From positions 3,658,001-3,722,000 of the forward strand of contig JAQFVV010000007.1 of assembly GCA_028023455.1 (NCBI GenBank): a stretch of DNA of 64,000 nucleotides, read 5' to 3'. The DNA is from Epiperipatus broadwayi (lineage: Eukaryota > Animalia > Onychophora). The translations under genes were made by a program, and so were the position numbers. The notes under the pieces are model-generated. The model saw only the letters and a list, made by a program, of their open reading frames with translations. It was not told where the DNA came from and did not search any database. Every line of letters begins with the position of its first letter. The stretch's first letter is position 1. This document shows, one piece after another, positions 1 through 64,000 of the stretch.

Positions 1-267
1 AATAAAACTTATGTATCATTTTATCCTTGTGACACTAGAAATAAAAACGAGTTTTTGATTGTAAACATTTTTTCAGTAATTAAATGCAAAAGCACATTAG
101 AAAATGGAATATGAGAACAAACAGAAAATATTAATATATTCAAAAAAATTGTAATAAACAACTTAAAGATTTACAATTGTACAAATCATTTATAAATAAA
201 AAATTATAAAATTTTCAAACAATTCCATAATTTTATATAATTTCTATACATATAAATATAACTTTTT

Positions 268-965
268 AATAGCTCAAATATAGATGAAATAATGTAAAAG
301 TATTGGAAACCCCCAGCAAGCTATATATATACTAATTGTCAGTAAATGTGAAATTTGGAATGAGCCCACCTACAATTTAGCTTTGATCTTATATAAGAAT
401 ACCATTTGTACTTCAATGCAGAATATGTGATTTATATATACTAACAATTTCTAGACAACTATAAGCTATTCTGAAGTCATTATAACTAATCAGAAGAAAG
501 GGCTGAACCTCACATTTAACAACCTTTTAATATTAAATTAAACTTGTTAATAGATGTAAATATAGCTTATAAATGATCAAAGTAAAGTTTAGGTGAGCTC
601 ATTCTACATTTACTGTCAGTGTACATATAGTCTCACTAGGGATTTTCAGTACTTATGCATTATTTTATCTATATTTGAATTATTGAAGTTATATTTACAT
701 TTATTAACTGAACATTAATTTAATATTAAGAGGTTGTTAAATATAAGGCTTAGCCTTCCCTCTAATTAGTTAGTAATTTCAAGATAGCTTATATATGTCT
801 TGAAATTACATTTATATAAAAATCATGCTCTATGTCAGTAAATGGTATGCTTATATACAATCAAAGCTAAAGTGTAGATGGACTCATTCTATATTTTAAA
901 TTTACTGATAGTTTACATATAGCTCACTGAGGATTTTCAGTAGTTACACATCATTTCATTTATAA
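268..965. repeat. Degenerate fold-back repeat with A-B-A'-B'-A' layout
   Basis: Left arm ~278-568 is the reverse complement of ~687-965 (e.g. ggctgaacctcacatttaacaacc / ggttgttaaatataaggcttagcc). The loop 573-686 is a further inverted copy of 268-405. Confidence 0.8.
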
Positions 966-1289
966 TCTCTATACTGTAATAAAATATCTAGTGAAGAATT
1001 ATTGTATCATAATATAGTATTTATATACCTAGCTATAGTTGGGCAAAAAATATTAATCAATAAAGTTTACAAAGCAGAGATTTTTTTATTTAATTTTAGA
1101 GATAAACCTAAATTTCTCCCACAGGGCATCATTTTTTAAATTTTAAAGATTTCCATAAAGCATACTTTTTTCCTCATATAAATATTACTTTCTTGTTATC
1201 ATGCTGTTTTAACTAGCACATTCTGAGAACATGAACAAAATATCAGCAGACACATATACAATAACAAATAAAAACATAAAATATTTAAG

Positions 1290-4200
1290 TATTAAAAAAA
1301 ATTAAATTTCTCTCATGACCATGGTTTCATCTATTCACAAATAAATCTTGTGAAATCCAACTACAAACAGACAATTTATATATACACTAAACAGAAATAT
1401 TTGCACATAATTCACTTCAAAAACCACACACTTTAATATCAAAAGATGTTTTTATGAGATTGATGGCCTCAAATTCAAAAAGATTTATTGTCAGAGTTTC
1501 TTTAACTTTGCTGTTTGTTTGTTTGTTTTTTCATAAAAGGCCTGTATTCAGTTCATGAGTATACAATACTAAGTTAAGATACCTATTTTTAATTCTATTC
1601 TTATGAACTTTAATTCTTCCATTGAGATTTATTTTACTTTTACCTATATAAACTTCAAGGAATCTTATAAACTGTGCCAGGAATAGACTTTATTAATCAA
1701 CTGTTTTGAAGTATTTAATAAATTTAAATCAAGACCTTTCTACCAAGCAGCTTTCATACCACCTAATAAATGAATGTTTTTATAAACCAATCTATAAACT
1801 GATGACTTAAATGATTAAAAAATAAATTCTATTTTCACTAACAATTAAATTTTAATTAATATCAGATATAAAATATTTTTATTAAATATAATATTCATTA
1901 ATAAATTCATGATTATAATCCAATTCAATATAATCAGAAGCAAATTGACTCCTTTAAATACAAGCATTCTTTTCAAAATTAAGGCTTATATTCTTATAAC
2001 AAATGTTTAATAAAGAAAGCTTATGAGTAAAAGTTTTGATAACTGTCAGGTCTTATCATTTCATAAATTTTTATGTTTAATAAAATGATTACAAAATAAA
2101 ATATTATCAAACTTATTAACACTTAAATCCAAAAATTTAACAAACCAAATGTACCTCCCTCAATAGTAAAATTAATATTAGAATCAAATGCATTCAATCT
2201 ATCTGAATAACAAATAAACAATCAACAGATCTAATGAATAATTTTCAATATGCAGAAAATGATTAATACTCATCATCATCATCATCAAGCATTATCAATC
2301 CACGGCAGAATGAAGGTTCAATCCATCTCCGATTTTTAGCTTTTCTTCTCCACATAACCCCTGCACACTATCTTATTTCATCCATCCATCTCACATGTGG
2401 TTTCTTTCTGGATCTTTTACAATCTCTTGGAATCCAGTTTAAGATTTCAATTGTCCATCTATTTTCATTCCTTCTAGCAATATGTCAGCTCAATTCCACT
2501 TCAGTCTTTTAATTTTTTCAATGAGGTTAGTAACACCTGTTTGTTCTCTTACCCATATATAGGATTGCATTTTCAATCTCTTCTTACTTCCAATATGCAT
2601 TTCTCCGTATTTCTTTGAATGATCTGAAGACTCTGTATTGCTCTTCTATTATGTGTCCAAGTCTCAGATCCATAAGTAAGAAATAGTAAAACACATTTAT
2701 TAGACACCTTCCTTTTCAAACACATGGGCATATTTCCGTTTAGTATCAAGTTATTTCTATCGCCAAGTTTAATTCTATTATTAATTTCATCCATTATGTT
2801 TCCATCTGTATTAACAAATTGACTAAGGTATTTGTAGCTGTTAACTTCTTCTAACTCATCATAATCAATCTTTATTTTCATATTTTGAGAAAATCCATTA
2901 AACATTACTTTAGTCTTTTTAACATTTATCTTTTGTCTTACTTTCCTACTTTCATCTGATAACTCCTGCAACATTTCCTGCAGCTCTAAAGCATTATTTG
3001 CAAAAACAATTATATCATTGTAAAATCTAAATGACTTAAATAATCTCCATTTACTTTCACTCCTTTAGCTTCCCATTTTAATCCACAAAATACTTCTTGC
3101 AGCACTGCTGTAAAACGTTTTGGAGATATAGAGTCACCCTGTCTTACACCTTTTTCAATGTTGACTTTCCTAGTATCATTATGTAATCTAATTGTTGCTA
3201 TTGCATTTTTATAAATATTCTTTAAAATATGACAATATCCTGGAGCCATACCTCGATGACCCAATGCTTTAATCACTGAAGAAATGCTCATAGAATCAAA
3301 TGCCTTTTCATAATTTACAAATCCAAAGCATAATGGCAACTCATATTCATTTGCCCTTTCTACAACTTCTCTCAATAACTGGATATGATCTACTGTACTA
3401 AAATCACTTTTAAATCCAACTTGTTCTCTTGGTTGTGGAAATCCAATGTTCTCTGTAGACGAGTTGTAATTATCTTGGTAAAAACTTTGTATAAAACTGA
3501 TAAAAGGCTGATAGGTCTGTAATTTCTAATATCTTCTTTATCACCTTTTTTAAATATTAATATTAATACTGCATTCTTCCAATCATCTGGTATATCTTTA
3601 TCATTTAGACAATTGGTATATAACTTTGCTTAAAAAAATTCTATTTCTTCACCTGCTTCTTTTAATATATCAATTATAATTTCATCATTACCTGGAGCCT
3701 TTCCTTTCTTCATATATTTAATTGCATGTCTCACTTCTTCATTTAAAATTCTGGGCAATTACTGCTCTCTAAAAAAATAATATAGTCAGAGCACATTAAA
3801 AAAGAAATAACAATCAATAATCCTTTCCTCTTTAATCTTATAAAACACATTGTTGCACAAAGTACATTGAATTCTCTCAACAATAACAAATCATGAATAA
3901 CTTGTATCTTATCTGCAAAAAAAAAATATTAATTTCCCTAAAATAGAAAGAAATATATTAATACTATTTAATCTATCAGCAAATTAATAGATATTTTCAA
4001 TATTTACACTATCTAATAAATAAATGCCTCAAAAGAAGAACAGAGATAAAATTGAACCAAAACTAATATAATTTGTAAAAATCTTACAAGAAATTTTGAA
4101 ATTTTATTAACAATTCCCACCATCCACCCCCACCCAATAAAATCAAAAATATACCTAAAAAAAAAATTATCTTTACAAGACTTAAGATTAAAAAAAGTTT

Positions 4201-4440
4201 AGGAGTCAAATAATTGCTAGGATAACAATTTAAAAAAAACTTTATCAAAAAAAAATTGTATTTTCCATAATTTTCATAATACCAATCAATTTAGATTTTT
4301 TTTTATTAGGATCACAATTTAATACAAAATGCTTTCCATTATTTAGCACTAAAGACACTTTATTATTATTAAATGCTTTTATTTAAGTTACAATCTCTGT
4401 TTGTTGGTTTATTTGTTTGTTTGTAAACATTTTTACTTAG
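1290..4440 (-). mobile_element. Decayed Penelope-like element (RT + GIY-YIG remnant), interrupted by an RTE LINE
   Basis: Minus-strand remnants read SIPGTVYKIP..YIG..RIKVHK (GIY-YIG, ~1560-1700) and DRLNAFDSNINFTIEG (RT, ~2170-2230). Collinear with the copy at 11940-15030 on both sides of the RTE insertion. Carries gaaac-catg-gtc, the 3' half of a hammerhead, at 1313-1328. Confidence 0.75.
2270..3762 (-). mobile_element. 5'-truncated, frameshifted RTE-clade LINE
   Basis: ORF-track fragments 2573-2974 and 3010-3375 align to the intact RTE ORF at 4870-6447. The 3' end carries a (GAT)n tail at ~2270-2287. Possible diverged ~10-bp target duplication (gagcagtaat / gagtattaat on the minus strand). 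Confidence 0.93.
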
Positions 4441-4699
4441 ATCAGAATAAAATTTTAAAATAGATGTTTAATAGAATTAAATTTTAATATAATTTGTTGA
4501 AATTTGATAATTTCTTCTAAATCACCATCAACGGAATTTAGGTAGGTGACCTTGTTTCTTAGATCTGGTCCACAAGGTGGCAGAAATTTGGTATATTTTG
4601 CTATTAAAATTTGAAAGACATTTTTAGAACTTAAATATGTTTTAAGTAATGCATGCAGTTTTTTTGTTGGTTTCAATTGAAAGCTTGATTTAAGTTAGA

Positions 4700-6460
4700 A
4701 TAAAAGAGTTGAAAATGATATAAGAAAGTATAACTGTGAACTAGCAAGGAAAGCTGTAGAAGAAAATAAAAGTCTTAAGAATGTAAAACAACATTTTGGT
4801 ATTGGTAGGAAATTTATATCTGCAATAAGAAAAAAAGATGGAATTATTACTAAAAGGAGAGATGACATCATGAAATTGGTAGATTTTTATCAAGAATTAT
4901 ATAGTAATAAAGAACAAGTACCTCCTATATCTATTACATCTTCCAAATTGCCCAGAATTTTAAATGAAGAAGTGAGACATGCAATTAAATGTATGAAGAA
5001 AGGAAAGGCTCCAGGTAATGATGGAATTATAATTGATATATTAAAAGAAGCAGGTGAAGAAATAGAAAAAATTTTAGCAAAGTTATATACCAAATGTCTA
5101 AATGATAAAGATGTACCGGATGATTGGAAGAATGCAGTAATAATATTAATATTTAAAAAAGGTGATAAAGAAGATATAAGAAATTACAGACCTATCAGCC
5201 TTTTATCAGTTTTATATAAAATTTTTACCAAGATAATTACTACTCGTCTACAGAAAACATTGGATTTCCACCAACAAAGAGAACAAGCCGGATTTAAAAG
5301 TGGTTTTAGTACAGTAGATCATATCCAGGTATTGAGAGAAGTTATAGAAAGGACAAATGAATATGAGTTGCCATTATGCTTAGGATTTGTAGATTATGAA
5401 AAGGCATTTGATTCTATAAACATTTCTTCAGTGATTAAAGCATTGGATCATCAAGGTATAGATCCAGGATATTGTCATATTTTAAAGAATATTTATAAAA
5501 ATGCAACAGCAACAATTAGATTATATAATGACAATGGGAAAGTCAACATTGAGAAAGGTGTAAGACAAGGTGACTCCATATCTCCAAAACTTTTTACAGC
5601 AGTGCTGCAAGAAGTATTTTGTGGATTAAAATGGGAAACTAAAGGAGTGAAAGTAAATGGTGATTATTTAAGTCATTTAGATTTTGCAGATGATGTAGTT
5701 GTTTTTGCAAATAATGCTTCAGATCTGCAGGAAATGTTGCAGGAATTATCAGATGAAAGTAGGAAAGTAGGACTAAAGATAAATGTTAAAAAGACTAAAG
5801 TAATGTTTAATCGATTTGCTCAAAATATGAAAATAAAGATTGGTTATGATGAATTAGAAGAAGTTAACAGTTACAAATACCTTGGTCAGATTATTAATAC
5901 AGATGGAAACATAATGGAGGAAATTAATCATAGAATTAAACTTGGTTGGAGTACTTTTGGTAGACATAACTTGATACTAAAAGGAAATATGCCTATGTGT
6001 TTGAAAAGGAAGGTTTTTAACAAATGTGTTTTACCAGTTCTTACTTATGGATCTGAGACTTGGACACTTAATAGAAGAGCAATTCAGAGACTTCAGACCA
6101 CTCAAAGAAGTATGGAGAGATGTATGTTGGGAGTAACAAGAAGAGATCGTAAATGCAATGTATGGGTAAGAGAACAAACAGGTGTTACTGACCTCATTGA
6201 AAAAATTAAAAGATTGAAGTGGAGTTTGGCTGGACATATTGTTAGAAGAGATGATAATAGATGGACAATTGAAATTTTTAACTGGATTCCAAGAGATTGT
6301 AAAAGACCCAGAAAGAGACCACATGTGAGATGGATGGATGAAATAAAAAAGTGTGCAGGGGTGATGTGGAGAAGAGAAGCTAAAGATCAGAGAAGATGGA
6401 TTAAACTTGGAGAGACCTTCATCCTGCAGTGGATTGATAATGGTTGATAATAATAAAAAA
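4700..6460 (+). mobile_element. 5'-truncated young RTE-clade LINE
   Basis: Homology to the longer copy (19505 onward) starts at ~4700. Ends in ctgcagtggattgataatggttgataataata, the terminus shared with the other copies. Confidence 0.95.
4870..6447 (+). CDS. RTE-type reverse transcriptase ORF (525 aa, uninterrupted, lacks the endonuclease domain)
   Basis: Motifs GKAPGNDG, YRPISLL, EQAGF, FVDYEKAFDS, GVRQGDSISPKLF, FADD, YKYLG and the RTE C-terminal LTYGSETW...AGHIVRR...RPRKRPHVRW. Confidence 0.93.
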   Translation: MKLVDFYQELYSNKEQVPPISITSSKLPRILNEEVRHAIKCMKKGKAPGNDGIIIDILKEAGEEIEKILAKLYTKCLNDKDVPDDWKNAVIILIFKKGDKEDIRNYRPISLLSVLYKIFTKIITTRLQKTLDFHQQREQAGFKSGFSTVDHIQVLREVIERTNEYELPLCLGFVDYEKAFDSINISSVIKALDHQGIDPGYCHILKNIYKNATATIRLYNDNGKVNIEKGVRQGDSISPKLFTAVLQEVFCGLKWETKGVKVNGDYLSHLDFADDVVVFANNASDLQEMLQELSDESRKVGLKINVKKTKVMFNRFAQNMKIKIGYDELEEVNSYKYLGQIINTDGNIMEEINHRIKLGWSTFGRHNLILKGNMPMCLKRKVFNKCVLPVLTYGSETWTLNRRAIQRLQTTQRSMERCMLGVTRRDRKCNVWVREQTGVTDLIEKIKRLKWSLAGHIVRRDDNRWTIEIFNWIPRDCKRPRKRPHVRWMDEIKKCAGVMWRREAKDQRRWIKLGETFILQWIDNG

Positions 6461-6678
6461 ATAAAATTAGTTTAATATAATTTTCTTATGCTTTTTTTTT
6501 AAAAAAAAAAGTTTTCTAAGAAAAAAATGTCAAACACTTCAACAGAAAGAATGTCTTCATATTTTAAGCTACTTAATGATTTATTTTCTACATATATAAT
6601 TACTTACACATACTAAATATGATATACATAAGAAATACGTATATTGACTTAAATGTAGAACAATCTACTGATATATAT

Positions 6679-7867
6679 TGTAACGGAAATGAAAATTAAA
6701 TTGAGAAATCATTTGTAACAGAAATATAAAAATATCATGATTATTAATTATTAAAATATGCATTTGTAATCTGTCATTTGTAACAGTATGAATAATATTG
6801 TAATGATGAATGATAAAAAGGCTGTTAAAAGACTGTTACCTTTATAACTGATTACAATCTATATATATTGATGAATGATAAAATGATAGTTGCTATAATT
6901 CAATAACTAAATATAACATTATAGCCCGTTTGCAACTATCCTAAACATTAATTCTGTCACGCTTATAATGAAATAAATAAATTATCTCATTTCTCAACAC
7001 ATAAAATAATAAAATGACAATTAAAACTGTCATCATTAAAGATTTAAAATATTTAGATATTGGGGAAGTCATTTCAACAATAAAACATACTGGCCATTGT
7101 CATCAAATAAAATAATATTAAATATAGCAACTGAATAAAATTACCCACTGTGAGATTCCTGGAGTGCATTATGCTTATCTCCAATACTAGGTTCTTTTAA
7201 CAAAGAATACTTCCTATTCTTCTTTCCAACCATATAAGACCATTCATGGTCACACGCACACACTGGTGCTATTCACGATAACTTATAAAACATATTATAT
7301 AAAGTTAATATTATGAAGTTAGAAAGAAGAATAGGAAGTATTCTTTGTTAAAAGAACCTAGTATTGGAGATAAGCATAATGCACTCCAGGAATCTCACAG
7401 TGGGTAATTTTATTCAGTTACTATATTTAATATTATTTTATTTGATGACAATGGCCAGTATGTTTTATTGTTCAAATGACTTCCCCAATATCTAAATATT
7501 TTAAATCTTTAATGATGACAGTTTTAATTGTCATTTTATTATTTTGTGTTGAGAAATGAGATTATTTATTTATTTCATTATAAGCGTGACAGAATTAATG
7601 TTTAGGATAGTTGCAAATGGGCTATAATGTTATATTTAGTTATTGAATTATAGCAACTATCATTTTATCATTCATCAATATATATAGATTGTAATCAGTT
7701 ATAAAGGTAACAGTCTTTTAACAGCCTTTTTATCATTCATCATTACAATATTATTCATACTGTTACAAATGACAGATTACAAATGCATATTTTAATAATT
7801 AATAATCATGATATTTTTATATTTCTGTTACAAATGGTTTCTCAATTTAATTTTCATTTCCATTACA
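6679..7867. repeat. Palindromic unit 1A (arms ~550 bp, loop 87 nt)
   Basis: 6679-7230 is the reverse complement of 7318-7867 with few substitutions. Ends TGTAA...TTACA. Confidence 0.95.
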
Positions 7868-7869
7868 AA

Positions 7870-7891
7870 TGGCGCCCCACGTTGGGCACCA
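7870..7891 (-). promoter_or_regulatory. tRNA-Lys(CUU) primer-binding site inside a 22-nt near-palindromic linker
   Basis: Minus strand reads TGGTGCCCAACGTGGGGC, a 17/18 match to the canonical Lys1,2 PBS TGGCGCCCAACGTGGGGC. Plus strand reads TGGCGCCCCACGTTGGGC (16/18). Confidence 0.9.
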
Positions 7892-7893
7892 TT

Positions 7894-10800
7894 TGTAACT
7901 GAAAGAAATTATTAATTATTAAAATATATTTATAATCTGTCATTTCTAACAGTATGAATAAATAAAGATGAACTGACAAAAGGTTGATAAAAGACTGTTA
8001 CTTTTATAACTGATTACAATCTATATATTAATGAGTGATAAAATGATAGTTGCTATAATTCAATAACTAAACACTAAACAGGATATATGATATGCTCCAG
8101 CGGTTCATCATTTGTAACCAAGTAAAATTAAATAATAAATGAATTCACTGTGTTAGCTAAAATACAATTTATAATTAAATAAGGATGACGCTAACATATA
8201 AATAAGAATATATGCATATCATGCTCTATTTGGGTGTCTATTTTTAATTAATTAAATATAACATGATAGCCCATTTGCAACTATCCTAAACATTAATTCT
8301 GTTACGCTAATAATGAAATAAATAAATTATCTCATTTCTCCATATAAAATAACAACAATGAAAATTAAAACTATTATCATTAAAGATTTAGAATATTTAG
8401 ATATTGGGGAAGTCATTTGAACAATAAAACATACTGGCCATTGTCATCAAATAAAAGAATATTAAATACAGCAACTGAATAAAATTACCCACTGTGAGAT
8501 CCCTGGAGTGTATTTTGCTTATCTCCAATACTAGGTTCTTTTAACCAAGAATCCTTCTCATTCCTCTTTTTATGTATATACGACCATTCACGGTCACACG
8601 CACACACTGGTGCTATTTATAACAATGTATAAAATTATCATATAAACTTAATATCATTAAGTTGGAAAGGGATTAAATCACTCTTTATTCAGTTTAGCTA
8701 AGTACATATGTTTTCCCATGAGTGCCACTAGATTGTTTTAAATCTAGATAAATCTGTTTAGAGTGTACTGAGTTCAAACTCATTCGGTACATTTTTATTA
8801 CACATGACTTGGATGACTAATGAAAAAAATAAAAATGACATTCTTATATTTTATTCATGTCAATAAAATCATAAAATCCCCATATTACAAAATTTATATA
8901 GATCAAGACTCTTATAGACATTGCTAGCTCATTTTTCGTATATTGATGAACAGACAAGTATAATCTTATTAATGGCTTCTAAACAAGCATCGTGAAGACC
9001 ATTATTGATATTGATGGCCATTTAACTAGATTATTTATCACAATATAAAGGTAATAATGATGATGATAATAATGATGATGATGATGATATCACATTAATA
9101 ATGATAATAATAGTGATGATGATACCAGCCATAGCTTTATACTGAACTCACAACAATAAATTTATCTTTATAAACTTATAGGCATTTTTTAAAAATCATC
9201 CCTTGTCAAAATGGGATTTAATTATTACATTCACTAGCATTTATATAAGTTTATGTTTATTTACTAAAATACTTTGATAGTTAAAACTAGGATTTAATAA
9301 TACTAGTGATGATGACTGATCATCATGGATCTCTATGCATGATATTCAACTTTCTACAAATCCTTATTTAATAAATCATTAATAAATTATAATCATTAAA
9401 TCTAATGTTTAACATAATTAATATATTTAGTAAATAAGGATTTGTAGAAAGTTGAATATCATGCATAGAGTCCGTGATGATCAGTCATCATCACTAGTAT
9501 TATTAAATCCTAGTTTTAACTATCAAAGTATTTTAATAAATAAACATAAACTTATATAAATGCTAGTGAATGTAATAATTAAATCCCTTTTTGACAAGGG
9601 ATGATTTTTAAAAAATGCCTATAAGTTTATAAAGATAAATTTATTGTTGTGAGTTCAGTATAAAGCTATGGCTGGTATCATCATCACTATTATTATCATT
9701 ATTAATGTAATATCATCATCATCATCATTATTATCATCATCATTATTACCTTTATATTGTGATAAATAATCTAGTTAAATGGCCATCAATATCAATAATG
9801 GTCTTCACGATGCTTGTTTAGAAGCCATTAATAAGATTATCCTTGTCTGTTCATCAATATACGAAAAATGAGCTAGCAATGTCTATAAGAGTCTTGATCT
9901 ATATAAATTTTGTGATATGGGGATCTTATGATTTTATTGACATGAGTAAAATATAAGAATGTCATTTTTATTTTTTTCATTAGTCATCCAAGTCATGTGT
10001 AATAAAAATGTACCAAATGAGTTTGAACTCAGTACACTCTAAACAGATTTATCTAGATTTAAAACAATCTAGTGGCGCTCGTGGGAAAACACATGTACTT
10101 AGCTAAACTGAATAAAGAGTGATTTAATCCCTTTCCAACTTAATGATATTAAGTTTATATGATAATTTTATACGTTGTTATAAATAGCACCAGTGTGTGC
10201 GTGTGACCGTGAATGGTCGTATATACATAAAAAGAGGAATGAGAAGGATTCTTGGTTAAAAGAACCTAGTATTGGAGATAAGCGAAATACACTCCAGGGA
10301 TCTCACAGTGGGTAATTTTATTCGGTTGCTATATTTAATATTCTTTTATTTGATGACAATGGCCAGTATGTTTTATTGTTCAAATGACTTTCCCAATATC
10401 TAAATATTCTAAATCTTTAATGATAATAGTTTTAATTTTCATTGTTGTTATTTTATATGGAGAAATGAGATAATTTATTTATTTCATTATTAGTGTAACA
10501 GAATTAATGTTTAGGATAGTTGCAAACGGGCTATAATGTTATATTTAATTAATTAAAAATAAGACACCCAAATAGAGCATGATATGCATATATTCTTATT
10601 TATATGTTAGCGTCATCCTTATTTAATTATAAATTGTATTTTAGCTAACACAGTGAATTCATTTATTATTTAATTTTACTTGGTTACAAATGATGAACCG
10701 CTGGAGCATATCATATATCCTGTTTAGTGTTTCGTTATTGAATTATAGCAACTATCATTTTATCACTCATCAATATGTAGATTGTAATCAGTTATAAAAA

Positions 10801-10907
10801 TAACAGTCTTTTATCATCCTTTTGTCAGTTCATCTTTATTTATTCATACTGTTACAAATGACAGATTATAAATATATTTTAATAATTAATAATTTCTTTC
10901 AGTTACA
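7894..10907. repeat. Palindromic unit 1B (arms 1483 bp each, loop 48 nt)
   Basis: 7894-9376 is the reverse complement of 9425-10907. About 5 differences in the outer ~170 bp that I compared. Ends TGTAAC...GTTACA. Confidence 0.97.
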
Positions 10908-11939
10908 ATATATATATATATAAGCTGTGTCGAATTGACCTAAGTAAAATCATATATATTAATTGAAGTTTGTTTATGATATATTTTTGGTAACTATTTT
11001 TAAAAAAATTCCAATCAAAAGGAAAAATGTCAGACACTTAGTTTAAGTCAATGATTTATCATACACATATATAATTATGTAAACATAATCATTACAATTA
11101 TTGCAGAAAAACAGGGTAAAAAATTTATTCTAGAATTGCATATTAACTTATTTGCAGAAATATCTGATATATATCTAAACTATAAGTATCAAGTCGATTT
11201 AAAGTACAATAGTTTTATTTTCTGTATCAATACTAGAATGTTAAAAATAAAGAGATTAATTTTTTTTTAATGTTGTTTTTATTTACCATGCACTTAATAT
11301 TGTTTCTTCAACCATAATTGGGATTTTTAGATTTAACTTAAAATAAAAGTATGGAAAGTCCAGAAATTAATTATGGAAGAACGAGATCTGGGTCAGCTAA
11401 TAAAAATGAAAGTTACCAGTGAGTGCATAACAATATTTTTTAATAAATTTATCTCAGGTAAATCATGTTATATATTATTTTTCCATAATTTTAAGAGGAA
11501 TGCAAAGAAGCTGTCTATAAAAATGTGATTTTAATATTTAATTCTCAAAATTTAGGATTTGTGAACAAATATAAAAATAAACATTTTAAATGTGTTAAAA
11601 ATCTTAATTTTATTTTTTTTTTAAGTAATGACTATATTTTCTCAGGTTCATTATATTCCTTGATATTTGCTCTTTCTAATATGTGTTATATTATTATTAA
11701 TGTGTTCAAACTGAAGATATTATACAAATTGTACCTCAAGCTTGTCTAAAATCCAATATAGTGGCCTTCAAAAGTCAAGAAGTAGCAATATTAATATGTA
11801 ATTGATTTTATTTCTACTATTGAATGTTGTAGAAATATTCTCGATCATAATAAATTGTCTTCACAGGTAATTTTGAATACGCAATTACTTGAGAGAATAA
11901 AATTTGTTTTTGCCCGAAAAAGATCTTAAAAAAAAAAGA

Positions 11940-14900
11940 TTAAAGACCAATGATATTATCCTATTAAAATAAGACAACTGTTTTGTATTGTTAAATAATA
12001 GTGATTGTAAAAGTAAAGTTTCTTTAGAGTTTAATAATGGGAAGTATTCTATTTTAAACTATGATCCTAGTGAAAAAATAAAATCTAAATAGACATATTA
12101 TCAAAATTATTGCAAATAAAAATTTTTTTGATAGAGCTATTTATTTATGTTGCTATTCTAGTACTTATTTGGCTCTTAAAGTTTTTTTCAATCCTAAGTC
12201 TCATAAAGATAATTTTCCTTTAAGATGTATTTTTGATTTTGAGGGGGTAGAGGGCTGTAGATAAAATTTCAAATTTTCTTATAAGGTCCCTTAAAAACTG
12301 TATTAGTTTTGATCATTTTTGGGCCCCTTCAGACAATTAATAAAATAAATGATTTTGTTTTAGAGGTTGATTATGTATATGGTAGTTTAGATATTGAAAA
12401 TATGTATCAATCGATAGATTAAACCATATTAATGTATTTCTTTCTATTTTAAGAAAACATGAATATTTTTTTGCAGATAAGATTAAAGTTGTTCGTGATT
12501 TTCTATTATTATTAAACGATTTGATATATTTTATGTGTAATAACATGTTTAATAAGATTAAGAGGGATGATTTGTTTGTTATTTCTCCTTTGTGTTTTGT
12601 CTACTTTATATTATTTTTGTTTCTTTAAAATTATTTGTTAGCTATCTTGATGATTGTTTATTTGTTATTCAGAAAGATAAACTAGAGTTGTTTTTGACAG
12701 ATTGAATTATTTTGATTCTAATATTAATTTTATTATTAAAGGAGGAGGCTTGATTTGTTAATTCAAAATGTTTGGATGTAAGTGTCAATACAGTTGATAT
12801 TTTATTTTGTAATCATTTTATTAAATATAAAATTTAAGAAATATGATAAGACATGACAGTTATCAACCTTTTAGTCATAAGAAATTTGGTACTTGTGCAT
12901 TTTCCTGTCTACCAAGATGGCAGCTCATATTTTTGATTAATATATAATTTCAGGGACTACAAGAAATCTTTACAAAAAAAAAAGCTGCTAGTATTTAATA
13001 TTTACATTTTCATTTCTGTGACTTATTTTAAAAAATAAATCATTCTGAAAAAATTAATTACAATGTTTATACTTTATTTATTATTACTTTTTTGTATTAA
13101 TTTATTAATAAAAAAATTAAAAAAAGATATAAAGGTGAGGAATATTTATAATGGCGGCTACAATCTCTAATGGCCTTCAAAATCACCACAAATGAATCAT
13201 GTTGGTGGTGCAATCAGTGCCACATAAATTCTGCTAATTGGAATTCAAGTGTTATGTAGTTCAACGGTCTTTTTCGTTTCACCATTTGACCAGCTTCAAA
13301 GTCTTTTAATGTTTTGCGTATGCACACTGGTAGCTAAATCAACAATTATAGCAGTGATTTTTTGAAAATGTTTAAATCCTGCATGCCTTAATTCATCATT
13401 TTTATTGTCTTCCAATAGTCCATATAAATTGTAGATCTATTTGCGACAATTTGTTTTATCATATCTTTAAGAATAGCCCTGTTCTACTTGGAACAGTTAC
13501 AATGAAGCATTCATTAGTTTCTCTGCACAAGCCATTGAATAACCACTATTGTGGAAGTATTCTCCCCTGATGATTCTTATGCTTGGTAAAAAGTTTCATC
13601 AATTTTAATAATTCTATTAGGCCATCCGATTTTGCATGACAGTCGAAATAAAAGACTAGATGTGCACACTTCCCTCAGGTATGTGTTCGAATCTATGACA
13701 GTGTTGTTGGACAAATCCAACTGATCTTTTTCCCATCCAATGAATATTAAATCTCTATTCTAGCTGTATCTCAGTGCAGTCAGAAATGGAATTTTTCAAA
13801 TCCTTGAACCATGTTCTTTTACAAATGAATAATCTGTTTAAACAACATTTCAAGCTGCATTGCCATTGTAGGGCTAATTGCATGTAAAGTGTCACATTGT
13901 AACCATTAACGCACTTCTCGGGAGAGCAGGATTCCGTACCTTTGGAAATACTCAAACGCACCATGTTCTGCGACAAGAAGGTCCCAAATTTTGATCATTA
14001 TGAAAATTTTGCAAAATACAACTGACAAAAAGATTCAAGCTGAATTAAAACGAAGTATGATAATGTTCAAAGCACCCCATCACTTCCACATTATAAGTAA
14101 AAAAAAAAAAATTTAATAAAGTTTAATAATGAAATTTATCTGAATTTATTACTTTTTTAAGTTTTTAATTTTTTTTAAGAATTGAAAATGAAAAAATAAA
14201 TTGTGCACCATTGAAACTGTATATTTATCAAAAATATGAGTTGCCATCCTGGTAGACAGGTAAATACATAAGTACTAAAATTTCTTTATTGAATTTTTGT
14301 TATAGGAATATAAGACTTGATATTTTTGAAATTAATGCTTATATTTAATCGTCAATTTCCTTCTGATTGTACTGATTTGAGTTAAATCATGATTTATTAG
14401 AAATATTTAATAAAAATATCTGTAGGCCTGACCTTAATAAAAATTTAATTGTGAAAATAAAGAGTTTATTTCTTTATTATTTAAATCATTAATTTATAGA
14501 TTGGTTTATAAGAAGTTATTTATTAGTGTGAAAGTTGCTTGAAAGAAAGGTCTTCATTTAAATACATTATTAAATAACTCAAAATAGTCAATTGATAGTA
14601 TATCTATCCCTGATACAATTTATTAGATTACTTGCAGTTGCTGTAAAATTTATTTAAAATGAAAGTAAATTAAGTCTTTCTGAAAGAATTCAAGTTCACA
14701 AGAGCAGATTAAAAATAGATTTGTATATTCATGAACTAAATACAAGTCATAAAATATTATTTGACAATGAAGAAATTATCTTTTTTGAAAAAAATAAAGT
14801 TTAATAAGAAGAGTCAAAGAAACTCTGATGATAAATCATTTTGAATTTAAGACCATCAACCTCATGAAAAATGTCCTTTGTTATTAAACGTGAGTAGTTT

Positions 14901-15030
14901 TTAAAGTGAATTATGGGAAGGCTACTTCTGTTTATATGTGTGTGTGTTGTCTGTATCTAACTGCATTTCACATGAGGTCTATTTGTTAATAAATGAAACC
15001 ATGGTTATGAGAGAATTTTAGTAAAAATTT
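11940..15030 (+). mobile_element. Decayed Penelope-like element, interrupted by a Merlin transposon
   Basis: Remnant motifs NPKSHKDNFPLRCI (PLE PKIHK..PLRPI), SLDIENMY, YLDDCLFVI, RLNYFDSNINF, then a GIY-YIG-like stretch at 14590-14860. Collinear with 1290-4440. May extend further 5'. Confidence 0.78.
12888..14276 (-). mobile_element. Merlin (IS1595/ISXO2-like) DNA transposon, decayed
   Basis: ~50-bp TIRs (ggtacttgtgcattttcctgtctaccaagatggcagctcatatttttgat at 12888, inverse at 14226-14276) and an imperfect ~8-bp TSD (agaaattt / aaaattt). The minus strand reads IKIDET..KNHQGRILPQ.WLFNGLCRETNECFIVTVPSRT...HTQNIKRL...LAEFMW with stops and frameshifts. Confidence 0.88.
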
Positions 15031-15072
15031 ATTTTTGTAGTTAATATTTTATGCTATAAGATTATGTGATAT

Positions 15073-15355
15073 ATGGATAAGAGAACAAACAGGTGTTACT
15101 GACATTGTTGAAAGAATTTAAAAGACTGAAATGGAGTTGGGCTGAACATTGCTAGAAGAGATTAAAATCTTAAACTGGATTCCAAGAGATTGTAAGGACC
15201 CAGAAAGAGACCACATGTGAGATGAATGGATGAAATAAGAAAGTGTGCAGGGGTGACGTGAAGAAGAGAAGCTAGAGATCGGAGAAGATGGATTATATTT
15301 GGAGAGACTTTCATCCTGCAATGGAATGATAATGGTTGACAATGATGATGATATG
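15073..15355 (+). mobile_element. RTE LINE 3' fragment
   Basis: Matches 6160-6460. Ends gataatggttgacaatgatgatgat. Confidence 0.9.
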
Positions 15356-16324
15356 ATTTTCTATTTGATTTATTTATCTTTACTAGTAGTGTTGGGCAGT
15401 ATCTAATTTTATATGATAGCATATATAAATAGCATATATAACAAAAGATAGAATGTCCAAATGAAAATAAAGAATTCAAATGACAATATTAAACCATACA
15501 TAAGCTTAAAAATAATGTTATCAGGTCAAATAATAATTTGATGTCTGCAGTAAGGATTAATTTATATTAAAATCAAATAATCCAACATTTTATTCATATA
15601 TATGTTTCCATTACTTAATAAATGAAAATTTAATTTAAGATTTACACATCAAACAACTAGTATTATTTATGGATGGATATTATTCATGAAATTCATTTTA
15701 AGATAAAACATTCATGAATATCAAAAAAAATAAATGTTATCAATTATGGTCACACAAAAAAAAATTACACATAAATATGAGTTTATTGAATTTAATTAAG
15801 ATATAATAGTTTAATAATAGAATATTTCAAATCCAACTTAACACCCCTAATGTGACATTCATGTAAATAAATACTATTTGATTGTCTACAATAATGAATA
15901 AAGCAAAAAAAAAAAAAATCTTATCAAAGTATTAGAATATCTTTGCACAATAAATATATTTAAATTTGGTACTATTTGAATTTCTTTAATTTCATAGCTG
16001 CAAAACATTATATGATTAATGAAAGTTTATTGTTTTGTGGAGATTTTTATAACACCATTCAGGTTTTAAAATATTTCTATCAATTACACGGAATATTTCA
16101 AACTTCCCATTACACAAAATGAACAATCATTTATCAGGATCCCCTTCCAAGTAATAATAACATAGTTGGTCACAAATTCATAAGTTTATTTAAAAGCCAC
16201 TATCTGTACTTAAATGTAACATTAATATTATCCATACAAGACAATTAAAATTACTTTTTTCCACAGCAACCCAAGTCTGTTGTACCATTAGATTAATTGT
16301 CCAAAAGATTTTTAGCCTTCTTAA

Positions 16325-16453
16325 CTAGGACCTGGTTTGGAATTTAATACTCAGGTTGGTCTTATGTCCTCCTTTGGTTGCTGGTAATTTCTCATCAATG
16401 ACAGTTCTCTTCTTTTTGGGTTTCCATGGCAATCTTAAAATGCTACTGTTATA
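16325..16453 (-). CDS. Candidate terminal coding exon of an unidentified minus-strand host gene (SILRLPWKPKKKRTVIDEKLPATKGGHKTNLSIKFQTRS*)
   Basis: Pyrimidine-rich acceptor ttttttataacag, an open frame with less AT-biased composition, a stop, and AATAAA ~140 nt downstream. No homology recognised. Confidence 0.25.
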   Translation of the reverse strand, partial: YNSSILRLPWKPKKKRTVIDEKLPATKGGHKTNLSIKFQTRS

Positions 16454-17590
16454 AAAAATAAATGTAATAGCCCAGTGGATTAGCAAGTTAATAAAATGTT
16501 TATAATATCCCACAATTTTATTATATATAAAACCAGCAGTCTACATTACAATTATCATTAGCATCAAGCTTCAGTAAACTATTTTCCATTTTAAAGGGTT
16601 TTCCTCTTTTATTTTTTCAAGGAAAAAGAAAAATATTAATTGCCTGATAATGTCTATTCTTTCATCTTTATGTAAAATTTTACCATAGTTTACATTTCCA
16701 CTGCATTGAACCATTAACTATAATACTATTATATAATAATATAATATTAATGTAAAAAATACTAAAACAGTTTAAATATAAAATTTAATAAAATAAGATC
16801 ATAGTTGTGATTTGAGTGTTGTTAAAATTTGCGTGCGAAGAAATGATCACAATGTAAAATAAGAGGTGTGGTTCGTTACACAAAATGAATATATGACATG
16901 AAAGCATTAAAAGTATATTTGACACAAGATTGGCACCAATATAACAAAAGATGGGCATTGTTTCCAAGTTCATTTGAATGATTCTTTAGGAATTTTGCTT
17001 GTCATATATTATCTTAGCAATATAATTGAACTTGTTCGTTCGGTGTATAGATTTATATTTTTAGCATTATACATTTGATAAGCCATAAAATTATTTAAGT
17101 GCTCATTAAAATCATTCGAATTTCATCTCAATATATATATCTCCTATCTTTATTGTTAAAAGGAGGTTGCCTTGACAACAGTTTGTGATTGTTGTCTATA
17201 TTGGGATTGTCTTAAGTGTTGGCTGGTTTCTAATGTCAATATATATATATACTAAAAAAATTCTTTAAACCACTAAACAACAGGAAAACTTTTAAGATAA
17301 AACAACCAACCATTTTTTCAATATCATTAGTTATTTACTAAGACACACCTCTTACATACTATCCTAGACTATTTCTTTAAGATTCAATTTCTTTTTTTTT
17401 CTTCCCATTATCTTCAATCCCCTGCATCTCTAAATCCATAGCTAGTCCAATTACTCTTCCACATCTCTTTTTACTTAATCTTTTCAAATCCTTAACTTAG
17501 CATTTTTATTCTTTAAAATCTCTAATCTTTTTTCCTTGTTTGTAATCATTTAAAAGTTTGATTTATATAAAGCTACATTTGAAAAAAAAA

Positions 17591-17758
17591 AACAAATATC
17601 TTGTTCTGAATCCATCTAAAGATAGGCATGAAAGATTAGAAAGGCAAGAGAAATTACAAGGTAGGTAAAAAAAACACTTAACAAATACCTTTTTCTGAAT
17701 CTATCTAAAAATAGACACGAAAGATTAGAAAGGCAAAAGAAATTACAAGAAAGTAGGT
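17591..17758 (+). repeat. Tandem duplication, period ~89 bp, two copies
   Basis: aacaaata..ttctgaatc.atctaaa.atag.ca.gaaagattagaaaggcaa.agaaattacaag occurs at 17591 and 17680. Confidence 0.85.
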
Positions 17759-19854
17759 TTGGCATATAATAGAATGAATAATTTTGGAAAGGAAAACGAT
17801 ACTGCAACAGCAACTGATAAATATAACAAATTCTTCAAATTGCTTTGAAAAAAAAAAAATAATAATAAATGAGGACGAAGCAGAATTGAAATGCTTTGGT
17901 GGGACGAAAACTTTAAATAAAATTACACTGGTAAAGCACTGAAATTCTATTAAAGAAAACATCTAATGTAATAAAAGATAATGATTTTCAAATAAATAAC
18001 TGTCTTAATCTCAAATGTTATAATATTTTGTTGATGGTTTTTATAAAAAAAAGCGATGTAGATCTAAAAAAAAACAAAAGAAATACAAATGAAGGATAAG
18101 ATTTGACTTACTAATCTTAATTAAAATGCATTTAATAAAATATATCAGAATGACTAATAAATTTGAAATAGAAGATATATAAGTAGATAACATTGGGTAC
18201 CAACATGCATTAGCCAGCACTGAGTTTATTGGCTTTTTACATCTGAGTTTAAGATCAAGAAACACAATGGTCTTTCTTCTCAATTGCTTGATAAGACAGA
18301 ATGAATGTAAAAAAAATTTCTAATAGATATTTACAATCATGACAGACAAAAATAAATCATGGCCCTTATTCCCAGGAGGGTATAAAGTCACCATCCAAGG
18401 CAGCAATTGATGGATGAAGGTGAATGATACTAACAATACCCTGACTGCGGACCCAGGCTGCCATTTGATGATAACTTTTTATTTTCATATCTACAACTTC
18501 CAATCACTTTCAATTGAAAAAAGATTGCAAAAATTGGAAGAACTGTCTCATATTAAATGGGACAATATTGGACTTTGTGAAGTTAGAAGAAAAGGTGAAG
18601 AGATGATTGATTTAAGAAGTGAACATGTTACTCTACTACAAAGGCACAAATATTAGAAAAACAAGTGTAGTAGGATTCATTATAAATATATTGTGAAGAT
18701 TGATGGTGTATCAGACAGAATGGCAAGATTAGTTATTCAATTTAATAGCAGATACCAAATGCAGATAATTCAGGTTTATGCCCCAACAAGTTTTCATAGT
18801 GATGAAGTAGTAGAGGATTTTTATATGGATGTACAAAAACATTTTGATCAGACTAAACAACATTTTAAAATTGTTGTGGGAGACTTTAATGTTAGAAATG
18901 GTAAACAATTTAAAGATGAATGTGCAGTAATTAAATTAGGTAGTTTGCAGAAAAAGAAAAACTTTATATTATGAACTTTATATTATGAATTCTTTTTTTA
19001 AGAAAAATGTTAAAATGACATGGACATGAAAGCATTCAAATGAAGGTATAGCAGAACTGAATTATATTTTGACTAACAGAAAATACATATTTCAAGATTG
19101 TAATGTTTTTAATAAATTCAACATAGGAGGTGATCATTGATTAGTGAGATATAAGATATGTGTTAATGCAAAACTAGAGATAAAAATTATTAAGAAAATC
19201 AATATTCACAGTTGATATTCCTAATCTTCAGAAACACTCTAATAAATTTAAATTAGAAATTGCAAATCGCTTTCGAATATTTACAGATTTTGAGCATGAT
19301 TCAGATTTGAATAAAATTAATAGGAAAATAAATAATATACTTTTAAAAAGTGCAACCAAGATAGCTGGTAGAAAAAAGCAGCAATTGACCAATAAAATTT
19401 CTACTGAGACTAGAGAATTTATGAAGAAAAGAAGGAATACAAAAAAATATATAAAAATGATACGTTAAGAAGAATAGAATATCTCAAATTTTATAAAACA
19501 GTGTGAAAAAGAGTTGATAATGATATAAGAAAGTATAATTGTGAACTAGCAAGGAAAGCTGTAGAAGAGAAATAAAAATCTCAAGAGTGTAAAACAACAT
19601 TTTGGTATTGGTAGGAAATATATATCTGCAATAAGAAAAAAAGATGGAACTAATTACTAAGAAGATGAATGATATTATAAAATTGGTAAAAGAGTTCTAT
19701 CAAGAATTATATAATAATAAAGAACAAGTATCTCCAACAACTATTATATCTTCTGAATTGCCCAGGATTTTAAATGAAGTGAGACATGCAATTAAATTTA
19801 TAAAGAAGGGAAAAGCTCCACCAGATAATGATGGAATTATAATCGATCTCTTAA

Positions 19855-21525
19855 CTGCTTCGGTGTATTGGGCAGACCATCTGCACATTGTTATTCGTTG
19901 AAGTTCAGTTTTCTTTTCGAAATTACAGAAAAACTAAGAGGACTATGCATGCATGAATGCCACAATTCTCTGCATCTTTTTTCGTAATTTCTGTAGGTAG
20001 TCACCATTTTTTTGTACAACAAAAAATAAAGTTTTTATTAATTTTTTTCCAAGGAAGGTCAATTATTTTTATTAATTTTTTCTCAGTTTTTTAGATTACA
20101 TGGAGACAAAACGACGCAAAGAAATTAATCGGCAGATATGGATTCAGAAACGGATTATTCAGCCTCGATGAATTTGAAATTCCTAAACCATTTAATTCTG
20201 ACAACAGTATTACATAGCGATCTACAGGAATACTTCACATCATCATCCAAAGAAGGAGAAGCAACTACTTTATCAGCGAAATGGCAAAGAAAAAATACAA
20301 ATGTTGTTCCAGACAATAGCAGTAGAGCAGGCCCATCAACTAGTGTTTCTAATATGCCTTCGAATGTTACTAGAGGACAGATTTGAAGTTTTTGCCTGTG
20401 AGTGAGTATTCTATCTTATATTTCTTTTATATGTTATGTGTGTCTAAATTATTGAAGAAATCAATAAATATGCCACTGAGGAGAAATGTATGCATGATTG
20501 AAAAAACATATTTATAAAATTCGACCTACTATAAAAAAAATGCAATGTTAATTTCAAAGCTGCATACCAAATGCACAGAGAGATTGCAGTTTTTATTGTT
20601 TTTGTTTTACAAACTTAGTTTTTATTATTTTTGTTTTGCTAACTTAGTTTTTATTGTTTTTGTTTTACTGATTACTTTTTCCAATTGGTAAACAAGATCT
20701 GGAATGATTTATCTTTTATTAATAATAATATTGAATAATATGAAATATTTAATATTTTGTATATTTATATTAGATAATATGAACAGGTATGCTTCTCTGG
20801 AAGACATCCTGAAAGAGGTAGAATATAAACATTTTTTTATATATAAATATGTGCCTTTAGAACCTTTTTAGTAATCTTTGACTTCTCATATTCTAAATTT
20901 GTAAATTGTTTTCTATATTGGCAATGATTATTCAGTATAATGATGTTATGAACAAGGTTGGTTTATTCAAAGTCTAAAATCAAAATAATTTATAGAGGTA
21001 AGTAATAATATCTACACTTGTTTTATTATTTTTACATTCTGATAGAATTCTAATTTTTTTTTTATCTTTTATTAGGGAGAACATTCTTTCTTCCAGACGT
21101 CTTAAAAATTTTCAACTTTGGGGTGCAAGAAAAAAATGAAGAATTCTTATCTTCCTATTACCACAAGTTCTGAAACTATGGATTATCTCAGGTAAGACAT
21201 ATTATATATGTTTTTAAAGATAATTTTGTGAGGAATACAAAGAAATTATCACTGTAAGATGTAATTTGAACTTTAGTTAATAATAAACTCCAAATTATGA
21301 ACAAACAATAAAATAATAATTATTTCGGATGTGAAAATTTCTTTTTTCCTTATTTTTTATATAGTTATCACCATTTATCTTATGCTTATTGTTTTCCTTA
21401 GTTTTTCTAGTTTCTATCAATGTAAATTTTTTTGCTCTAACATTATTAAAACTGAAGTTATTGCGAAAATTGTGTCTCAGGTCAGTTTTTTAAAAAATTC
21501 AATATGGTGCATGACACTTAACTAG
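19855..21525 (+). mobile_element. piggyBac-like non-autonomous insertion at TTAA
   Basis: Interrupts the RTE exactly at gatata-TTAA-aagaagcagg with TTAA duplicated (19851-19854, 21526-21529). Weak TIRs (ctgcttcggtgtattg / ctagttaagtgtcatg). Acidic N-terminal remnant DSETDYSAS/DEFEIPKPFNSD. No DDD catalytic core seen. Confidence 0.6.
20588..20675 (+). repeat. Minisatellite, ~29-bp unit, three copies
   Basis: gtttttattgtttttgttttac..acttag repeated. Confidence 0.75.
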
Positions 21526-24500
21526 TTAAAAGAAGCAGGTGGAAAAATAGACAAAATGTTGGTAAAGTTATATACCAAAGAATGCGTATTAATATTATTT
21601 AAAAAAAGTGATAAAGAAGATATTAAAAATTACAGACCTATCAGTCTTTTATCAGTTTATACAGAGAACTTTAGATTTCAACCAACCAAAAGAACAAGCT
21701 GGATTTAAAAGTGATTTAGTACAGTGGATTATATCTAAGAATTGAGAGAAGTTATAGAAAGAACCAATGAATATGAGTTGCCATTATGCTTTGGATTTGT
21801 AGATTATGAAAAGGCATTTGATTCTATAAGCATTTCCTCAATGATTAAAGCATTGGATTATCAAGGTATAGACCCAGGATATTGTCATATTCTGAAGAAT
21901 ATTTATAAAAATGCAACAGCAACAATTAGATTACATAATGATACTAGGAAAGTTAATATTGAGAAGGGCTTCCATATCTCCAAAACTTTTTACAGCAGTC
22001 CTGAAAGAAGTATTTTGTGGATTAAAATGGGAAGCTAAAGGAATAAAACTAAATGGAGATTATTTAAGTCATTTAGATTTTGCAAATAATGCTTCAGAGC
22101 TTCAGAAAATGTTGCAAGAGTTATCAGATGAAAGTAAGAAAGTAGGACTAAAGGTCAACATTAAAAAGACTAAAGTAATATTCAATGGATTTTCTCAAAA
22201 AATGAAAATAAAGATTGATAAATACCTTGGTCAGATTACTATAGATGGAAACATAATGGATGAAATTAATCATAGAATTAAACTTGGTTGGAGTGCTTTT
22301 GGTAGAAATAACTTAATATTAAAAGGAAATATCCCTATGTATTTGAAAAGGAAGGTTTTTAATAAATGTGTTTTATCATTTCTTACTTATAGATCTGTGA
22401 CTTAAACACTTAATAGAAGAGCAACACAGAGACTTCAGACCACTTAAAGAAGGATAGAGATGAATGTCAGGAGTAACTAGAAGAGATTGAAAATGCAATA
22501 CATGGATAAGAGAATAAACAGGTATTACTGACATCATTGAAAGAATTAAAAGACTGAAGTGGAGTTGGGTTGGACATACTGATAGAAGAAATGATAATAG
22601 ATGAACAATTGAAATATTAAATGGAATTCCAAGTGATTGTAAAAGACCCAGAAAGAGACCATATATAAGATGGATGGAAGAAATAAGAATGTGTGTAAGG
22701 GTGATGTGGAGAAGAGAGGCTAAAGATTGGAGATGGATTGAACTTGGAGAGACCTTCATATTGCAGTGAATTGATAATGGTTGACAATGATAATGATGAT
22801 AGAAATTGAGCAAATAACTAATTAATAACCAAAGAATTAACAGTTAGCTTCATTCTATCAAATTTGCTGGAGAATGTCAATGTAAGAAAATGTAACAAAA
22901 ATAATAAAAATATAGAAGAAAAAGGGATTAATCATAAAGTGTAAATTAATGATAGAAGAGGTAATAAAGTTGTTTTCATTTCAATGCTGATTTTAACCAA
23001 AGTTCTTGTCTGAATGATTTTACAGTTCACAATGTCAAACAGCCAAGTATTCCCCTACATTAATATGCAGAGAGGAAGACGGGGGGCTTTTGCAGTATCT
23101 TATAACTTAATACAATTTATTTCCACATTTCCTTGCACTGAGTATGATTGCTAAAATTTTTTTAAAAAGCTAAGATCACATCAAAAAATGCCACAAAAGT
23201 ATAAAATATATTGTATACCTAAGCATAATATTCATATATTATAGCATTCGCAAAAACTTACATTTTCATTACAATAAACATCTACGAGGTGTTGAACTAA
23301 ATTTATCTAGTCAACATTCTTTAATTATTTAAAATCAACTAAATTCAGAGGATTTTTTTTCAAACATTTGTGACACATATCTTAGACAACTTCATTATAG
23401 CTCCTGGAGGAGTCCAAAATCAGCGTGCAGTATTTTGACTTGCTAATTTAAACATAAATTTGCAAAAAGCCTGATAAATGAATAATAGAAAAGCCACTAC
23501 TTCTTCATAAACTGTGACAAAAATTAGCAATAGTAATTTTTATCATTTATGCAATGCAATTTATGATAATCTCAGATTTGCCATACATTTAAAAATTCAA
23601 CATTTAATAATGCTTTCCATTGATGATACAATTCAACCAATTCATTCAATGAAATTAATGATAGTAAATTATATAAAATTTGTATAGTTATCTAATTAAA
23701 ACCATATCATAGAATAATAAATTTTAAATGCCTCAAAACAATACAACAAAAGCAGTCTATTCACCTATTCCAAAAACTAAGTTACTACAAAAATTTCCAA
23801 AATAATATATTTTAAAAAAAGCTAAAATCATGAGGAAAACACAAAATATTGGTCCTCCATTTGTATCTTATTATAGGTATCCACTCTTCTAATGAACAAT
23901 ACTGAATATTATTGTTACATTAAGTCATTGTAATCGCTATCTTATCAAATCCTTATAAGGCAAATCGCTCAAAAACTGCTTCTATATTTTTTTTAGCACT
24001 TCATAATAACAAGAATGACCTTTTATTTCTTCTTTTTATTCAGTAATTAACATTTCAAGCCAAATGATTTTTGTAAATGTGCAATTGTGCTCATTTTATA
24101 ATAATCCAAATATTAATTCACTATGTAAAGGTTCAATTGCCATAACTGTCAAAACAGACCAAGAAAATATTTACCAAAATGAATCCTAATAAAATATCAT
24201 CCTTTACTCTAGTCCCTTTTTTGGTCTCAGCTAAAGCAATTAATAACTAGTTTGGGACTCGATCCATTCACCTCGGATACAACAGTAATGATAGTTTGCA
24301 ATATTATTTTTTTTAAAAAGTATATTTTTAGTCAAATATTTTCTTTAATTCTACCTTGCATTCTGATCATCATCTCTGCTTCCATATTACCAATAACATT
24401 CCACAAATATTCTATCTTCAAATTCTTTTCAATAATTTAACTTTATAATTACAAATCTTGCTATGAAAATTGAATTTATACTGATACTCCATGAACATTC

Positions 24501-24684
24501 TGAATAGCAAAAGCACAAATATAAATTACAGTGAATTACTTCTACAACAAGTTGAATAAATTCAAAACAAGTCATTCACTCTATGCTAAATTACTACTTA
24601 TTTCAATCATAATCTAATGATCTCTACATTAAATTATATATAAAAGAATTTTATATTAAATAATATATATATAATTCCAACAGA

Positions 24685-24722
24685 TTGGAGAAGGAGACCA
24701 CATGTGAGATGAATGGATAAGT
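24685..24722 (+). mobile_element. Very short RTE 3' fragment
   Basis: gagaccacatgtgagatgaatggat matches the RTE 3' region. Confidence 0.55.
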
Positions 24723-25439
24723 TTATGCATTGATATAGAGAATAAATGCAATAGATTAAAATTGGATAAGATCTTTCTTCTGCAAATGATTTTGGAAAGT
24801 ACAAGATTGTTAGACCACGTGATAACATTTATCATAATCGATGCTAATTGGAACATTGCCTGCCACTCAATACATTTACTCAAGCAACTCAATTTTAGAA
24901 TTTCATCATAAACTATATTATTAAAATACATATATATAATTAGACACATACAGGGAAACTTGAAATGGATTGTTTACCGAAAAATTTAAAACATTTAATT
25001 TCTTAAACTGAATTTAAGGAATCACGTCTAGTACTCTTCACGATGTAAATATTTATAAAATTAATCACTCTTCAAAAAAAAAAAATTGAATATAATTTAA
25101 ATTAAGGCGAGAAGGAACAGGATGCAAACCTTCAGTTCTCCAAAAGTAAATGATCTTTAACCTACATATAAACATAATGCTGAAGGCATTTTTTTTAAAA
25201 AAATCAAGTAATTCATTATCATCACTAAAGCAAAATAAACATTTAATTTTTTTTTTCCCATTTCCCTATATATTTGCATATTAATCTTCTTTCACTACTA
25301 TTATATAGTAAATACAGAAGATAATATGCACATTCATTTAAACATATTCAAGAAATGAACGTTACTCACCCCCCCCCCCTTCCATCCCTTTAAATTATAC
25401 ATACAAAATAATATTGTAAGTAATTTTAATAGGCCTTCT

Positions 25440-26710
25440 ATATTTTCCACGTTTTCGTCAACATTATCTTTCGAATTCTAAATATTAAAATTAGGAACTT
25501 TGTATAAGTCAAATTTATGGTCTGTTATAATAATAATTGAATACGCCGACTGCTAAAAAAAAAAAAAAAAAAAAGCTCCGTAAGGAAGCTTTTGAGATAC
25601 CAATGTACATCACTAGGCTCTTCGAAACGTAAATAAAATAAGTGAAGCAATCAACATTATATAAAAATCTTAAAATAAAAATAGTAGAATTTTCCTACAC
25701 TTACCATTCAACAGGATTCAACTCTTGATTAAATTACTAAATGTCATTATAAAATAATATTGTGAACCCTGAGAAATATCTGTAATTAAAACTACAGCTT
25801 CTACAGGATTTACAAAGAGCATCATGGCGAAGAAGCTACGTAACCTATCTTACCGTGTGGAGGCGCTCTTTGGCCCACCTGTTGATCACTAACACGTGCT
25901 TAAAACTATAATTTACAAAATCAGAGTATAATTTCAAATTATAACTTACCACAATCATTTTTACAAATTTTCTAATAATCCATATAAGTAAATGAAATTA
26001 TTTTATCATTTTGTTCTATAAATGAATTTTCCAAATAGCACAAAGTCAAATATAGTTGATGCAAGCTACACAAGTCAATAACTCTTAAACCTACCAGGAT
26101 AGAAATAAAAGTTGTTTTTTATATGTAAATTAGTTAAAGAACATGCGCTTTAGTTAAACAATAAAACAAAAACTAACGGTCATTTTTGTCGGGTTGTTTT
26201 TGAATTGAAAATGATTTTAGTTTAAAGGTTTGAGAGTGAATTCTTAATTATCTTACTGTATTTAACACTTGTGAATGTTTCTCCCTTTCATATAGTTGGA
26301 TTAAAATATTTATATATTATCGACAGACAAAAATTGAAATATCTCGAGCATTTCATAAAAGATCAAAAATTGTTAAGTGTTAAATTTCTTTTTTGATTCA
26401 TTTATATGTATCTCGAAATTCAATTAATAGCAGACAAAATATATTAACATTCGCCGTAATATGTAATAATGACGATTTGAGTTCATAGTAATCCCCCCCC
26501 CCCTTTGTTATTGCCATTATAGTTCTTTTCATACTTTTTCATAATTTTTTTTATCTTTCAGAATTTTACGCTCATTAAGTTAAAGCAATAGAATCATGTT
26601 TGTTATTAGTATGAAAATATTGCCCTGTGCAATTTAGCTCAGCTATAGGATGGCAAATTCAAGAGCCAATGATTTCAAATCGAGGCTCAATGTACCGCTT
26701 GCTTAAACAT
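25440..26710. promoter_or_regulatory. CpG-retaining region, putative unmethylated promoter or first exons
   Basis: About 25 CpGs counted in 1.3 kb, against almost none in neighbouring kilobases. Minus-strand donor-like sites (gtaagt, gtgagt) nearby. Confidence 0.45.
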
Positions 26711-28479
26711 TGCATAACTGACTAACCAACCATTCAATTATTTATTTATATCATCATGCTTTTAGTATGGTGGTTTAAAAACTACATATTCAGATAGATT
26801 AGGCTAAATAAAAGAGTAATTTAAAATTTGTGGTTCCTGAATCTATTTTCAGTTGAGTGTACAAAAAATGTAGGTTGGGTAATTTAATGGAACTAATTGT
26901 TATATTAAACCTACCATTTGAGTACAGAAATATCACATGATTTCTCTTGCAGTTACTTAGCATGGATGAATTGCTTAATAAGAAATTTAGAAAAATTGTT
27001 AAATTAGTTATTTATTTATTTTTATTTACTAAATGTGATAACAATTATTTATTCATACTTAATTATGAATGGCTGCTAATGAATGATGACAAACAAGAAT
27101 TATTAATCGGCTTCAAGTCATCATTGGGTTCTGGAAATCATATAATTATTGTTGCCCGGGGTAATCTACAATCTATTTGCTTTTTCAGAATGCTCAAAGA
27201 CAGTCTCATTATTCTATTAATGGAATCCATCCTATTAATGTTCTTTCTATTATTTTTGTTTTGTTTTTAGTTCATCGATCTTTCCAACTATTATACACTT
27301 TCTTAATAAAATATGGCAAGAATAGTTTCAATTGCAATACTCATACTTCAAGTAAAAATGACATAATGTTAATAAATTAAAATAAAAATTATAACACTTG
27401 TAAGGTATTATTAAGTACATGAATTAAAGAATAATAAAAAATTAAACAGAAGAATAAAATCTTCTCAACTTTGTAATAAATAGTAACTATATAAAATGTT
27501 AAAATATGAAAGCAATATAGAAATAGGAATCATAACAGTTATTTAACTCACACACTTTAAATAGAAAATCAAGTATAAAACAGAAAAAAAACAAACAATA
27601 ATTATAATAACCCAAATAAGTAAAGTAATTGTATAAAAATAATAAAAATTAATGATTCTACATATATATTTGTAACAAATGGGATAAAAGATATTCAAAA
27701 TAAGAAACTTTGTGGAAAATAAAAAATTGACCATATACAATTGAACATATAAATTTTTCAAGCTATTATTAGCAAAGTTCCTGCTAAGTAAAAATAAAAT
27801 AAAAAATGAGAAATATCATCAAATTTTCTATTAATATGATATAGTTGATAAAGCTTTTTAATCATAAAAAGATCATTACATCAACATTTAAACATAAAAC
27901 AATGAGTAATCTGTTAGTATGATAATATTAAGTAAAACATATGTATATAACAATTTCTATTTGATAACATTTACTTAAAAGTAAAAAACAAAAAAATCCA
28001 ATAATTTAATAATTTTAAATGATATACACAGGAAATAAAAGTATTTAGTTAATTAAAAATTTAATCACTTCTATTTAATCTCAAATAAAGCATATAAAAC
28101 AAGACAATTGCATAAATATTTGAAGTAATAGTTTTTAAAGTATTGAACTAATAAAAATTTGGTCCTTTAATATCTTCACGCTTTCACTTTCAAATACTTA
28201 AGATTCACCCATACAAAAGCGTTTGGGTTCGAAAAGATAGATGGCTATTCTATCTTTTCCAAAGACTTTATCATGTGGTTGAAATGTTAGTATTCATTCA
28301 TTTTATATTTAAATTCCAAAGCACATGTGCAACAGTTTAATGCTGTTTAAATATTATTATAAACCCAGATAGTAAAAGCATTTGAACATTCCTAACTAAA
28401 AAGAGTAGATACAGTTTCTTAAAGTTAAAAGACAAATATGAATTATAGTCATATAATAAAAATTTTTTGAAAAATTCAT

Positions 28480-28900
28480 AAACGTATGCTCTCTGAAATA
28501 TATAAGTTTGTCTCATTAGACATATTTGAAAGCCTTTTATGAAGTCAAAGCAATTTCATCAGCATAGATGAATTTTCTACAGTCACTGTCTGGAAAATCA
28601 TTGATTCCCTGCATGGGTTAATCGTTAGTGAATTGGATGAGTGTTTCAGATTCTGGAACATATGATGCTTAGATCGATTTCAGTTCTGTCATGATGCTCT
28701 CAAACTTCTTATGAACTTCCATGCAATAAAGCCATTTGAATTTTTTTTTAAAGTCTAATTTGAATTTTTCTATTGGAAAGGACTTTGACTCAAGTAAATT
28801 AATGGTTCCCCTTAATTTATTAGTGGTTTTATTAAGTTCACCAATTCTGCCACTGTACCCATAGAGTTGACAATGGATTAACTGTGTATCCTGGTTTATG
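28480..28900 (-). mobile_element. Decayed non-LTR RT remnant (same family as 29950-33250)
   Basis: Minus strand reads GTINLLES..SNRK and DCRKFIYADEIAL. Similar to 30440-30640. Confidence 0.6.
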
Positions 28901-30716
28901 TTTGTCCATATCTATATAGGTTAATGACTTTAAATTCCATGTATGAAACAGATGGTTCTGAATCTGCTGACAAGACTTCAAATTTATCAAATAAGATCAA
29001 ATCCAGATGACTTTATTATCAAATTTGGAAAATAAATTTGTTTGCAACCTCACAAGAAATTAACTTTTATGTCTTTGTCCTTCAGTTACAAATACTTGGT
29101 TGAATATCCAGAAATGGATCTTGATTTGAAATGAGTCTTCAATGGAGAGACTATATTGTGAATTATTGTCAAGTCCATTGTGCTTAAATGTTTCTGTACA
29201 TTTTTTGTAAGGCAAATTCTGTTTCTAATATCTGGTGAAGAATTATGTGAAAGAATTGGAAACCATTTCAAAGCATAGATTTGAGAGTAACAACAGTACT
29301 AGGTCTCATGAGAATATGTCAATATTTGATTGAACATACAAAAGTTTAATGTGGCACTTTTTTTTCAAAGAGGAATGCAGTATTCACCAATAAAATATAC
29401 TAGATCTAAATAGTGTCTGCAAACTTTCCAAGATTATTTCTACAATTATTTAAAATCTAATTTTAGATGAATAAAGAAAATGAATTGGGCAATGATCCAA
29501 GGATTATTCTAAATAATATGGGGAAGTTTTGTGTTCCAATTTATTTTTGCAGAAGAGTGTAGATTTTCAATCTTGACAAATTCAGAGAATTTTCTATTTA
29601 TGGAAAGTATTTCTTTTAAGAAGTCTGCTACATCCATTTACAATTCTTTAAAATTATTAGAATGATGTGTGCAAATAATAAATGTAATAAAAAATAATGT
29701 AAGTAAACAGATGAAAAGTTGATCTGCTAATAGAATTTAAAGCAATTAAAATGCTTCTGTAATTATTGTCGTAGTAATGCATGATTAGAATGTGCTAATG
29801 GATTAGAAAACTATTAAAATATTCTGAAGAACATTGTATTATGCCATTGGCATATTTCTTTAAATAGCACTAGAGATAAGCAAACTACAATTATCATACC
29901 TATATAATTAGCACTAATATGAAATAATAGTAAATTAAAGAGACATTGATATTACTAATGGAAAAGTAATATACTATTCCATATCAGGTGTACTCCAAAA
30001 AATGTCAAAATATAATATCTTGAAATTTATGAGGCCTATCAGTATAAAATCAATGCTCAATATTTAAGCAAGATGGTGCTGCTGTTGCAGAGAAATCCAT
30101 TCTGTATGTAATAAATAGATTGCAGAGTCATGTATAGGTCATCCTGACTTTTATTACTTATGTTAAGTCCTTCAGCAAACCTATGATACTTAAGCCATGT
30201 AAATATAGATAAAATGTATTAATTTATCTTTAACATAGGATAAAATATTTATGTATTCCCATTTAACTTATATTACTTTTGTATATTATACGTATGCTAA
30301 TCTAATACAATCAGTGCCTTATCATGTATTTTGTTAAGAGTATTTAATTAACATGACTTTTGGAAATTAGTTAAGACTGTGGATATTAATTAGAGAAGTT
30401 AAGGCAAATGTGTTTAACCTTCCAATTAGATATAGCACAAAGAAATGTCATCAGCATAGATAAATTTTCTGCATTCCAGATCTAGAAGATCATTGATTAA
30501 TATATTAAATACAAAGAAAAGATGATTCTTACAGTAAACTGTTCAATAGAATTTTGTATTTTCTATGACTATTATTAGTCATTGAATTTTTCTATTGGAA
30601 ACAATTTTGTGAAGAAAATTAATGGTTTTCCTGCACTTTAAGGTTTTAAAAACTTTTAGATCACTTTTCTAAACAGAAACATAGACCAATAAAGATAACA
30701 GCTGTTTTTAAGTTAC

Positions 30717-32075
30717 TGTAATGCTACAGGGAAATATGGGGTCATACCTTGGGTGATGGTCACCAGTATATGAACATCAACAGTCCTAAATTGGTTAGAC
30801 ATTTGTAACTCTATAGAAAATTGGAGTTTAAACCATGAGTAATCTGAGAGAATTGTATTTTTATCCTCAAGTTAAAAAAAATCTCAAAAGGGATGAGCAT
30901 AATAGATTATTCTGAAAGATCAGCACAGCTACTATAAGTTTACCAGCACTACCCATAAGAATAAGAACTATTCAAAAGAAGTAATCATTCATCATCATGA
31001 ATGATTAACAATCAAAAATAAAACAATCAAACTTGTAACTGGATTTGAAATGGGTCTTCTGTAGACCAGGCTAACTATTGAGCATTTCCCAGCTTTGGCA
31101 ATTATTTAAACCATAGTTTGGATGCACAAACTTAAGTACTAATCCATAAGAATACAACCAAAATAAATAATGGGATATTAAAACCTCATTTTCAATGCTC
31201 TGGTCACTTAGTACCATTAATGTACTGGCCAACTATAAACTTAATTTCTAATAAAGACCAAACTAAATAAAATGTAGTGCATGGACTTTGAAGAATATCC
31301 TATTTGTGCCTACCCAGAAATCATCATCATTATAATTATCTGGATGCCCATACACTAAATATAAACCCCCTATATATATCCAGCCATTATATATGAATCT
31401 ATCTCAGAAGAACACAAGCTCTATTACTTTTAGGTGACTAAGAGATGATGCAAAACAATTTTTAACAATTGAAATACAAGTTTATTAACAAAAATAAAAA
31501 TGATATTAAGGTCTCTAGAATATGGCTCTACAATTAGAAATTAAGTTTATAGTTGAGCAGTACATTAATGGTACTAAGTGTCCTGAACATTGATGATGAT
31601 CAGCAGGTTTTAATATTCCAGCATTATTATTTTTTGGTTATATTCTTATAGATTAGTGCTTAAGTTTGTGCATCCAAACTATGGTTTAAATAATTGCCCA
31701 AGCTGGAAAAAGTTCAATAGTTACCTTGGTCTACAGATCTATTTCAAATCCAGTCACAAAATTGACTGTTGATTTATTTTTAATTTCTAATCATTCATGT
31801 TGATGAATGGTTATTTCTTTTTGAATATCTATACTTTTGGGTAGTGCTGGTGAACTTATAGTTAGCTGCGCCAATCTCTCAGAGTGATCTATTATGCTCA
31901 TTCCTTTTGAGAGTTTTTTAAACTGAGGATAAAAATACAATTCCTCAGATCCCTTATGATTTAAACCCCAATTTTCTGTATAGATATAAATGGCTAACCA
32001 ATTTAGGGTAGTTGATATTCACATACTGGTGACCATCACCTGAAATACGACCTAGTATTTCCCTGTAGCATTACA
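30717..32075. repeat. Palindromic unit 2A (arms ~540 bp, loop ~280 nt)
   Basis: 30717-31252 is the inverse of 31533-32075, roughly 80% identical by eye. The terminal 20 nt tgtaatgctacagggaaata match exactly. Confidence 0.92.
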
Positions 32076-32077
32076 AT

Positions 32078-32099
32078 TGATGCCCCACATTAGGCACCA
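32078..32099 (-). promoter_or_regulatory. Decayed tRNA-Lys PBS linker
   Basis: Same 22-nt length as 7870-7891 and 18/22 identical to it. All differences are transitions, two of them at CpG. Confidence 0.8.
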
Positions 32100-32101
32100 A
32101 T

Positions 32102-32857
32102 TGTAATGGAATGGGGACATCAAGGTGGTGATAGTTTTAGTGAACTTGGGGTGATGGCAAAGCATTATCTCTCAAGTAAATTAAATTTAAAATGAAAAAT
32201 CAAATTAATTATTAAAGAAATCTTTAAAACCATAAAATATATAAGAATTTTATATATTATAAAAGAGCATGAGAACATGAAATCTCTCAGACAGATCATC
32301 CAGTTACTCCTTAGACTAATTGTAAATATAATTATACATCACTCAGCATTATCAATAAGTAATGGTAAGTATATATAATCAATTTAATGAGCCATCTTGA
32401 TTTTCTTTATGAATGAGCAAAACTGTGGATGGCTCATTAAATTGGTGGTTCATTCACCCATCTACCTGGTAGATCTTTCCAGTAGTCACACACTCATCTC
32501 AAAGATTAAGCCATGCATGTTATAGTACTTGCCTTTCTTTACGAATGAGCGAAACTACAGATGGCTCATTAAATTGATTACTTATACTTAATTTTTACTT
32601 ATTGATAATGCTGGGTGATGTATAATTATACCTACAATTGCTCTAAGGAATAACTAGCTGATCTGTCTGAAAGATTTCATGTTCTAAAGCTCTTTTGTAA
32701 TATAAAAAATTCTTATATATTTTGTGATTTTAAACATTACTTTAATAATTAATTTGATATTTCATTTTAAATTTAATTTACTTGGGAGTGATGATGATTT
32801 CCCATCACCCTAGGTTCACTAAAACTATCACCATCCTGATACCCCCAGCCCATTACA
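32102..32857. repeat. Palindromic unit 2B (arms ~297 bp, loop ~160 nt)
   Basis: 32102-32398 is the inverse of 32559-32857. Ends TGTAATGG...CCATTACA. Confidence 0.92.
32463..32574 (+). pseudogene. 18S rRNA 5'-end fragment (nt 1 to ~110), with a second partial copy at 32402-32445
   Basis: tacctggtagatctttccagtagtc...tctcaaagattaagccatgcatgt...gcgaaact...atggctcattaaat matches the conserved eukaryotic 18S 5' end. Confidence 0.9.
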
Positions 32858-33550
32858 TTATGTTAAAACCTTTTTTATTTTTAAGTTATTAAAGATAAAA
32901 TTTGTTCACAGTAGCTTTTTCCTGTCATATATCCTGCCTTTTCTAAACATATATTTGTAAAAGTTTTAGTAATATGATTTTTTCAAACAGTTCTAGGGAA
33001 AATGTAAGAATGATATAGTTTTGCTTTTATGCAAAATTTTTAGAATAGTTCCTATATGAATAATATTTTTCCAAACACACTTGGTTCTAAAAGTATGCTT
33101 TTTATTCCTGAGGATTTTTCTGATTTAAGACATTTGAGAACAAGTTCTTAACAGATTGCTATTAGAGGAAAAGAAGCTTGCAGTTCCACACTGATGAAGA
33201 TTTTTTTATCAATCAATATTGAGTTAGAATTCAGATATATGAGACTGAAAGCCTCATTAGTGATGCCAATAGTAGTCTTGTTTTTTTTTTCTAACTAAAG
33301 TGACTAAGCTTTTCAGCTAGATCTTGTAAAGTTCTTGTTTTTTATAATTCCATTTTTCTTTTCTAGCATCACATACTGATTTAATAAGTTTGTCAGCAAT
33401 TTTTTGATCTTTGATGACAAATATTGGCTACAAAGATTATTTTAGATTATTTTCAACCTGGAATGTATTTTTTATATATATACTTGAAGAATGGTCTCTT
33501 TGGCTATTGTTGTTATGAGTATATTAAACCTTTTATATATAAAAAGAACT

Positions 33551-33796
33551 TTAGACAAATTCACCTTTCTTATTACTGTTTTAATTATTATTTTATTAAA
33601 ATTAATCAATCTTATAGTTTTGATTGACCAGCAGTCTTCTTCAGAGTTATAACATATATAAATATATGAATACACTAAGCATGTTTATATATATACTTAT
33701 AGTGCAGAAAAAGATTGCTATTAATTGAAAGTCTAAGGTTGATTAATTTTAATAAAATAAGCATTGTAACAATTTAAGAAAGGTGAATTTGTCTAA
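33551..33796 (-). repeat. Inverted repeat enclosing a hammerhead-like motif (PLE pseudo-LTR type)
   Basis: Arms 33551-33614 and 33734-33796. Minus strand 33617-33644 reads ctgaaga agactgc tgg tcaatc aaaac. Confidence 0.7.
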
Positions 33797-34337
33797 TTTT
33801 TTATAATTTTATGAGTGCAGAAAGAGGGATAAGTTGATAATACTTTGTAAAGAAAAGAGAATTGGAGAGAATCTATTTTTCATTCAAGATATCCAATATA
33901 TTGATTCCGATGAGCTTTTCTTAAATTCCTTCCTGGAAGAGGATTACTTTCACTATAAGAATATGAATTCCAAAAATGATTTCACTTGCTTTACATTAAT
34001 TATAAAGAAAATTATTAATATCGGTAAATCAGCAACAAATAGATAACCATTTTTGTCGAAACAAACACAAATCATGGTCATTATACATTAGATGCTTATT
34101 TGATTGGATTTAAATATTACATTTGAATGTTGAATGATTATAAATATTCATATTAGGTTTTATCAAAAAAAGATTCCACAGTATATATGGGGAGGGGGGG
34201 TATATCTAATGAGCATTAGTAAAAAATAACATTTATATAACAATTTATACTATTATTTTTATATAAAAGTAGATAATATTAACAATAAAATACTATAAAA
34301 TGTAAATGTGTACAATGTAAACAATTTCTTATATAAA

Positions 34338-34431
34338 CCACTAAACATCTCATGATTTAGGACACTTGCATTACATTTTGATGGATGTCCTGCCCCAGTC
34401 AAACTCCCCACCTGAGAGAATTTTGCCTGTC
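34338..34431 (-). pseudogene. 28S rRNA fragment flanked by a 14-bp direct repeat
   Basis: Minus strand caggtggggagtttgactggggcaggacatccatcaaaatgtaatgcaagtgtcctaa resembles the conserved 28S CAGGTGGGGAGTTTGACTGGGGCGGTAC...GTGTCCTAA. atttcttatataaa occurs at 34324-34337 and 34432-34445. Confidence 0.8.
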
Positions 34432-35569
34432 ATTTCTTATATAAATGTAATAGACATACATAAATCAATTATACATTTTCTTCTTCCCCCTTTTCTTTTT
34501 TACGATTGTTTTAGTAAATAGATATTTCTAACATCTAAAGTCATAAAAGCAATATATAATTAGTTAATGTAACTATGTATTTATAATCATAAACAATCAA
34601 ATATAACAGTTAAGTACAATAACACAAACTTCTAATTTATAATGACCATGATTTATATAAAAAAACACCGATCATGTAAAAATATAAAACTTTTTTGAGA
34701 TTAATACAATGACTTATTACATTTTCTCATTATTGTGTCATTTTCCTGTATTATTGGTTTAATATTATTCTCAGAGTTTATTTTATATTCTGTATCCATA
34801 TAAATAATTATTGAAAGATGAAAATTTAAAAACAATATATAAAATATGAAGCTAAAAATAAATAAGATATAAAAAAAATATTATATACTATATTCACAAG
34901 CAATAAACCAAAATTGGACTGCAAAGTGATAGATCCCATTCTAAATCCAAATATCCCCCCAAGAAAACTTTGGACTTTTAATGTTTGATTTGAACATGGT
35001 TTTGATGAGAGATTATCTCAAAGGCATTCTAAAAAAATGCAATGTTAATTGTTTTCTTTAGGAAAACATGCAGAGAATGGAATACATTTGGAGAGCTACA
35101 ATTATGCATGATGTTGAAGTATTTCAGAATAAAAAATTGTTTTTTGAAGAAATCAATAGAACACATCATAAAACATTAAGTTATCAAGAAAATGGGTCAG
35201 AATATTCTCTCTCTATATATAATCTTATTTGTAGTTCATGGATTGACTTGTGTAATCATCACAAAACTCATTTTAGAGTATTTTCCCTACGTAGTTTTTT
35301 TAAAAAATGAAATTGCTACACTTATTTATGAGCAGCTATTTAATTTATTGTTAATCCAAGGATTAATAGCCAAAGCTTAATAAACCTATAAAATATTGAC
35401 AATCTAGTGTCAAAGCAACCGCTACAGGTAAAAGATAGATTCTACATTTTACCCTGACTGCAACTGTAACAGATTGAAATTTTAATTTGCTTAGAAGTTT
35501 TATATAGGGGGAGGGGGGTTGAACTGATAAGCTGAGCAATGATTGTATATATGTGTGATGATACTCTGG

Positions 35570-35613
35570 ACCAACTGATGAGTGCTGGTTTAGCATGAAA
35601 TACATATATTGGT
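35570..35613 (+). ncRNA. Minimal type I hammerhead ribozyme motif
   Basis: accaa CTGATGA gtgct ggttt agcat GAAA t acat a TA ttggt. Stems I and II and the core are complete, with an AUA cleavage triplet. The usual G-C closing pair of stem II is G-U. Confidence 0.75.
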
Positions 35614-36214
35614 GATTATTTATCTTTTCGATGTGTGTGATCAAGTGGGTCAGCTGTATGAGATAACATAAATAGTTGAGGGTTGTGTGAAAGTCTAAGT
35701 TCAAACCCCGAGTGCAGGTATGAAAAAGCCTGTACTGTAGAAGGCAAAGATGAACGTTTGAGGGTAATGAATAATCATTTCTTATAATCTTTCAAACAAA
35801 CTCTTGCTCAATACTTTGGATATAATAAACTACAAACTGCCAATGAATAATTGTTAAGATATGAATTATATTTGCAAACCAGTTAACTAGCAGATATGGT
35901 TGGTTTATTATGTCTAAAATAATAAGTAGGAGTTTATTTGAAAGATTCCTAAAAATAATTGTTTATTAATCCACCTTCAAACAGCTTATCTTTGCTATTG
36001 AATGAGTTTAAGATTTTTAGGCAAATTAAAATTTCAGTCTGTATAGTCACATATTTTTTCACTTTCCTATTTAAGAGCTTTAATTTGGATAAGATATAAT
36101 CCATCATTAATCTATAGAAGTTGTCAGCACAAGAGATTGTGGATATTTTATTGGTTTATTATACTTTAGCTGTTATGCCAAGAATTTATAGACAAGTATT
36201 AATTTTTACATGAT

Positions 36215-36549
36215 CTACAATATAATTATTATATCTTCTCCTTTACTTTTTTTGCATTCCTTCATAAATTCATATATATTACTTATAATAAATCTCCACA
36301 TGTACACTTCAGTGCAATTTTTATATAATTCCTTTAATTTTAATAATAATTATTAATTTTGAATAATAATGTAAAATATGAATTTTTATATGTATATACA
36401 ATAATGGTTATATGTTTAAATGTTGTAGCTCTGATGAAGACTGCAGGGCAGTCAAAACTGTTAGGAAATTAAAGGAATTATATTTAAAAATTTGCATTAA
36501 AGTGTATATGTGGAGATTTATTATAAGTAATATATATGAACTACAATAT
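36215..36549 (+). mobile_element. Short PLE-type insertion: inverted arm + hammerhead-like motif + arm, with ~9-bp TSD
   Basis: Arms 36269-36340 and 36466-36540. ctgatga agactgc agg gcagtc aaaac at 36431-36458. ctacaatat at 36215 and 36541. Confidence 0.72.
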
Positions 36550-36652
36550 TATTTCATTGAACTGTTTATAAATTCAATTATATAGGATCTTTTTAAAATG
36601 AGACTTTTCAATGTCATAGATATTTTAATATGAGAAATCTATTAACTATATC

Positions 36653-36911
36653 ATAAGATGTGATATGTTGGATTATTTCCATCAAATGTTGAATGTATAG
36701 AAAATTTTAAACTTTATTTAAACTTTCCAAATACAAACAACTTGTTAGTAATAACACACAAATAGACAATATTACTAACCTGTATTGTCTGTTTGAGTGT
36801 TATTACTAACAAGTTGTTTGTATTTGGAAAGTTTAAATAAAGTTTAAAATTTTTTATGCATTCAACATTCACTCATAAATGATGGAAATAGTCCAACATA
36901 TCACATCTTAT
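36653..36911. repeat. Fold-back / MITE-like palindrome (arms ~120 bp, loop ~11 nt)
   Basis: ataagatgtgatatgttgga...gacaata pairs with tattgtc...tccaacatatcacatcttat. One ~9-bp indel. Confidence 0.9.
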
Positions 36912-37796
36912 AATATATCATCATTACAAATCTTCAGACAAATACTATTAACTATACCCCTTTGTTTTCTATATGACATTGTAATGTTGTTTCCAATACA
37001 ATATAAAGAGTAATTTCTATTACTATAAGAAGTTTTAAATGAATTAATTTTTTTTTATCAACATAAACTTTATAAATTATTCTATATTTGAAATACTATT
37101 GTACGATAAGCAAATAGTATGAATATATTGACGGACTGATTATTTATATGTCCAAAAATGGTGTGCAGAGTGTAATTTTGCAATATTTACAGATATGAAA
37201 TAAGTAATCAGACACATTTCTTCAAAATGGCCATGAGCACCCTCTAAATCAGTACCCAATATTCTTAGACAAAAACTAACACATGAGAAAAAGGAAATAA
37301 CTCTGCTGATACAAATGAGTCTATAAAAACAGCCAATGATCAGACCATGATAAATTTTGATCTAATTAGACATCCAAATATCAAACACTAATCATATTTT
37401 CTATTTTGTCACAAGTATAATCAATCCTACACATATAAGTTTCACAATATAAATATAGTGAAAAAAAAATAATAATGTAACTTTAGTTTTATTACTATTT
37501 AAACAAAGGTGATTATTATTAAACCACATATTTAAAAGATTTATATCTCTATTGTAATTGATTATTGGTGACAGCAGATTCTACAATAGTCAAATTATCA
37601 GAAAAATTGCAAGAATAAAGGCAAAGAAAAGATAGCTATGTAAATAATAAATAATAGAAGATCCAAAATAAACCCTTAGAAATTCTAGCATTAGTTGTAA
37701 CTGGATTACTAATTAATAAGTCAATAGAAACCGATGAAACTATATTATATATAAATTAGAATATAAGTATAATTTAATATACTTGGAAATTAGATG

Positions 37797-37887
37797 TAAT
37801 TATAGAGGATTTGAACACAGACTTGTATGAGATAAAGTCAATATCTGAAGGATACTTAAAAGTCTGTGTTCAAATCCTCTATAATTA
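37797..37887. repeat. Hairpin with perfect 28-bp stem and 35-nt loop
   Basis: taattatagaggatttgaacacagactt / aagtctgtgttcaaatcctctataatta. Confidence 0.9.
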
Positions 37888-38307
37888 TATATAAAAATTG
37901 AAAATAAATTATTATTCTAAATTCATAATAGGAAAACTCTTTTTAACATTATCTTATAATTTACTGCATCAAGAGTCTTAGAAATATCAATATATACCAA
38001 AGAATCTTTAAGCTCTTCTCCAATGACTGACTAATATTGCTAACATGATCACTATTTGGTACAAAACCAAACAAATTTTGATAAATTATTAATTTTGATC
38101 AAAAATGATATTCTTTGATCACATTACTGATTCAAGCATTTTTGAAGATAAAGACAAAATATTGGTCTGTAATTTTCACTACTACTAGAGTCTCTTTTTT
38201 TGAGAATGTAATGAAAAACTAAACAAAAATACCAATACAAAAATTAATATCTTCAGAAATATTACCAAAATCATCTTTTCCTTTATTTTTTCTATATGTT
38301 ATATAAA

Positions 38308-38879
38308 TCCAATTTATCCAAATCACTTCAAACACTTTTTAGCAAAAACCTTTTATTGTACATATATACATATACACCTATATTTCGACTGTGTTGAAAT
38401 GACAATTATATGAATATAAAATTAAATGTTTTATTGAGGTGGAGATAATAAAAATAAGGTTTAAGTTTATAAGGAATAGAAGTAATTAAGAGATTATGAG
38501 AAATAATAAAAATGAATAACATATTTAGATTAATAGTTGTTTTTGAATATGTATGTAGTTAGGAATACAATGTATAATTTATATTTTGTTTATATTGTAT
38601 ATTTTATTTTATATTAACTGGATTATTTTATTTGTATTTAATTATATTTACTTCAGTTTTATTAGGTTTTGTTATATATTTTATGTTGTTTTTAGTTTTT
38701 TATTGTTTACATTTTTTAAGGTATTATTATTTATATAGTTATGTGTTTATTTTATTTTGTTCATTATATTATAGCTCTGAAGAAGACTGCAGGGCAGATC
38801 GAAACATAGGTGTATGTGTATATATGTACAATAAAAGATTTCTTCTAAAAAGTGCTCGAAGTGATTTAGATAAATTGGA
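38308..38879 (+). repeat. Inverted repeat with hammerhead-like motif (PLE pseudo-LTR type)
   Basis: Arms 38308-38388 and 38799-38879. ctgaaga agactgc agg gcagatc gaaac at 38777-38805. Confidence 0.72.
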
Positions 38880-39502
38880 ATTAATATCTCTTTATTCTCT
38901 TTCAACATTTGATTATCAATTCTATGAATACCATCTGATTTAATGATTTTCAAATTCTTTATGGACAAATTTACTTCTGAATCTGTAATATTTAATCATA
39001 AGAATGATGGGCTAATATTTGTACTAATTTCTGCATTAGCATAAGATAAACATATTTATTAAATGGATTAACAACTTTAAATCCATTTTCATTTATATCT
39101 ACCAACTTTAATCAAATCATTTATGACTTTCTTTTTATAATAACACTAGTAGTCTATGGACTGTATTTTTATTGTAGGCTTCAAACAGCTAAATTTCTTT
39201 ACTTGGCTTTAAAAAACTTACTTATTTAATGCTTATGAAAGGAAAAAATGTTTTCAATTTAATTTATAAAAGTTTGCCAATGTAAATTTTTTTTTAAAAA
39301 AATCACTTTATGTAAAGTTATCTGTGACAGTTTCCTTACTATTAAGTTTTTCTTGTGTGGTAGTATTTTTCATTTCAATTTTAAAAAAAAAATTGAGTTA
39401 TATGTTCTGTAACACTCCATATGAAAAGCAAGGAAAATCCTAAGCTATTTGTAAAGTAACTGTTATTTCAATCTATGCAACAAATAATGTGCTTTATTTA
39501 CT

Positions 39503-40036
39503 ACTAGCTGCACCTGGCCACATGTTGCTGTGGCTCAGTCTGGATAAATGGAAAAGAAAGAAAAGAGAAAGCGCATGTTTCTAATATGTTTAATTTCAAA
39601 ATGCTTGTAGGTATACAATATTTTTTGTTGTTCCATTGTCTGTGCAGATATAGAGATTGTCTGGTTTGCTGACTCTAGAACATGCAACATATAATTGTCC
39701 ATGTGAGAAGCAATCAGATTGGCTCTGAGCTTAGTTGATAGTGATTGCAAAGGCCAATCGAACTGGGAATTGCAATCTCTTAAATTTAAATGGCACATCC
39801 GTTGGAATCATAATTTAAAAAAATGAAATGAAAAACAATGAAAAAAATAAACTATACTTACAAAATTACCTGTCACAGGTGTGACATCTACATAATAGTG
39901 AGTATATAAATAATAGGCATATAAAAGCATGTGCGTATTCGAATGCAATCTTGTGTCAAACTTTCAAAGCAATTGGTGAGGAACTTTTGGAGATTTAAGA
40001 TTTTGAACAAACGAACATTTACATTTTTATTTATAC
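39503..40036 (+). mobile_element. Helitron/Helentron-type non-autonomous element (DINE-1/HINE-like)
   Basis: 5' actagctgcacctggccacatgttgctgtggct and 3' tttcaaagcaattggtgaggaacttttggagatt...gaacaaacgaacatttacatttttatttata resemble common arthropod elements of this type. Recognised from memory, not searched. Confidence 0.55.
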
Positions 40037-41462
40037 ACAACTTTTTGAATTAACACATGATACAAAAATGCATTTTAAATTTAAATTGAGTACTGATTTT
40101 AAAATGGCACCTGCAGTAGATAAATGACATTTAGGATTTATATTTCAGTCCATGTAATTATTTGAATTAATGTGTGATACAAAATATTTTTCTACTTCAA
40201 ATTATCTTCATGATCTATATGTTGCAAATTACAAAATAGTAAAAACTGATACAAGTCAAAGATTGCTACTTCTTGAATTTGTTGGTTTTAAACATCTTCA
40301 TATTTATTTAAGACCATATGACTAGCATTGATATTTTAGAGCCCTTGCCCAGAGGTTTATGGAGAAATTCTTGTAAAATAGATTATAGATATTTATTTGA
40401 TGAAATTTTGCAATAATAATTATGTTTTGCATTATGCAATTTAACACAAACACTTTTAAAGAGCAATTTTTCTTGTAAATCATTTTTTAATTTATTTTTC
40501 TAACAATGTTATCTGTTATCCAAAAGATCTACATTAATATTTACATTTCAACTCATGATATAAGAAATAGTATATATTAATAATTTCAAAGTATTTTCAA
40601 ATGCATTAAAAACTTTATTTACTGTATACTGCAAGCATATTTTATCTCAAGATTGATTAATAAGAATGTAATTAAAACAGGGAAAACTCACTATATGTAT
40701 TACCACTCGGAAATGGTGATCATATAATAAGAATGTAATGTAATTTTACATAGGAAATACTGCTATTGTTATTATTCATCTTTATGCCCCTGAAAAGAAA
40801 TATTAACTGCTAAATAGTCAGTTATAAATAATATCTTAATCAGAATATCAATGTCTAAACAACCAACATGATCATGCAAGGAACTACTATGCAAAGGTTT
40901 AGTAGATAACGAACCAAAACTATAAAACATATTTAAATAATTAATATATGTACAGTAATATTAATATCATCTATTACCATAATAAATTTAGAATAAATAA
41001 TTTTTAAAACATTTTCCTACTCCTGATTAAAAAGATGAATAGAAAAATTATATATCAATAGAATGTTAGTAATAAAATATCATAAATCTTAATTTTAATA
41101 ATTAGAGCTTCAGCAGCGAATCAATGAATACATTTAATTTAATAATAATAATCACATTTCTAGATTTATTCCTACCTTAGGAGACACATATTCCATAACT
41201 ATTAGTCTTATATATTTTAGTTTCAGTCAATGATATCCAAATTAGGGTAAGAATAATATCATAATTAATGCAATTATTATTGGAAAATAGAAATAATTCT
41301 TGTTTCTGTGCACTTTTAATATTAATCATAAAAATATGTACATTATCTAATTTTATTTTTGAATATCTCTATCATATAGACTTTAGATCTATTTGATTTG
41401 CTATTAGCTGATGCATAAATATCTTTTTTCACATGTATTAAATCATGTTTAACATAAGCTAT

Positions 41463-41771
41463 TCATGGAACAAACAAGTACAAATATATTATTAAGAAAA
41501 TTTACAAGCTAGATTCCCAAGCAACCACTTTAAATACATTACAAAGTAATTCACAAACTAGATTTCCAAAGAGTCATTTAAATGAATTTGCAAACAACAC
41601 TCACTTTTTTAAACACCAATACCATCATCTTTTATCTGACAAAATAGATTATCATTGATATAACAAAAGAACAAAAGAGAAAGTGTCATTTGCAATTTCA
41701 TTTAAATGATTTTACTGGAATCTAGTTTTTAAATCACCATGGCAACATATTCAGATTTGTTTGTTCCATGA
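41463..41771. repeat. Highly degenerate fold-back
   Basis: Perfect 15-bp ends tcatggaacaaacaa / ttgtttgttccatga, plus the inner match tcatttaaatgaatttgcaaa / tttgcaatttcatttaaatga. Confidence 0.6.
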
Positions 41772-42461
41772 AGAGATTTATATTTTCAGGGTTACATATT
41801 TGATAAAGTATAAATTATTTATGTACTCATTAAAAATCAAGTTATATCACCAACTCATTTATCTTTCTGATGTGATGGCCAAAATAAATGCTTTGCTTGT
41901 ACATAAAGACATTTATTAATATAAATTCCAGATTAATTAACATTAGTAGCAATATAAGATACCTACTACTTTGCATATCACTTATATAAAAAAAAATTTT
42001 TTTTTCTGATTTACGTAATTTATATCTAGAAATAACTAAAACCCCTTTCCATCTTATTTTAATTGAATACAATATATCATATTCAAATCTCTTAAAATAC
42101 TTTTTCTGTCTAAAAAACTTGTGATATTTTACAAAATAGTTCTAGTAAATTTTATTAGGCTTTTTATGAACTCCTTATATATCAATTTCCATAATTATTG
42201 TCTTTCCAAAAAGACCACCTTTTCCCAAAGTCTGTGTAACAATTGTTTGTGTATTAGAGCAAAATCTTCATCTAATAACTTTCTTCTACTATCTACCATT
42301 GTTTTCTTTGTAGTTTTTAATTCTGATTGTAATTTACTAATTATACCATTATATCATTAAGTGTATTCTATATTCCAGGGATAAGGTCCATTTTTTTTAG
42401 AAATTTTATCTATTACAGCTGCATTAAATGGATCGACAATCCCAGATAAACAACAATCTTT

Positions 42462-42571
42462 CAATCTTCATTCTTGATATCTTTTATCTGACATCCTTTT
42501 GCAGGTAGCTTCTCCAATCTTCATTCTTGATATCTTTTAGCTGACATCCTTTTATAAGTAGCTTCTCCAAT
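42462..42571. repeat. 53-bp tandem duplication
   Basis: caatcttcattcttgatatctttta.ctgacatcctttt..a.gtagcttctc occurs twice. Confidence 0.92.
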
Positions 42572-43900
42572 AGAAAAAGACATAAAATAAAATGAAACTT
42601 TACATTCACAACAAGTCAAATTATCATTATCAGGAGTTTTCACAAGATAAGCAAATCATATTATAAATAGTAAAATTATATATATCTACAACAAAGTTTT
42701 ATAGATCCAGTTTTCACAATTTTAAAATTCAACAGAAATCTCTCTCTATATATATAAACAAAACTAACTTTTATTCAAACAATTATATTTTACAGTTTAC
42801 ATGAAAATCCAATAGACAATCATTAACAAAAAAAAAAAAGATAAAATAAAAATGGCATTCAAATGAATATTCCAAAATTATTTCATATTTTAAATAATTT
42901 TGATATTAGCTTACAGTAGATGATAAATTCAAGAAAGTAAGTCGAATCAAATTATAAAATAGAAATTTGCGATCAATTGCTATCATTTTATATATCAGTA
43001 AACAATCTAAAAATTAGAATATTTTAATAAATATCCTCACAAAATATAATGAGCTATTTGCAAATCCTAATAATGTTAATATTCATAATCAGTGTAGTTC
43101 TTAGTAATACAATATTATATCACTGTGCTAGGTCACCTAGTGAGAGGATGAATTATAAGCGATTACTGCATAATTCAGGTTCAGGGGAAATTTTACAGAT
43201 TAAAAATATAACAAATATTATTTCCAATTTGGCAGTTAAAATAATTGGTGTAAAAGCTAAACTACACTTTAAAATTGAGAATTTGGATGATAGCTGACAT
43301 TTTAAAGCCACTGTTTGATAAAGTAATATCCATCCTGCCAATTGGGAAAATAATTATGATGCTACTAATGTAAATGAAGTTAGCTAAAGTATTTAAAGAT
43401 ATAGTAGATTTTATATTAAATAAATAAAAAGTAACATTTACAACTAAAGTATTCTCTTCAATTTTAAAATAATAATTTGCATTAATAAGAGGAAACATCA
43501 ACATAATTTAGAAGTCAGAATGTAGTTATAATAATTTTGTAATTTTTAGAAAAATAATTAAAGTCCAAGCATAAATGCAAGTTAAATAGTATTTTAATCA
43601 TTTGGAAGAAAGAATTTAATCCACTCCCAATTGTTTTTGGTTGAATTAAACAACCAAAAATGAAAACACGATCTGTTTCTGAACCTATTTGATATCTGAT
43701 TTTCAATAGTATTAAAAATGATGCCTAAGGGGTGATGAATAATAAGATGTATGATATGATGATTGAATACTTTATTTGTGTCTATTGTTGCTTATTGAAG
43801 GCTATTAATCTTTTATTTGAATATAAGTTTTTGGTCTGATTCTATATCTTTACAAAACATTACTTTTACACATATTTTCCACTTTAAATCATTAAGTATT

Positions 43901-44020
43901 TGCTAAGCGTTAGTGGTCGAGAGGTAAGCACAGCTGCCTTAAAAGCAGTTGTCTTGGGTTAGCTGGTTCGCTAAGCGGGTTCATTTCTCGTCCAACGCTA
44001 TGACACATGAGAAAAAAAAA
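43901..44020 (+). mobile_element. tRNA-Gly(TCC)-derived retrocopy or SINE with A-tail and 15-bp TSD
   Basis: gcgttagtggt..agaggtaagcacagctgccttaaaagcagttg...ccaacgc aligns with eukaryotic tRNA-Gly(TCC). The anticodon now reads TAA and the T arm has a ~21-nt insertion. aaatcattaagtatt occurs at 43886-43900 and 44018-44032. Confidence 0.8.
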
Positions 44021-45589
44021 TCATTAAGTATTAATATTTTCTGGATAACAATACAGTATATTATTATTAATTATGGATAAAAATTTGTCACTTGTGCGTC
44101 AATGCTTGTAGTCTCATAATTTCTCAAAAGAGTTGTCTCTTTAGTTTTTATTTTCCAGGCTAAGCAATAATGCAGCTTAAGAGCTACCATTCAGGATTAA
44201 AGTTTTTTTTTTTTTTGGTACTATTGATATTATAAAAAATTCTTTAATTGGATATTTGTGGGAAATATTTCTAAAGTAAATCCTGCATAAAAATTTTAAA
44301 TTATGTCATTATTAAATAAAACAAATTCTCATTTTATTTATTTTTATCATGCAATATTTATGCCATTTAGTATAAGCTTTAGTAATCAATAAATGTAGAT
44401 GGTAGGGCTTAATAAATCCCTATTCAGCACTGTTCTATTCACTATCCCCAGGTTATGGATTTCTAGAATGAGAAATTTTGTATCTGGGAGTCATACTTCT
44501 GGATTCGTTACACTTTTCTTTTAGCAAATGTCTTTTGCTTCTCTATTTTACTATCAAGATATTCCAATGGAAAAACATATTAATGTTTTCATTCAAAACC
44601 AACATTACCTGGAAACAGTTCATATTCCTGGTGTTCTTAATTTTTCACAACTATAGATACTTTTATTCAGCCAGGATTAGTGCAACTAAAATGTCATGTG
44701 ATGTTTTGTTGCTATTATGTGATTTATTTTATAGTTATAAGTGTATAAAAGTTAATAATATAATCAGAGACAATTTTTTTAATCTCAATAATTTGTTACT
44801 TCCCTTTATTGATTTATAATTAGTTTCTATAAATACCTAATGGGGCAATTCAGTATGTGTTATCTAAATATTTTTAACAATTTTGAGATATAATTTAATC
44901 TGATATTTAAAAAATTATATTTATATATATGATGAAGTAGAAAAATATAATCAAAACCATTTTAAAGTAGACATAAAATATTGAATAACATTTATACAAT
45001 ATATTGTCATTTCTTGGAGTATAAAAGAGTCAAGCCTTCCTGTGTCAGCTGACAAATATTTTTAGAAGCAGCAATTAATTTTATTTATTCTAATATTTTA
45101 AATATTGTTATCAATGAATTTGTTCCCCCCCCCCTCATTAGTTGAATCATAATATAATGTTAGAGGTGCTTCTTTTAAGGCTGATATTGGGCAATCCCTT
45201 CCAATTTTTAATTTTACCTATAATGATGATAATATCATTACTTCAAAGTCAATTAGTTTTATGGGGATATATATATAATTAACTTTTTCATATTGTTTAT
45301 ATTCATCAGATGACTGTAATGTAAAACGGGTTAAATAATAATAAACTATAGTCTCATATTATCTATCATTCATGATACCTAAATCCTTCTATCATCAATA
45401 ATGATCAAGTCTAATAAATTCCTTTTCATAAATACTTGCATTATCTTATCATTCATGATAATTACATAATGTCATGAGTATATTGTCTTGGTTTCACACC
45501 TATAATGATTTATCATTACTATTGACCTAGCACCACTATTTTTATTTACTAAATATCATAGTTAGTGACAAAATAAATAATCTAATAAT

Positions 45590-47460
45590 AATATCGGATC
45601 TGCGTAAGTTAAAATCTTTAGACAGGATTTTTACAGTCATTAGAAAACAAGACTTGAAAATTAATTATAGACTATTATTTGATCAAGTATCGATATTAAT
45701 GCATAGATATTTACATTTATTGCGCAACAAGATGAATTATTGACAAAAGACTAATACAAAAAATAAAATAGTAACAAACGTTGGCATATTCTGAAAGTTA
45801 TATATATACAGTATATAATTTTAGAATATTAATTTAATAAATATTTTTACCCTCTTTATATTTTTATTTTGTACATAAACTTATCGATTAATTAAATTAT
45901 AAAATAATAATTGATTTTTTTCTTTTAATGAGGTCGCTTAGATCTTACATAATCAAATTTTTAGTAGACCAGTTTCAATACCTGTAAAGGCAAGTACTTT
46001 TTTTAAAACGTCGTTTTAAATTAATTTTAAAAGGAAAATAAAAAATCAAACTGCCTAATTAGATGTTTCCTTTATAGATGAAATAAAACAAGAAAAAAAT
46101 TAAATAAATTTATGATTTCTGTTATTTTTATTTATTCCACTTATGTCATTTGACAAAAATTTGAATAAAGTTTTTTAAAATGATATAATAGAATAAATTT
46201 ACTTTCGCTTTTTACGTAAATTGTTATTTTTTAAATATATAGTTTCAAGTAATTATATTAAAATAAATTGATTTACACCCCCCCCTTCTTTTAATTATAT
46301 ATCATTTTAATACTTATTGACGTTAAGTTATGAGTTATTGAACTGTAAAAGAATCCAAAATTAAATTTTTCTAAAAACTTAATCCAGTTATATTTTGTAT
46401 CAACTTCATTAAATCACTAAATATTTGTGAGCTTATGAGTGTCGTGCGCCTATTCAAAGACAAATTATAATCAAACGATAACAATCAGCAGTGTTGTAGA
46501 TTATTACTACTTGCTACTCTCGGGTCACAATTAACTCTTATCGTTTTAATGTTAAAAGTTGTATCATTCACTTTATTTATATAGTGTAAGACTGGTTTTT
46601 AGACGGTCAAACTATTCACAATATTATAAAGGAATTCTAACCAGGAAATAAATTGGTTATTAACTCTATAATTCTGCTATTGAGTGCAAAAGATTAGATA
46701 ATCTTTAACCACGTGGTTCATTGGTTTGAATTTAATACATCTGTAAAAACCAGAGGCTATTACATTTTATTTCCAAAGCAGATAAGCGTAGTCTTCATAG
46801 ATATTTATTGAACCTATTGATGAGATTCCAAAAATGTCTAGTTACGATCAATATTTACAGAGATAGAAAATTATACTAAGGGAATTGAGTATCCTAGTAA
46901 TATTTCTCATTCTGCATTCATATCAACTCTCTTACGTTGACTAAACATCCTTTCTTATATTCCATCATCAGAGATCATTAGTTATGTTTCTTCACAGAAA
47001 ATTTATAAAAGATATCATTTTTTCTTCAAACAGAGACACACTATTCATCAATAGGATATGCTAAGCATTAAAAAAGCTGATTTTAGAATGTCAAAATTCG
47101 ATATAGTATCAGTCAGTTTTTCAAAAAGCTTGTTACTAAAAATTATCTAAAATTCTAATCTTTAATGAATAAGGAAAACAAGTTAGGCGGTGATTCAATA
47201 CTTTTCATAAGTAGCAAGCATTATAATCCTACATTGTTGTAGAAGGCAATAATTGTTCTTTTTTTTTGTACATTTTAATAATAAAAACCTTAACAATTTT
47301 CAAACTTTCTATTTCTTTATTTTTAGAAATAATCTTTTTGCGAGGTCAAGATATTATTATTATTAGTATAGATTAATTTTCTATATTCTGTTTCAAGAAG
47401 ATCACTGATGAATATAAAATAAAACGAAGCTCTGAAAAAGACCAGTCTGTAAAATTATAT
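45590..47460. promoter_or_regulatory. Second CpG-retaining region, putative promoter
   Basis: Visible cluster of CpGs (gtgtcgtgcgcc, aaacgtcg, ctcggg, cacgtg and others) in otherwise CpG-poor DNA. Confidence 0.4.
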
Positions 47461-49536
47461 ATTTGGTACGATTATCAATCAGTAGAATTTCAATTCTTTT
47501 AATGGCGATATTTTGTTAAGTAAAGAAACATACTTCTTACTTTTAAGAAAGTGTACTCCTCATTAGAAGATTATTTACAAAGAAAGCTGGAAGTTAAGGT
47601 TGGATCAACAATATATTAATTTTTCTTTATTTTGAATCCTTTATTTCATGTGAATAGTTAAAGATGAATCTTATTCACTAAAGACTTTTCTACTCTAGAC
47701 CCAACCTGTTCTAAAGAATGATGGCTTTCAGCTATTGGCATTCTTCTTGTTAAGATTATTCTTTCAAATAATTTATTAAGAAGACATAATAATGATATTT
47801 GTCAATAACTTTTGAATCATTGTTATATTTATTACATTTTAAGACTGCTAGAGTTTTGCTTTCATGCCACATTTTGGGAATAGTTTTTGAATGAACAATG
47901 TAAAGATTAATTTAGCTAATCAGGCTTTGACTTAAGATTACAAATTTTTAGAAAATCTGAACATACCTTGTCTGCCTCTGTAGACTCTTCTATTCAAAGA
48001 CAATCACTGCCTGAGTTTGGTGAGTATTTCATATCTACAAAAATGGCTTCCATTTAATAATTACATCTTTTTTATATAACATTATTGTTTATAATATTTT
48101 ATCAATTTTATGAAATTTTTTTTCAAAACAAAATGTTATCAAGTATTTATATATTCTTAGCTATGACTAAATGTCATATAACGGTGTGCTCCATAGCATT
48201 TTTTTTCACCAACATCTTCTTGTCTCATGGAAGCAATTAATTGAATCAAATCTGTACAATATTAAAAACTTATGCTATTGTTGGCCATCATGATGTGACA
48301 GTAATTCAAAAATATTGGTAATAGTTATATATATATATATATTGGTAATAGTTTGTGGGTTTTTTTCCTCTTATGGAAGCAAATATTAAATTATAACCTA
48401 AAATTATTACAGTATAAAGTTATGCTGCCAGTGATAGGAACCAGAAATATTTGTTACAGTGTATGTAACATCTTTTCTTGGATCATGAATAACTTATTTA
48501 TTACAATAGGATAAATTTATTATTATCATTTAGGCACTAATAAAAATATTTTGCTTTTTATTTCCCCTTGTATATATTTTTATTATGTATAAAAAGAGAA
48601 TGATTGTAATGTCAAAATGAATAAATTATTAATAAAAATTGCATAGTTTATTTTTATTAACAAAATCATCTGAATCTTGAAGTTATATCAGTAAATACAA
48701 ACAGGGAAACCAAAATTAGAAATGATAAATTTAAATATGAAAATTAAAATCTGAATATAATTATCATTTCTATACTGACTGGGTTTAATGATTTAAATAA
48801 TTTTTTTAAAGCTCAAAAAACATAGAACAACCCCCTAAAAGCAATGCTTTCATTTCAAATGGCATTTTGATTTCCAAGAAACAATTTTATCTTCTCTCTG
48901 CGGTTCACTCATTTGTAAGTTTATCAATATTTATTAATTATATTAAACTGAGATTAGAACACTGTGGAAGAGAAACTTGTTATTCTGCTCAATTGATGTT
49001 TTTTTCTAGTTTTGCCAATTTTGGGGTTGTCTTTAGTGTTTTCAAGGAACAAATCCTTTTTCAATATTTCTTTAAAGATATCAAGTATACTAAACTCCAG
49101 TCAGCTTTTGAAAATTTTATTTCATGATCAAAATATCTTTCATCTACAGGAAATGTAACTTTCAAGAATATAAAAGACTTGTTTTATATTGACTATGAGA
49201 AAATAGATACAATATTAGTAGATTAGCAGACAATAACAAATCATGGCCGGTTTTCATGCTCATCTGTCTAAATTAAATGTTTTTCTTTTTTGGCATCATA
49301 TAATGTGCACATATTATTTTAAACTATCCATTCTATAAATTAAAAACTCACTTGATACTAAGCTACTAAAAAAAATTGAAATCTTTGAATATAAAGAAAT
49401 CTGTAAGAAAAAGGTAGAACCATTTTGCATTGAAAGATTATGTAAAAAAATCATTTATCTGAATGGTATATTGCTATTTCATTTGAACAATCATCAATAC
49501 TGACTACATGCTTTTTAGATGATTTGAAAATAAATG

Positions 49537-50042
49537 TATCCATACCATATATAATCCTTCTAAAAACTTTTCTTCTTCCTTTCCTTTATTTCTGCTATCT
49601 TCATATACAATATTGCAATTCAAATAATTCTTCTTACATTTTTTTCAGCAAAAACTTATTATTATTACAGTTTCGATTATACCTTGCTGTCTTCATCAGA
49701 TCTACATAATTCACGTACACATAACAATACAACCATTACATAATACATTTCATATTTTATAAAAATTAATAATTAAAAATTAGAAAAGTGATTGTATATA
49801 AGAGATATAATATACATTAAAGAATTTTAAGAAGTTAATAGAAAATTAATAATTTTGAGAATTGATAAATTTGTATAAAACATGAAATGTATTATGCAAT
49901 GGTTGTATTGTTATGAGTATTTGAATTTTGTAGATTTGATGAAGACTGCAAGGTACAGTTGAAACTGTAATAATAATAATAATAAAATTTTGCTGAAAAA
50001 AGTGTAAGAAGAATTATTTGAATTGTAATATCCATACCATAT
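49537..50042. mobile_element. Palindromic PLE-type insertion with a hammerhead-like motif in each arm and a 14-bp TSD
   Basis: Arms 49611-49774 and 49860-50030. Motifs at 49670-49699 (minus: ctgatga agacagc aagg tataatc gaaac) and 49936-49965 (plus). tatccataccatat at 49537-49550 and 50029-50042. Confidence 0.82.
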
Positions 50043-53000
50043 TTAGTTAGAACAGAAATTTTAACAAGATATATCTTATTAGATGCATAATGAATCTCAT
50101 GAAATGCAATTCCATTAACTGTATATTGTGCTATTACTTTATAAAAAAAGTTCTATTTTTTTTTTAAAAAAATATACTCTTTATGTTTAATTGGAGTAAT
50201 TCTATTTGTGTTTTCCTGCCGAGGGAGATTATTTTGAGTGGCTAAGATTTATACCCTTGTAGATCCATAATACTCATATAGCTTTCACCTCTAATTCTGT
50301 TTTATCTTTTTATTAACCAGGAATTCGTCATCTAATGAAATGATTTCCAAGTAGAAATATTGCTTTACATGTAAAAGTAAGTTATTTTCAGATTGGATTC
50401 TAGGATGCTCAATATGTATCAATTCTAGCATAAATTTCAGTGACAGTTTTACATCATTAAAATGCAAGATAATTAAACATCATGTCATTTACATATATAT
50501 TATGTAGTATTTTCTAAAAATTTTGTCCCTTCATGTATTTACTGAAAATTTGTTATCACAGCTAAAATATTCTAAAAATATTATTTCAGAATTTTAGTAT
50601 ATCGTGTTAATGGCTGTGACAACTAAGAAATTTAAATTTTATGAAGACATCTTTGCCAGAATGCAAACTAAACTTCACTGTAAAAAAAGAAATATTCCTG
50701 ATTTTAAATCTAGAGAGTTCATTTACATAAAATAAAATAGTTGAAATGTTTTGAAAGATAAACTCTCAACATATAAAAGAGTAGTATAAAATAATATAGT
50801 TAGCCTACCTACAAGAAGAAGCATTGAAACATAATGAATTGAAATCAACTTCTTACCAAACAATTCATAATATCTACTTTAAATGTAAAAAATATTATTA
50901 CTTTTTTTTTTAGAAATCTCTAAAAGTTCACAGAAGATTTCTCAAATAATAAATATTTTTTCAAATTTCTTTAGAAATAATGGTGACAATAAAAATAACA
51001 CAACATATTCCTATTTTCACAAAACAATCCTTATTATTAGAAAGGATTCACATTAATTAGAAAATTGATAAAATTATTCACATTATATACAGTAAGGATA
51101 ATATGTTTATTGAGACCAAAATGTTATTGATAAACCAAATGGTATCTTATTTTAATATATAAATAAAATAGCCATGTTACCCAAGGGATAACTACGTCAA
51201 TAAATATTGCCTTTTCTCTGACTATAAATGATATTAAATTCATTTCAGTTATTTTTATCAAACATTTTTATTTTACTTAGAAATTCTATTTGTTTGTTTG
51301 TCTGGGTTAAATCTTATAACTTAATTTTAAAATATTTCTTTCAAATGGATTTCCTTCAAATTTGATGCCAATCCAATATAACACTAACATATTTCAGAGT
51401 TTTCTAGTTATTTATCCCATAACAATATTGGTGAACTGAATTTCCAAATCTATGTCAACAATTTAGTAAGTTTTCAGTGATGTGCACACTAGATGGTGGT
51501 ATATATTTTTAAAATTATGCTAAAATTGAATATTCACTAAAAAACATTTTAATTAAAATAAAAAACAAATGAAGGATGAAATCTTAACTTTTTTTTTATC
51601 ATTTAATTAAAACTTGTATTTTTTTAAGCTTTGCATTTATATAAAAAAAAATATTGTAAATGATTTTTTAGTAGATGTGAATTTCATTCAAAAAGCAAAA
51701 ATACAGCAACATTATTTACATATTTTAGTATTCAAATTTGAGTATGAATAACTAAAAAAAAACTTTTACAGTATGTCCCATAACTAACAATTAAAAAATA
51801 ATATAACATTTTTTTTTTATAAATAACACATATTTCATTTGAGGAATAGTGCACTAAAAATCACAAAATAATTTTTTCTTGAATCACAATTTTGGTTGAT
51901 ATGTTTAACTTGAAATAAAAACAGGACCCTGCTAAGAACCAAATTCAATCATAATGCTTTCCAATCTTTTCATTGTGTTTTCCTAATAGCTTCATATTAT
52001 CTAATACTAATGGAGAAATTGTTTTTTTTCATACTATTACAAACTATTTATTAAATATGATATTGCATTTTATTTTATTTTCTGATCACAAATGTGCTTC
52101 ATGCTGTTTTCCAAAAATCTCTCTTTTTATTTACAATTTTACCATAAAAAAAGTGGCTTATAATATTGCTTATATTTTTTTTATTGGTAAACATAATATT
52201 TATAAATATTGTCATATTTATAAGGGAAAAATTATTACACTAAAGCACATATACTGATATATGATGATTCCATAATAACTTTTAATTACATTCAGTGCAA
52301 TATATTAATACTTCAAAAATTACATTATTCAATCGACAAATATTTCAAGATGTCATATTTTGAAAATCTTATATTATACAACTTTTGCATGAAAAATTCA
52401 ATAACATATTTATTTTAAATCTAAATTTTTTTATTAAGCTTGTCACATTAATAGTTTTAATTAACAAATCTGTGTAATGTTATGTCACAACTGAAATAAC
52501 AGTAGAATGTCAAGTTTTGTTCATGATATTCCTAGATAAAAAATTTAAAGAATATAAATATATATTAAAATACACCTGTAATAGCTACAAAGAGTATATT
52601 ATACCACTAACAATTTTCAAATGCTTTAATTTCATATTATTTTTTGAATCAAATAGAAGATCCTTTCAATACTTTCCTAAGCATGCATGTATCTGTGAAA
52701 ATCAAATAGGTTTGAATTTAGACCATATAGTTTAAACTCCCTCTACACTACACAGCTGTAAATTTTTTTCATTTTTTTCAAATGACTGATTTGTTTTCTA
52801 CTTTTTAAAACAAATATTATAAAACTTATTATAACTAATGACAACAATAATAGAAAGCATATTTATTTTATTATAATAGCTGATTTAAAAAAAGAAATCA
52901 GTTAAATGTTATTAAACAAAAGTAATTTTATTTCTTTAATTTTGCAATTTTATGGCTATATTTTTATATAAATATTTTAATATATTGTAAGTACTATTTA

Positions 53001-56000
53001 TAATCAAATTTGAAAGACCTATATAAAAAATACTCTTCTTAGGAATAGTATGATATATCACTTGCAGCATTTTAAACATATTAAATATGTTGTATTTTTT
53101 CTTATCAAATATCTTATTTTCTTAAAGCCTTCCTTTCTTGGGTAGAATTTAAACAAATCTCTTTTTTAATTTTATTCATAACATATTCATTGAGTTTCAT
53201 TAATATGTTAAAAGATAATGTCATTTCTTGATTTAAAATAAAAATCTTTTTTTTAATCATACTTTATAATTAATCACTTTAAAAATTAAACATTTTAAAC
53301 ATAAAAGTATTTCAATTACTGTTTTTAATAATTATATTTTTTTTTTGTGAAAGGTTTGGTTATTTATGAAATTTTAAAAAACTGTTCTATTACAAATTTT
53401 CACATCATTATCTGTAAGATAAAAAATTTTCCAAGTTTAATCCAGTTTTTTCAACTGATGGCTTCTCTTTGCCCATATGATTTCCTTAAACTCCATATTT
53501 TTCCATCTATCTCATATATGATCTCTTTCTAAACCGTTTATATTACAAATATTAGTTAATATAACCTCATTCTGTTCTAAAATTCATTGCCAGATCTTTT
53601 TTATATATAATTATCAAAGCAAAACTTTTTCAAAAACTCACCTATATTTCCAATCATTTAAAATTCTGGCTAAACTAAAGAAACTTCAAATTAATTTTGT
53701 ATATGCTGCTGATATATTCCACTTAGTTTTCAAACATTCACTAGATTACAATTATTTCAACAATCTATACTATTATTACAACCAAATATGTATAGAAGAA
53801 ATATAACTCATTTTTACAACCAAATTTTTCAATACCAAATAGTTTTATTACTCAGGAAACCATTCTTCACATATATTTTTTTATTAATTGAACTTATCCC
53901 ATTGATTATATAAACCAGGTCATTCATTAACACCCATAATGATTTTAGCTGAAGGAATGTTATATAATACATTTTATTCTACTGAAAAGTTTAAATATAG
54001 TTACACACCTTAAATGCATCAAAATGGAGAAATTAAAAGGTCCTCAAGTTCCCACTAGTATCTTCCTTTTTGCCATTTTTATTAATCTATACATTAAAAA
54101 GCTTGAAAATACTATCAATGTTTTTTATTCTACTTGTAGAAACAATAGATAAGTTTTTTAGGTGACTAAATACTTAAAGACATTTCTAATTTGTTTTTCA
54201 TCATGGACATACTCAATGAATTTCAAAAGACTGCTGATTCACATGTTTTAGTTGCTTAATCAATTTTTTAAAAGATTTTCCCTGGAAGATCAAATACTTT
54301 TTAAATTCAAAATATATCCACAACTTTTCTAGATTTTATATAAATATAAACTAGCAGATCCCTAAACCAACTAATTATTAATGAGATTCATACCAAAATC
54401 AATCCTTTTACTTTTTGTAAATTGTATAAATCTATAAGAATAACAATAGTCATAATTTTCCTATTGTGCCCAATTTTGTGGTAAATGCAATTAATAACAT
54501 TCTAAAAAAAAATACCCTGAGTTATCATCTCAATTTTTTTCACTCATTTTTATTTTTCAAAACAATATCAAAAATTTACTAAATCTTATATGATTGGGAA
54601 ATTTTATATTCATATAAAAGTTTTATGTTTCATGGCTGTTCTAAATAGTTTTTACTTTACCCCAGTAACATATCATAACTTCCCAAATGAATTAAATCTT
54701 ACAAATATATCTTAATTGGAATAATAATAAAGATTAAAATGGCACTGTCCACCACTCCTCATGATGTTTAATGCTTTTCATCAATTGGGTACCCCACATT
54801 TATATATTAACATTCTACACTGCACAGTTCATCCTAAAGACTTTTTAATAAATAAATCTAAAATTCAACTTTGAACATATAAGTTTCATGTGTCAATGTA
54901 AGATGGATCTTTTGAATCACAAATATGACTAAATATGGATGACATATCCATTGTGTAGTTAAAAAGTATATATTCCCAGATAATAAAAATCATAATATCA
55001 TAGTATTAATTAACTCTATTTAAAACAATCCACACAACCAATTATGCTTCTGTATTTGACACAACCAAAATAACTGTCTTCTTAAAAAAATTGTCATTCC
55101 CCAATATTCATTAGTTGTAAAATCTGTTAAAGTTATAATTTTACTTTGCCATTTGTAAACTTACAGAACTTTAAAATATGAGTTAAACTATATATCACTT
55201 TACAAATAAATAACCCCCCCCCCCCTATACCTGTTAATATCAATGTCACATTTACTTTCCAATCATGATTTTTTAAATCCTGAAATAATTTTGACATTGT
55301 TGTTGCAAACTGCAAATAAATATTTCTTTTATTACCTCTTTCTTATAATTTCAGTTCTGCCACTTTGGACATTCTTGAATGATCCTAGATACCAGATGGC
55401 ATGCCTTAATAAATCCCTAGCCATCTATATCTAAGACTAGTTTGTAGATTTCACTAATGAGAAATTATTTATAGAACAGCAATGAATAGGAATTTATTAA
55501 GCACTATCATATGACATCTATTGATTATTCAATCTTATACCAGATGGCAGAAATGGAAAAGAGGAAATAGATTTATTACTTAAAAATAATGTATAGGCAA
55601 ATGTCATGTAATATTTTGTTTGTTGTTATTTGTTAATACTTATCATAGTAAAGTTCTTCCTTGAAAGTCTTTTTTAAAAATCTGATGGGATTTAAATGAA
55701 GATGTAAAAGAAAATGTTTCCAATAAAATTTCATAATATGAATCTCAAAAACATTGGAGTGATGCAGATTGAACATTTAGGTAGATAAAGATTTTCCTAG
55801 ATTAAGATGTTTTCAAGAAGCTAATCTATTAGTTATCCAATAATTGCAAATAATGGGCATCTATTCATTATAGCTGTAGGGATGATAATTCCTGGCATTT
55901 TTAAGTTGATCAGATGAGTGTCACTGTGCTAAACATAATAATATGTTTCAACCTTCTCTACTAGTGAAAAAGAAGTTATGCATTTAAGATTATTTATTTC

Positions 56001-59000
56001 ATAGTTTAACTATGAAATACTTAGGGATGAAAAACACTCTTGTAAATATTATCAGAAAAACAACTCAGGATTTTTAATATTAATGTAGAAACAATAAAAA
56101 TCTAAATCTAATGAAGTTTGGTATGGTGATATCTAAACCTGAAATACTATTTGAAAGTCTATAACAAATTAAAGCCATAAAAGGTTTTTCTCCCTACATA
56201 AAGAGCTGTCAGAATGATGGTTAATAAAACAAATACTTTTATAAGAATCCTCTGATGCCAAGAGGATCAGAAAATGGCTTCCTGTGATTTGTTTAATTGT
56301 TTAAAGAATGGATCTTAGATTGCAAACATATATTAACAATATCACTTTGATCTTTTATATGCTTTCAAGAATAGCAATCTTTACCCTACTTTACAAGCAT
56401 CTACTGTAATCTGCAAGTAAGTTAGCCTGGGTTTGAAATCATAGAGTATTTTAAAATATCAAGTTATTAAGTTAAGTACTATAAAATAATAAAAGGTAGC
56501 ACCTAAATGCCTACTTATGTTATAGTTTTGTACCTAATTTTCTCTGGTGAAAGAAAAAGTTAGAAACTGCTCAGTTAAGAGATTGAGATTTTATAGCACT
56601 GTATCACTTAGTCTCTAGTAGGTGGCTCTAAAGAATAGTGAACATAGCTGCTCTTGGAAACATATATTAGAGCAAAAGATAAATTTCCTAGTGAAAGTAA
56701 ACAAGTCAAAGAAATGTGTATAATTATTTAATAAAATATTAAGTATTAATTATGTTTGTGTACTGTAGAAGAAGTGGATATACTGTGAAAAACAAATGAT
56801 ATCAATAAAACAACAAACCTTTTTATTTAAATTAAGAGAGATAAAGTAAGAAAAGTTTGCCAGTTTTTCATTGCATTTGATTTTTTAATATTTTTTAATG
56901 ATGTTTCATACTTTTTGTATCCTTTAAGATAATGTGTACCTGAAAATGCCATTTTCTCACTTATCTACTTTGAAAGTTTTCATTTAATACTACATAATGG
57001 CATGCAGATAATAAGACAAGTCTGTGTTTGTCTACAGAACAATTTCTAAATTACATCTTATTCCTGTTATCAGAATCTCAGGTTTCAAATATTAAAATGA
57101 CATACTTCACACTTGTTAGGGAGTATTATCAAATATGTGACAGTAGGTATAGATAAGGTGTATAATTTCAATGTTATGGTATAACTTGCATTATATATTT
57201 TAATTTGCATCAAAAGAGTGCACATCACTCCTGTTCTATATTAGTATGAAATAGTAAGATCAGTGCTATCTTAGGACCTTTAGTTCAAATGTTCACTTCA
57301 TTACAGCTAGAATGCTTAATAATGTTGGTGATAATTATACAATTAGCATAAATCTATTATGTTTGCAGTTGATAACGTAATCACACAAATATAGTGGATT
57401 GATAAGACAAATATTTATTATTATATTGGTAAAGTTAGATTAAGATTGCATACTTGAAAAAAAACTGTAGTCATTAAACAAATAGACATGTTGATTTAAA
57501 ACAGTTGATTAAGAAGTGTGTAGTTTTAAAATAAATATACCCATAAATACTTTAGAAAAGATGTTTTTCATTGTTTATTTGTCGAGACAAAATATGTAAG
57601 CAGAGAGGAATGAATACTGTATAGCACTGCAACATGGTTTAACTAATAGATGTTTATGAAGGGGCAACAAATCTGCCCAATTACTACATTTTACTTATTG
57701 TATTAATGGCCCATGTTATCATAATTCATTCTGTTATTGCATAGAGTGAAGATGGAGTCACAACTAGGGAAATGATTCATTAGGTCTTATTTTTAAGGTA
57801 AAAATAATGTTCAAAGCATCTGTATATAAACCATGTTTTTGAATAATTGTAGGTTTTTTATAGAAAGACAAGGATGAAAGTGAATACACTAATATTACAA
57901 AATAAATTTGATATCATATATTTAAAATAAATAAAAAATATTTAAAGAAACATTTTCTTCAGTTTTCACAAATGAAAGTGTGTAGGTGCTCATGTTTAAA
58001 AATAGTTTTAGTTCCACGTTCTATCAATTTTTACAAGTTTCTTATCAAGCAAGAATTCCAATTTAACACTTTAAATGTAATATTTTTGTTATTTTGCACC
58101 TATGTATATAATTTCTACTTATATAAAATACACTTCATACCCTTATCTAGAAAAACTGAAAAAATATCATTTTTTACATTTGAAAACATTTATGTGAATA
58201 AAAGAGTTTACAGTTTTTTTCTCCTTTTTAGTTTAAATCACTGAATTATGGAAAGTAAAGTTATGTAAATTACATTTTATTTAGATAGAAAGACTCAAAA
58301 ATAGAAGGTTAAATCAAAAAGGTCACATGATCCAGTTTTTAACAGATCATTCAGTGTTAAATGCTGCTAGACTCCACTAATATTCAGCATCACATACAAA
58401 ATTAAAAATCTAAAATTTTTATTATTTTTTTGTTAAAATTGTTTGCAAACTTTAAAAAATGAATTAGCATCAAGAATACATAGATGAACAAAGCTTTAAT
58501 TAGATCAGAAAAGAAGTGAGTGAAAACTGAATTGTAAAATTTTATTCAGATAGACAAAACACAAAAACAGAAAGTAAATTAAATAAAAGTATATAAAAAT
58601 GAAATAGTCTTTAGATATAATATATATATAGAACCATCAGAAATTTCAATTCCAATTTAGAAAAAAAAGGGATAAAATCCATAAATATACTAAAAAAAAA
58701 GGTATGGATCAAATGCTTGGAATGATATGAATTGAGATTGATTGGAAATAGTGATGACTGCGTAAGTCATTAAGTAACAATTGTACTATTTTATACCAGT
58801 ACCTCTGATGCTCTGATCATCATCATTTATTAAAGTTTATAAAAAAAGTGATACTGGAATACATTATATTAAAAAAATATTTCTGATAATAGGCTATAGA
58901 ATCTTGACAATTGGTATTACCACTAACATTTGATTTCTTAAAGATAGTTCACTTTTGCCTATGACCTTATCCATTTGACACAATTAGGGCATATTTGAAC

Positions 59001-60845
59001 TAAATCATTTAATAATTATTTCTGATTATTAAATATATAAGCTATCCAATTAGATCTTAAAAATAATTGTTACTATTATGATGCAAAATTACCTTAATTA
59101 AAAATTATTTTTTAAAACAAAGATATTTGGCTGATTTTAACGTATTAGAAATAATATTTATTTTAATAAAATCTTTATTTATATTACTATACATAACAGG
59201 CTTTTTAAAAATTCATTATATTTTTTCCTTAGAATTAAACTTTTTTAAAAAATAAACTTAGTTTAAATAAATGATATATCATTAAAGAGATCACATCAAC
59301 TTTTTAACACCGTAAAAACATCAGGATATTAATTTTATGAAAGACAGAAATATGGTGGGAGGGAAACTACATATTTCCCCCAAAATAGGTTAAATGAAAT
59401 AATTTTTTTCAAGAGAGATTACAAAGAAAAAAGTATGAATGTTTACTTTAACCTTTGCTATAATTCATTCTAACAATTTTTTTTATTATTATCGATATTA
59501 TACATTATAAACAGATAGGCTTGTCATATCTTTATGATCTGAATATTAAATTAAGGATATACAGTATATATCTGTATTTACTTCTAAAACATACGATAAT
59601 ATTTAAAAATACTAGAGACAAATCATTAACATAACTTGAAATCCTATTTATGAGTCACCCCTATCCTCTTCTTAAGTTTTAACCACAACATTTTTGTCCA
59701 AGTATTAAGCTTAATTCCACATTTTCAGACTCCAGAATCTTCTCACAAAGGTTGTTTAAAATTATGGATACTTTCTCTTCAATTATTTGCTCAATTTTGT
59801 TTAATAGTGTGGCCCTTAATTTGGCATTCCTTTTGCCATGGCACCCCCCCCCATCACACCACCATTTCTATTATACTAATTTATAACAAACTTCACAGTG
59901 TTCTAATTCCAGAAATTTTTGCTGATTCACTCACTGTTTAACATTTTTATAACATTTTATTAAAGTACTTTTTTAAAAATCATAACTGATATGTGCATAT
60001 GGATGATTACATCAACAATAGAGCTTCTTGATCTTGGTGATTCTCATGATGATGTGATGTCCATTTATCATCATGATTGCATTGGCAATGGACTTCAAAA
60101 CATGGTCTAGTAGATACTGTTGTAGATATTTTTAGAATAATTAATTTTAGGGTCTGAAGATAAATATTCAGAATTTTCAATACATACAAAAAGTTCTAAG
60201 GGAATATAAATACGTGAAATGCACACTCAAATTATCACAAAGACAAAGAACAGAAGAAAATGAAAACATTTTAATACTTTGCAGTATATTGATCTTTATG
60301 CACAGTAAATTGGGGAATTCTATTTTTTACTAAATGTATAGTCTGTAAACTGGCTATAGTTATATGTATCAACATTTAACTTAATCTGAAAATTTTACCG
60401 TACAATAGTTTGAGAAAATTAATTTGTAGAAAACTTGATTTGCTAAAGAATGAATTTGATCTAAAATGGGTGACTTTAGTTTGCAAAGAAATAAATTTGA
60501 TTTGTAAAAAGATAATCTTTGTGTGCTTCTTCCGTAAAATAGTGTTTAATTAACTTACTGCAGGACAAAGATTTTTTCAATTACTTCTCATAGAGGAACA
60601 ATGAAAAAGAAACAGGATTCACTAAGGATGGTGTTCAACTCTAGATAAGAACTAAATTTTCATTTAGTTGGCTCTATTTTGAATCATATCACAAACATGT
60701 ATTGTTATAGTCAAAATAAGAGTCATAGATCACATGACCCTATCTCTTAAGCTTGTAAGTTATAAAACAATGAGGATTACCAATTCCTCCACAAGCTTTG
60801 TATTGTTATAGTTTCATGTCACTTATTGTTATGATTATTAATAAT

Positions 60846-61730
60846 TTTTATTAGTCATTCATTAGAATAGAGATTTTCCAATAATGAATAATATTTCTGT
60901 AGTTTAATGTTCATTAGACAACACTCATACAAGATAGGGACTAGCTTCTATCACTTTTAACACATTGTGGAGAGATGTAATCATAAACATATGACCCAAG
61001 ATATGTGAAAAGGATAAGGATCTATGGTCTCCAAGATGCACATTTTGAGCTGCATCAACACTCATCAGTTGGCCCAGACTACAATTCCTTACACATCTTT
61101 ATTATTGTTCATTATATATAGAGAGAGCAAGTTATTACAGGTTAATTGATGTGTCGAACATACTGCCCTCACAACTTTGACAAATCACTTAATAAAAGTA
61201 TATGAGTACTTTTTATTAGTCATTCATTAGACTAGAGATTATCCAATAATGAATACTTCTGTAGTTTAATTTTCATTATACCACTCTCACACAAGATGGA
61301 AACTGGTTTCTATTAGTTTTTAACCCCTTGCGGTGGGATGGAATCATAAACATATGACTAAAGTCATGTGCAAAAAGATCTATGCTCTCCAAGATGCACA
61401 TTTTATGCTGAATGAGCACTCATTAGTTGGTCCAGACCACAATCTCTTACACATATCTTTATTGTTGTTCAGTATATATATATATATATATGTTAATTCT
61501 AATATTTTCACGGATAAAAGATGTCATTATTATTACTATTTGTGGAATATTCTGTGTAGTGAAAAAGTTAAATGCTGACATTTCAGTACAATATCAAGTA
61601 CTTGATATTGTACTGAAATGCCAGCATTTAGCTTTTTCACTACATGGAATATCCCGCAAATAGTAATAATAATATGACATATATATATATATATAAACAG
61701 CAAATTACTACAGTTTAACTGATAAGTGTC
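60846..61730 (-). repeat. Tandem ~364-bp repeat (two copies), each with a decayed minimal hammerhead; retrozyme or pseudo-LTR-like
   Basis: Copies start at ~60846 and ~61210. Minus-strand motifs ccaa ctgatga..aaaa tgtgca tc ttgg (61031-61072) and ccaa ctaatga gtgct cattc agcat aaaa tgtgca tc ttgg (61389-61430). Related to 35570-35613. Confidence 0.75.
61521..61680. repeat. Loop-less 160-bp palindrome inserted in a (TA)n run
   Basis: Centre caagt|acttg at 61599/61600. Ends TGTCA...TGACA. TA runs on both sides. Confidence 0.92.
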
Positions 61731-64000
61731 ACCTAACTTGGACTTAAACTCAGATCACAGTAAGTGTATATACTTACATTATAATGTCTTTATATTTACC
61801 TGAAGGTAAATTTATCACAATTAAACATCTATTTCTTAAAAAAGAAGAGTTTTTTTTAAGAAAAAAAGTTTTAATTTATTATATGTAGCTTTTTTTTCCT
61901 TTGTTTACTTTATTGTAACAGTATGAATCTGATTGCATTTCGAATTAATAGTATTACAAACCTATATGGTCATAAAATTAATAATGATAGCATATTCAAA
62001 GACTTAATGGTTCATAAAATTTGAACTTGCTGTGCATGTATGCATATTAAACCACTAACCTTCACATGATCACCATTTCTTATACTTGCTCATAACTGTT
62101 ATTAAAACAGGCAAAACTCTCCATACAGAATTTAAATGTGAATATGAATAGTTTTCCTGTTTATTATAAATGATTTTGAAAAATTAAAATTATATAGAGA
62201 TAGGGTTCTTAATGATAAATCAATCACAAAATATACAAACCCTAAAAGAGAAAAATAATATATATATATAATATTTTGTTAGAAAAATTATTTTATTTTA
62301 TTTGATGAATAAATCTAGTAATTGTGGTTAATAACAAAAAATATAGCATAAGCCAATCTCAGTGGTTTATAAATATAAATGCCAAATTCCACAATAAGAA
62401 AAAATACAGGGATAAGCAATTACAATAAAATATCATTAAAATATAAAGCAATATTATTAATAATGTAAGAGTAGGAGAACCATTGACTTACTCTAGTACA
62501 AATACAAAACCCTTGGTATTGCAAGCATATATCATTGAGATTTCATTTAAAATCCGTTTACAAATATTTACTACTACTACCATCTTTCTTATCCATCTCT
62601 TAAGTATCTCATTGCTAAGATCAGATGAAACGTTATATTCAGTCTTATAAAATTTGGAAGGGTTATTTTAATCTTTGCCCCCAAAGATTATCATCTTTGA
62701 AAATAGCTTATTTTTTAGCAAAATAATTTAAGTAATATGGTTCATAAAACAAATTAGAGTATCTCAGGATAATATGATTGATTTTAATCATAAAATAAAT
62801 TCTCCGATTTTAAGATCTATTCAACATAGAATTAAGTTCTAGTAAATAAATAAGTCATACATTTACTTCTAAGCTAAGTCTTATCACAATTATAATGATA
62901 GTAATGTTATTAATTTAAAATAAAACAACATGAACTTTTTAATTTAGAATAGGATAAATAATAAACTGCTAGGATGACATTCAGATATTAAGGATGAGCA
63001 AGGGATTTTATAGCCATTTTAAATATAGTAGAATAAATCTACTTAAATATCTTTTAAATTTGAAGTAAGTCCTTTCATAATCTAAATTTATTATGAAATA
63101 ACAAATATGGTTTAATATTTGTGGAAAATAATTTTAAAATTAATAAATACAATGATCTTTTGATAAGCAAACTTAATTGGCTGAAGTAATCTCAAATAAT
63201 AATATGTCATTATAATTTTTATTAATCAAAATATATCTTTCTTAGATGTAATTCTAATACTTAAATACAATTCAGTAAAGTGACTCTTATATTAATTTTA
63301 ATGTTCATGCACTCTTACAACAAACTTTTAAGATAATTTATAATATTTTTATCATTATTTAGATTTCTGTTAATGAGTGAATGATGTAGAAAAATGTCTA
63401 TAAGAAATTTCTTAATAATAAAAACAAATATTTATTTCACAGAAAAACAAATAATAATAAGTCATAAACATAACATATCATTTAATACCACAATGCCAAG
63501 GGCTTTCACAAATTTTATCTTTTTTCAAAAATATATCAGAAGGTTAAAATTACAAATGGACTTATAAAAAATAATAAATTTGATCAAGTAAAAATAATCT
63601 AGTAGGTCAAAATAAACTTTCTATTATTTTAAATTCTCAAAAGTTCTCATATATTAAAGCACTCACACAATGATAATGTCCTTTTCATGAATAGAATAAT
63701 TACTTAAAATACAAGCTTACCAATACAGCAACAAAGGAATGATAAGAAAGATTTATATTGTCTATTTATGCCTAAGATACAATTTAAAATTTTGAAGGCA
63801 ATTATTATTGTATTTATGTCATTAACTATCAGCAAAGCTTAAATACAGGATTAAACAATATATAATTCACATTTAAGTAAACCAAGAATGCTACAAGAAG
63901 TAAGGGTGGCATTCCTCAATATCTTGATAAAAATAAATTAAATGCCAGAATAAAGCCATAGTAAAATATATATGGTTTACAAAATACATTAGCATCAACA

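Follow-up and report, generated by a model that had tools for sequence, protein, structure and literature searches.

Kilobase fold-backs joined by a tRNA-Lys primer-binding-site palindrome in Epiperipatus broadwayi, probable integrated products of aberrant reverse transcription

The analysed window, a stretch of 64,000 nucleotides from the onychophoran Epiperipatus broadwayi (assembly GCA_028023455.1, contig JAQFVV010000007.1, positions 3,658,001 to 3,722,000 of the forward strand), contains two composite structures, each made of two fold-backs joined via a primer-binding site (PBS). Composite 1 extends from 6679 to 10907 and consists of unit 1A (6679-7867) and unit 1B (7894-10907). All four unit ends follow the pattern TGTAAC...GTTACA, with starts at 6679 and 7894 and ends at 7867 and 10907. 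The arms are 98.2% identical in both units, over 557 nt in 1A and 1476 nt in 1B. The spacer between the units is 26 bp long in total and is formed by AA (7868-7869), the 22-mer TGGCGCCCCACGTTGGGCACCA (7870-7891) and TT (7892-7893); it has no purine tract (PPT). This segment (7868-7893) contains two oppositely oriented 18-nt tRNA-Lys(CUU) PBS copies, which share 14 nt; the one on the minus strand is near-native, with one transition. On the outside, composite 1 is bordered by ATAT at 6675-6678 and again at 10908-10911, a candidate 4-bp target-site duplication (TSD) that lies within a (TA)n run and by itself carries little information. No open reading frame of at least 150 aa was found inside either composite. 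A preliminary description of this DNA had placed the two fold-backs with TGTAA...TTACA ends, the AA/TT linker and the ATAT flanks at these same positions. It had also noted that a PPT, an internal domain and an ORF are missing, and had read the TG...CA ends, the spacer before the PBS and the 4-bp duplication as hallmarks of Ty3/Gypsy-type LTR retroelements. The structure holds as described. Its ends, its PBS and spacer and its putative TSD, which lies inside (TA)n, are those of an LTR-type reverse transcriptase (RT) and integrase.

In unit 1A, the outer arm and loop (6679-7326, plus strand) would correspond to a minus-polarity cDNA starting at the U5 terminus TGTAAC. This segment is collinear with its repeat family up to 7326: family copies align at 94-98% to window 7150-7326 and end at 7326, in the 1A outer arm that was also aligned to family copy L026. 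The sequence CTTTCCAAC (7225-7233, plus strand) forms the upstream half of a 9-nt inverted microhomology at which 1A would have snapped back, and its partner GTTAGAAAG (7318-7326) reads GTTGGAAAG in L026. The inner arm (7327-7867, plus strand) is the reverse complement of the outer arm and ends in GTTACA, the U5 end of the LTR in sense orientation. In unit 1B, the inner arm (7894-9370) has its sense LTR end on the minus strand, where it abuts the PBS. The apex junction ATAA (9371-9374) separates it from the outer arm and loop (9375-10907), which, read on the minus strand, would be a minus-polarity cDNA from the U5 terminus at 10907. The 1B outer arm is family-collinear over ~1.53 kb and is ~56 nt longer than the inner arm.

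Composite 2 (30717-32857) repeats this architecture with different sequence, which confirms the second occurrence reported in the preliminary description. It is laid out as 30717-32075, AT, TGATGCCCCACATTAGGCACCA (32078-32099), AT and 32102-32857. Unit 2A (30717-32075, plus strand) has the ends TGTAATGC...GCATTACA and arm segments that are 83-92% complementary. The 22-nt PBS palindrome (32078-32099) is decayed and differs from the canonical junction by transitions only. The arms of unit 2B (32102-32857, minus strand) are 87.5% identical, and 2B has no detectable similarity to 2A. To judge by its sequence, composite 2 is older than composite 1. The apex of 2B holds the 5' end of 18S rRNA at 32463-32590 on the plus strand (RF01960, 72.5 bits, E 1.5e-19, model position 1 to ~105), as matched in a local E-value search, an Rfam search of the whole window at the gathering threshold returning only a tRNA. 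This piece is contiguous with the 2B outer arm and starts exactly at nucleotide 1, which fits run-off on a mature RNA template; additional 18S fragments lie at 32366-32444 within 2B. The putative TSD of composite 2, TTAC/TTAT, is alike at three of four positions, and the repeats that flank the composite stop at 30715 and resume at 32858, in agreement with the element boundaries. Among the scored matches, no contig had both flanks adjacent, as in an empty paralogous site. No open frame of a LINE RT interrupted by composite 2 was seen in the flanks, and such an interruption is not confirmed.

The PBS 18-mer, preceded by AA, is perfectly complementary to the 3' terminus of tRNA-Lys(CUU), including CCA. 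The 3' part of this tRNA (44 nt, CTT anticodon) is present in 12 exact genome copies and in 59 at no more than three mismatches. The same 18-mer is given as the tRNA-Lys1,2 PBS in PMC8775094, the identity that had been proposed for the linker from the outset. The PBS-like pattern was observed twice in the window, against 0.00-0.02 occurrences by chance. A genome search located the 22-mer junction at 588 sites, against 3 for a control. This 22-mer equals the 18-nt PBS followed by GCCA, as expected from two PBS tails with a 14-nt overlap, and 58 of the 1123 exact 18-mer PBS sites (5%) continue with GCCA. In 46 of the 49 sites listed, the 22-mer is not a perfect palindrome: one strand still reads as a native PBS (A..G or C..T). 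The last 14 nt of a PBS tail are nearly self-complementary (12 bp and two mismatches), and the predicted PBS DNA homodimer has positions 5-18 and both 3' ends paired, at -15 kcal/mol. This energy is unexceptional, 17% of composition-matched shuffles being equally stable, so that the energy of the self-dimer alone is no evidence.

Each arm of composite 1 corresponds to the U5-proximal 0.56 or 1.48 kb of an abundant TG..CA unit of ~4.3 kb that is flanked by 4-bp TSDs. The ~4.3-kb unit begins with TGTAAC and ends in ...ACA; one of its copies (L029) has a clean TSD, AGCT/AGCT. More than 1700 candidate copies of it are collinear with the 1B inner arm (arm b, 7894-9370). These copies are non-palindromic and extend beyond the apexes of both 1A and 1B. 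Each palindromic LTR-like unit is a hairpin copy of one section of an ordinary LTR-like unit of ~4.3 kb that is not itself a palindrome. This unit was found solely as solo copies (four of four examined), and a full-length autonomous parent was not found. When the LTR end together with the PBS was used as query, only three of the 40 best matches, besides the copy in the window, extended into the PBS, and at least one of these three (C12630) is an exact palindromic PBS site.

The relation between the arms reveals who copied whom. Units 1A and 1B are ~90.5% identical to each other, against 98.2% between the arms within each. At diagnostic sites, 37 support the grouping of each arm with its partner in the same unit (a with a', b with b'), versus 0 and 1 for the alternative groupings. 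Therefore, each unit was copied from itself, and 1A and 1B derive from different templates. In addition, the equal arm identity of the two units points to the same age and to one event. The 1A apex, and perhaps the 1B apex too, is internal to the LTR-like unit rather than at a demonstrated RNA 5' end, which counts against a fold-back at the end of the template in these units.

We read 23 of the 588 genome sites around the 22-mer, together with 26 metagenome contigs. The other loci include two-, three- and four-armed as well as concatenated variants, from several unrelated LTR families. Every unit examined runs from U5 terminus to U5 terminus and is followed by the spacer and the PBS. The outer ends of units coincide exactly with an LTR terminus ...CA in nine of nine assessable cases, often adjoining (TA)n. 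In three three-armed loci (L030, L034 and L037), the apex of the fold-back maps to the same template position at which the single arm terminates on its outer side, consistent with a shared strong stop at the RNA 5' end; at this position, L034 contains a terminal hairpin of 7 bp. It is the outer arm that carries the loop and stays family-collinear in 1A, 1B, L030 and L037, as expected if synthesis ran from the outer U5 end to the central PBS; the direction of copying is outer arm first. The order at L033 is PPT, LTR, PBS palindrome and inverted LTR. At L004, one fold-back lies between two PBS palindromes, as would follow if copying a tRNA-primed strand restores the PBS tail. Beyond this genome, 26 unrelated metagenome contigs (41-56% GC) contain the exact 22-mer, many of them with inverted LTR-end flanks, and the PBS-joined structure is also found in other eukaryotes.

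Each composite is probably one dead-on-arrival product that was integrated after aberrant reverse transcription by an LTR retrotransposon primed by tRNA-Lys(CUU). A tRNA-primed minus-strand cDNA would have the U5 terminus TT-TGTAAC as its 5' end. After copying U5 and sequence upstream of it, this cDNA would fold at a short inverted repeat, located internally or at the 5' end of its RNA template. It would then use itself as template and extend through U5, AA and 18 nt of the tRNA, yielding a hairpin with a 3' PBS tail. Two PBS-tailed molecules of one particle could anneal tail to tail and each be extended over the other; alternatively, the PBS tail could prime on the PBS of a second genomic RNA. 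The resulting linear duplex would read TT, palindrome A, AA, the 22-nt PBS palindrome, TT, palindrome B and AA. Both of its outer ends would be ordinary U5 ends, which integrase would trim and insert with a 4-bp TSD. The order of these events, the dimerisation, the co-packaging of two templates and the role of integrase are what we infer. Three marks of a self-primed cDNA hairpin are present in the DNA: the arms start at the U5/primer junction, a 3' PBS copy follows, and the outer arm bears the loop.

Self-priming of minus-strand strong-stop DNA is described as established in vitro for HIV-1 in PMC4668388, which cites Guo et al. 1997; it depends on TAR and is suppressed by nucleocapsid. There, as in the reading proposed here, a tRNA-primed cDNA folds at a hairpin located at the RNA 5' end or close to it and copies itself, which leaves a hairpin with R-U5 arms. 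Unlike the HIV-1 hairpins, the present products are integrated in the germ line, number in the hundreds, have a copied PBS tail and are paired via this tail; in addition, their fold-backs sometimes lie far from the RNA 5' end or follow a jump onto 18S rRNA. Copy-back defective genomes of RNA viruses are similarly by-products of a polymerase that switches to its own nascent strand, and aberrant 2-LTR circle junctions that contain a PBS likewise keep primer-derived sequence at the junction. However, the polymerases and the molecules differ in both, and 2-LTR circle junctions join LTRs in direct orientation, whereas linear U5-U5 molecules inserted by integrase are at issue here.

Known element types match composite 1 in part. 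It does not have the two direct LTRs, internal domain and PPT of a canonical LTR element. With TRIMs and LARDs it shares TG..CA ends, a tRNA PBS right after the LTR, a putative short TSD, the absence of coding sequence and a dependence on RT and integrase in trans. However, TRIMs and LARDs occur as families of similar copies and contain a PPT and an internal domain alongside two direct LTRs, whereas the present units are fold-backs with neither PPT nor internal domain, and composite 1 is single-copy, without dispersed copies of identical structure and boundaries. Foldback (FB) transposons also display a kilobase-scale fold-back and no ORF, but they are moved by a transposase and have no tRNA PBS, LTR termini or other retroelement signals; composite 1 carries a central PBS and LTR termini, and its arms are partial copies of an LTR-like unit. 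Finally, DIRS elements resemble it in having inverted repeats of retroelement origin. They have neither a tRNA PBS nor a TSD, encode a tyrosine recombinase and contain an internal complementary region, none of which fits composite 1, where there is no ORF and where a tRNA PBS and a TSD-like duplication are present.

The main alternative, which we regard as unlikely, is a true non-autonomous retroelement class in which a transcript of the hairpin dimer is packaged and converted back into DNA without a PPT, hairpin self-priming replacing plus-strand priming, and in which copies multiply. The recurrence of the same architecture in several unrelated LTR families speaks for it, and a transcript that begins within an inner sense arm would have a 5' R-U5-PBS and a sense LTR end at 3'. 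Moreover, locus C1389 has the same apex as 1B, at 88% identity, and loci L002 and L035 have an apex in common. These shared apexes fit limited propagation, but they are also what repeated snap-back at hairpins or strong stops would be expected to leave. Against such a class, the 1A apex junction, which sits at the 9-nt inverted microhomology, occurs once in the 5.6-Gb assembly, and the genome has no second copy of the whole of composite 1. Even the nearest same-family loci that carry a PBS palindrome match composite 1 at just 79-87% identity, against 98% between its own arms. The halves stem from different templates, and in composite 2 from unrelated families; arm number varies from two to four and more across loci. 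Therefore, independent one-off by-products fit better than a replicating lineage. The preliminary description had proposed a class of non-autonomous element mobilised in trans by an LTR-type RT and integrase. The origin through such an RT and integrase is supported, whereas propagation of the composites as a class is not, given the unique apex, the differing templates, the distant relatives and the variable arm number.

It is also quite improbable that the hairpin dimers form a heritable, PPT-independent retroelement class that is occasionally re-transcribed, or that they are hairpin-RNA loci kept by the host for small-RNA silencing of the parent LTR families.

A chromosomal rearrangement would require no reverse transcription at all: a break or stalled fork in an integrated LTR element would lead to fold-back inversion at the PBS palindrome and within the LTR. 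Short inverted repeats are known seeds of such inversions, microhomologies are present at apexes, and intramolecular pairing of the terminal GGGC and GCCC of the PBS would yield the identical 22-mer. However, the arms across the PBS differ by ~9.5% versus 1.8% within units, and the two sides of composite 2 are unrelated, so that the two sides were never copies of each other. Further, the outer boundaries are exact LTR termini followed by a candidate TSD, the 18S rRNA at the 2B apex begins at nucleotide 1 without upstream rDNA spacer, the apexes match single-arm ends in three loci, and no internal element sequence follows the PBS. This makes fold-back inversion very unlikely.

Composite 1 is not an assembly artefact. 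Short-read unitigs from four runs of one sample, possibly the source of the assembly itself, match 7811-7896, the junction of the inner arm with the PBS palindrome, without differences, spanning no fold-back; the left boundary is weakly supported by unitigs, which reach 23 nt inside the element. The arm differences in 1A and 1B comprise 27 transitions, 9 transversions and 5 gap columns. An empty site or other haplotype was not found for composite 1, whose flanks are both repeats, and the locus is present once. Although palindromic chimeras are a known type of long-read error, chimeric fold-back reads merged into false palindromes are an exceedingly improbable source of the composites, given that transitions predominate with very few indels, that the arms of composite 2 have decayed to ~80-88% identity, that unitigs reproduce 7811-7896 exactly, and that the junction recurs at 588 genome sites and in 26 independent metagenome contigs. 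Both fold-back inversion and artefact were rejected.

Full-text literature searches returned no earlier description of PBS-joined inverted LTR dimers. If the composites are indeed snap-back cDNA dimers, this genome would be a fossil record of reverse-transcription errors hitherto known mainly from in vitro work: nascent cDNA priming itself, template jumps onto abundant cellular RNA and incorrect annealing of the PBS copy. Many retroviruses and retrotransposons rely on the tRNA-Lys1,2 PBS, which would then have an inherent liability, namely that its copy can pair with itself. In this genome, roughly one in 20 intact PBS sites would be scarred in this way, with the same scar in unrelated eukaryotic DNA. 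The apex positions would make it possible to locate, from sequence alone, where the RNAs of old LTR families begin. Finally, perfect kilobase palindromes of this type may give rise to double-stranded RNA and to genome instability.

Element 1, the younger of two composites in the window, proved on direct sequence check to be laid out as the preliminary description had it: two fold-backs, a primer-binding-site (PBS) linker between them, and ATAT on either side (6675-6678 and 10908-10911). Unit 1A begins with TGTAAC at 6679 and ends with GTTACA at 7867, and unit 1B runs between the same motifs from 7894 to 10907. The spacers AA (7868-7869) and TT (7892-7893) enclose the 22-mer TGGCGCCCCACGTTGGGCACCA (7870-7891). 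After alignment, the arms are 98.2% identical in both fold-backs, over 557 nt in 1A and 1476 nt in 1B. The second composite announced at 30717-32857 (element 2, units 2A and 2B) is also present, and is older. No ORF of at least 150 aa was found within either element. The window has about 26% G+C. Two inverted copies of an abundant LINE-like repeat (2326-3760 and 4946-6393; arms 89-95% complementary, ~1.2 kb apart) lie to the left; the right copy retains a 525-aa ORF (4870-6447) with an RVT_1 domain, and element 1 sits ~230 bp past its A-rich 3' end. A tRNA-Leu(TAA) call at 43906-44000 scores 31.1 bits, the Rfam tRNA gathering score being 29; its 95 nt are more than a tRNA usually has, perhaps owing to an intron or to its being a tRNA-derived repeat.

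The linker had been taken for a tRNA-Lys1,2 PBS, and this identification holds. TGGCGCCCAACGTGGGGC is exactly complementary to the last 15 nt of tRNA-Lys(CTT) followed by CCA, and PMC8775094 lists this 18-mer as the tRNA-Lys1,2 PBS. When up to 3 mismatches are allowed, the 44-nt 3' part of this tRNA matches the genome at 59 places, and at 12 of these the match is perfect. Within the window, the transition-tolerant PBS pattern occurs twice, as compared to 0.00-0.02 expected by chance, the second occurrence being the centre of element 2. The 22-mer consists of the 18-nt PBS followed by GCCA, and is what two PBS copies in opposite orientation yield when they overlap by 14 nt. Modelled with DNA parameters, a homodimer of the 18-mer is held by 12 bp over positions 5-18 of both strands, interrupted by two single mismatches and with each 3' end paired; its energy, -15.0 kcal/mol, is not unusual (17% of shuffles are equally stable), and the modelled geometry predicts exactly the 22-nt length observed. 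One strand carries the native PBS (A..G, or C..T on the other) at 46 of the 49 listed sites, and 3 are perfect palindromes, as would be expected had replication resolved a two-mismatch heteroduplex.

The assembly searched comprises 5.6 Gb in 18,588 contigs, some nearly duplicate, so that site counts may be somewhat inflated. A search for the 22-mer, allowing transitions and up to one mismatch, found it at 588 sites versus 3 for the reversed control, and GCCA follows 58 of 1123 exact 18-nt PBS sites (5.2%), forming the palindromic junction. A few of these 1123 lie in tRNA-like contexts with CCA. At C13:3811806-3811852 and C16:12617268-12617314, exact PBS matches overlap tRNA-like matches in which the tRNA-Lys(CUU) 3' part precedes an encoded CCA; these are either retro-copied tRNAs or elements whose tRNA-complementary PBS is very long.

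The four arms of element 1 (a and a' of 1A, b and b' of 1B) share 502 alignment columns. Over these, a and a' are 98.2% identical, b and b' 97.6%, and any 1A arm with any 1B arm 90.0-90.8%. At 37 sites, a and a' together differ from b and b', versus 0 and 1 for the other two groupings. This sequence comparison shows that either unit was copied from itself, 1A and 1B deriving from different templates, and the equal arm divergence in the two units fits a single event.

A 251-nt probe over the 1A apex retrieved more than 1700 candidate copies, all confined to 7150-7326 and in a single orientation, and the window holds the sole occurrence in the assembly of the palindromic apex junction. Nine probe-found copies are collinear with the entire arm b (7894-9370, ~1.5 kb) and continue past the 1B apex. 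Four, fetched at 10 kb, have ~4.3 kb in common, with a TGTAAC start adjoining the target, an ...ACA end, and 4-bp duplications (among them AGCT/AGCT in L029 and ATAT in other copies); none of the four has a tRNA-Lys PBS match. In the copy checked, L026, the unit contains neither internal direct or inverted repeats nor an ORF of at least 100 aa. The unit's ...GTTACA end is the one abutting a PBS (U5 end). It follows that the palindromic LTR-like units 1A and 1B are hairpins copied from the part next to U5, 0.56 kb in 1A and 1.48 kb in 1B, of an ordinary LTR-like unit that is itself not palindromic. At the family's U5 end, TGTAAC(A/G)G... modules stand singly or in tandem runs of up to three (6679-6713 and 7830-7869; 5' ends of L017-L025), with an inner GTTACA-AA-TGG and the real terminus ~25 nt later, as though the LTR had taken up earlier LTR-end/PBS starts. 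This family flanks both sides of the PBS palindrome at two or more other loci (C40:2269071, C6487:775888) and one side at several more; they are 79-87% identical to element 1 and seem to record separate, older events rather than copying of element 1.

The outer arm of 1A is family-collinear to 7326, where the strand becomes its own reverse complement. This switch falls at a 9-nt inverted microhomology (CTTTCCAAC, 7225-7233; GTTAGAAAG, 7318-7326), the second copy of which reads GTTGGAAAG in L026. The outer arm of 1B, followed on the minus strand from 10907, is family-collinear to 9375, ~56 nt beyond the inner arm (end 9370), in an AT-rich, imperfectly self-complementary apex region. Thus the outer arm was made first in 1A as in 1B, as expected if synthesis ran from the outer U5 end, the predicted tRNA primer position, to the central PBS. 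One other locus, C1389, has a 1B-type apex (88% identical), in keeping with a recurrent stop that may mark where RNA of the ~4.3-kb family has its 5' end.

Locus reading covered 23 sites of the assembly. L001, L003, L012, L013, L031 and L033 are two-armed palindromes centred on the PBS, with arms up to 3.3 kb. L006, L015, L030, L034 and L037 are three-armed (single arm, PBS, fold-back), elements 1 and 2 are four-armed, L004 is a concatemer with two PBS palindromes 250 bp apart and one fold-back between them, and a few loci lack clear symmetry. Flanks are at least 70% complementary within 30 nt of the junction at 9 of 21 loci, versus 0% for mismatched locus pairs. All nine assessable unit outer ends lie at the exact LTR terminus ...CA (eight U5, one U3), and many adjoin (TA)n; single-arm outer ends show no CA and no target-site duplication (TSD). 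In L030, L034 and L037, the fold-back apex coincides with the template position of the single arm's outer end, which we take for a common strong stop marking the RNA 5' end. Their loops hold 9-69 nt of sense sequence, with a 7-bp terminal hairpin at the L034 apex. Left of the L037 single arm (~4490-4505), the inferred RNA 5' end directly adjoins TGGTGCC, which corresponds to the opening 7 nt of a decayed PBS, either by chance or, possibly, through another template jump.

L033 reads PPT, LTR, PBS palindrome, inverted LTR and (TA)n target, with GAAGGGGGAGAAAG and non-coding internal sequence ahead of its left arm. Its right arm is 99% identical to the outermost inverted fragment and 93-95% to the middle LTR, a difference that again implies two templates. 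The non-coding stretch ahead of the PPT (726-1304) is made up of ~48-nt tandem repeats, resulting in a spurious 192-aa ORF. In L004 (1501-1772; C3:26308041-26308312), the PBS palindromes enclose a 228-bp fold-back, and one outer flank repeats the other in inverse orientation (x' P y y' P x); its family has a 15-19-nt spacer between LTR end and PBS. The L013 junction (~1501-1560; C18:11150475) is imprecise: the 22-mer, 16 nt of filler, a second, partial inverted PBS GGGCGCCA and the inverted LTR. L001 (C2:28170467, ±361 nt) is a two-armed dimer whose outer ends share one template position and show neither TG/CA nor a TSD; it resembles a strong-stop dimer that was captured with no help from integrase.

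In element 2, no similarity between 2A and 2B was detectable. The 2B apex matches eukaryotic SSU rRNA from model position 1 (72.5 bits, E 1.5e-19), with high confidence to position ~105 (32463-32590), contiguous with the outer arm; more 18S pieces, in both orientations, directly precede it. Because the copy starts exactly at mature rRNA nucleotide 1, it suggests that reverse transcription jumped to an RNA template and ran off its end, and not that rDNA was rearranged.

We consider it probable that the composites arose from tRNA-Lys-primed snap-back cDNAs, joined at their PBS tails and inserted by integrase. A tRNA-Lys-primed minus-strand cDNA would fold back and copy itself together with 18 nt of its primer. 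The PBS tail would then pair with a second PBS tail, or prime on the PBS of a second RNA, and mutual extension would give a linear duplex ending on both sides in an ordinary U5 terminus, which integrase would insert. Two- and three-armed forms would result where hairpins mix with molecules of the plus-strand strong-stop kind, and copying a still tRNA-primed strand would regenerate the PBS tail, making concatemers possible.

That the hairpin dimers are instead a propagating class of element, as first proposed, is unlikely: C1389 and 1B have a common apex, as do L002 and L035, but the composite is unique and each composite had two templates. Fold-back inversion of the chromosome, which the microhomologies at the apexes might suggest, is very improbable. 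The site groupings in 1A and 1B, with the dissimilarity of 2A and 2B, indicate that PBS-flanking sequences were never copies of one another, which argues that two molecules were joined and against folding of a single molecule or chromosome at the PBS; the 18S start at nucleotide 1, the LTR-terminus outer ends, the coinciding apexes of L030, L034 and L037 and the L033 templates also oppose inversion. Short unitigs from four runs of one sample, possibly the assembly's own source, match 7811-7896 and 7832-7896 without differences and cross the left boundary (6594-6701, just 23 nt inside element 1). None of them spans a fold-back, but an assembly artefact has a negligible chance given that arm differences in element 1 are mainly transitions (27, with 9 transversions and 5 gap columns), that an older composite exists, and that the junction recurs elsewhere in the genome and in metagenome contigs of other organisms.

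The machinery and individual error types are already known; PMC4668388 gives strong-stop DNA self-priming as established in vitro. Full-text literature searches turned up neither PBS-joined inverted LTR dimers nor integrated snap-back LTR cDNAs, and within that scope the integrated, recurrent architecture joined by a PBS palindrome appears undescribed. Among JGI metagenome sequences, 26 contigs (41-56% G+C) contain the exact 22-mer; one has a eukaryotic Plus-3-domain gene, and many have inverted LTR-end flanks or fold-backs. Flank complementarity reaches 99% over ±140 nt (L051), 90% over ±500 nt (L048) and 91% over ±270 nt (L040), and L038 and L044 have a one-sided fold-back. Hence, the scar is not peculiar to the Epiperipatus broadwayi genome.

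Follow-up and report, generated by a model that had tools for sequence, protein, structure and literature searches.

The DNA examined is a 64,000-nt stretch of the Epiperipatus broadwayi genome (GCA_028023455.1, contig JAQFVV010000007.1, positions 3,658,001-3,722,000 of the forward strand), here called the window, and coordinates given without a locus name are those of the window. At 7860-7901 it reads ...CCATTACA-AA-TGGCGCCCCACGTTGGGCACCA-TT-TGTAACTG..., the central 22 nt (7870-7891) forming a linker between two palindromic units. The original prediction that we followed up had given the linker as 7868-7893, an interval that includes both 2-nt spacers; its observation of a 22-nt linker between palindromes is real and is confirmed here. 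Unit A on the left (6679-7867) and unit B on the right (7894-10907) are arranged around the linker as -> <- [22] -> <-. Each is palindromic with an arm complementarity of 96-98%, and the arms of unit A are ~90% similar to those of unit B. The features of this first composite (6675-10911) are as follows.

6675-6678, no strand: candidate left target-site duplication, ATAT; ATAT stands beside both ends, and the surrounding (AT)n would allow lengths of 4, 6 or 8.
6679-7226, plus strand: outer arm of unit A, the putative first-made cDNA strand, beginning TGTAAC; ~40 scored parent copies (of 1734 candidates) are colinear with 7150-7326.
7227-7321, plus strand: loop of unit A, colinear with the parent LTR; parents match through 7326.
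7322-7867, plus strand: inner arm of unit A, the putative snap-back copy, with a GTTACA-like end (CATTACA); parents match solely on the opposite strand.
7868-7869, plus strand: spacer AA, the dinucleotide separating LTR end from primer-binding site (PBS), from the window sequence.
7870-7891, no strand: 22-nt double PBS, two inverted tRNA-Lys(CUU) copies with a 14-nt overlap, from sequence, genome-wide recurrence and pairing prediction.
7892-7893, plus strand: spacer TT, the mirror of AA, from the window sequence.
7894-9371, minus strand: inner arm of unit B, the putative snap-back copy; complementarity is perfect from 9370/9431 outward.
9372-9429, minus strand: loop of unit B, with a 5-nt microhomology (9372-9376 / 9425-9429); parents are colinear from the right arm to 9375.
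9430-10907, minus strand: outer arm of unit B, the putative first-made strand (minus strand from 10907), with end CAGTTACA; parents are 97-98% identical over 9375-9570.
10908-10911, no strand: candidate right target-site duplication, ATAT, from the flank sequence.

The fold-back microhomology of unit A likewise measures 5 nt (GAAAG at 7322-7326 against CTTTC at 7222-7226). Unit A also carries an internal GTTACA-AA-TGG 35 nt short of its true end (7826-7867, 6679-6720), and the end of unit B is the equivalent of this internal site, which may reflect another LTR lengthened beyond a former PBS. Relative to unit A, an insertion of ~170-185 nt is present in both arms of unit B (8072-8237, 10564-10729) and must therefore be older than the fold-back. 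The B arms further contain mirrored (TGA/TAA)n microsatellite-like tracts (9043-9125, 9677-9757), at which read contigs break; reads over 6600-11000 gave short unitigs of high-copy repeat only, with depth over the linker bin and no bridging record. An assembly artefact was ruled out, the arms having diverged by 2-17% and the junction being recurrent. Neither window composite contains an ORF of at least 180 aa. The window has a single long ORF, an intact 525-aa LINE-type RT ORF at 4870-6447 (RVT_1, E = 4e-37); it is separated by 230 nt from the first composite, which follows downstream and to which it is unrelated. Degenerate LINE-type RT copies are found at 2317-3758 (minus strand), 15059-15336, 19677-19853 and 21526-22781, and a 95-nt tRNA-Leu(TAA)-like sequence at 43906-44000 (ARAGORN) may represent either the head of a SINE or a gene with an intron.

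The linker is built from two 18-nt PBSs for tRNA-Lys(CUU) in opposite orientation that overlap by 14 nt. Its minus strand reads TGGtGCCCAACGTGGGGC and agrees with the Lys(CUU) PBS at 17/18 positions, while the first 18 nt of its plus strand are the mirror PBS copy, matching at 16/18 and showing both expected core mismatches. The length predicted from such an overlap is borne out by the arithmetic (18 + 18 - 14 = 22), and the sequence likewise confirms the make-up proposed for the linker, with symmetric 2-nt spacers at two loci (AA/TT here, AT/AT at the second). Even with 3 mismatches allowed, the window holds no further copy of the intact 22-mer, and shuffled sequences give an expectation of 0. 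A host tRNA PBS placed 0-4 nt beyond an LTR end is indeed what is found at 7870-7891, and the TTACA-AA-PBS arrangement of the window units is the commonest normal one genome-wide, its full form being TTACA-AA-PBS-TCGAAATAAG. One could instead imagine that the linker is a retro-copied 22-nt 3' fragment of the tRNA, or part of a tRNA-derived SINE, for its final 18 nt are the same as the 3' end of the tRNA, CCA included; yet its first four bases are TGGC where the tRNA has TCGA, many normal PBSs extend as ...GGGGCTCGAA, and no tRNA body is present, which leaves this origin with practically no probability.

A tRNA-type 3' end, GGTTCGAGCCCCACGTTGGGCG, with discriminator G is found at 19 loci of the genome, and the 3' half of human tRNA-LysCUU is identical to the GGTTCGAGCCCCACGTTGGGCG end (PMC12140204). 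The foamy-virus PBS has the same sequence (PMC3386198). Both copies in the window have A at the discriminator position, for which the original prediction had required either CpG decay twice or a variant tRNA. Since G occurs in the tRNA loci and on both sides in 41/50 listed linkers, the A in the window is a CpG transition and not the mark of a variant tRNA.

A second, older composite in the window has the same layout, with unlike palindromes flanking a decayed 22-mer that reads, with its spacers, AT-TGATGCCCCACATTAGGCACCA-AT (32076-32101). Its features are listed below.

30713-30716, no strand: left duplication, TTAC; the right copy, TTAT, is a 3/4 match, and the insertion is old.
30717-32075, plus strand: unit 2A, a palindrome of outer arm, loop (31253-31532) and inner arm; 7712 parent candidates, colinear with 31100-31539/46.
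32076-32101, no strand: spacer AT, decayed 22-nt double PBS (32078-32099) and spacer AT; differs from the intact 22-mer by transitions, mostly CpG.
32102-32857, minus strand: unit 2B, a palindrome; left and right units are without similarity.
32463-32576, plus strand: 18S rRNA nt 1 to ~114, at the apex of 2B and sense on the plus strand; Rfam RF01960, E = 1.4e-21, matching from model position 1.
32858-32861, no strand: right duplication, TTAT, from the flank sequence.

The apex of unit 2B identifies one of the templates. An Rfam search of 30500-33100 gave no 18S match, and the rRNA was detected once the short stretch was scanned alone. The fragment is antisense relative to the outer-arm cDNA strand of 2B, followed from the outer end to the apex. 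A second partial 18S copy lies at 32396-32444, accompanied by a perfect 17-nt snap-back stem (32380-32396 / 32428-32444). The break at nt 1 of the mature rRNA points to run-off of a reverse transcriptase from an RNA template, and the apex of 2B is, to judge from its sequence, copied from RNA in the orientation of a cDNA run-off. Chimeric retrocopies offer a parallel in that their cDNA switches to an abundant cellular RNA and runs off its 5' end; they have been described mainly for LINE machinery, whereas here the switch would sit inside a tRNA-primed LTR-type cDNA. In an empty-site search the LINE flanks to the left and right of the second composite matched different genomic copies, and no duplication was confirmed.

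If each unit arose by snap-back of a cDNA, the first strand should begin at the outer end of the unit, cross the loop, fold back, and finish beside the linker by copying the tRNA. The parent families allow this polarity to be read. For unit A (1734 candidates, 94-98% identity) each scored parent copy is colinear with 7150-7326 and the inner arm is matched on the other strand only; for unit B the parents (97-98% identity) are colinear from the outer, right arm to 9375; and for unit 2A (7712 candidates) they are colinear with the outer arm and the entire 280-nt loop, to 31539-31546. With the rRNA in 2B, all four window units (A, B, 2A and 2B) agree in what appears to be snap-back cDNA polarity, as had been expected. 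In each, as in self-primed strong-stop DNA, the first strand would start from the PBS-proximal LTR end and the fold-back copy end by copying the primer. Among the best-scoring copies of the parent families, none shares the fold-back junction of A or that of 2A. The apex of unit B has one other genomic copy (G000:C1389:2997-3331, 90% identity, both strands), and contig C1389 carries no intact 22-mer among the listed sites. The parents of A and B occur in pairs 6.9-7.8 kb apart in the same orientation and are therefore LTRs of full-length elements. Both units of the first composite come from LTR families that are ordinary, high in copy number and equipped with single PBSs.

To see whether the junction recurs we searched the whole genome (5.6 Gb). 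The pattern TGGYGCCCNACGTNGGGCRCCA was found at 79 sites; its reversed control gave 0, and chance alone would give ~0.001-0.04. The looser pattern TGGCGCCC-N{0,30}-GGGCGCCA was found at 116 sites, against 0 for its control. Linker length is essentially invariant, or nearly so. The variable lengths that the original prediction had named as evidence against itself did not appear: 46/50 listed linkers measure 22 nt, 2/50 measure 21 nt through a 1-nt deletion, and 2/50 are unrelated. A further 20 loci in the genome have the 22-mer between LTR-like ends, which represent at least 12 flank families. Some of these are plain inverted pairs (L018, L019/20, L023, L029, L021 and L034) with arms of 0.7-1.8 kb that start with TG and end near the PBS, and L033 has a full hairpin on the left side of the 22-mer. 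Unrelated partners are joined in the second window composite and in L017, L022, L024, L028, L030 and L035. The unequal units and unrelated partners that had been foreseen are present in the window itself, where A differs from B and 2A is unrelated to 2B. Across 49 eukaryotic sites examined the usual form is ...CA plus 1-4 nt, the 22-mer, then 1-4 nt plus TG....

Some of these loci have peculiarities of their own. The site at L033:3987-5562 lies in (AT)n; its left hairpin is formed on a natural stem of 9 bp closed by a loop of 8 nt, and its right unit is a half unit that stops exactly past the hairpin, without a matching duplication. In L027 (4990-5100) the 22-mer is followed by 41 nt of the partner, GGCGCCA and the same 41 nt again, a repeat that looks like the result of jumping back to the linker as template and copying anew. 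In the X/Y family the LTRs (L022:4930-5200, L024:4930-5090, L028:4930-5100) contain a remnant PBS of 8 nt, TGGCGCCC, 44-53 nt short of the 3' end, with GGGCGCCA mirrored near the 5' end, and it looks as if these LTRs had absorbed an older PBS or 22-nt junction.

Besides this genome, 27 eukaryote-like contigs from JGI metagenomes contain the exact 22-mer between flanks of the same type, two of them (L037 and L046) with hairpin units, and the phenomenon therefore extends beyond this genome. One metagenome contig with the 22-mer bears an Rtf1-type gene. No ORF that would name a superfamily was found in L017, L031, L035 or the larger metagenome contigs. Six other metagenome contigs of GC 0.62-0.66 (L036, L038, L042, L043, L053 and L068) contain the perfect palindrome TGGCGCCCCACGTGGGGCGCCA in a conserved context, without LTR-like flanks; they are probably bacterial and unrelated.

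The regularity of these junctions bears on the proposal that they arose in host DNA, either through independent head-to-head LTR insertions fused by recombination or through replication fold-back at the PBS quasi-palindrome, the arms being host-made. Fold-back replication can yield long palindromes, and the PBS core is a quasi-palindrome. Such an origin is nonetheless very improbable given a junction of 22 nt in nearly all listed sites (79-116 sites), the symmetric spacers and TG..CA outer ends, the consistent polarity of all four units, the meeting of unrelated families at the same 22 nt, and an apical 18S that starts exactly at nt 1, which is an RNA end and not a feature of rDNA.

The properties of the PBS itself suggest how the junction could form at the level of cDNA. 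For the PBS 18-mer, DNA parameters predict a homodimer of -15 kcal/mol that involves precisely the 3' 14 nt and contains two mismatches; neither 3' end stays free, and TGGC remains available as the template for GCCA. The claim that PBS tails would anneal through the core is thus matched by the predicted 14-nt 3'-terminal self-pairing. No 3'-end self-pairing is predicted for the Lys3, Pro or Trp PBSs (used as controls only), and Lys3-type PBSs occur at 0 sites in this genome. Ordinary single PBSs are far commoner than double ones: the core is found at 1335 sites and TTACA-NN-PBS at 201 sites genome-wide, and doubles make up 4/100 listed.

The mismatched core makes a further prediction, that repair of a two-mismatch heteroduplex should give four core outcomes, and all four are observed. 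The 50 listed cores comprise 44 of the A..G or C..T type, 5 A..T and 1 C..G. Mosaic cores show a modest excess when compared with transversions at the four central bases (Fisher p = 0.04). L017 and L035 have the core in opposite orientation. Hence both of the orientations that had been expected to occur are seen, together with mosaics. These cores also speak to a variant in which one plus strand with a PBS end folds back by means of its own GCCC/GGGC stem and serves as its own template, with no second molecule. This would produce the same 22 nt and could account for the perfectly symmetric sites L019/20, L029 and L054; the symmetric L029, however, has a mosaic A..T core that requires a heteroduplex, and the window composites join unlike units (A with B; 2A with the unrelated 2B), which refutes a one-molecule origin for the window and makes it hardly credible as a general account.

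The outer ends of both composites resemble those of integrated LTR-type DNA. TG...CA termini are present (TGTAAC...GTTACA in the first, TGTAATG...CATTACA in the second), both composites begin TGTAA and finish TTACA, and the 2-nt spacers are kept at the inner junction and missing from the outer ends. The candidate 4-bp duplications are weak, ATAT being palindromic and within (AT)n, and TTAC and TTAT being one base apart. The proposal that the ends were ready for integrase is consistent with the TG...CA termini, and the candidate duplications are ATAT/ATAT in (AT)n at one locus and a 3/4 match at the other. Four composites (the first window composite, L018:3425/6588, L023:3327/6643 and L033:3987) lie in (AT)n with ATAT at both ends, reflecting either a target preference or a palindromic duplication.

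The window composites do not have a direct LTR pair, their units being inverted or palindromic, and no polypurine tract (PPT) adjoins any of the units. The composites are therefore derivative products and not canonical elements. A canonical element is available for comparison in the same genome, namely L017, which possesses a PPT and is flanked by a clean duplication of 4 bp (AAAG/AAAG). The predicted absence of a PPT holds for the window units and does not generalize, as many sites are plain LTR pairs for which PPT-primed plus-strand strong-stop DNA is the best account, and some junctions lie within normal elements that have a PPT, such as L017.

Several established classes share some of these features. 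TRIM, SMART and LARD elements are likewise non-coding, with TG..CA ends, a tRNA PBS and short duplications, but they have direct terminal repeats and a PPT, whereas the window composites lack both and each unit is palindromic; TRIM/SMART membership was rejected on the ground that there are no direct terminal repeats around a PBS and PPT. DIRS1-like elements are likewise retroelements with inverted terminal repeats, but they use a tyrosine recombinase, contain an internal complementary region, lack a tRNA PBS and show no duplication, traits that do not apply here; DIRS-like membership was rejected for the lack of an ORF of at least 180 aa and the presence of a tRNA PBS. Foldback elements and palindromic MITEs have comparable long inverted arms and are DNA transposons without a PBS junction, colinearity with an LTR parent or rRNA run-off. 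They were set aside here, where an rRNA 5'-end run-off lies at the apex and the arms come from LTRs.

The original prediction went further and saw in the linker the replication strategy of a new type of element. On this account a self-propagating, PPT-independent class of retroelement would transcribe its palindromic unit, prime it at the bidirectional PBS, snap it back and re-dimerise it in each cycle. Inheritance of the 22-nt junction is seen in at least two families (L017/L035 with 95% identity across the junction, L022/L024/L028 with 86-88%), and such inheritance means that the 79-116 sites are not all independent events. The flipped core between L017 and L035 suggests re-priming of the site, and the apex of B has its second copy. 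Against this, neither the A nor the 2A fold-back junction recurs in the best-scoring copies of families that number 1,700-7,700 candidates, and the units are 94-98% identical to ordinary single-PBS parents. L017 and L035 carry the junction inside a normal LTR-PBS...PPT-LTR element, and a family with direct LTRs, a PPT and a 4-bp duplication is one that replicates normally. We consider a new class decidedly unlikely, and the claim is not supported for the first composite, whose parents are ordinary high-copy single-PBS elements and whose fold-back junctions have no other copy or one. The window composites look like one-off by-products.

Taken together, we favour, with a probability of about 0.78, the reading that at the linker two products of aberrant reverse transcription are joined, both stemming from ordinary LTR retrotransposons primed by tRNA-Lys(CUU). 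To this extent the central mechanism of the original prediction is supported. The reading builds on features legible in the DNA, from the make-up and recurrence of the junction to arm polarity, the template RNA and the families of the parents. Under this reading a tRNA-primed minus-strand cDNA would extend upstream from the PBS, skip the normal first jump, and fold back at its 3' end on a microhomology of 5-14 nt, having in one case switched to 18S rRNA before folding. Self-copying to its own 5' end and through 18 nt of the attached tRNA would then give a hairpin with a 3' PBS tail. The last 14 nt of the tail being nearly self-complementary, two tails could pair with two G.A mismatches, and each paired 3' end would be extended through its partner. 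The product would be palindrome-22 nt-palindrome with two U5-type ends (..CA plus 2 nt), which integrase would trim before inserting the molecule with a 4-bp duplication. The hairpins and the dimer as physical molecules, and the part played by integrase, are what we infer from these sequences. Plain LTR->22<-LTR sites could arise similarly if two PPT-primed plus-strand strong-stop DNAs paired at their PBS ends. The arms of unit B, at ~1.48 kb, are long for R-U5 and count against this reading.

The proposed steps have precedents in known systems. Self-priming of strong-stop DNA is well known in vitro (PMC6088434). In HIV-1, cTAR self-primed minus-strand strong-stop DNA is similarly a tRNA-primed cDNA that folds at its 3' end and copies itself, a dead end for first strand transfer (PMC6088434). 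It was seen in reconstituted reactions and reported as not detected in endogenous reactions (PMC6088434). The Epiperipatus products, by comparison, seem to have gone on to completion through the copied tRNA, to have been joined two by two and to have become fixed in a germline. The pairing step recalls second strand transfer, in which the plus strand also ends in an 18-nt tRNA copy and pairs through that end. The normal transfer pairs it with the minus-strand PBS over the 18-nt site, whereas here two plus-sense ends would pair over 14 nt to give 22 nt and an inverted dimer. Parvovirus rolling-hairpin replication likewise yields -> <- -> <- concatemers by hairpin-primed strand displacement; the analogy is one of geometry only, the polymerase, template and junction being different. 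A literature search of partial coverage found no earlier description of such junctions.

A more speculative extension, which we regard as unlikely without being far-fetched, is that hairpin dimers with a bidirectional tRNA-Lys PBS seed, or are, self-propagating non-autonomous retroelements that could be primed from either strand with no need of a PPT. Such dimers would be the ancestors of L017/L035, of L022/L024/L028 and of the LTRs that hold absorbed PBS remnants, and the multi-kb palindromes could serve as sources of hairpin RNA against the parent family.

On the favoured reading, of two aberrant products joined at their PBS tails, the site would be a sequence fossil of the in vivo self-priming of tRNA-primed strong-stop cDNA, a process known mainly in vitro. 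It would equally be a fossil of two plus-strand ends mispairing via the quasi-palindromic tRNA-Lys(CUU)/Lys1,2 PBS. The same failure is predicted for other retroelements primed by this tRNA, and the 22-nt diagnostic motif would provide a search key for such events in any genome, including composites otherwise liable to annotation as foldback DNA transposons. The reading would imply that DNA bearing either two U5-type ends or two U3-type ends is a possible substrate for insertion by integrase. It would also supply one origin of perfect palindromes of up to 3 kb, which can destabilise DNA and give hairpin RNA.

Follow-up and report, generated by a model that had tools for sequence, protein, structure and literature searches.

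Two imperfect palindromes, termed 2A and 2B, are joined into one composite at positions 30717-32857 of the window, the 64,000-nucleotide stretch of Epiperipatus broadwayi DNA that was analysed. The composite has the appearance of a rare fossil left by faulty reverse transcription, a dead-end product as opposed to a self-copying element. It is probably a one-off by-product, inserted by an integrase, in which two fold-back cDNAs were paired via a self-complementary primer-binding site (PBS). This reading builds on the anatomy of the composite, the parent families of its arms, the identity of the PBS and its tRNA, the polarity of the hairpin loops, the 18S rRNA end at one apex, the recurrence of the junction in the genome and the failure to find siblings.

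Layout of the composite and its 18S rRNA apex

Both palindromes have TGTAATG...CATTACA ends, and their sizes and positions (Table 1) are exactly those of the initial annotation of this DNA. Arm identity is 87.8% in 2A and 89.2% in 2B (mismatches 12.2% and 10.8%), so the divergence amounts to 11-12% and not to the estimated 20%. An assembly artefact could be ruled out, since the two arms of each palindrome are no longer identical and one short-read contig runs from 2A across the linker into 2B with zero differences.

Table 1. Features of the composite and its flanks (window coordinates)
Feature	Positions	Strand	Description
2A	30717-32075		1359 bp; termini TGTAATGC...GCATTACA
2B	32102-32857		756 bp; termini TGTAATGG...CCATTACA
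Linker between 2A and 2B	32076-32101	-	26 nt
2A outer (long) arm and loop	30717-31536	+	820 nt, begins TGTAATGC; LTR family terminus, antisense from U5
2A fold-back junction	31533-31536	+	4-nt microhomology ATTA
2A inner (short) arm	31533-32075	+	inverted terminal 543 nt; ends GCATTACA beside linker
2B inner arm	32102-32405	+	antisense U5 end of second LTR family; begins TGTAATGG
Partial second 18S rRNA copy, 2B apex	32396-32444	+	18S positions ~60-108; direct repeat of 32528-32576
18S rRNA 5' end, 2B apex	32463-32580	+	sense; model positions 1 to ~110; runs into 2B outer arm
2B outer arm	32551-32857	+	ends CCATTACA at target site
Left TSD copy	30713-30716	.	TTAC; 3/4 positions as in TTAT
Right TSD copy	32858-32861	.	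TTAT
LINE RT frame, downstream half	30100-30716	-	decayed; FIYADD at 30448-30468
LINE RT frame, upstream half	32858-33600	-	GKSYCEQILSL begins 61 nt from junction

When 221 nt of the 2B apex were searched alone, Rfam returned SSU_rRNA_eukarya from model position 1 with 74.3 bits (gathering score 50; E 2.4e-20); the search with the whole 3.6-kb region yielded spurious miRNA-like hairpins only. The apex also matches 18S-like places in the genome. The 18S segment has the same sense as the template strand of the outer arm, as expected for a copied template, and the direct-repeat partner of the second, partial 18S copy falls inside the Rfam match. The presence of the rRNA 5' end points to RNA templating. 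The 18 nt preceding the 18S start may derive from the external transcribed spacer, in which case the template would have been pre-rRNA.

Four units allowed a judgement of polarity, and in each of them the unique loop continues the outer, antisense arm. These units are 2A, 2B (from the continuity of the 18S), 1A of a younger example within the same window (locus 1; judged relative to its partner 1B) and the left unit of L009, a locus elsewhere in the genome. Self-primed minus-strand strong-stop DNA should show this polarity, as the strand made first would be antisense, begin at the U5/PBS border and contain the loop. The long arm of L009 extends beyond a TATA-like box, so the 3' ends of such cDNAs need not be true transcription starts. 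The long arm of 2A, with its 820 nt, is long for R-U5.

The linker as a tRNA-Lys(CUU) primer-binding site

On the minus strand, the 2B terminus CCATTACA is followed by AT and then by TGGTGCCTAATGTGGGGC, i.e. by a PBS two bases past the U5 end. The whole linker reads AT TGGTGCCTAATGTGGGGC ATCA AT on this strand, a near-palindrome made of the PBS with two transitions and ATCA, which differs by one transition from the fill-in ACCA of locus 1 and other sites. At locus L016, the same 18 nt are followed without a break by another 45 nt complementary to the tRNA, with the anticodon CUU, which identifies the linker as the PBS for tRNA-Lys(CUU). ARAGORN found zero complete tRNA genes in the 17 motif loci.

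The 14-nt core of the PBS, GCCCAACGTGGGGC, is self-complementary at 12 of its 14 positions, and the minimum-energy self-duplex adopts a 4+4+4-bp register that gives 26 nt with a 4-nt fill-in. The energy as such (-15 kcal/mol) is unexceptional, the PBS self-duplex being no better than that of 17% of shuffled 18-mers. The linker length of 26 nt, or 2+4+14+4+2, is what would be expected if two PBS tails annealed over the 14-nt core and were filled in. A linker shared with locus 1 had been annotated with a length of 22 nt; the likeness holds, albeit at the longer length, as 20 of the 26 positions agree with the linker of locus 1 (7868-7893) and the four internal mismatches are transitions throughout.

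In a scan of the 5.6-Gb genome, the strict junction pattern (LTR end, NN, TGNN, core, ACCA, NN, inverted LTR end) occurred 35 times as opposed to 0 in the reversed control, so that junctions of this design number at least 35. Besides the composite and locus 1, at least 33 sites thereby share the PBS linker motif. The PBS motif itself has ~3,000 sites in the genome. Two mixed linker cores such as GCCCAACGTTGGGC were seen, the mixed forms being defined as GCCCAACGTTGGGC or GCCCCACGTGGGGC. In some linkers the two sides differ by C/T at PBS position 4; this was rejected as a proof of heterotypic pairing because the position is a CpG site, which decays. The smallest unit has 47 nt (L025) and the largest 3 kb (1B), a spread that accidents would be expected to produce.

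Instead of two annealed hairpins, one cDNA strand might have built all four arms by serial template switching in one particle, with an in-cis fold-back at the PBS. Template switching is indeed evident in the two separate 18S pieces of 2B, PBS-centred palindromes occur elsewhere, as does a 63-nt tRNA read-through (L005, L013 and L016), and the flanking dinucleotides are complementary in 26 of the 35 junctions, as an in-cis fold-back would give. However, such a fold-back would leave mirror sides, whereas 2A and 2B stem from separate families and are of unequal length, and 1A (1189 nt) is unlike 1B (3014 nt); moreover, the polarity of the outer arms on both sides of the linker fits two opposite-sense strands better. 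We regard this origin as rather unlikely. The pairing of independently made hairpins, proposed initially, fits the arithmetic of the linker and the loop polarity, from which we infer its mechanism. L016 can likewise be read as a reverse-transcription accident, a fold-back of LTR-end cDNA with the same primer tRNA. Its single palindrome has the PBS/tRNA copy as its apex, whereas in the composite the PBS joins the outer ends of two palindromes that turn at their opposite ends, on the RNA 5' side.

Parent LTR families and the insertion site

Sequence comparison places the arms of 2A and 2B as the U5-proximal ends of distinct, ordinary, abundant and non-palindromic LTR families of one lineage. 2A corresponds to the terminal 820 nt of an LTR-like TG...CA repeat of ~2.5 kb (parent element L071:524-~3047, with TG...CA ends), to which the last 543 nt of this repeat are added in inverted orientation. 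Other genomic copies of the family match 2A from 1 to ~815/830 on one strand only; all 39 scored match places besides 2A itself are single-armed, with which the 19 fetched loci agree. At the turn of 2A the parent copy L044 reads CTACAATTAAAAGTC, and 2A switches past CTACAATTA into the reverse complement of its own positions from ~541 downward. The 2B arms match a second LTR family of single units, 230-280 nt long, beginning (AT)n/TGTAATGGGATGGGG. A tree of both 2A arms and 19 family copies is a star in which the 2A arms are not sisters, and it speaks neither for nor against the arms having been copied from one another. BLAST of 2A against 2B gave no match, and the global alignment of their first 300 nt scored weakly above shuffles (z=3.8), the likeness lying within the first ~55 nt. 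Calling the two palindromes unrelated thus agrees with the BLAST result but is too strong for two families of one lineage.

The parents of both arms resemble solo LTRs. The TGTAAYG terminus marks the U5 end, as in L012 a 2A-like LTR end adjoins the PBS, followed by an ORF. ORFs past the PBS were also found in L006 and L022 (326 and 337 aa) and in L023, the last with a weak Retrotrans_gag match of 22.1 bits, below the cutoff of 24.1. The 1B-type LTR end also forms directly repeated pairs, at distances of 7.3 and 10.9 kb, and hence occurs in normal elements. With TG...CA termini, a short TSD and a PBS two bases from the U5 end, the composite can be classed as putative LTR-retrotransposon-derived DNA.

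The single-armed parent copies indicate that 2A and 2B are fold-back derivatives of ordinary LTR families and not families themselves. Among the best-scoring genome matches we found no sibling copy of either palindrome or of their junction, nor a second copy of the 18S apex with 2B-specific sides; nothing shows the composite replicating as such. We therefore see no support for a new type of self-propagating element. In such a PPT-free non-autonomous retroelement, transcription inside the palindromes would yield half-RNAs, each with a PBS towards its 3' side, that are turned back into hairpins and re-pair at random in the particle. Recurrence of the junction design at 35 sites, heterologous partners and the occurrence of young and old examples within one window would agree with it, yet, besides the lack of siblings, the closest relatives of the arms are ordinary LTR copies with a single arm, the units are anything between 47 nt and 3 kb long, and the 1B-type end sits in normal elements. 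The palindromes also contain the U5-proximal LTR part only, so that a promoter is not evidently inside. We consider the existence of such an element improbable. We give equally little credence to hairpin pairing via the PBS as a regular, PPT-independent side route, a new kind of non-autonomous retroelement in which dimers would be transcribed internally and re-made in each generation and halves would assort freely. The prolonged activity proposed initially is supported, since arm identity is 88-89% at the composite and 98-99% at locus 1, where the divergence is 1.1-1.7%.

The flanks can be read, as in the initial annotation, as the halves of a minus-strand LINE RT. The upstream half contains GKSYCEQILSL and the downstream half FIYADD, with 106 aa between them across the junction. 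As blastx gave no match, this reading rests on the motifs (GxSxxxQI..L and YADD) and their spacing, as opposed to a profile match. The blastx search compared the joined flanks with the intact LINE RT ORF at 4870-6447, which belongs to a different clade. The flank with the downstream half (30100-30716) is a member of a repeat family with 72-77% identity among its matches, and some of the family's copies extend to the insertion point. DNA searches with each flank recovered the LINE family at 72-77%, with zero contigs common to both lists, and no empty paralog could be read from them. Within the window, at ~47.3-49 kb, a diverged paralog of the LINE continues over the junction point in register to within 2 nt, albeit in a weak alignment.

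One TSD-like pair, TTAC/TTAT, surrounds the whole composite, matching at three of the four positions. Neither unit has a duplication of its own, 2A being flanked by TTAC/ATTG and 2B by CAAT/TTAT. The equal arm decay of 2A and 2B, the one TSD pair and the LINE that is colinear over the site point to a single event, as does the PBS motif in place of LINE sequence between the units, in agreement with the single-piece integration proposed before. The genome is rich in other palindromic retro-insertions, including a LINE-derived palindrome at 2326-6393 of the same window, and a more general fold-back process could therefore operate. A DNA-level origin by nested LTR insertions, or by inverted duplication or repair after integration, with a coincidental look of single insertion, could draw on this variety of palindromes and on the imperfect TSD but is very unlikely, given that neither unit has its own duplication, that the 26 nt between them are the PBS motif, that the exact junction recurs 35 times against none in the control, that the outer ends are intact LTR termini with truncation always at the apex, and that the 18S begins at position 1.

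Probable reverse transcription by-products and known systems

In our reconstruction, tRNA-Lys(CUU) would have primed two RNAs, one from each LTR family, and these would have been copied from the PBS through U5 in the direction of the RNA 5' end, yielding minus-strand strong-stop DNA. In the 2B cDNA, the enzyme would additionally have switched to 18S rRNA and reached the 18S 5' end. Neither cDNA would have jumped to the 3' R; instead, each would have snapped back at a microhomology of a few bases (ATTA in 2A), copied itself back to its own 5' end and then copied the 3' 18 nt of the tRNA, becoming a hairpin with a 3' PBS tail. The PBS tails of the two hairpins could then have annealed, with each 3' end extended through the partner hairpin. 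The product would be a blunt linear duplex consisting of palindrome A, the 26-nt linker and palindrome B. As both termini of this duplex would be U5 ends (TGTAA...TTACA), the integrase of the element could have inserted it into the old LINE with a 4-bp duplication. The order of events, the co-packaging of both RNAs and the role of the integrase are what we infer from these features. No molecule was observed; the mechanism is rebuilt from one fossil and a few relatives.

If this reconstruction is correct, these loci are germ-line fossils of strong-stop DNA self-priming in vivo, a self-complementary primer-binding site can serve to link two self-primed hairpins, and an integrase can insert DNA with two U5 ends and without a PPT-made end. 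Each fossil would record the stop point of a cDNA and the target of a switch, here 18S rRNA from its first base, so that both template switching and the RNA content of the particle could be read from natural sequences. At least 35 junctions in one genome make the idea of hairpin dimers testable. For annotation, it would account for "giant palindromes" that are otherwise mistaken for foldback transposons. A limited literature search did not find integrated hairpin dimers described.

Several known systems resemble the composite in part. Like TRIM and LARD elements, it is small and non-coding and has TG...CA ends, a tRNA PBS beside an LTR end and a short target duplication. Unlike them, it has no direct LTR pair, PPT or internal domain and no family of copies was found, and each of its "LTRs" reproduces, inverted and in part, a longer LTR, the two stemming from different families. 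A TRIM was therefore rejected, as the initial annotation had also argued from the heterologous partners: there are no direct homologous LTRs, the spacer comprises 26 nt without a purine tract, and no second copy was found among the best-scoring matches. Foldback elements, MITEs and Ginger-type DNA transposons, the last with TGT...ACA ends and a 4-bp TSD, share with the composite the long inverted arms, the TGTAA...TTACA termini and the 4-bp duplication. However, its units have no TSD of their own, the parent LTRs have no long terminal inverted repeats, and a tRNA PBS joins the units. A DNA transposon of these kinds was rejected because 2A and 2B are not each bounded by a TSD.

Aberrant retroviral LTR-LTR circle junctions retain PBS or tRNA letters between the LTR ends because plus-strand synthesis copies the primer. 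The composite likewise carries such letters between two LTR ends; the circle junctions have direct LTRs (U5-PBS-U3) and are circular, whereas the composite has facing U5 ends and is linear and integrated.

Self-priming of strong-stop DNA is a textbook in vitro dead end, said to be suppressed inside particles. TAR-dependent self-priming of retroviral minus-strand strong-stop DNA has been described (Guo et al., 1997; Driscoll and Hughes, 2000; reviewed in PMC6088434), in in vitro reactions, and the product is stated to be undetected in endogenous ones (PMC6088434). As in these reactions, a tRNA-primed cDNA reaching the RNA 5' end would fold back and be extended to a hairpin, making the first strand transfer impossible. 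As to where such a hairpin turns, the 18S of 2B starts from model position 1, yet 18 extra nt and a second 18S piece follow. Unlike the retroviral products, those of the composite were apparently paired, integrated into the germ line and fixed, with loops of 70-280 nt and arms of up to 1.5 kb.

Layout of the composite and its insertion into a LINE

Coordinates and sizes of the composite at 30717-32857 (locus 2), re-read in the sequence, agreed with the initial annotation. Units 2A and 2B are each an imperfect palindrome with aligned arms that are 87.8% (2A) and 89.2% (2B) identical, so the previously given arm divergence of roughly 20% was too high. The contrast in age to the younger composite of the window, locus 1, stood nevertheless, as its arms are 98.9% (1A) and 98.3% (1B) identical. 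The linkers of the two loci are identical at 20 of 26 positions; the four internal mismatches are transitions without exception, and two fall at CpG sites. A short-read contig of single-copy depth covers 32011-32213, across 2A, linker, and 2B, with zero differences. An assembly artefact was ruled out because this contig bridges both units and the arms have diverged.

Features of the two composites, other palindromes in the window, and ORFs following the PBS at other loci of the assembly
Feature	Position	Length	Remarks
Unit 2A	30717-32075	1359 bp	ends TGTAATGC...GCATTACA
Turn of 2A	31533-31536	4 nt	microhomology ATTA
Linker of locus 2	32076-32101	26 nt	ATTGATGCCCCACATTAGGCACCAAT
Unit 2B	32102-32857	756 bp	ends TGTAATGG...CCATTACA
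Partial 18S copy in 2B	32396-32444		18S positions ~60-108
18S match in 2B	32463-32580		18S position 1 to ~110
Unit 1A	6679-7867
Unit 1B	7894-10907
LINE-built palindrome	2326-6393	~4 kb	arms 89-95% complementary, ~1.2-kb centre
Intact LINE ORF in one of its arms	4870-6447	525 aa	strong RVT_1 match, E 3.7e-37
Further inverted-repeat pairs	49656-49979, 36685-36869, 38304-38883, 61526-61673, 326-921, 12882-14282	70-115 nt per arm	82-95% complementary; 61526-61673 without any spacer
ORF after PBS, L006		326 aa
ORF after PBS, L022		337 aa
ORF after PBS, L023		209 aa	weak Retrotrans_gag match

The composite is flanked by TTAC on the left and TTAT on the right. Neither unit has a target duplication of its own, 2A lying between TTAC and ATTG and 2B between CAAT and TTAT, and the 26 nt between them are not target DNA, which upholds the earlier view of a single insertion. 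When the flanks are joined on the minus strand, the junction is preceded by GKSYCEQILSL at a distance of 61 nt and followed by FIYADD at 258 nt. The 106 aa between these motifs are a usual distance for a LINE reverse transcriptase (RT); 125 aa separate the matching motifs in the intact LINE ORF. A diverged paralog of the interrupted LINE, found at ~47.3-49 kb in the window, aligns colinearly past the junction, its offset being 429 nt on one side and 431 nt on the other. Old repeat families contain both flanks at 72-77% identity. Since no profile match was obtained for the decayed frame, its probable identity as a LINE RT, as annotated initially, is based on the motifs, the distance between them, and the paralog.

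The LINE-built palindrome is located 285 bp from the locus 1 composite, and six further inverted-repeat pairs occur in the same 64 kb. The genome is unusually rich in other kinds of palindromic retro-insertions, which could reflect a more general fold-back tendency.

Primer-binding site in the linker

On the minus strand, the locus 2 linker reads AT-TGGTGCCTAATGTGGGGC-ATCA-AT. In L016, a locus of the same assembly, the same 18 nt (TGGTGCCCAACGTGGGGC) continue directly into 45 more nt complementary to a tRNA with anticodon CUU. Judging from this continuation, the linker motif is the primer-binding site (PBS) for tRNA-Lys(CUU), which we take to be the canonical tRNA-Lys1,2 PBS; the T at PBS position 4 is likely a product of CpG decay. 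The tRNA complement of L016 lies with the PBS at the centre of a palindrome (L016:1480-1570; G000:C5, near 12719560) with 96% identical arms of at least 1.45 kb, so the primer tRNA was copied there for ~63 nt, far past the usual 18. Another palindrome, 98% identical with arms >1.3 kb, contains four tandem PBS-like motifs (variants of TACAAAATGG-GCCCAAC-GGGGC) at its centre (L013:1440-1570; G000:C4, near 19891200).

A genome search gave ~3,000 occurrences of the PBS motif, against none in a reversed control; counts of first-look candidates in such searches do not give copy numbers. Its contexts are mixed, comprising tRNA-Lys-like SINEs, ordinary LTR-PBS-leader arrangements, and palindromes. A SINE-like repeat family headed by the tRNA-Lys 3' end including CCA, followed by a common sequence (..TGGAGAAAAAAAAATCTGTGCCGGTC..; L007, L008, L010, L011, L014, L026, L028), accounts for about a quarter of the matches. 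Where the arrangement is ordinary, the PBS adjoins an LTR end of the form ...TTACA or ...TTATA and is followed by ORFs; L012 likewise has a 2A-like LTR end directly at the PBS. The TGTAAYG ends of 2A and 2B can therefore be read as U5 ends viewed from the opposite strand, every arm being the U5-proximal part of an LTR.

Parent LTR families of the palindromes

The main new result is what the palindromes are built from. Besides 2A itself, the 39 places scored in a search of the 5.6-Gb genome with 2A were all single-armed copies, each matching 2A from 1 to ~650-830 on one strand and 817-1359 on the other. They begin with TGTAAYGC directly after (AT)n and extend ~2.5 kb to ...GGTTGCA, again followed by (AT)n (L071:524 to ~3047). 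Because they contain neither an ORF nor an internal repeat, they resemble solo LTRs from an abundant family. Unit 2A therefore appears to be the terminal 820 nt of a ~2.5-kb LTR, followed by the last 543 nt of this LTR in inverted orientation. The arms of 2B (~40-280 and mirror) come from a second family of single units, which start with TGTAATGGGATGGGG after (AT)n, and its apex is unique. BLAST found no match between 2A and 2B, their global similarity is weak (z=3.8) and limited to the first ~55 nt, and motifs found in 2A are also present where 2B-family copies run on. The two parents thus seem to be families of one LTR lineage, neither diverged copies of one LTR nor wholly unrelated, so the word "unrelated" in the initial annotation was too strong.

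The young 1B-type LTR end also occurs in normal full-length elements, as direct pairs with spacings of 7.3 and 10.9 kb. Two inverted ends of this type, 2.5 kb apart (G000:C6200:7943336-7946132), may be another young palindromic unit. An (AT)n microsatellite very often abuts the LTR ends of these families (L032-L050, L054-L068, window 6670-6678 / 10908-10920), which suggests that TA repeats are strongly preferred as targets; locus 2, within a LINE, is an exception.

Probable origin of the composite by fold-back and joining

The composite probably arose when two self-primed strong-stop hairpins, each from a different LTR family, became linked through their PBS tails and integrase inserted the product. 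The two 3' PBS tails would anneal in a 4+4+4-bp register, leaving TGGY unpaired on each side. Fill-in would give 2+4+14+4+2 = 26 nt, the observed linker length, and further extension through the partner hairpin would produce a blunt duplex, which integrase would insert through its two U5 ends. The 14-nt core GCCCAACGTGGGGC self-pairs at 12 of 14 positions, and the computed minimum-energy self-duplex of the 18-nt PBS has the same register. As its energy of -15 kcal/mol is not exceptional (83 of 500 shuffles were equally good), the calculation suggests feasibility of self-annealing, not proof.

In a folded-back minus-strand strong-stop cDNA, the antisense strand, made first, would be predicted to run from the outer end and contain the loop, and the shorter sense copy to adjoin the PBS. 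All four units that could be judged have this polarity. Colinearity of 2A with its parent starts at the outer end and reaches position 820. In 1A, 1-650 is colinear with 1B up to 1B position 777, and the return arm begins at 1B position 680. In the left ~150-nt unit of the locus L009, colinearity with relatives (in L016, L017, and L024) extends from the outer end across the loop. Unit 2B was judged from 18S rRNA sequence in its apex, which has the same sense as the outer arm and runs on from it without a break, this arm being the strand that would have served as template. This sequence matches the eukaryotic SSU rRNA model (74.3 bits, gathering score 50; E 2.4e-20), and a second partial copy is present. 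The pattern in 2B is what one would expect of a cDNA that left the element RNA, went on along 18S rRNA, and ended where this rRNA begins. The 18 nt preceding the 18S start might be spacer; two genomic 18S-like places overlap them by a few bases. That a single strand switched templates serially, instead of two hairpins being joined, seems unlikely to us.

The strict junction pattern TAYA-NN-TGNN-GCCCCACNTTNGGC-ACCA-NN-TRTAA was found 35 times in the genome and not once in the control, with flanking dinucleotides complementary in 26 junctions and not in 9. The mixed core GCCCAACGTTGGGC, which heteroduplex repair would give, occurs in 2 of the 35. In four or five of 30 randomly sampled PBS-motif loci, the linker lies between two LTR ends, with units from 47 nt (L025) to 3 kb. 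A mere coincidence at the DNA level is, in our judgment, very improbable. Among the best-scoring matches of the genome searches, none besides locus 2 itself had the 2A or 2B palindrome, either of the turns, or the 18S apex together with 2B-specific sides, and we give a truly replicating new element very little chance. We see here accidents that recurred in active LTR families rather than a lineage of palindromic elements.

The preferred reading as joined strong-stop hairpins has its caveats: the long arms are long for R-U5, and the long arm of L009 runs past a TATA-like box; a tree of the arms is uninformative. Our literature search for integrated hairpin dimers found no paper describing them. 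Self-priming of strong-stop DNA is itself a known dead end in vitro, which, according to a review, is not seen in endogenous reactions (PMC6088434).
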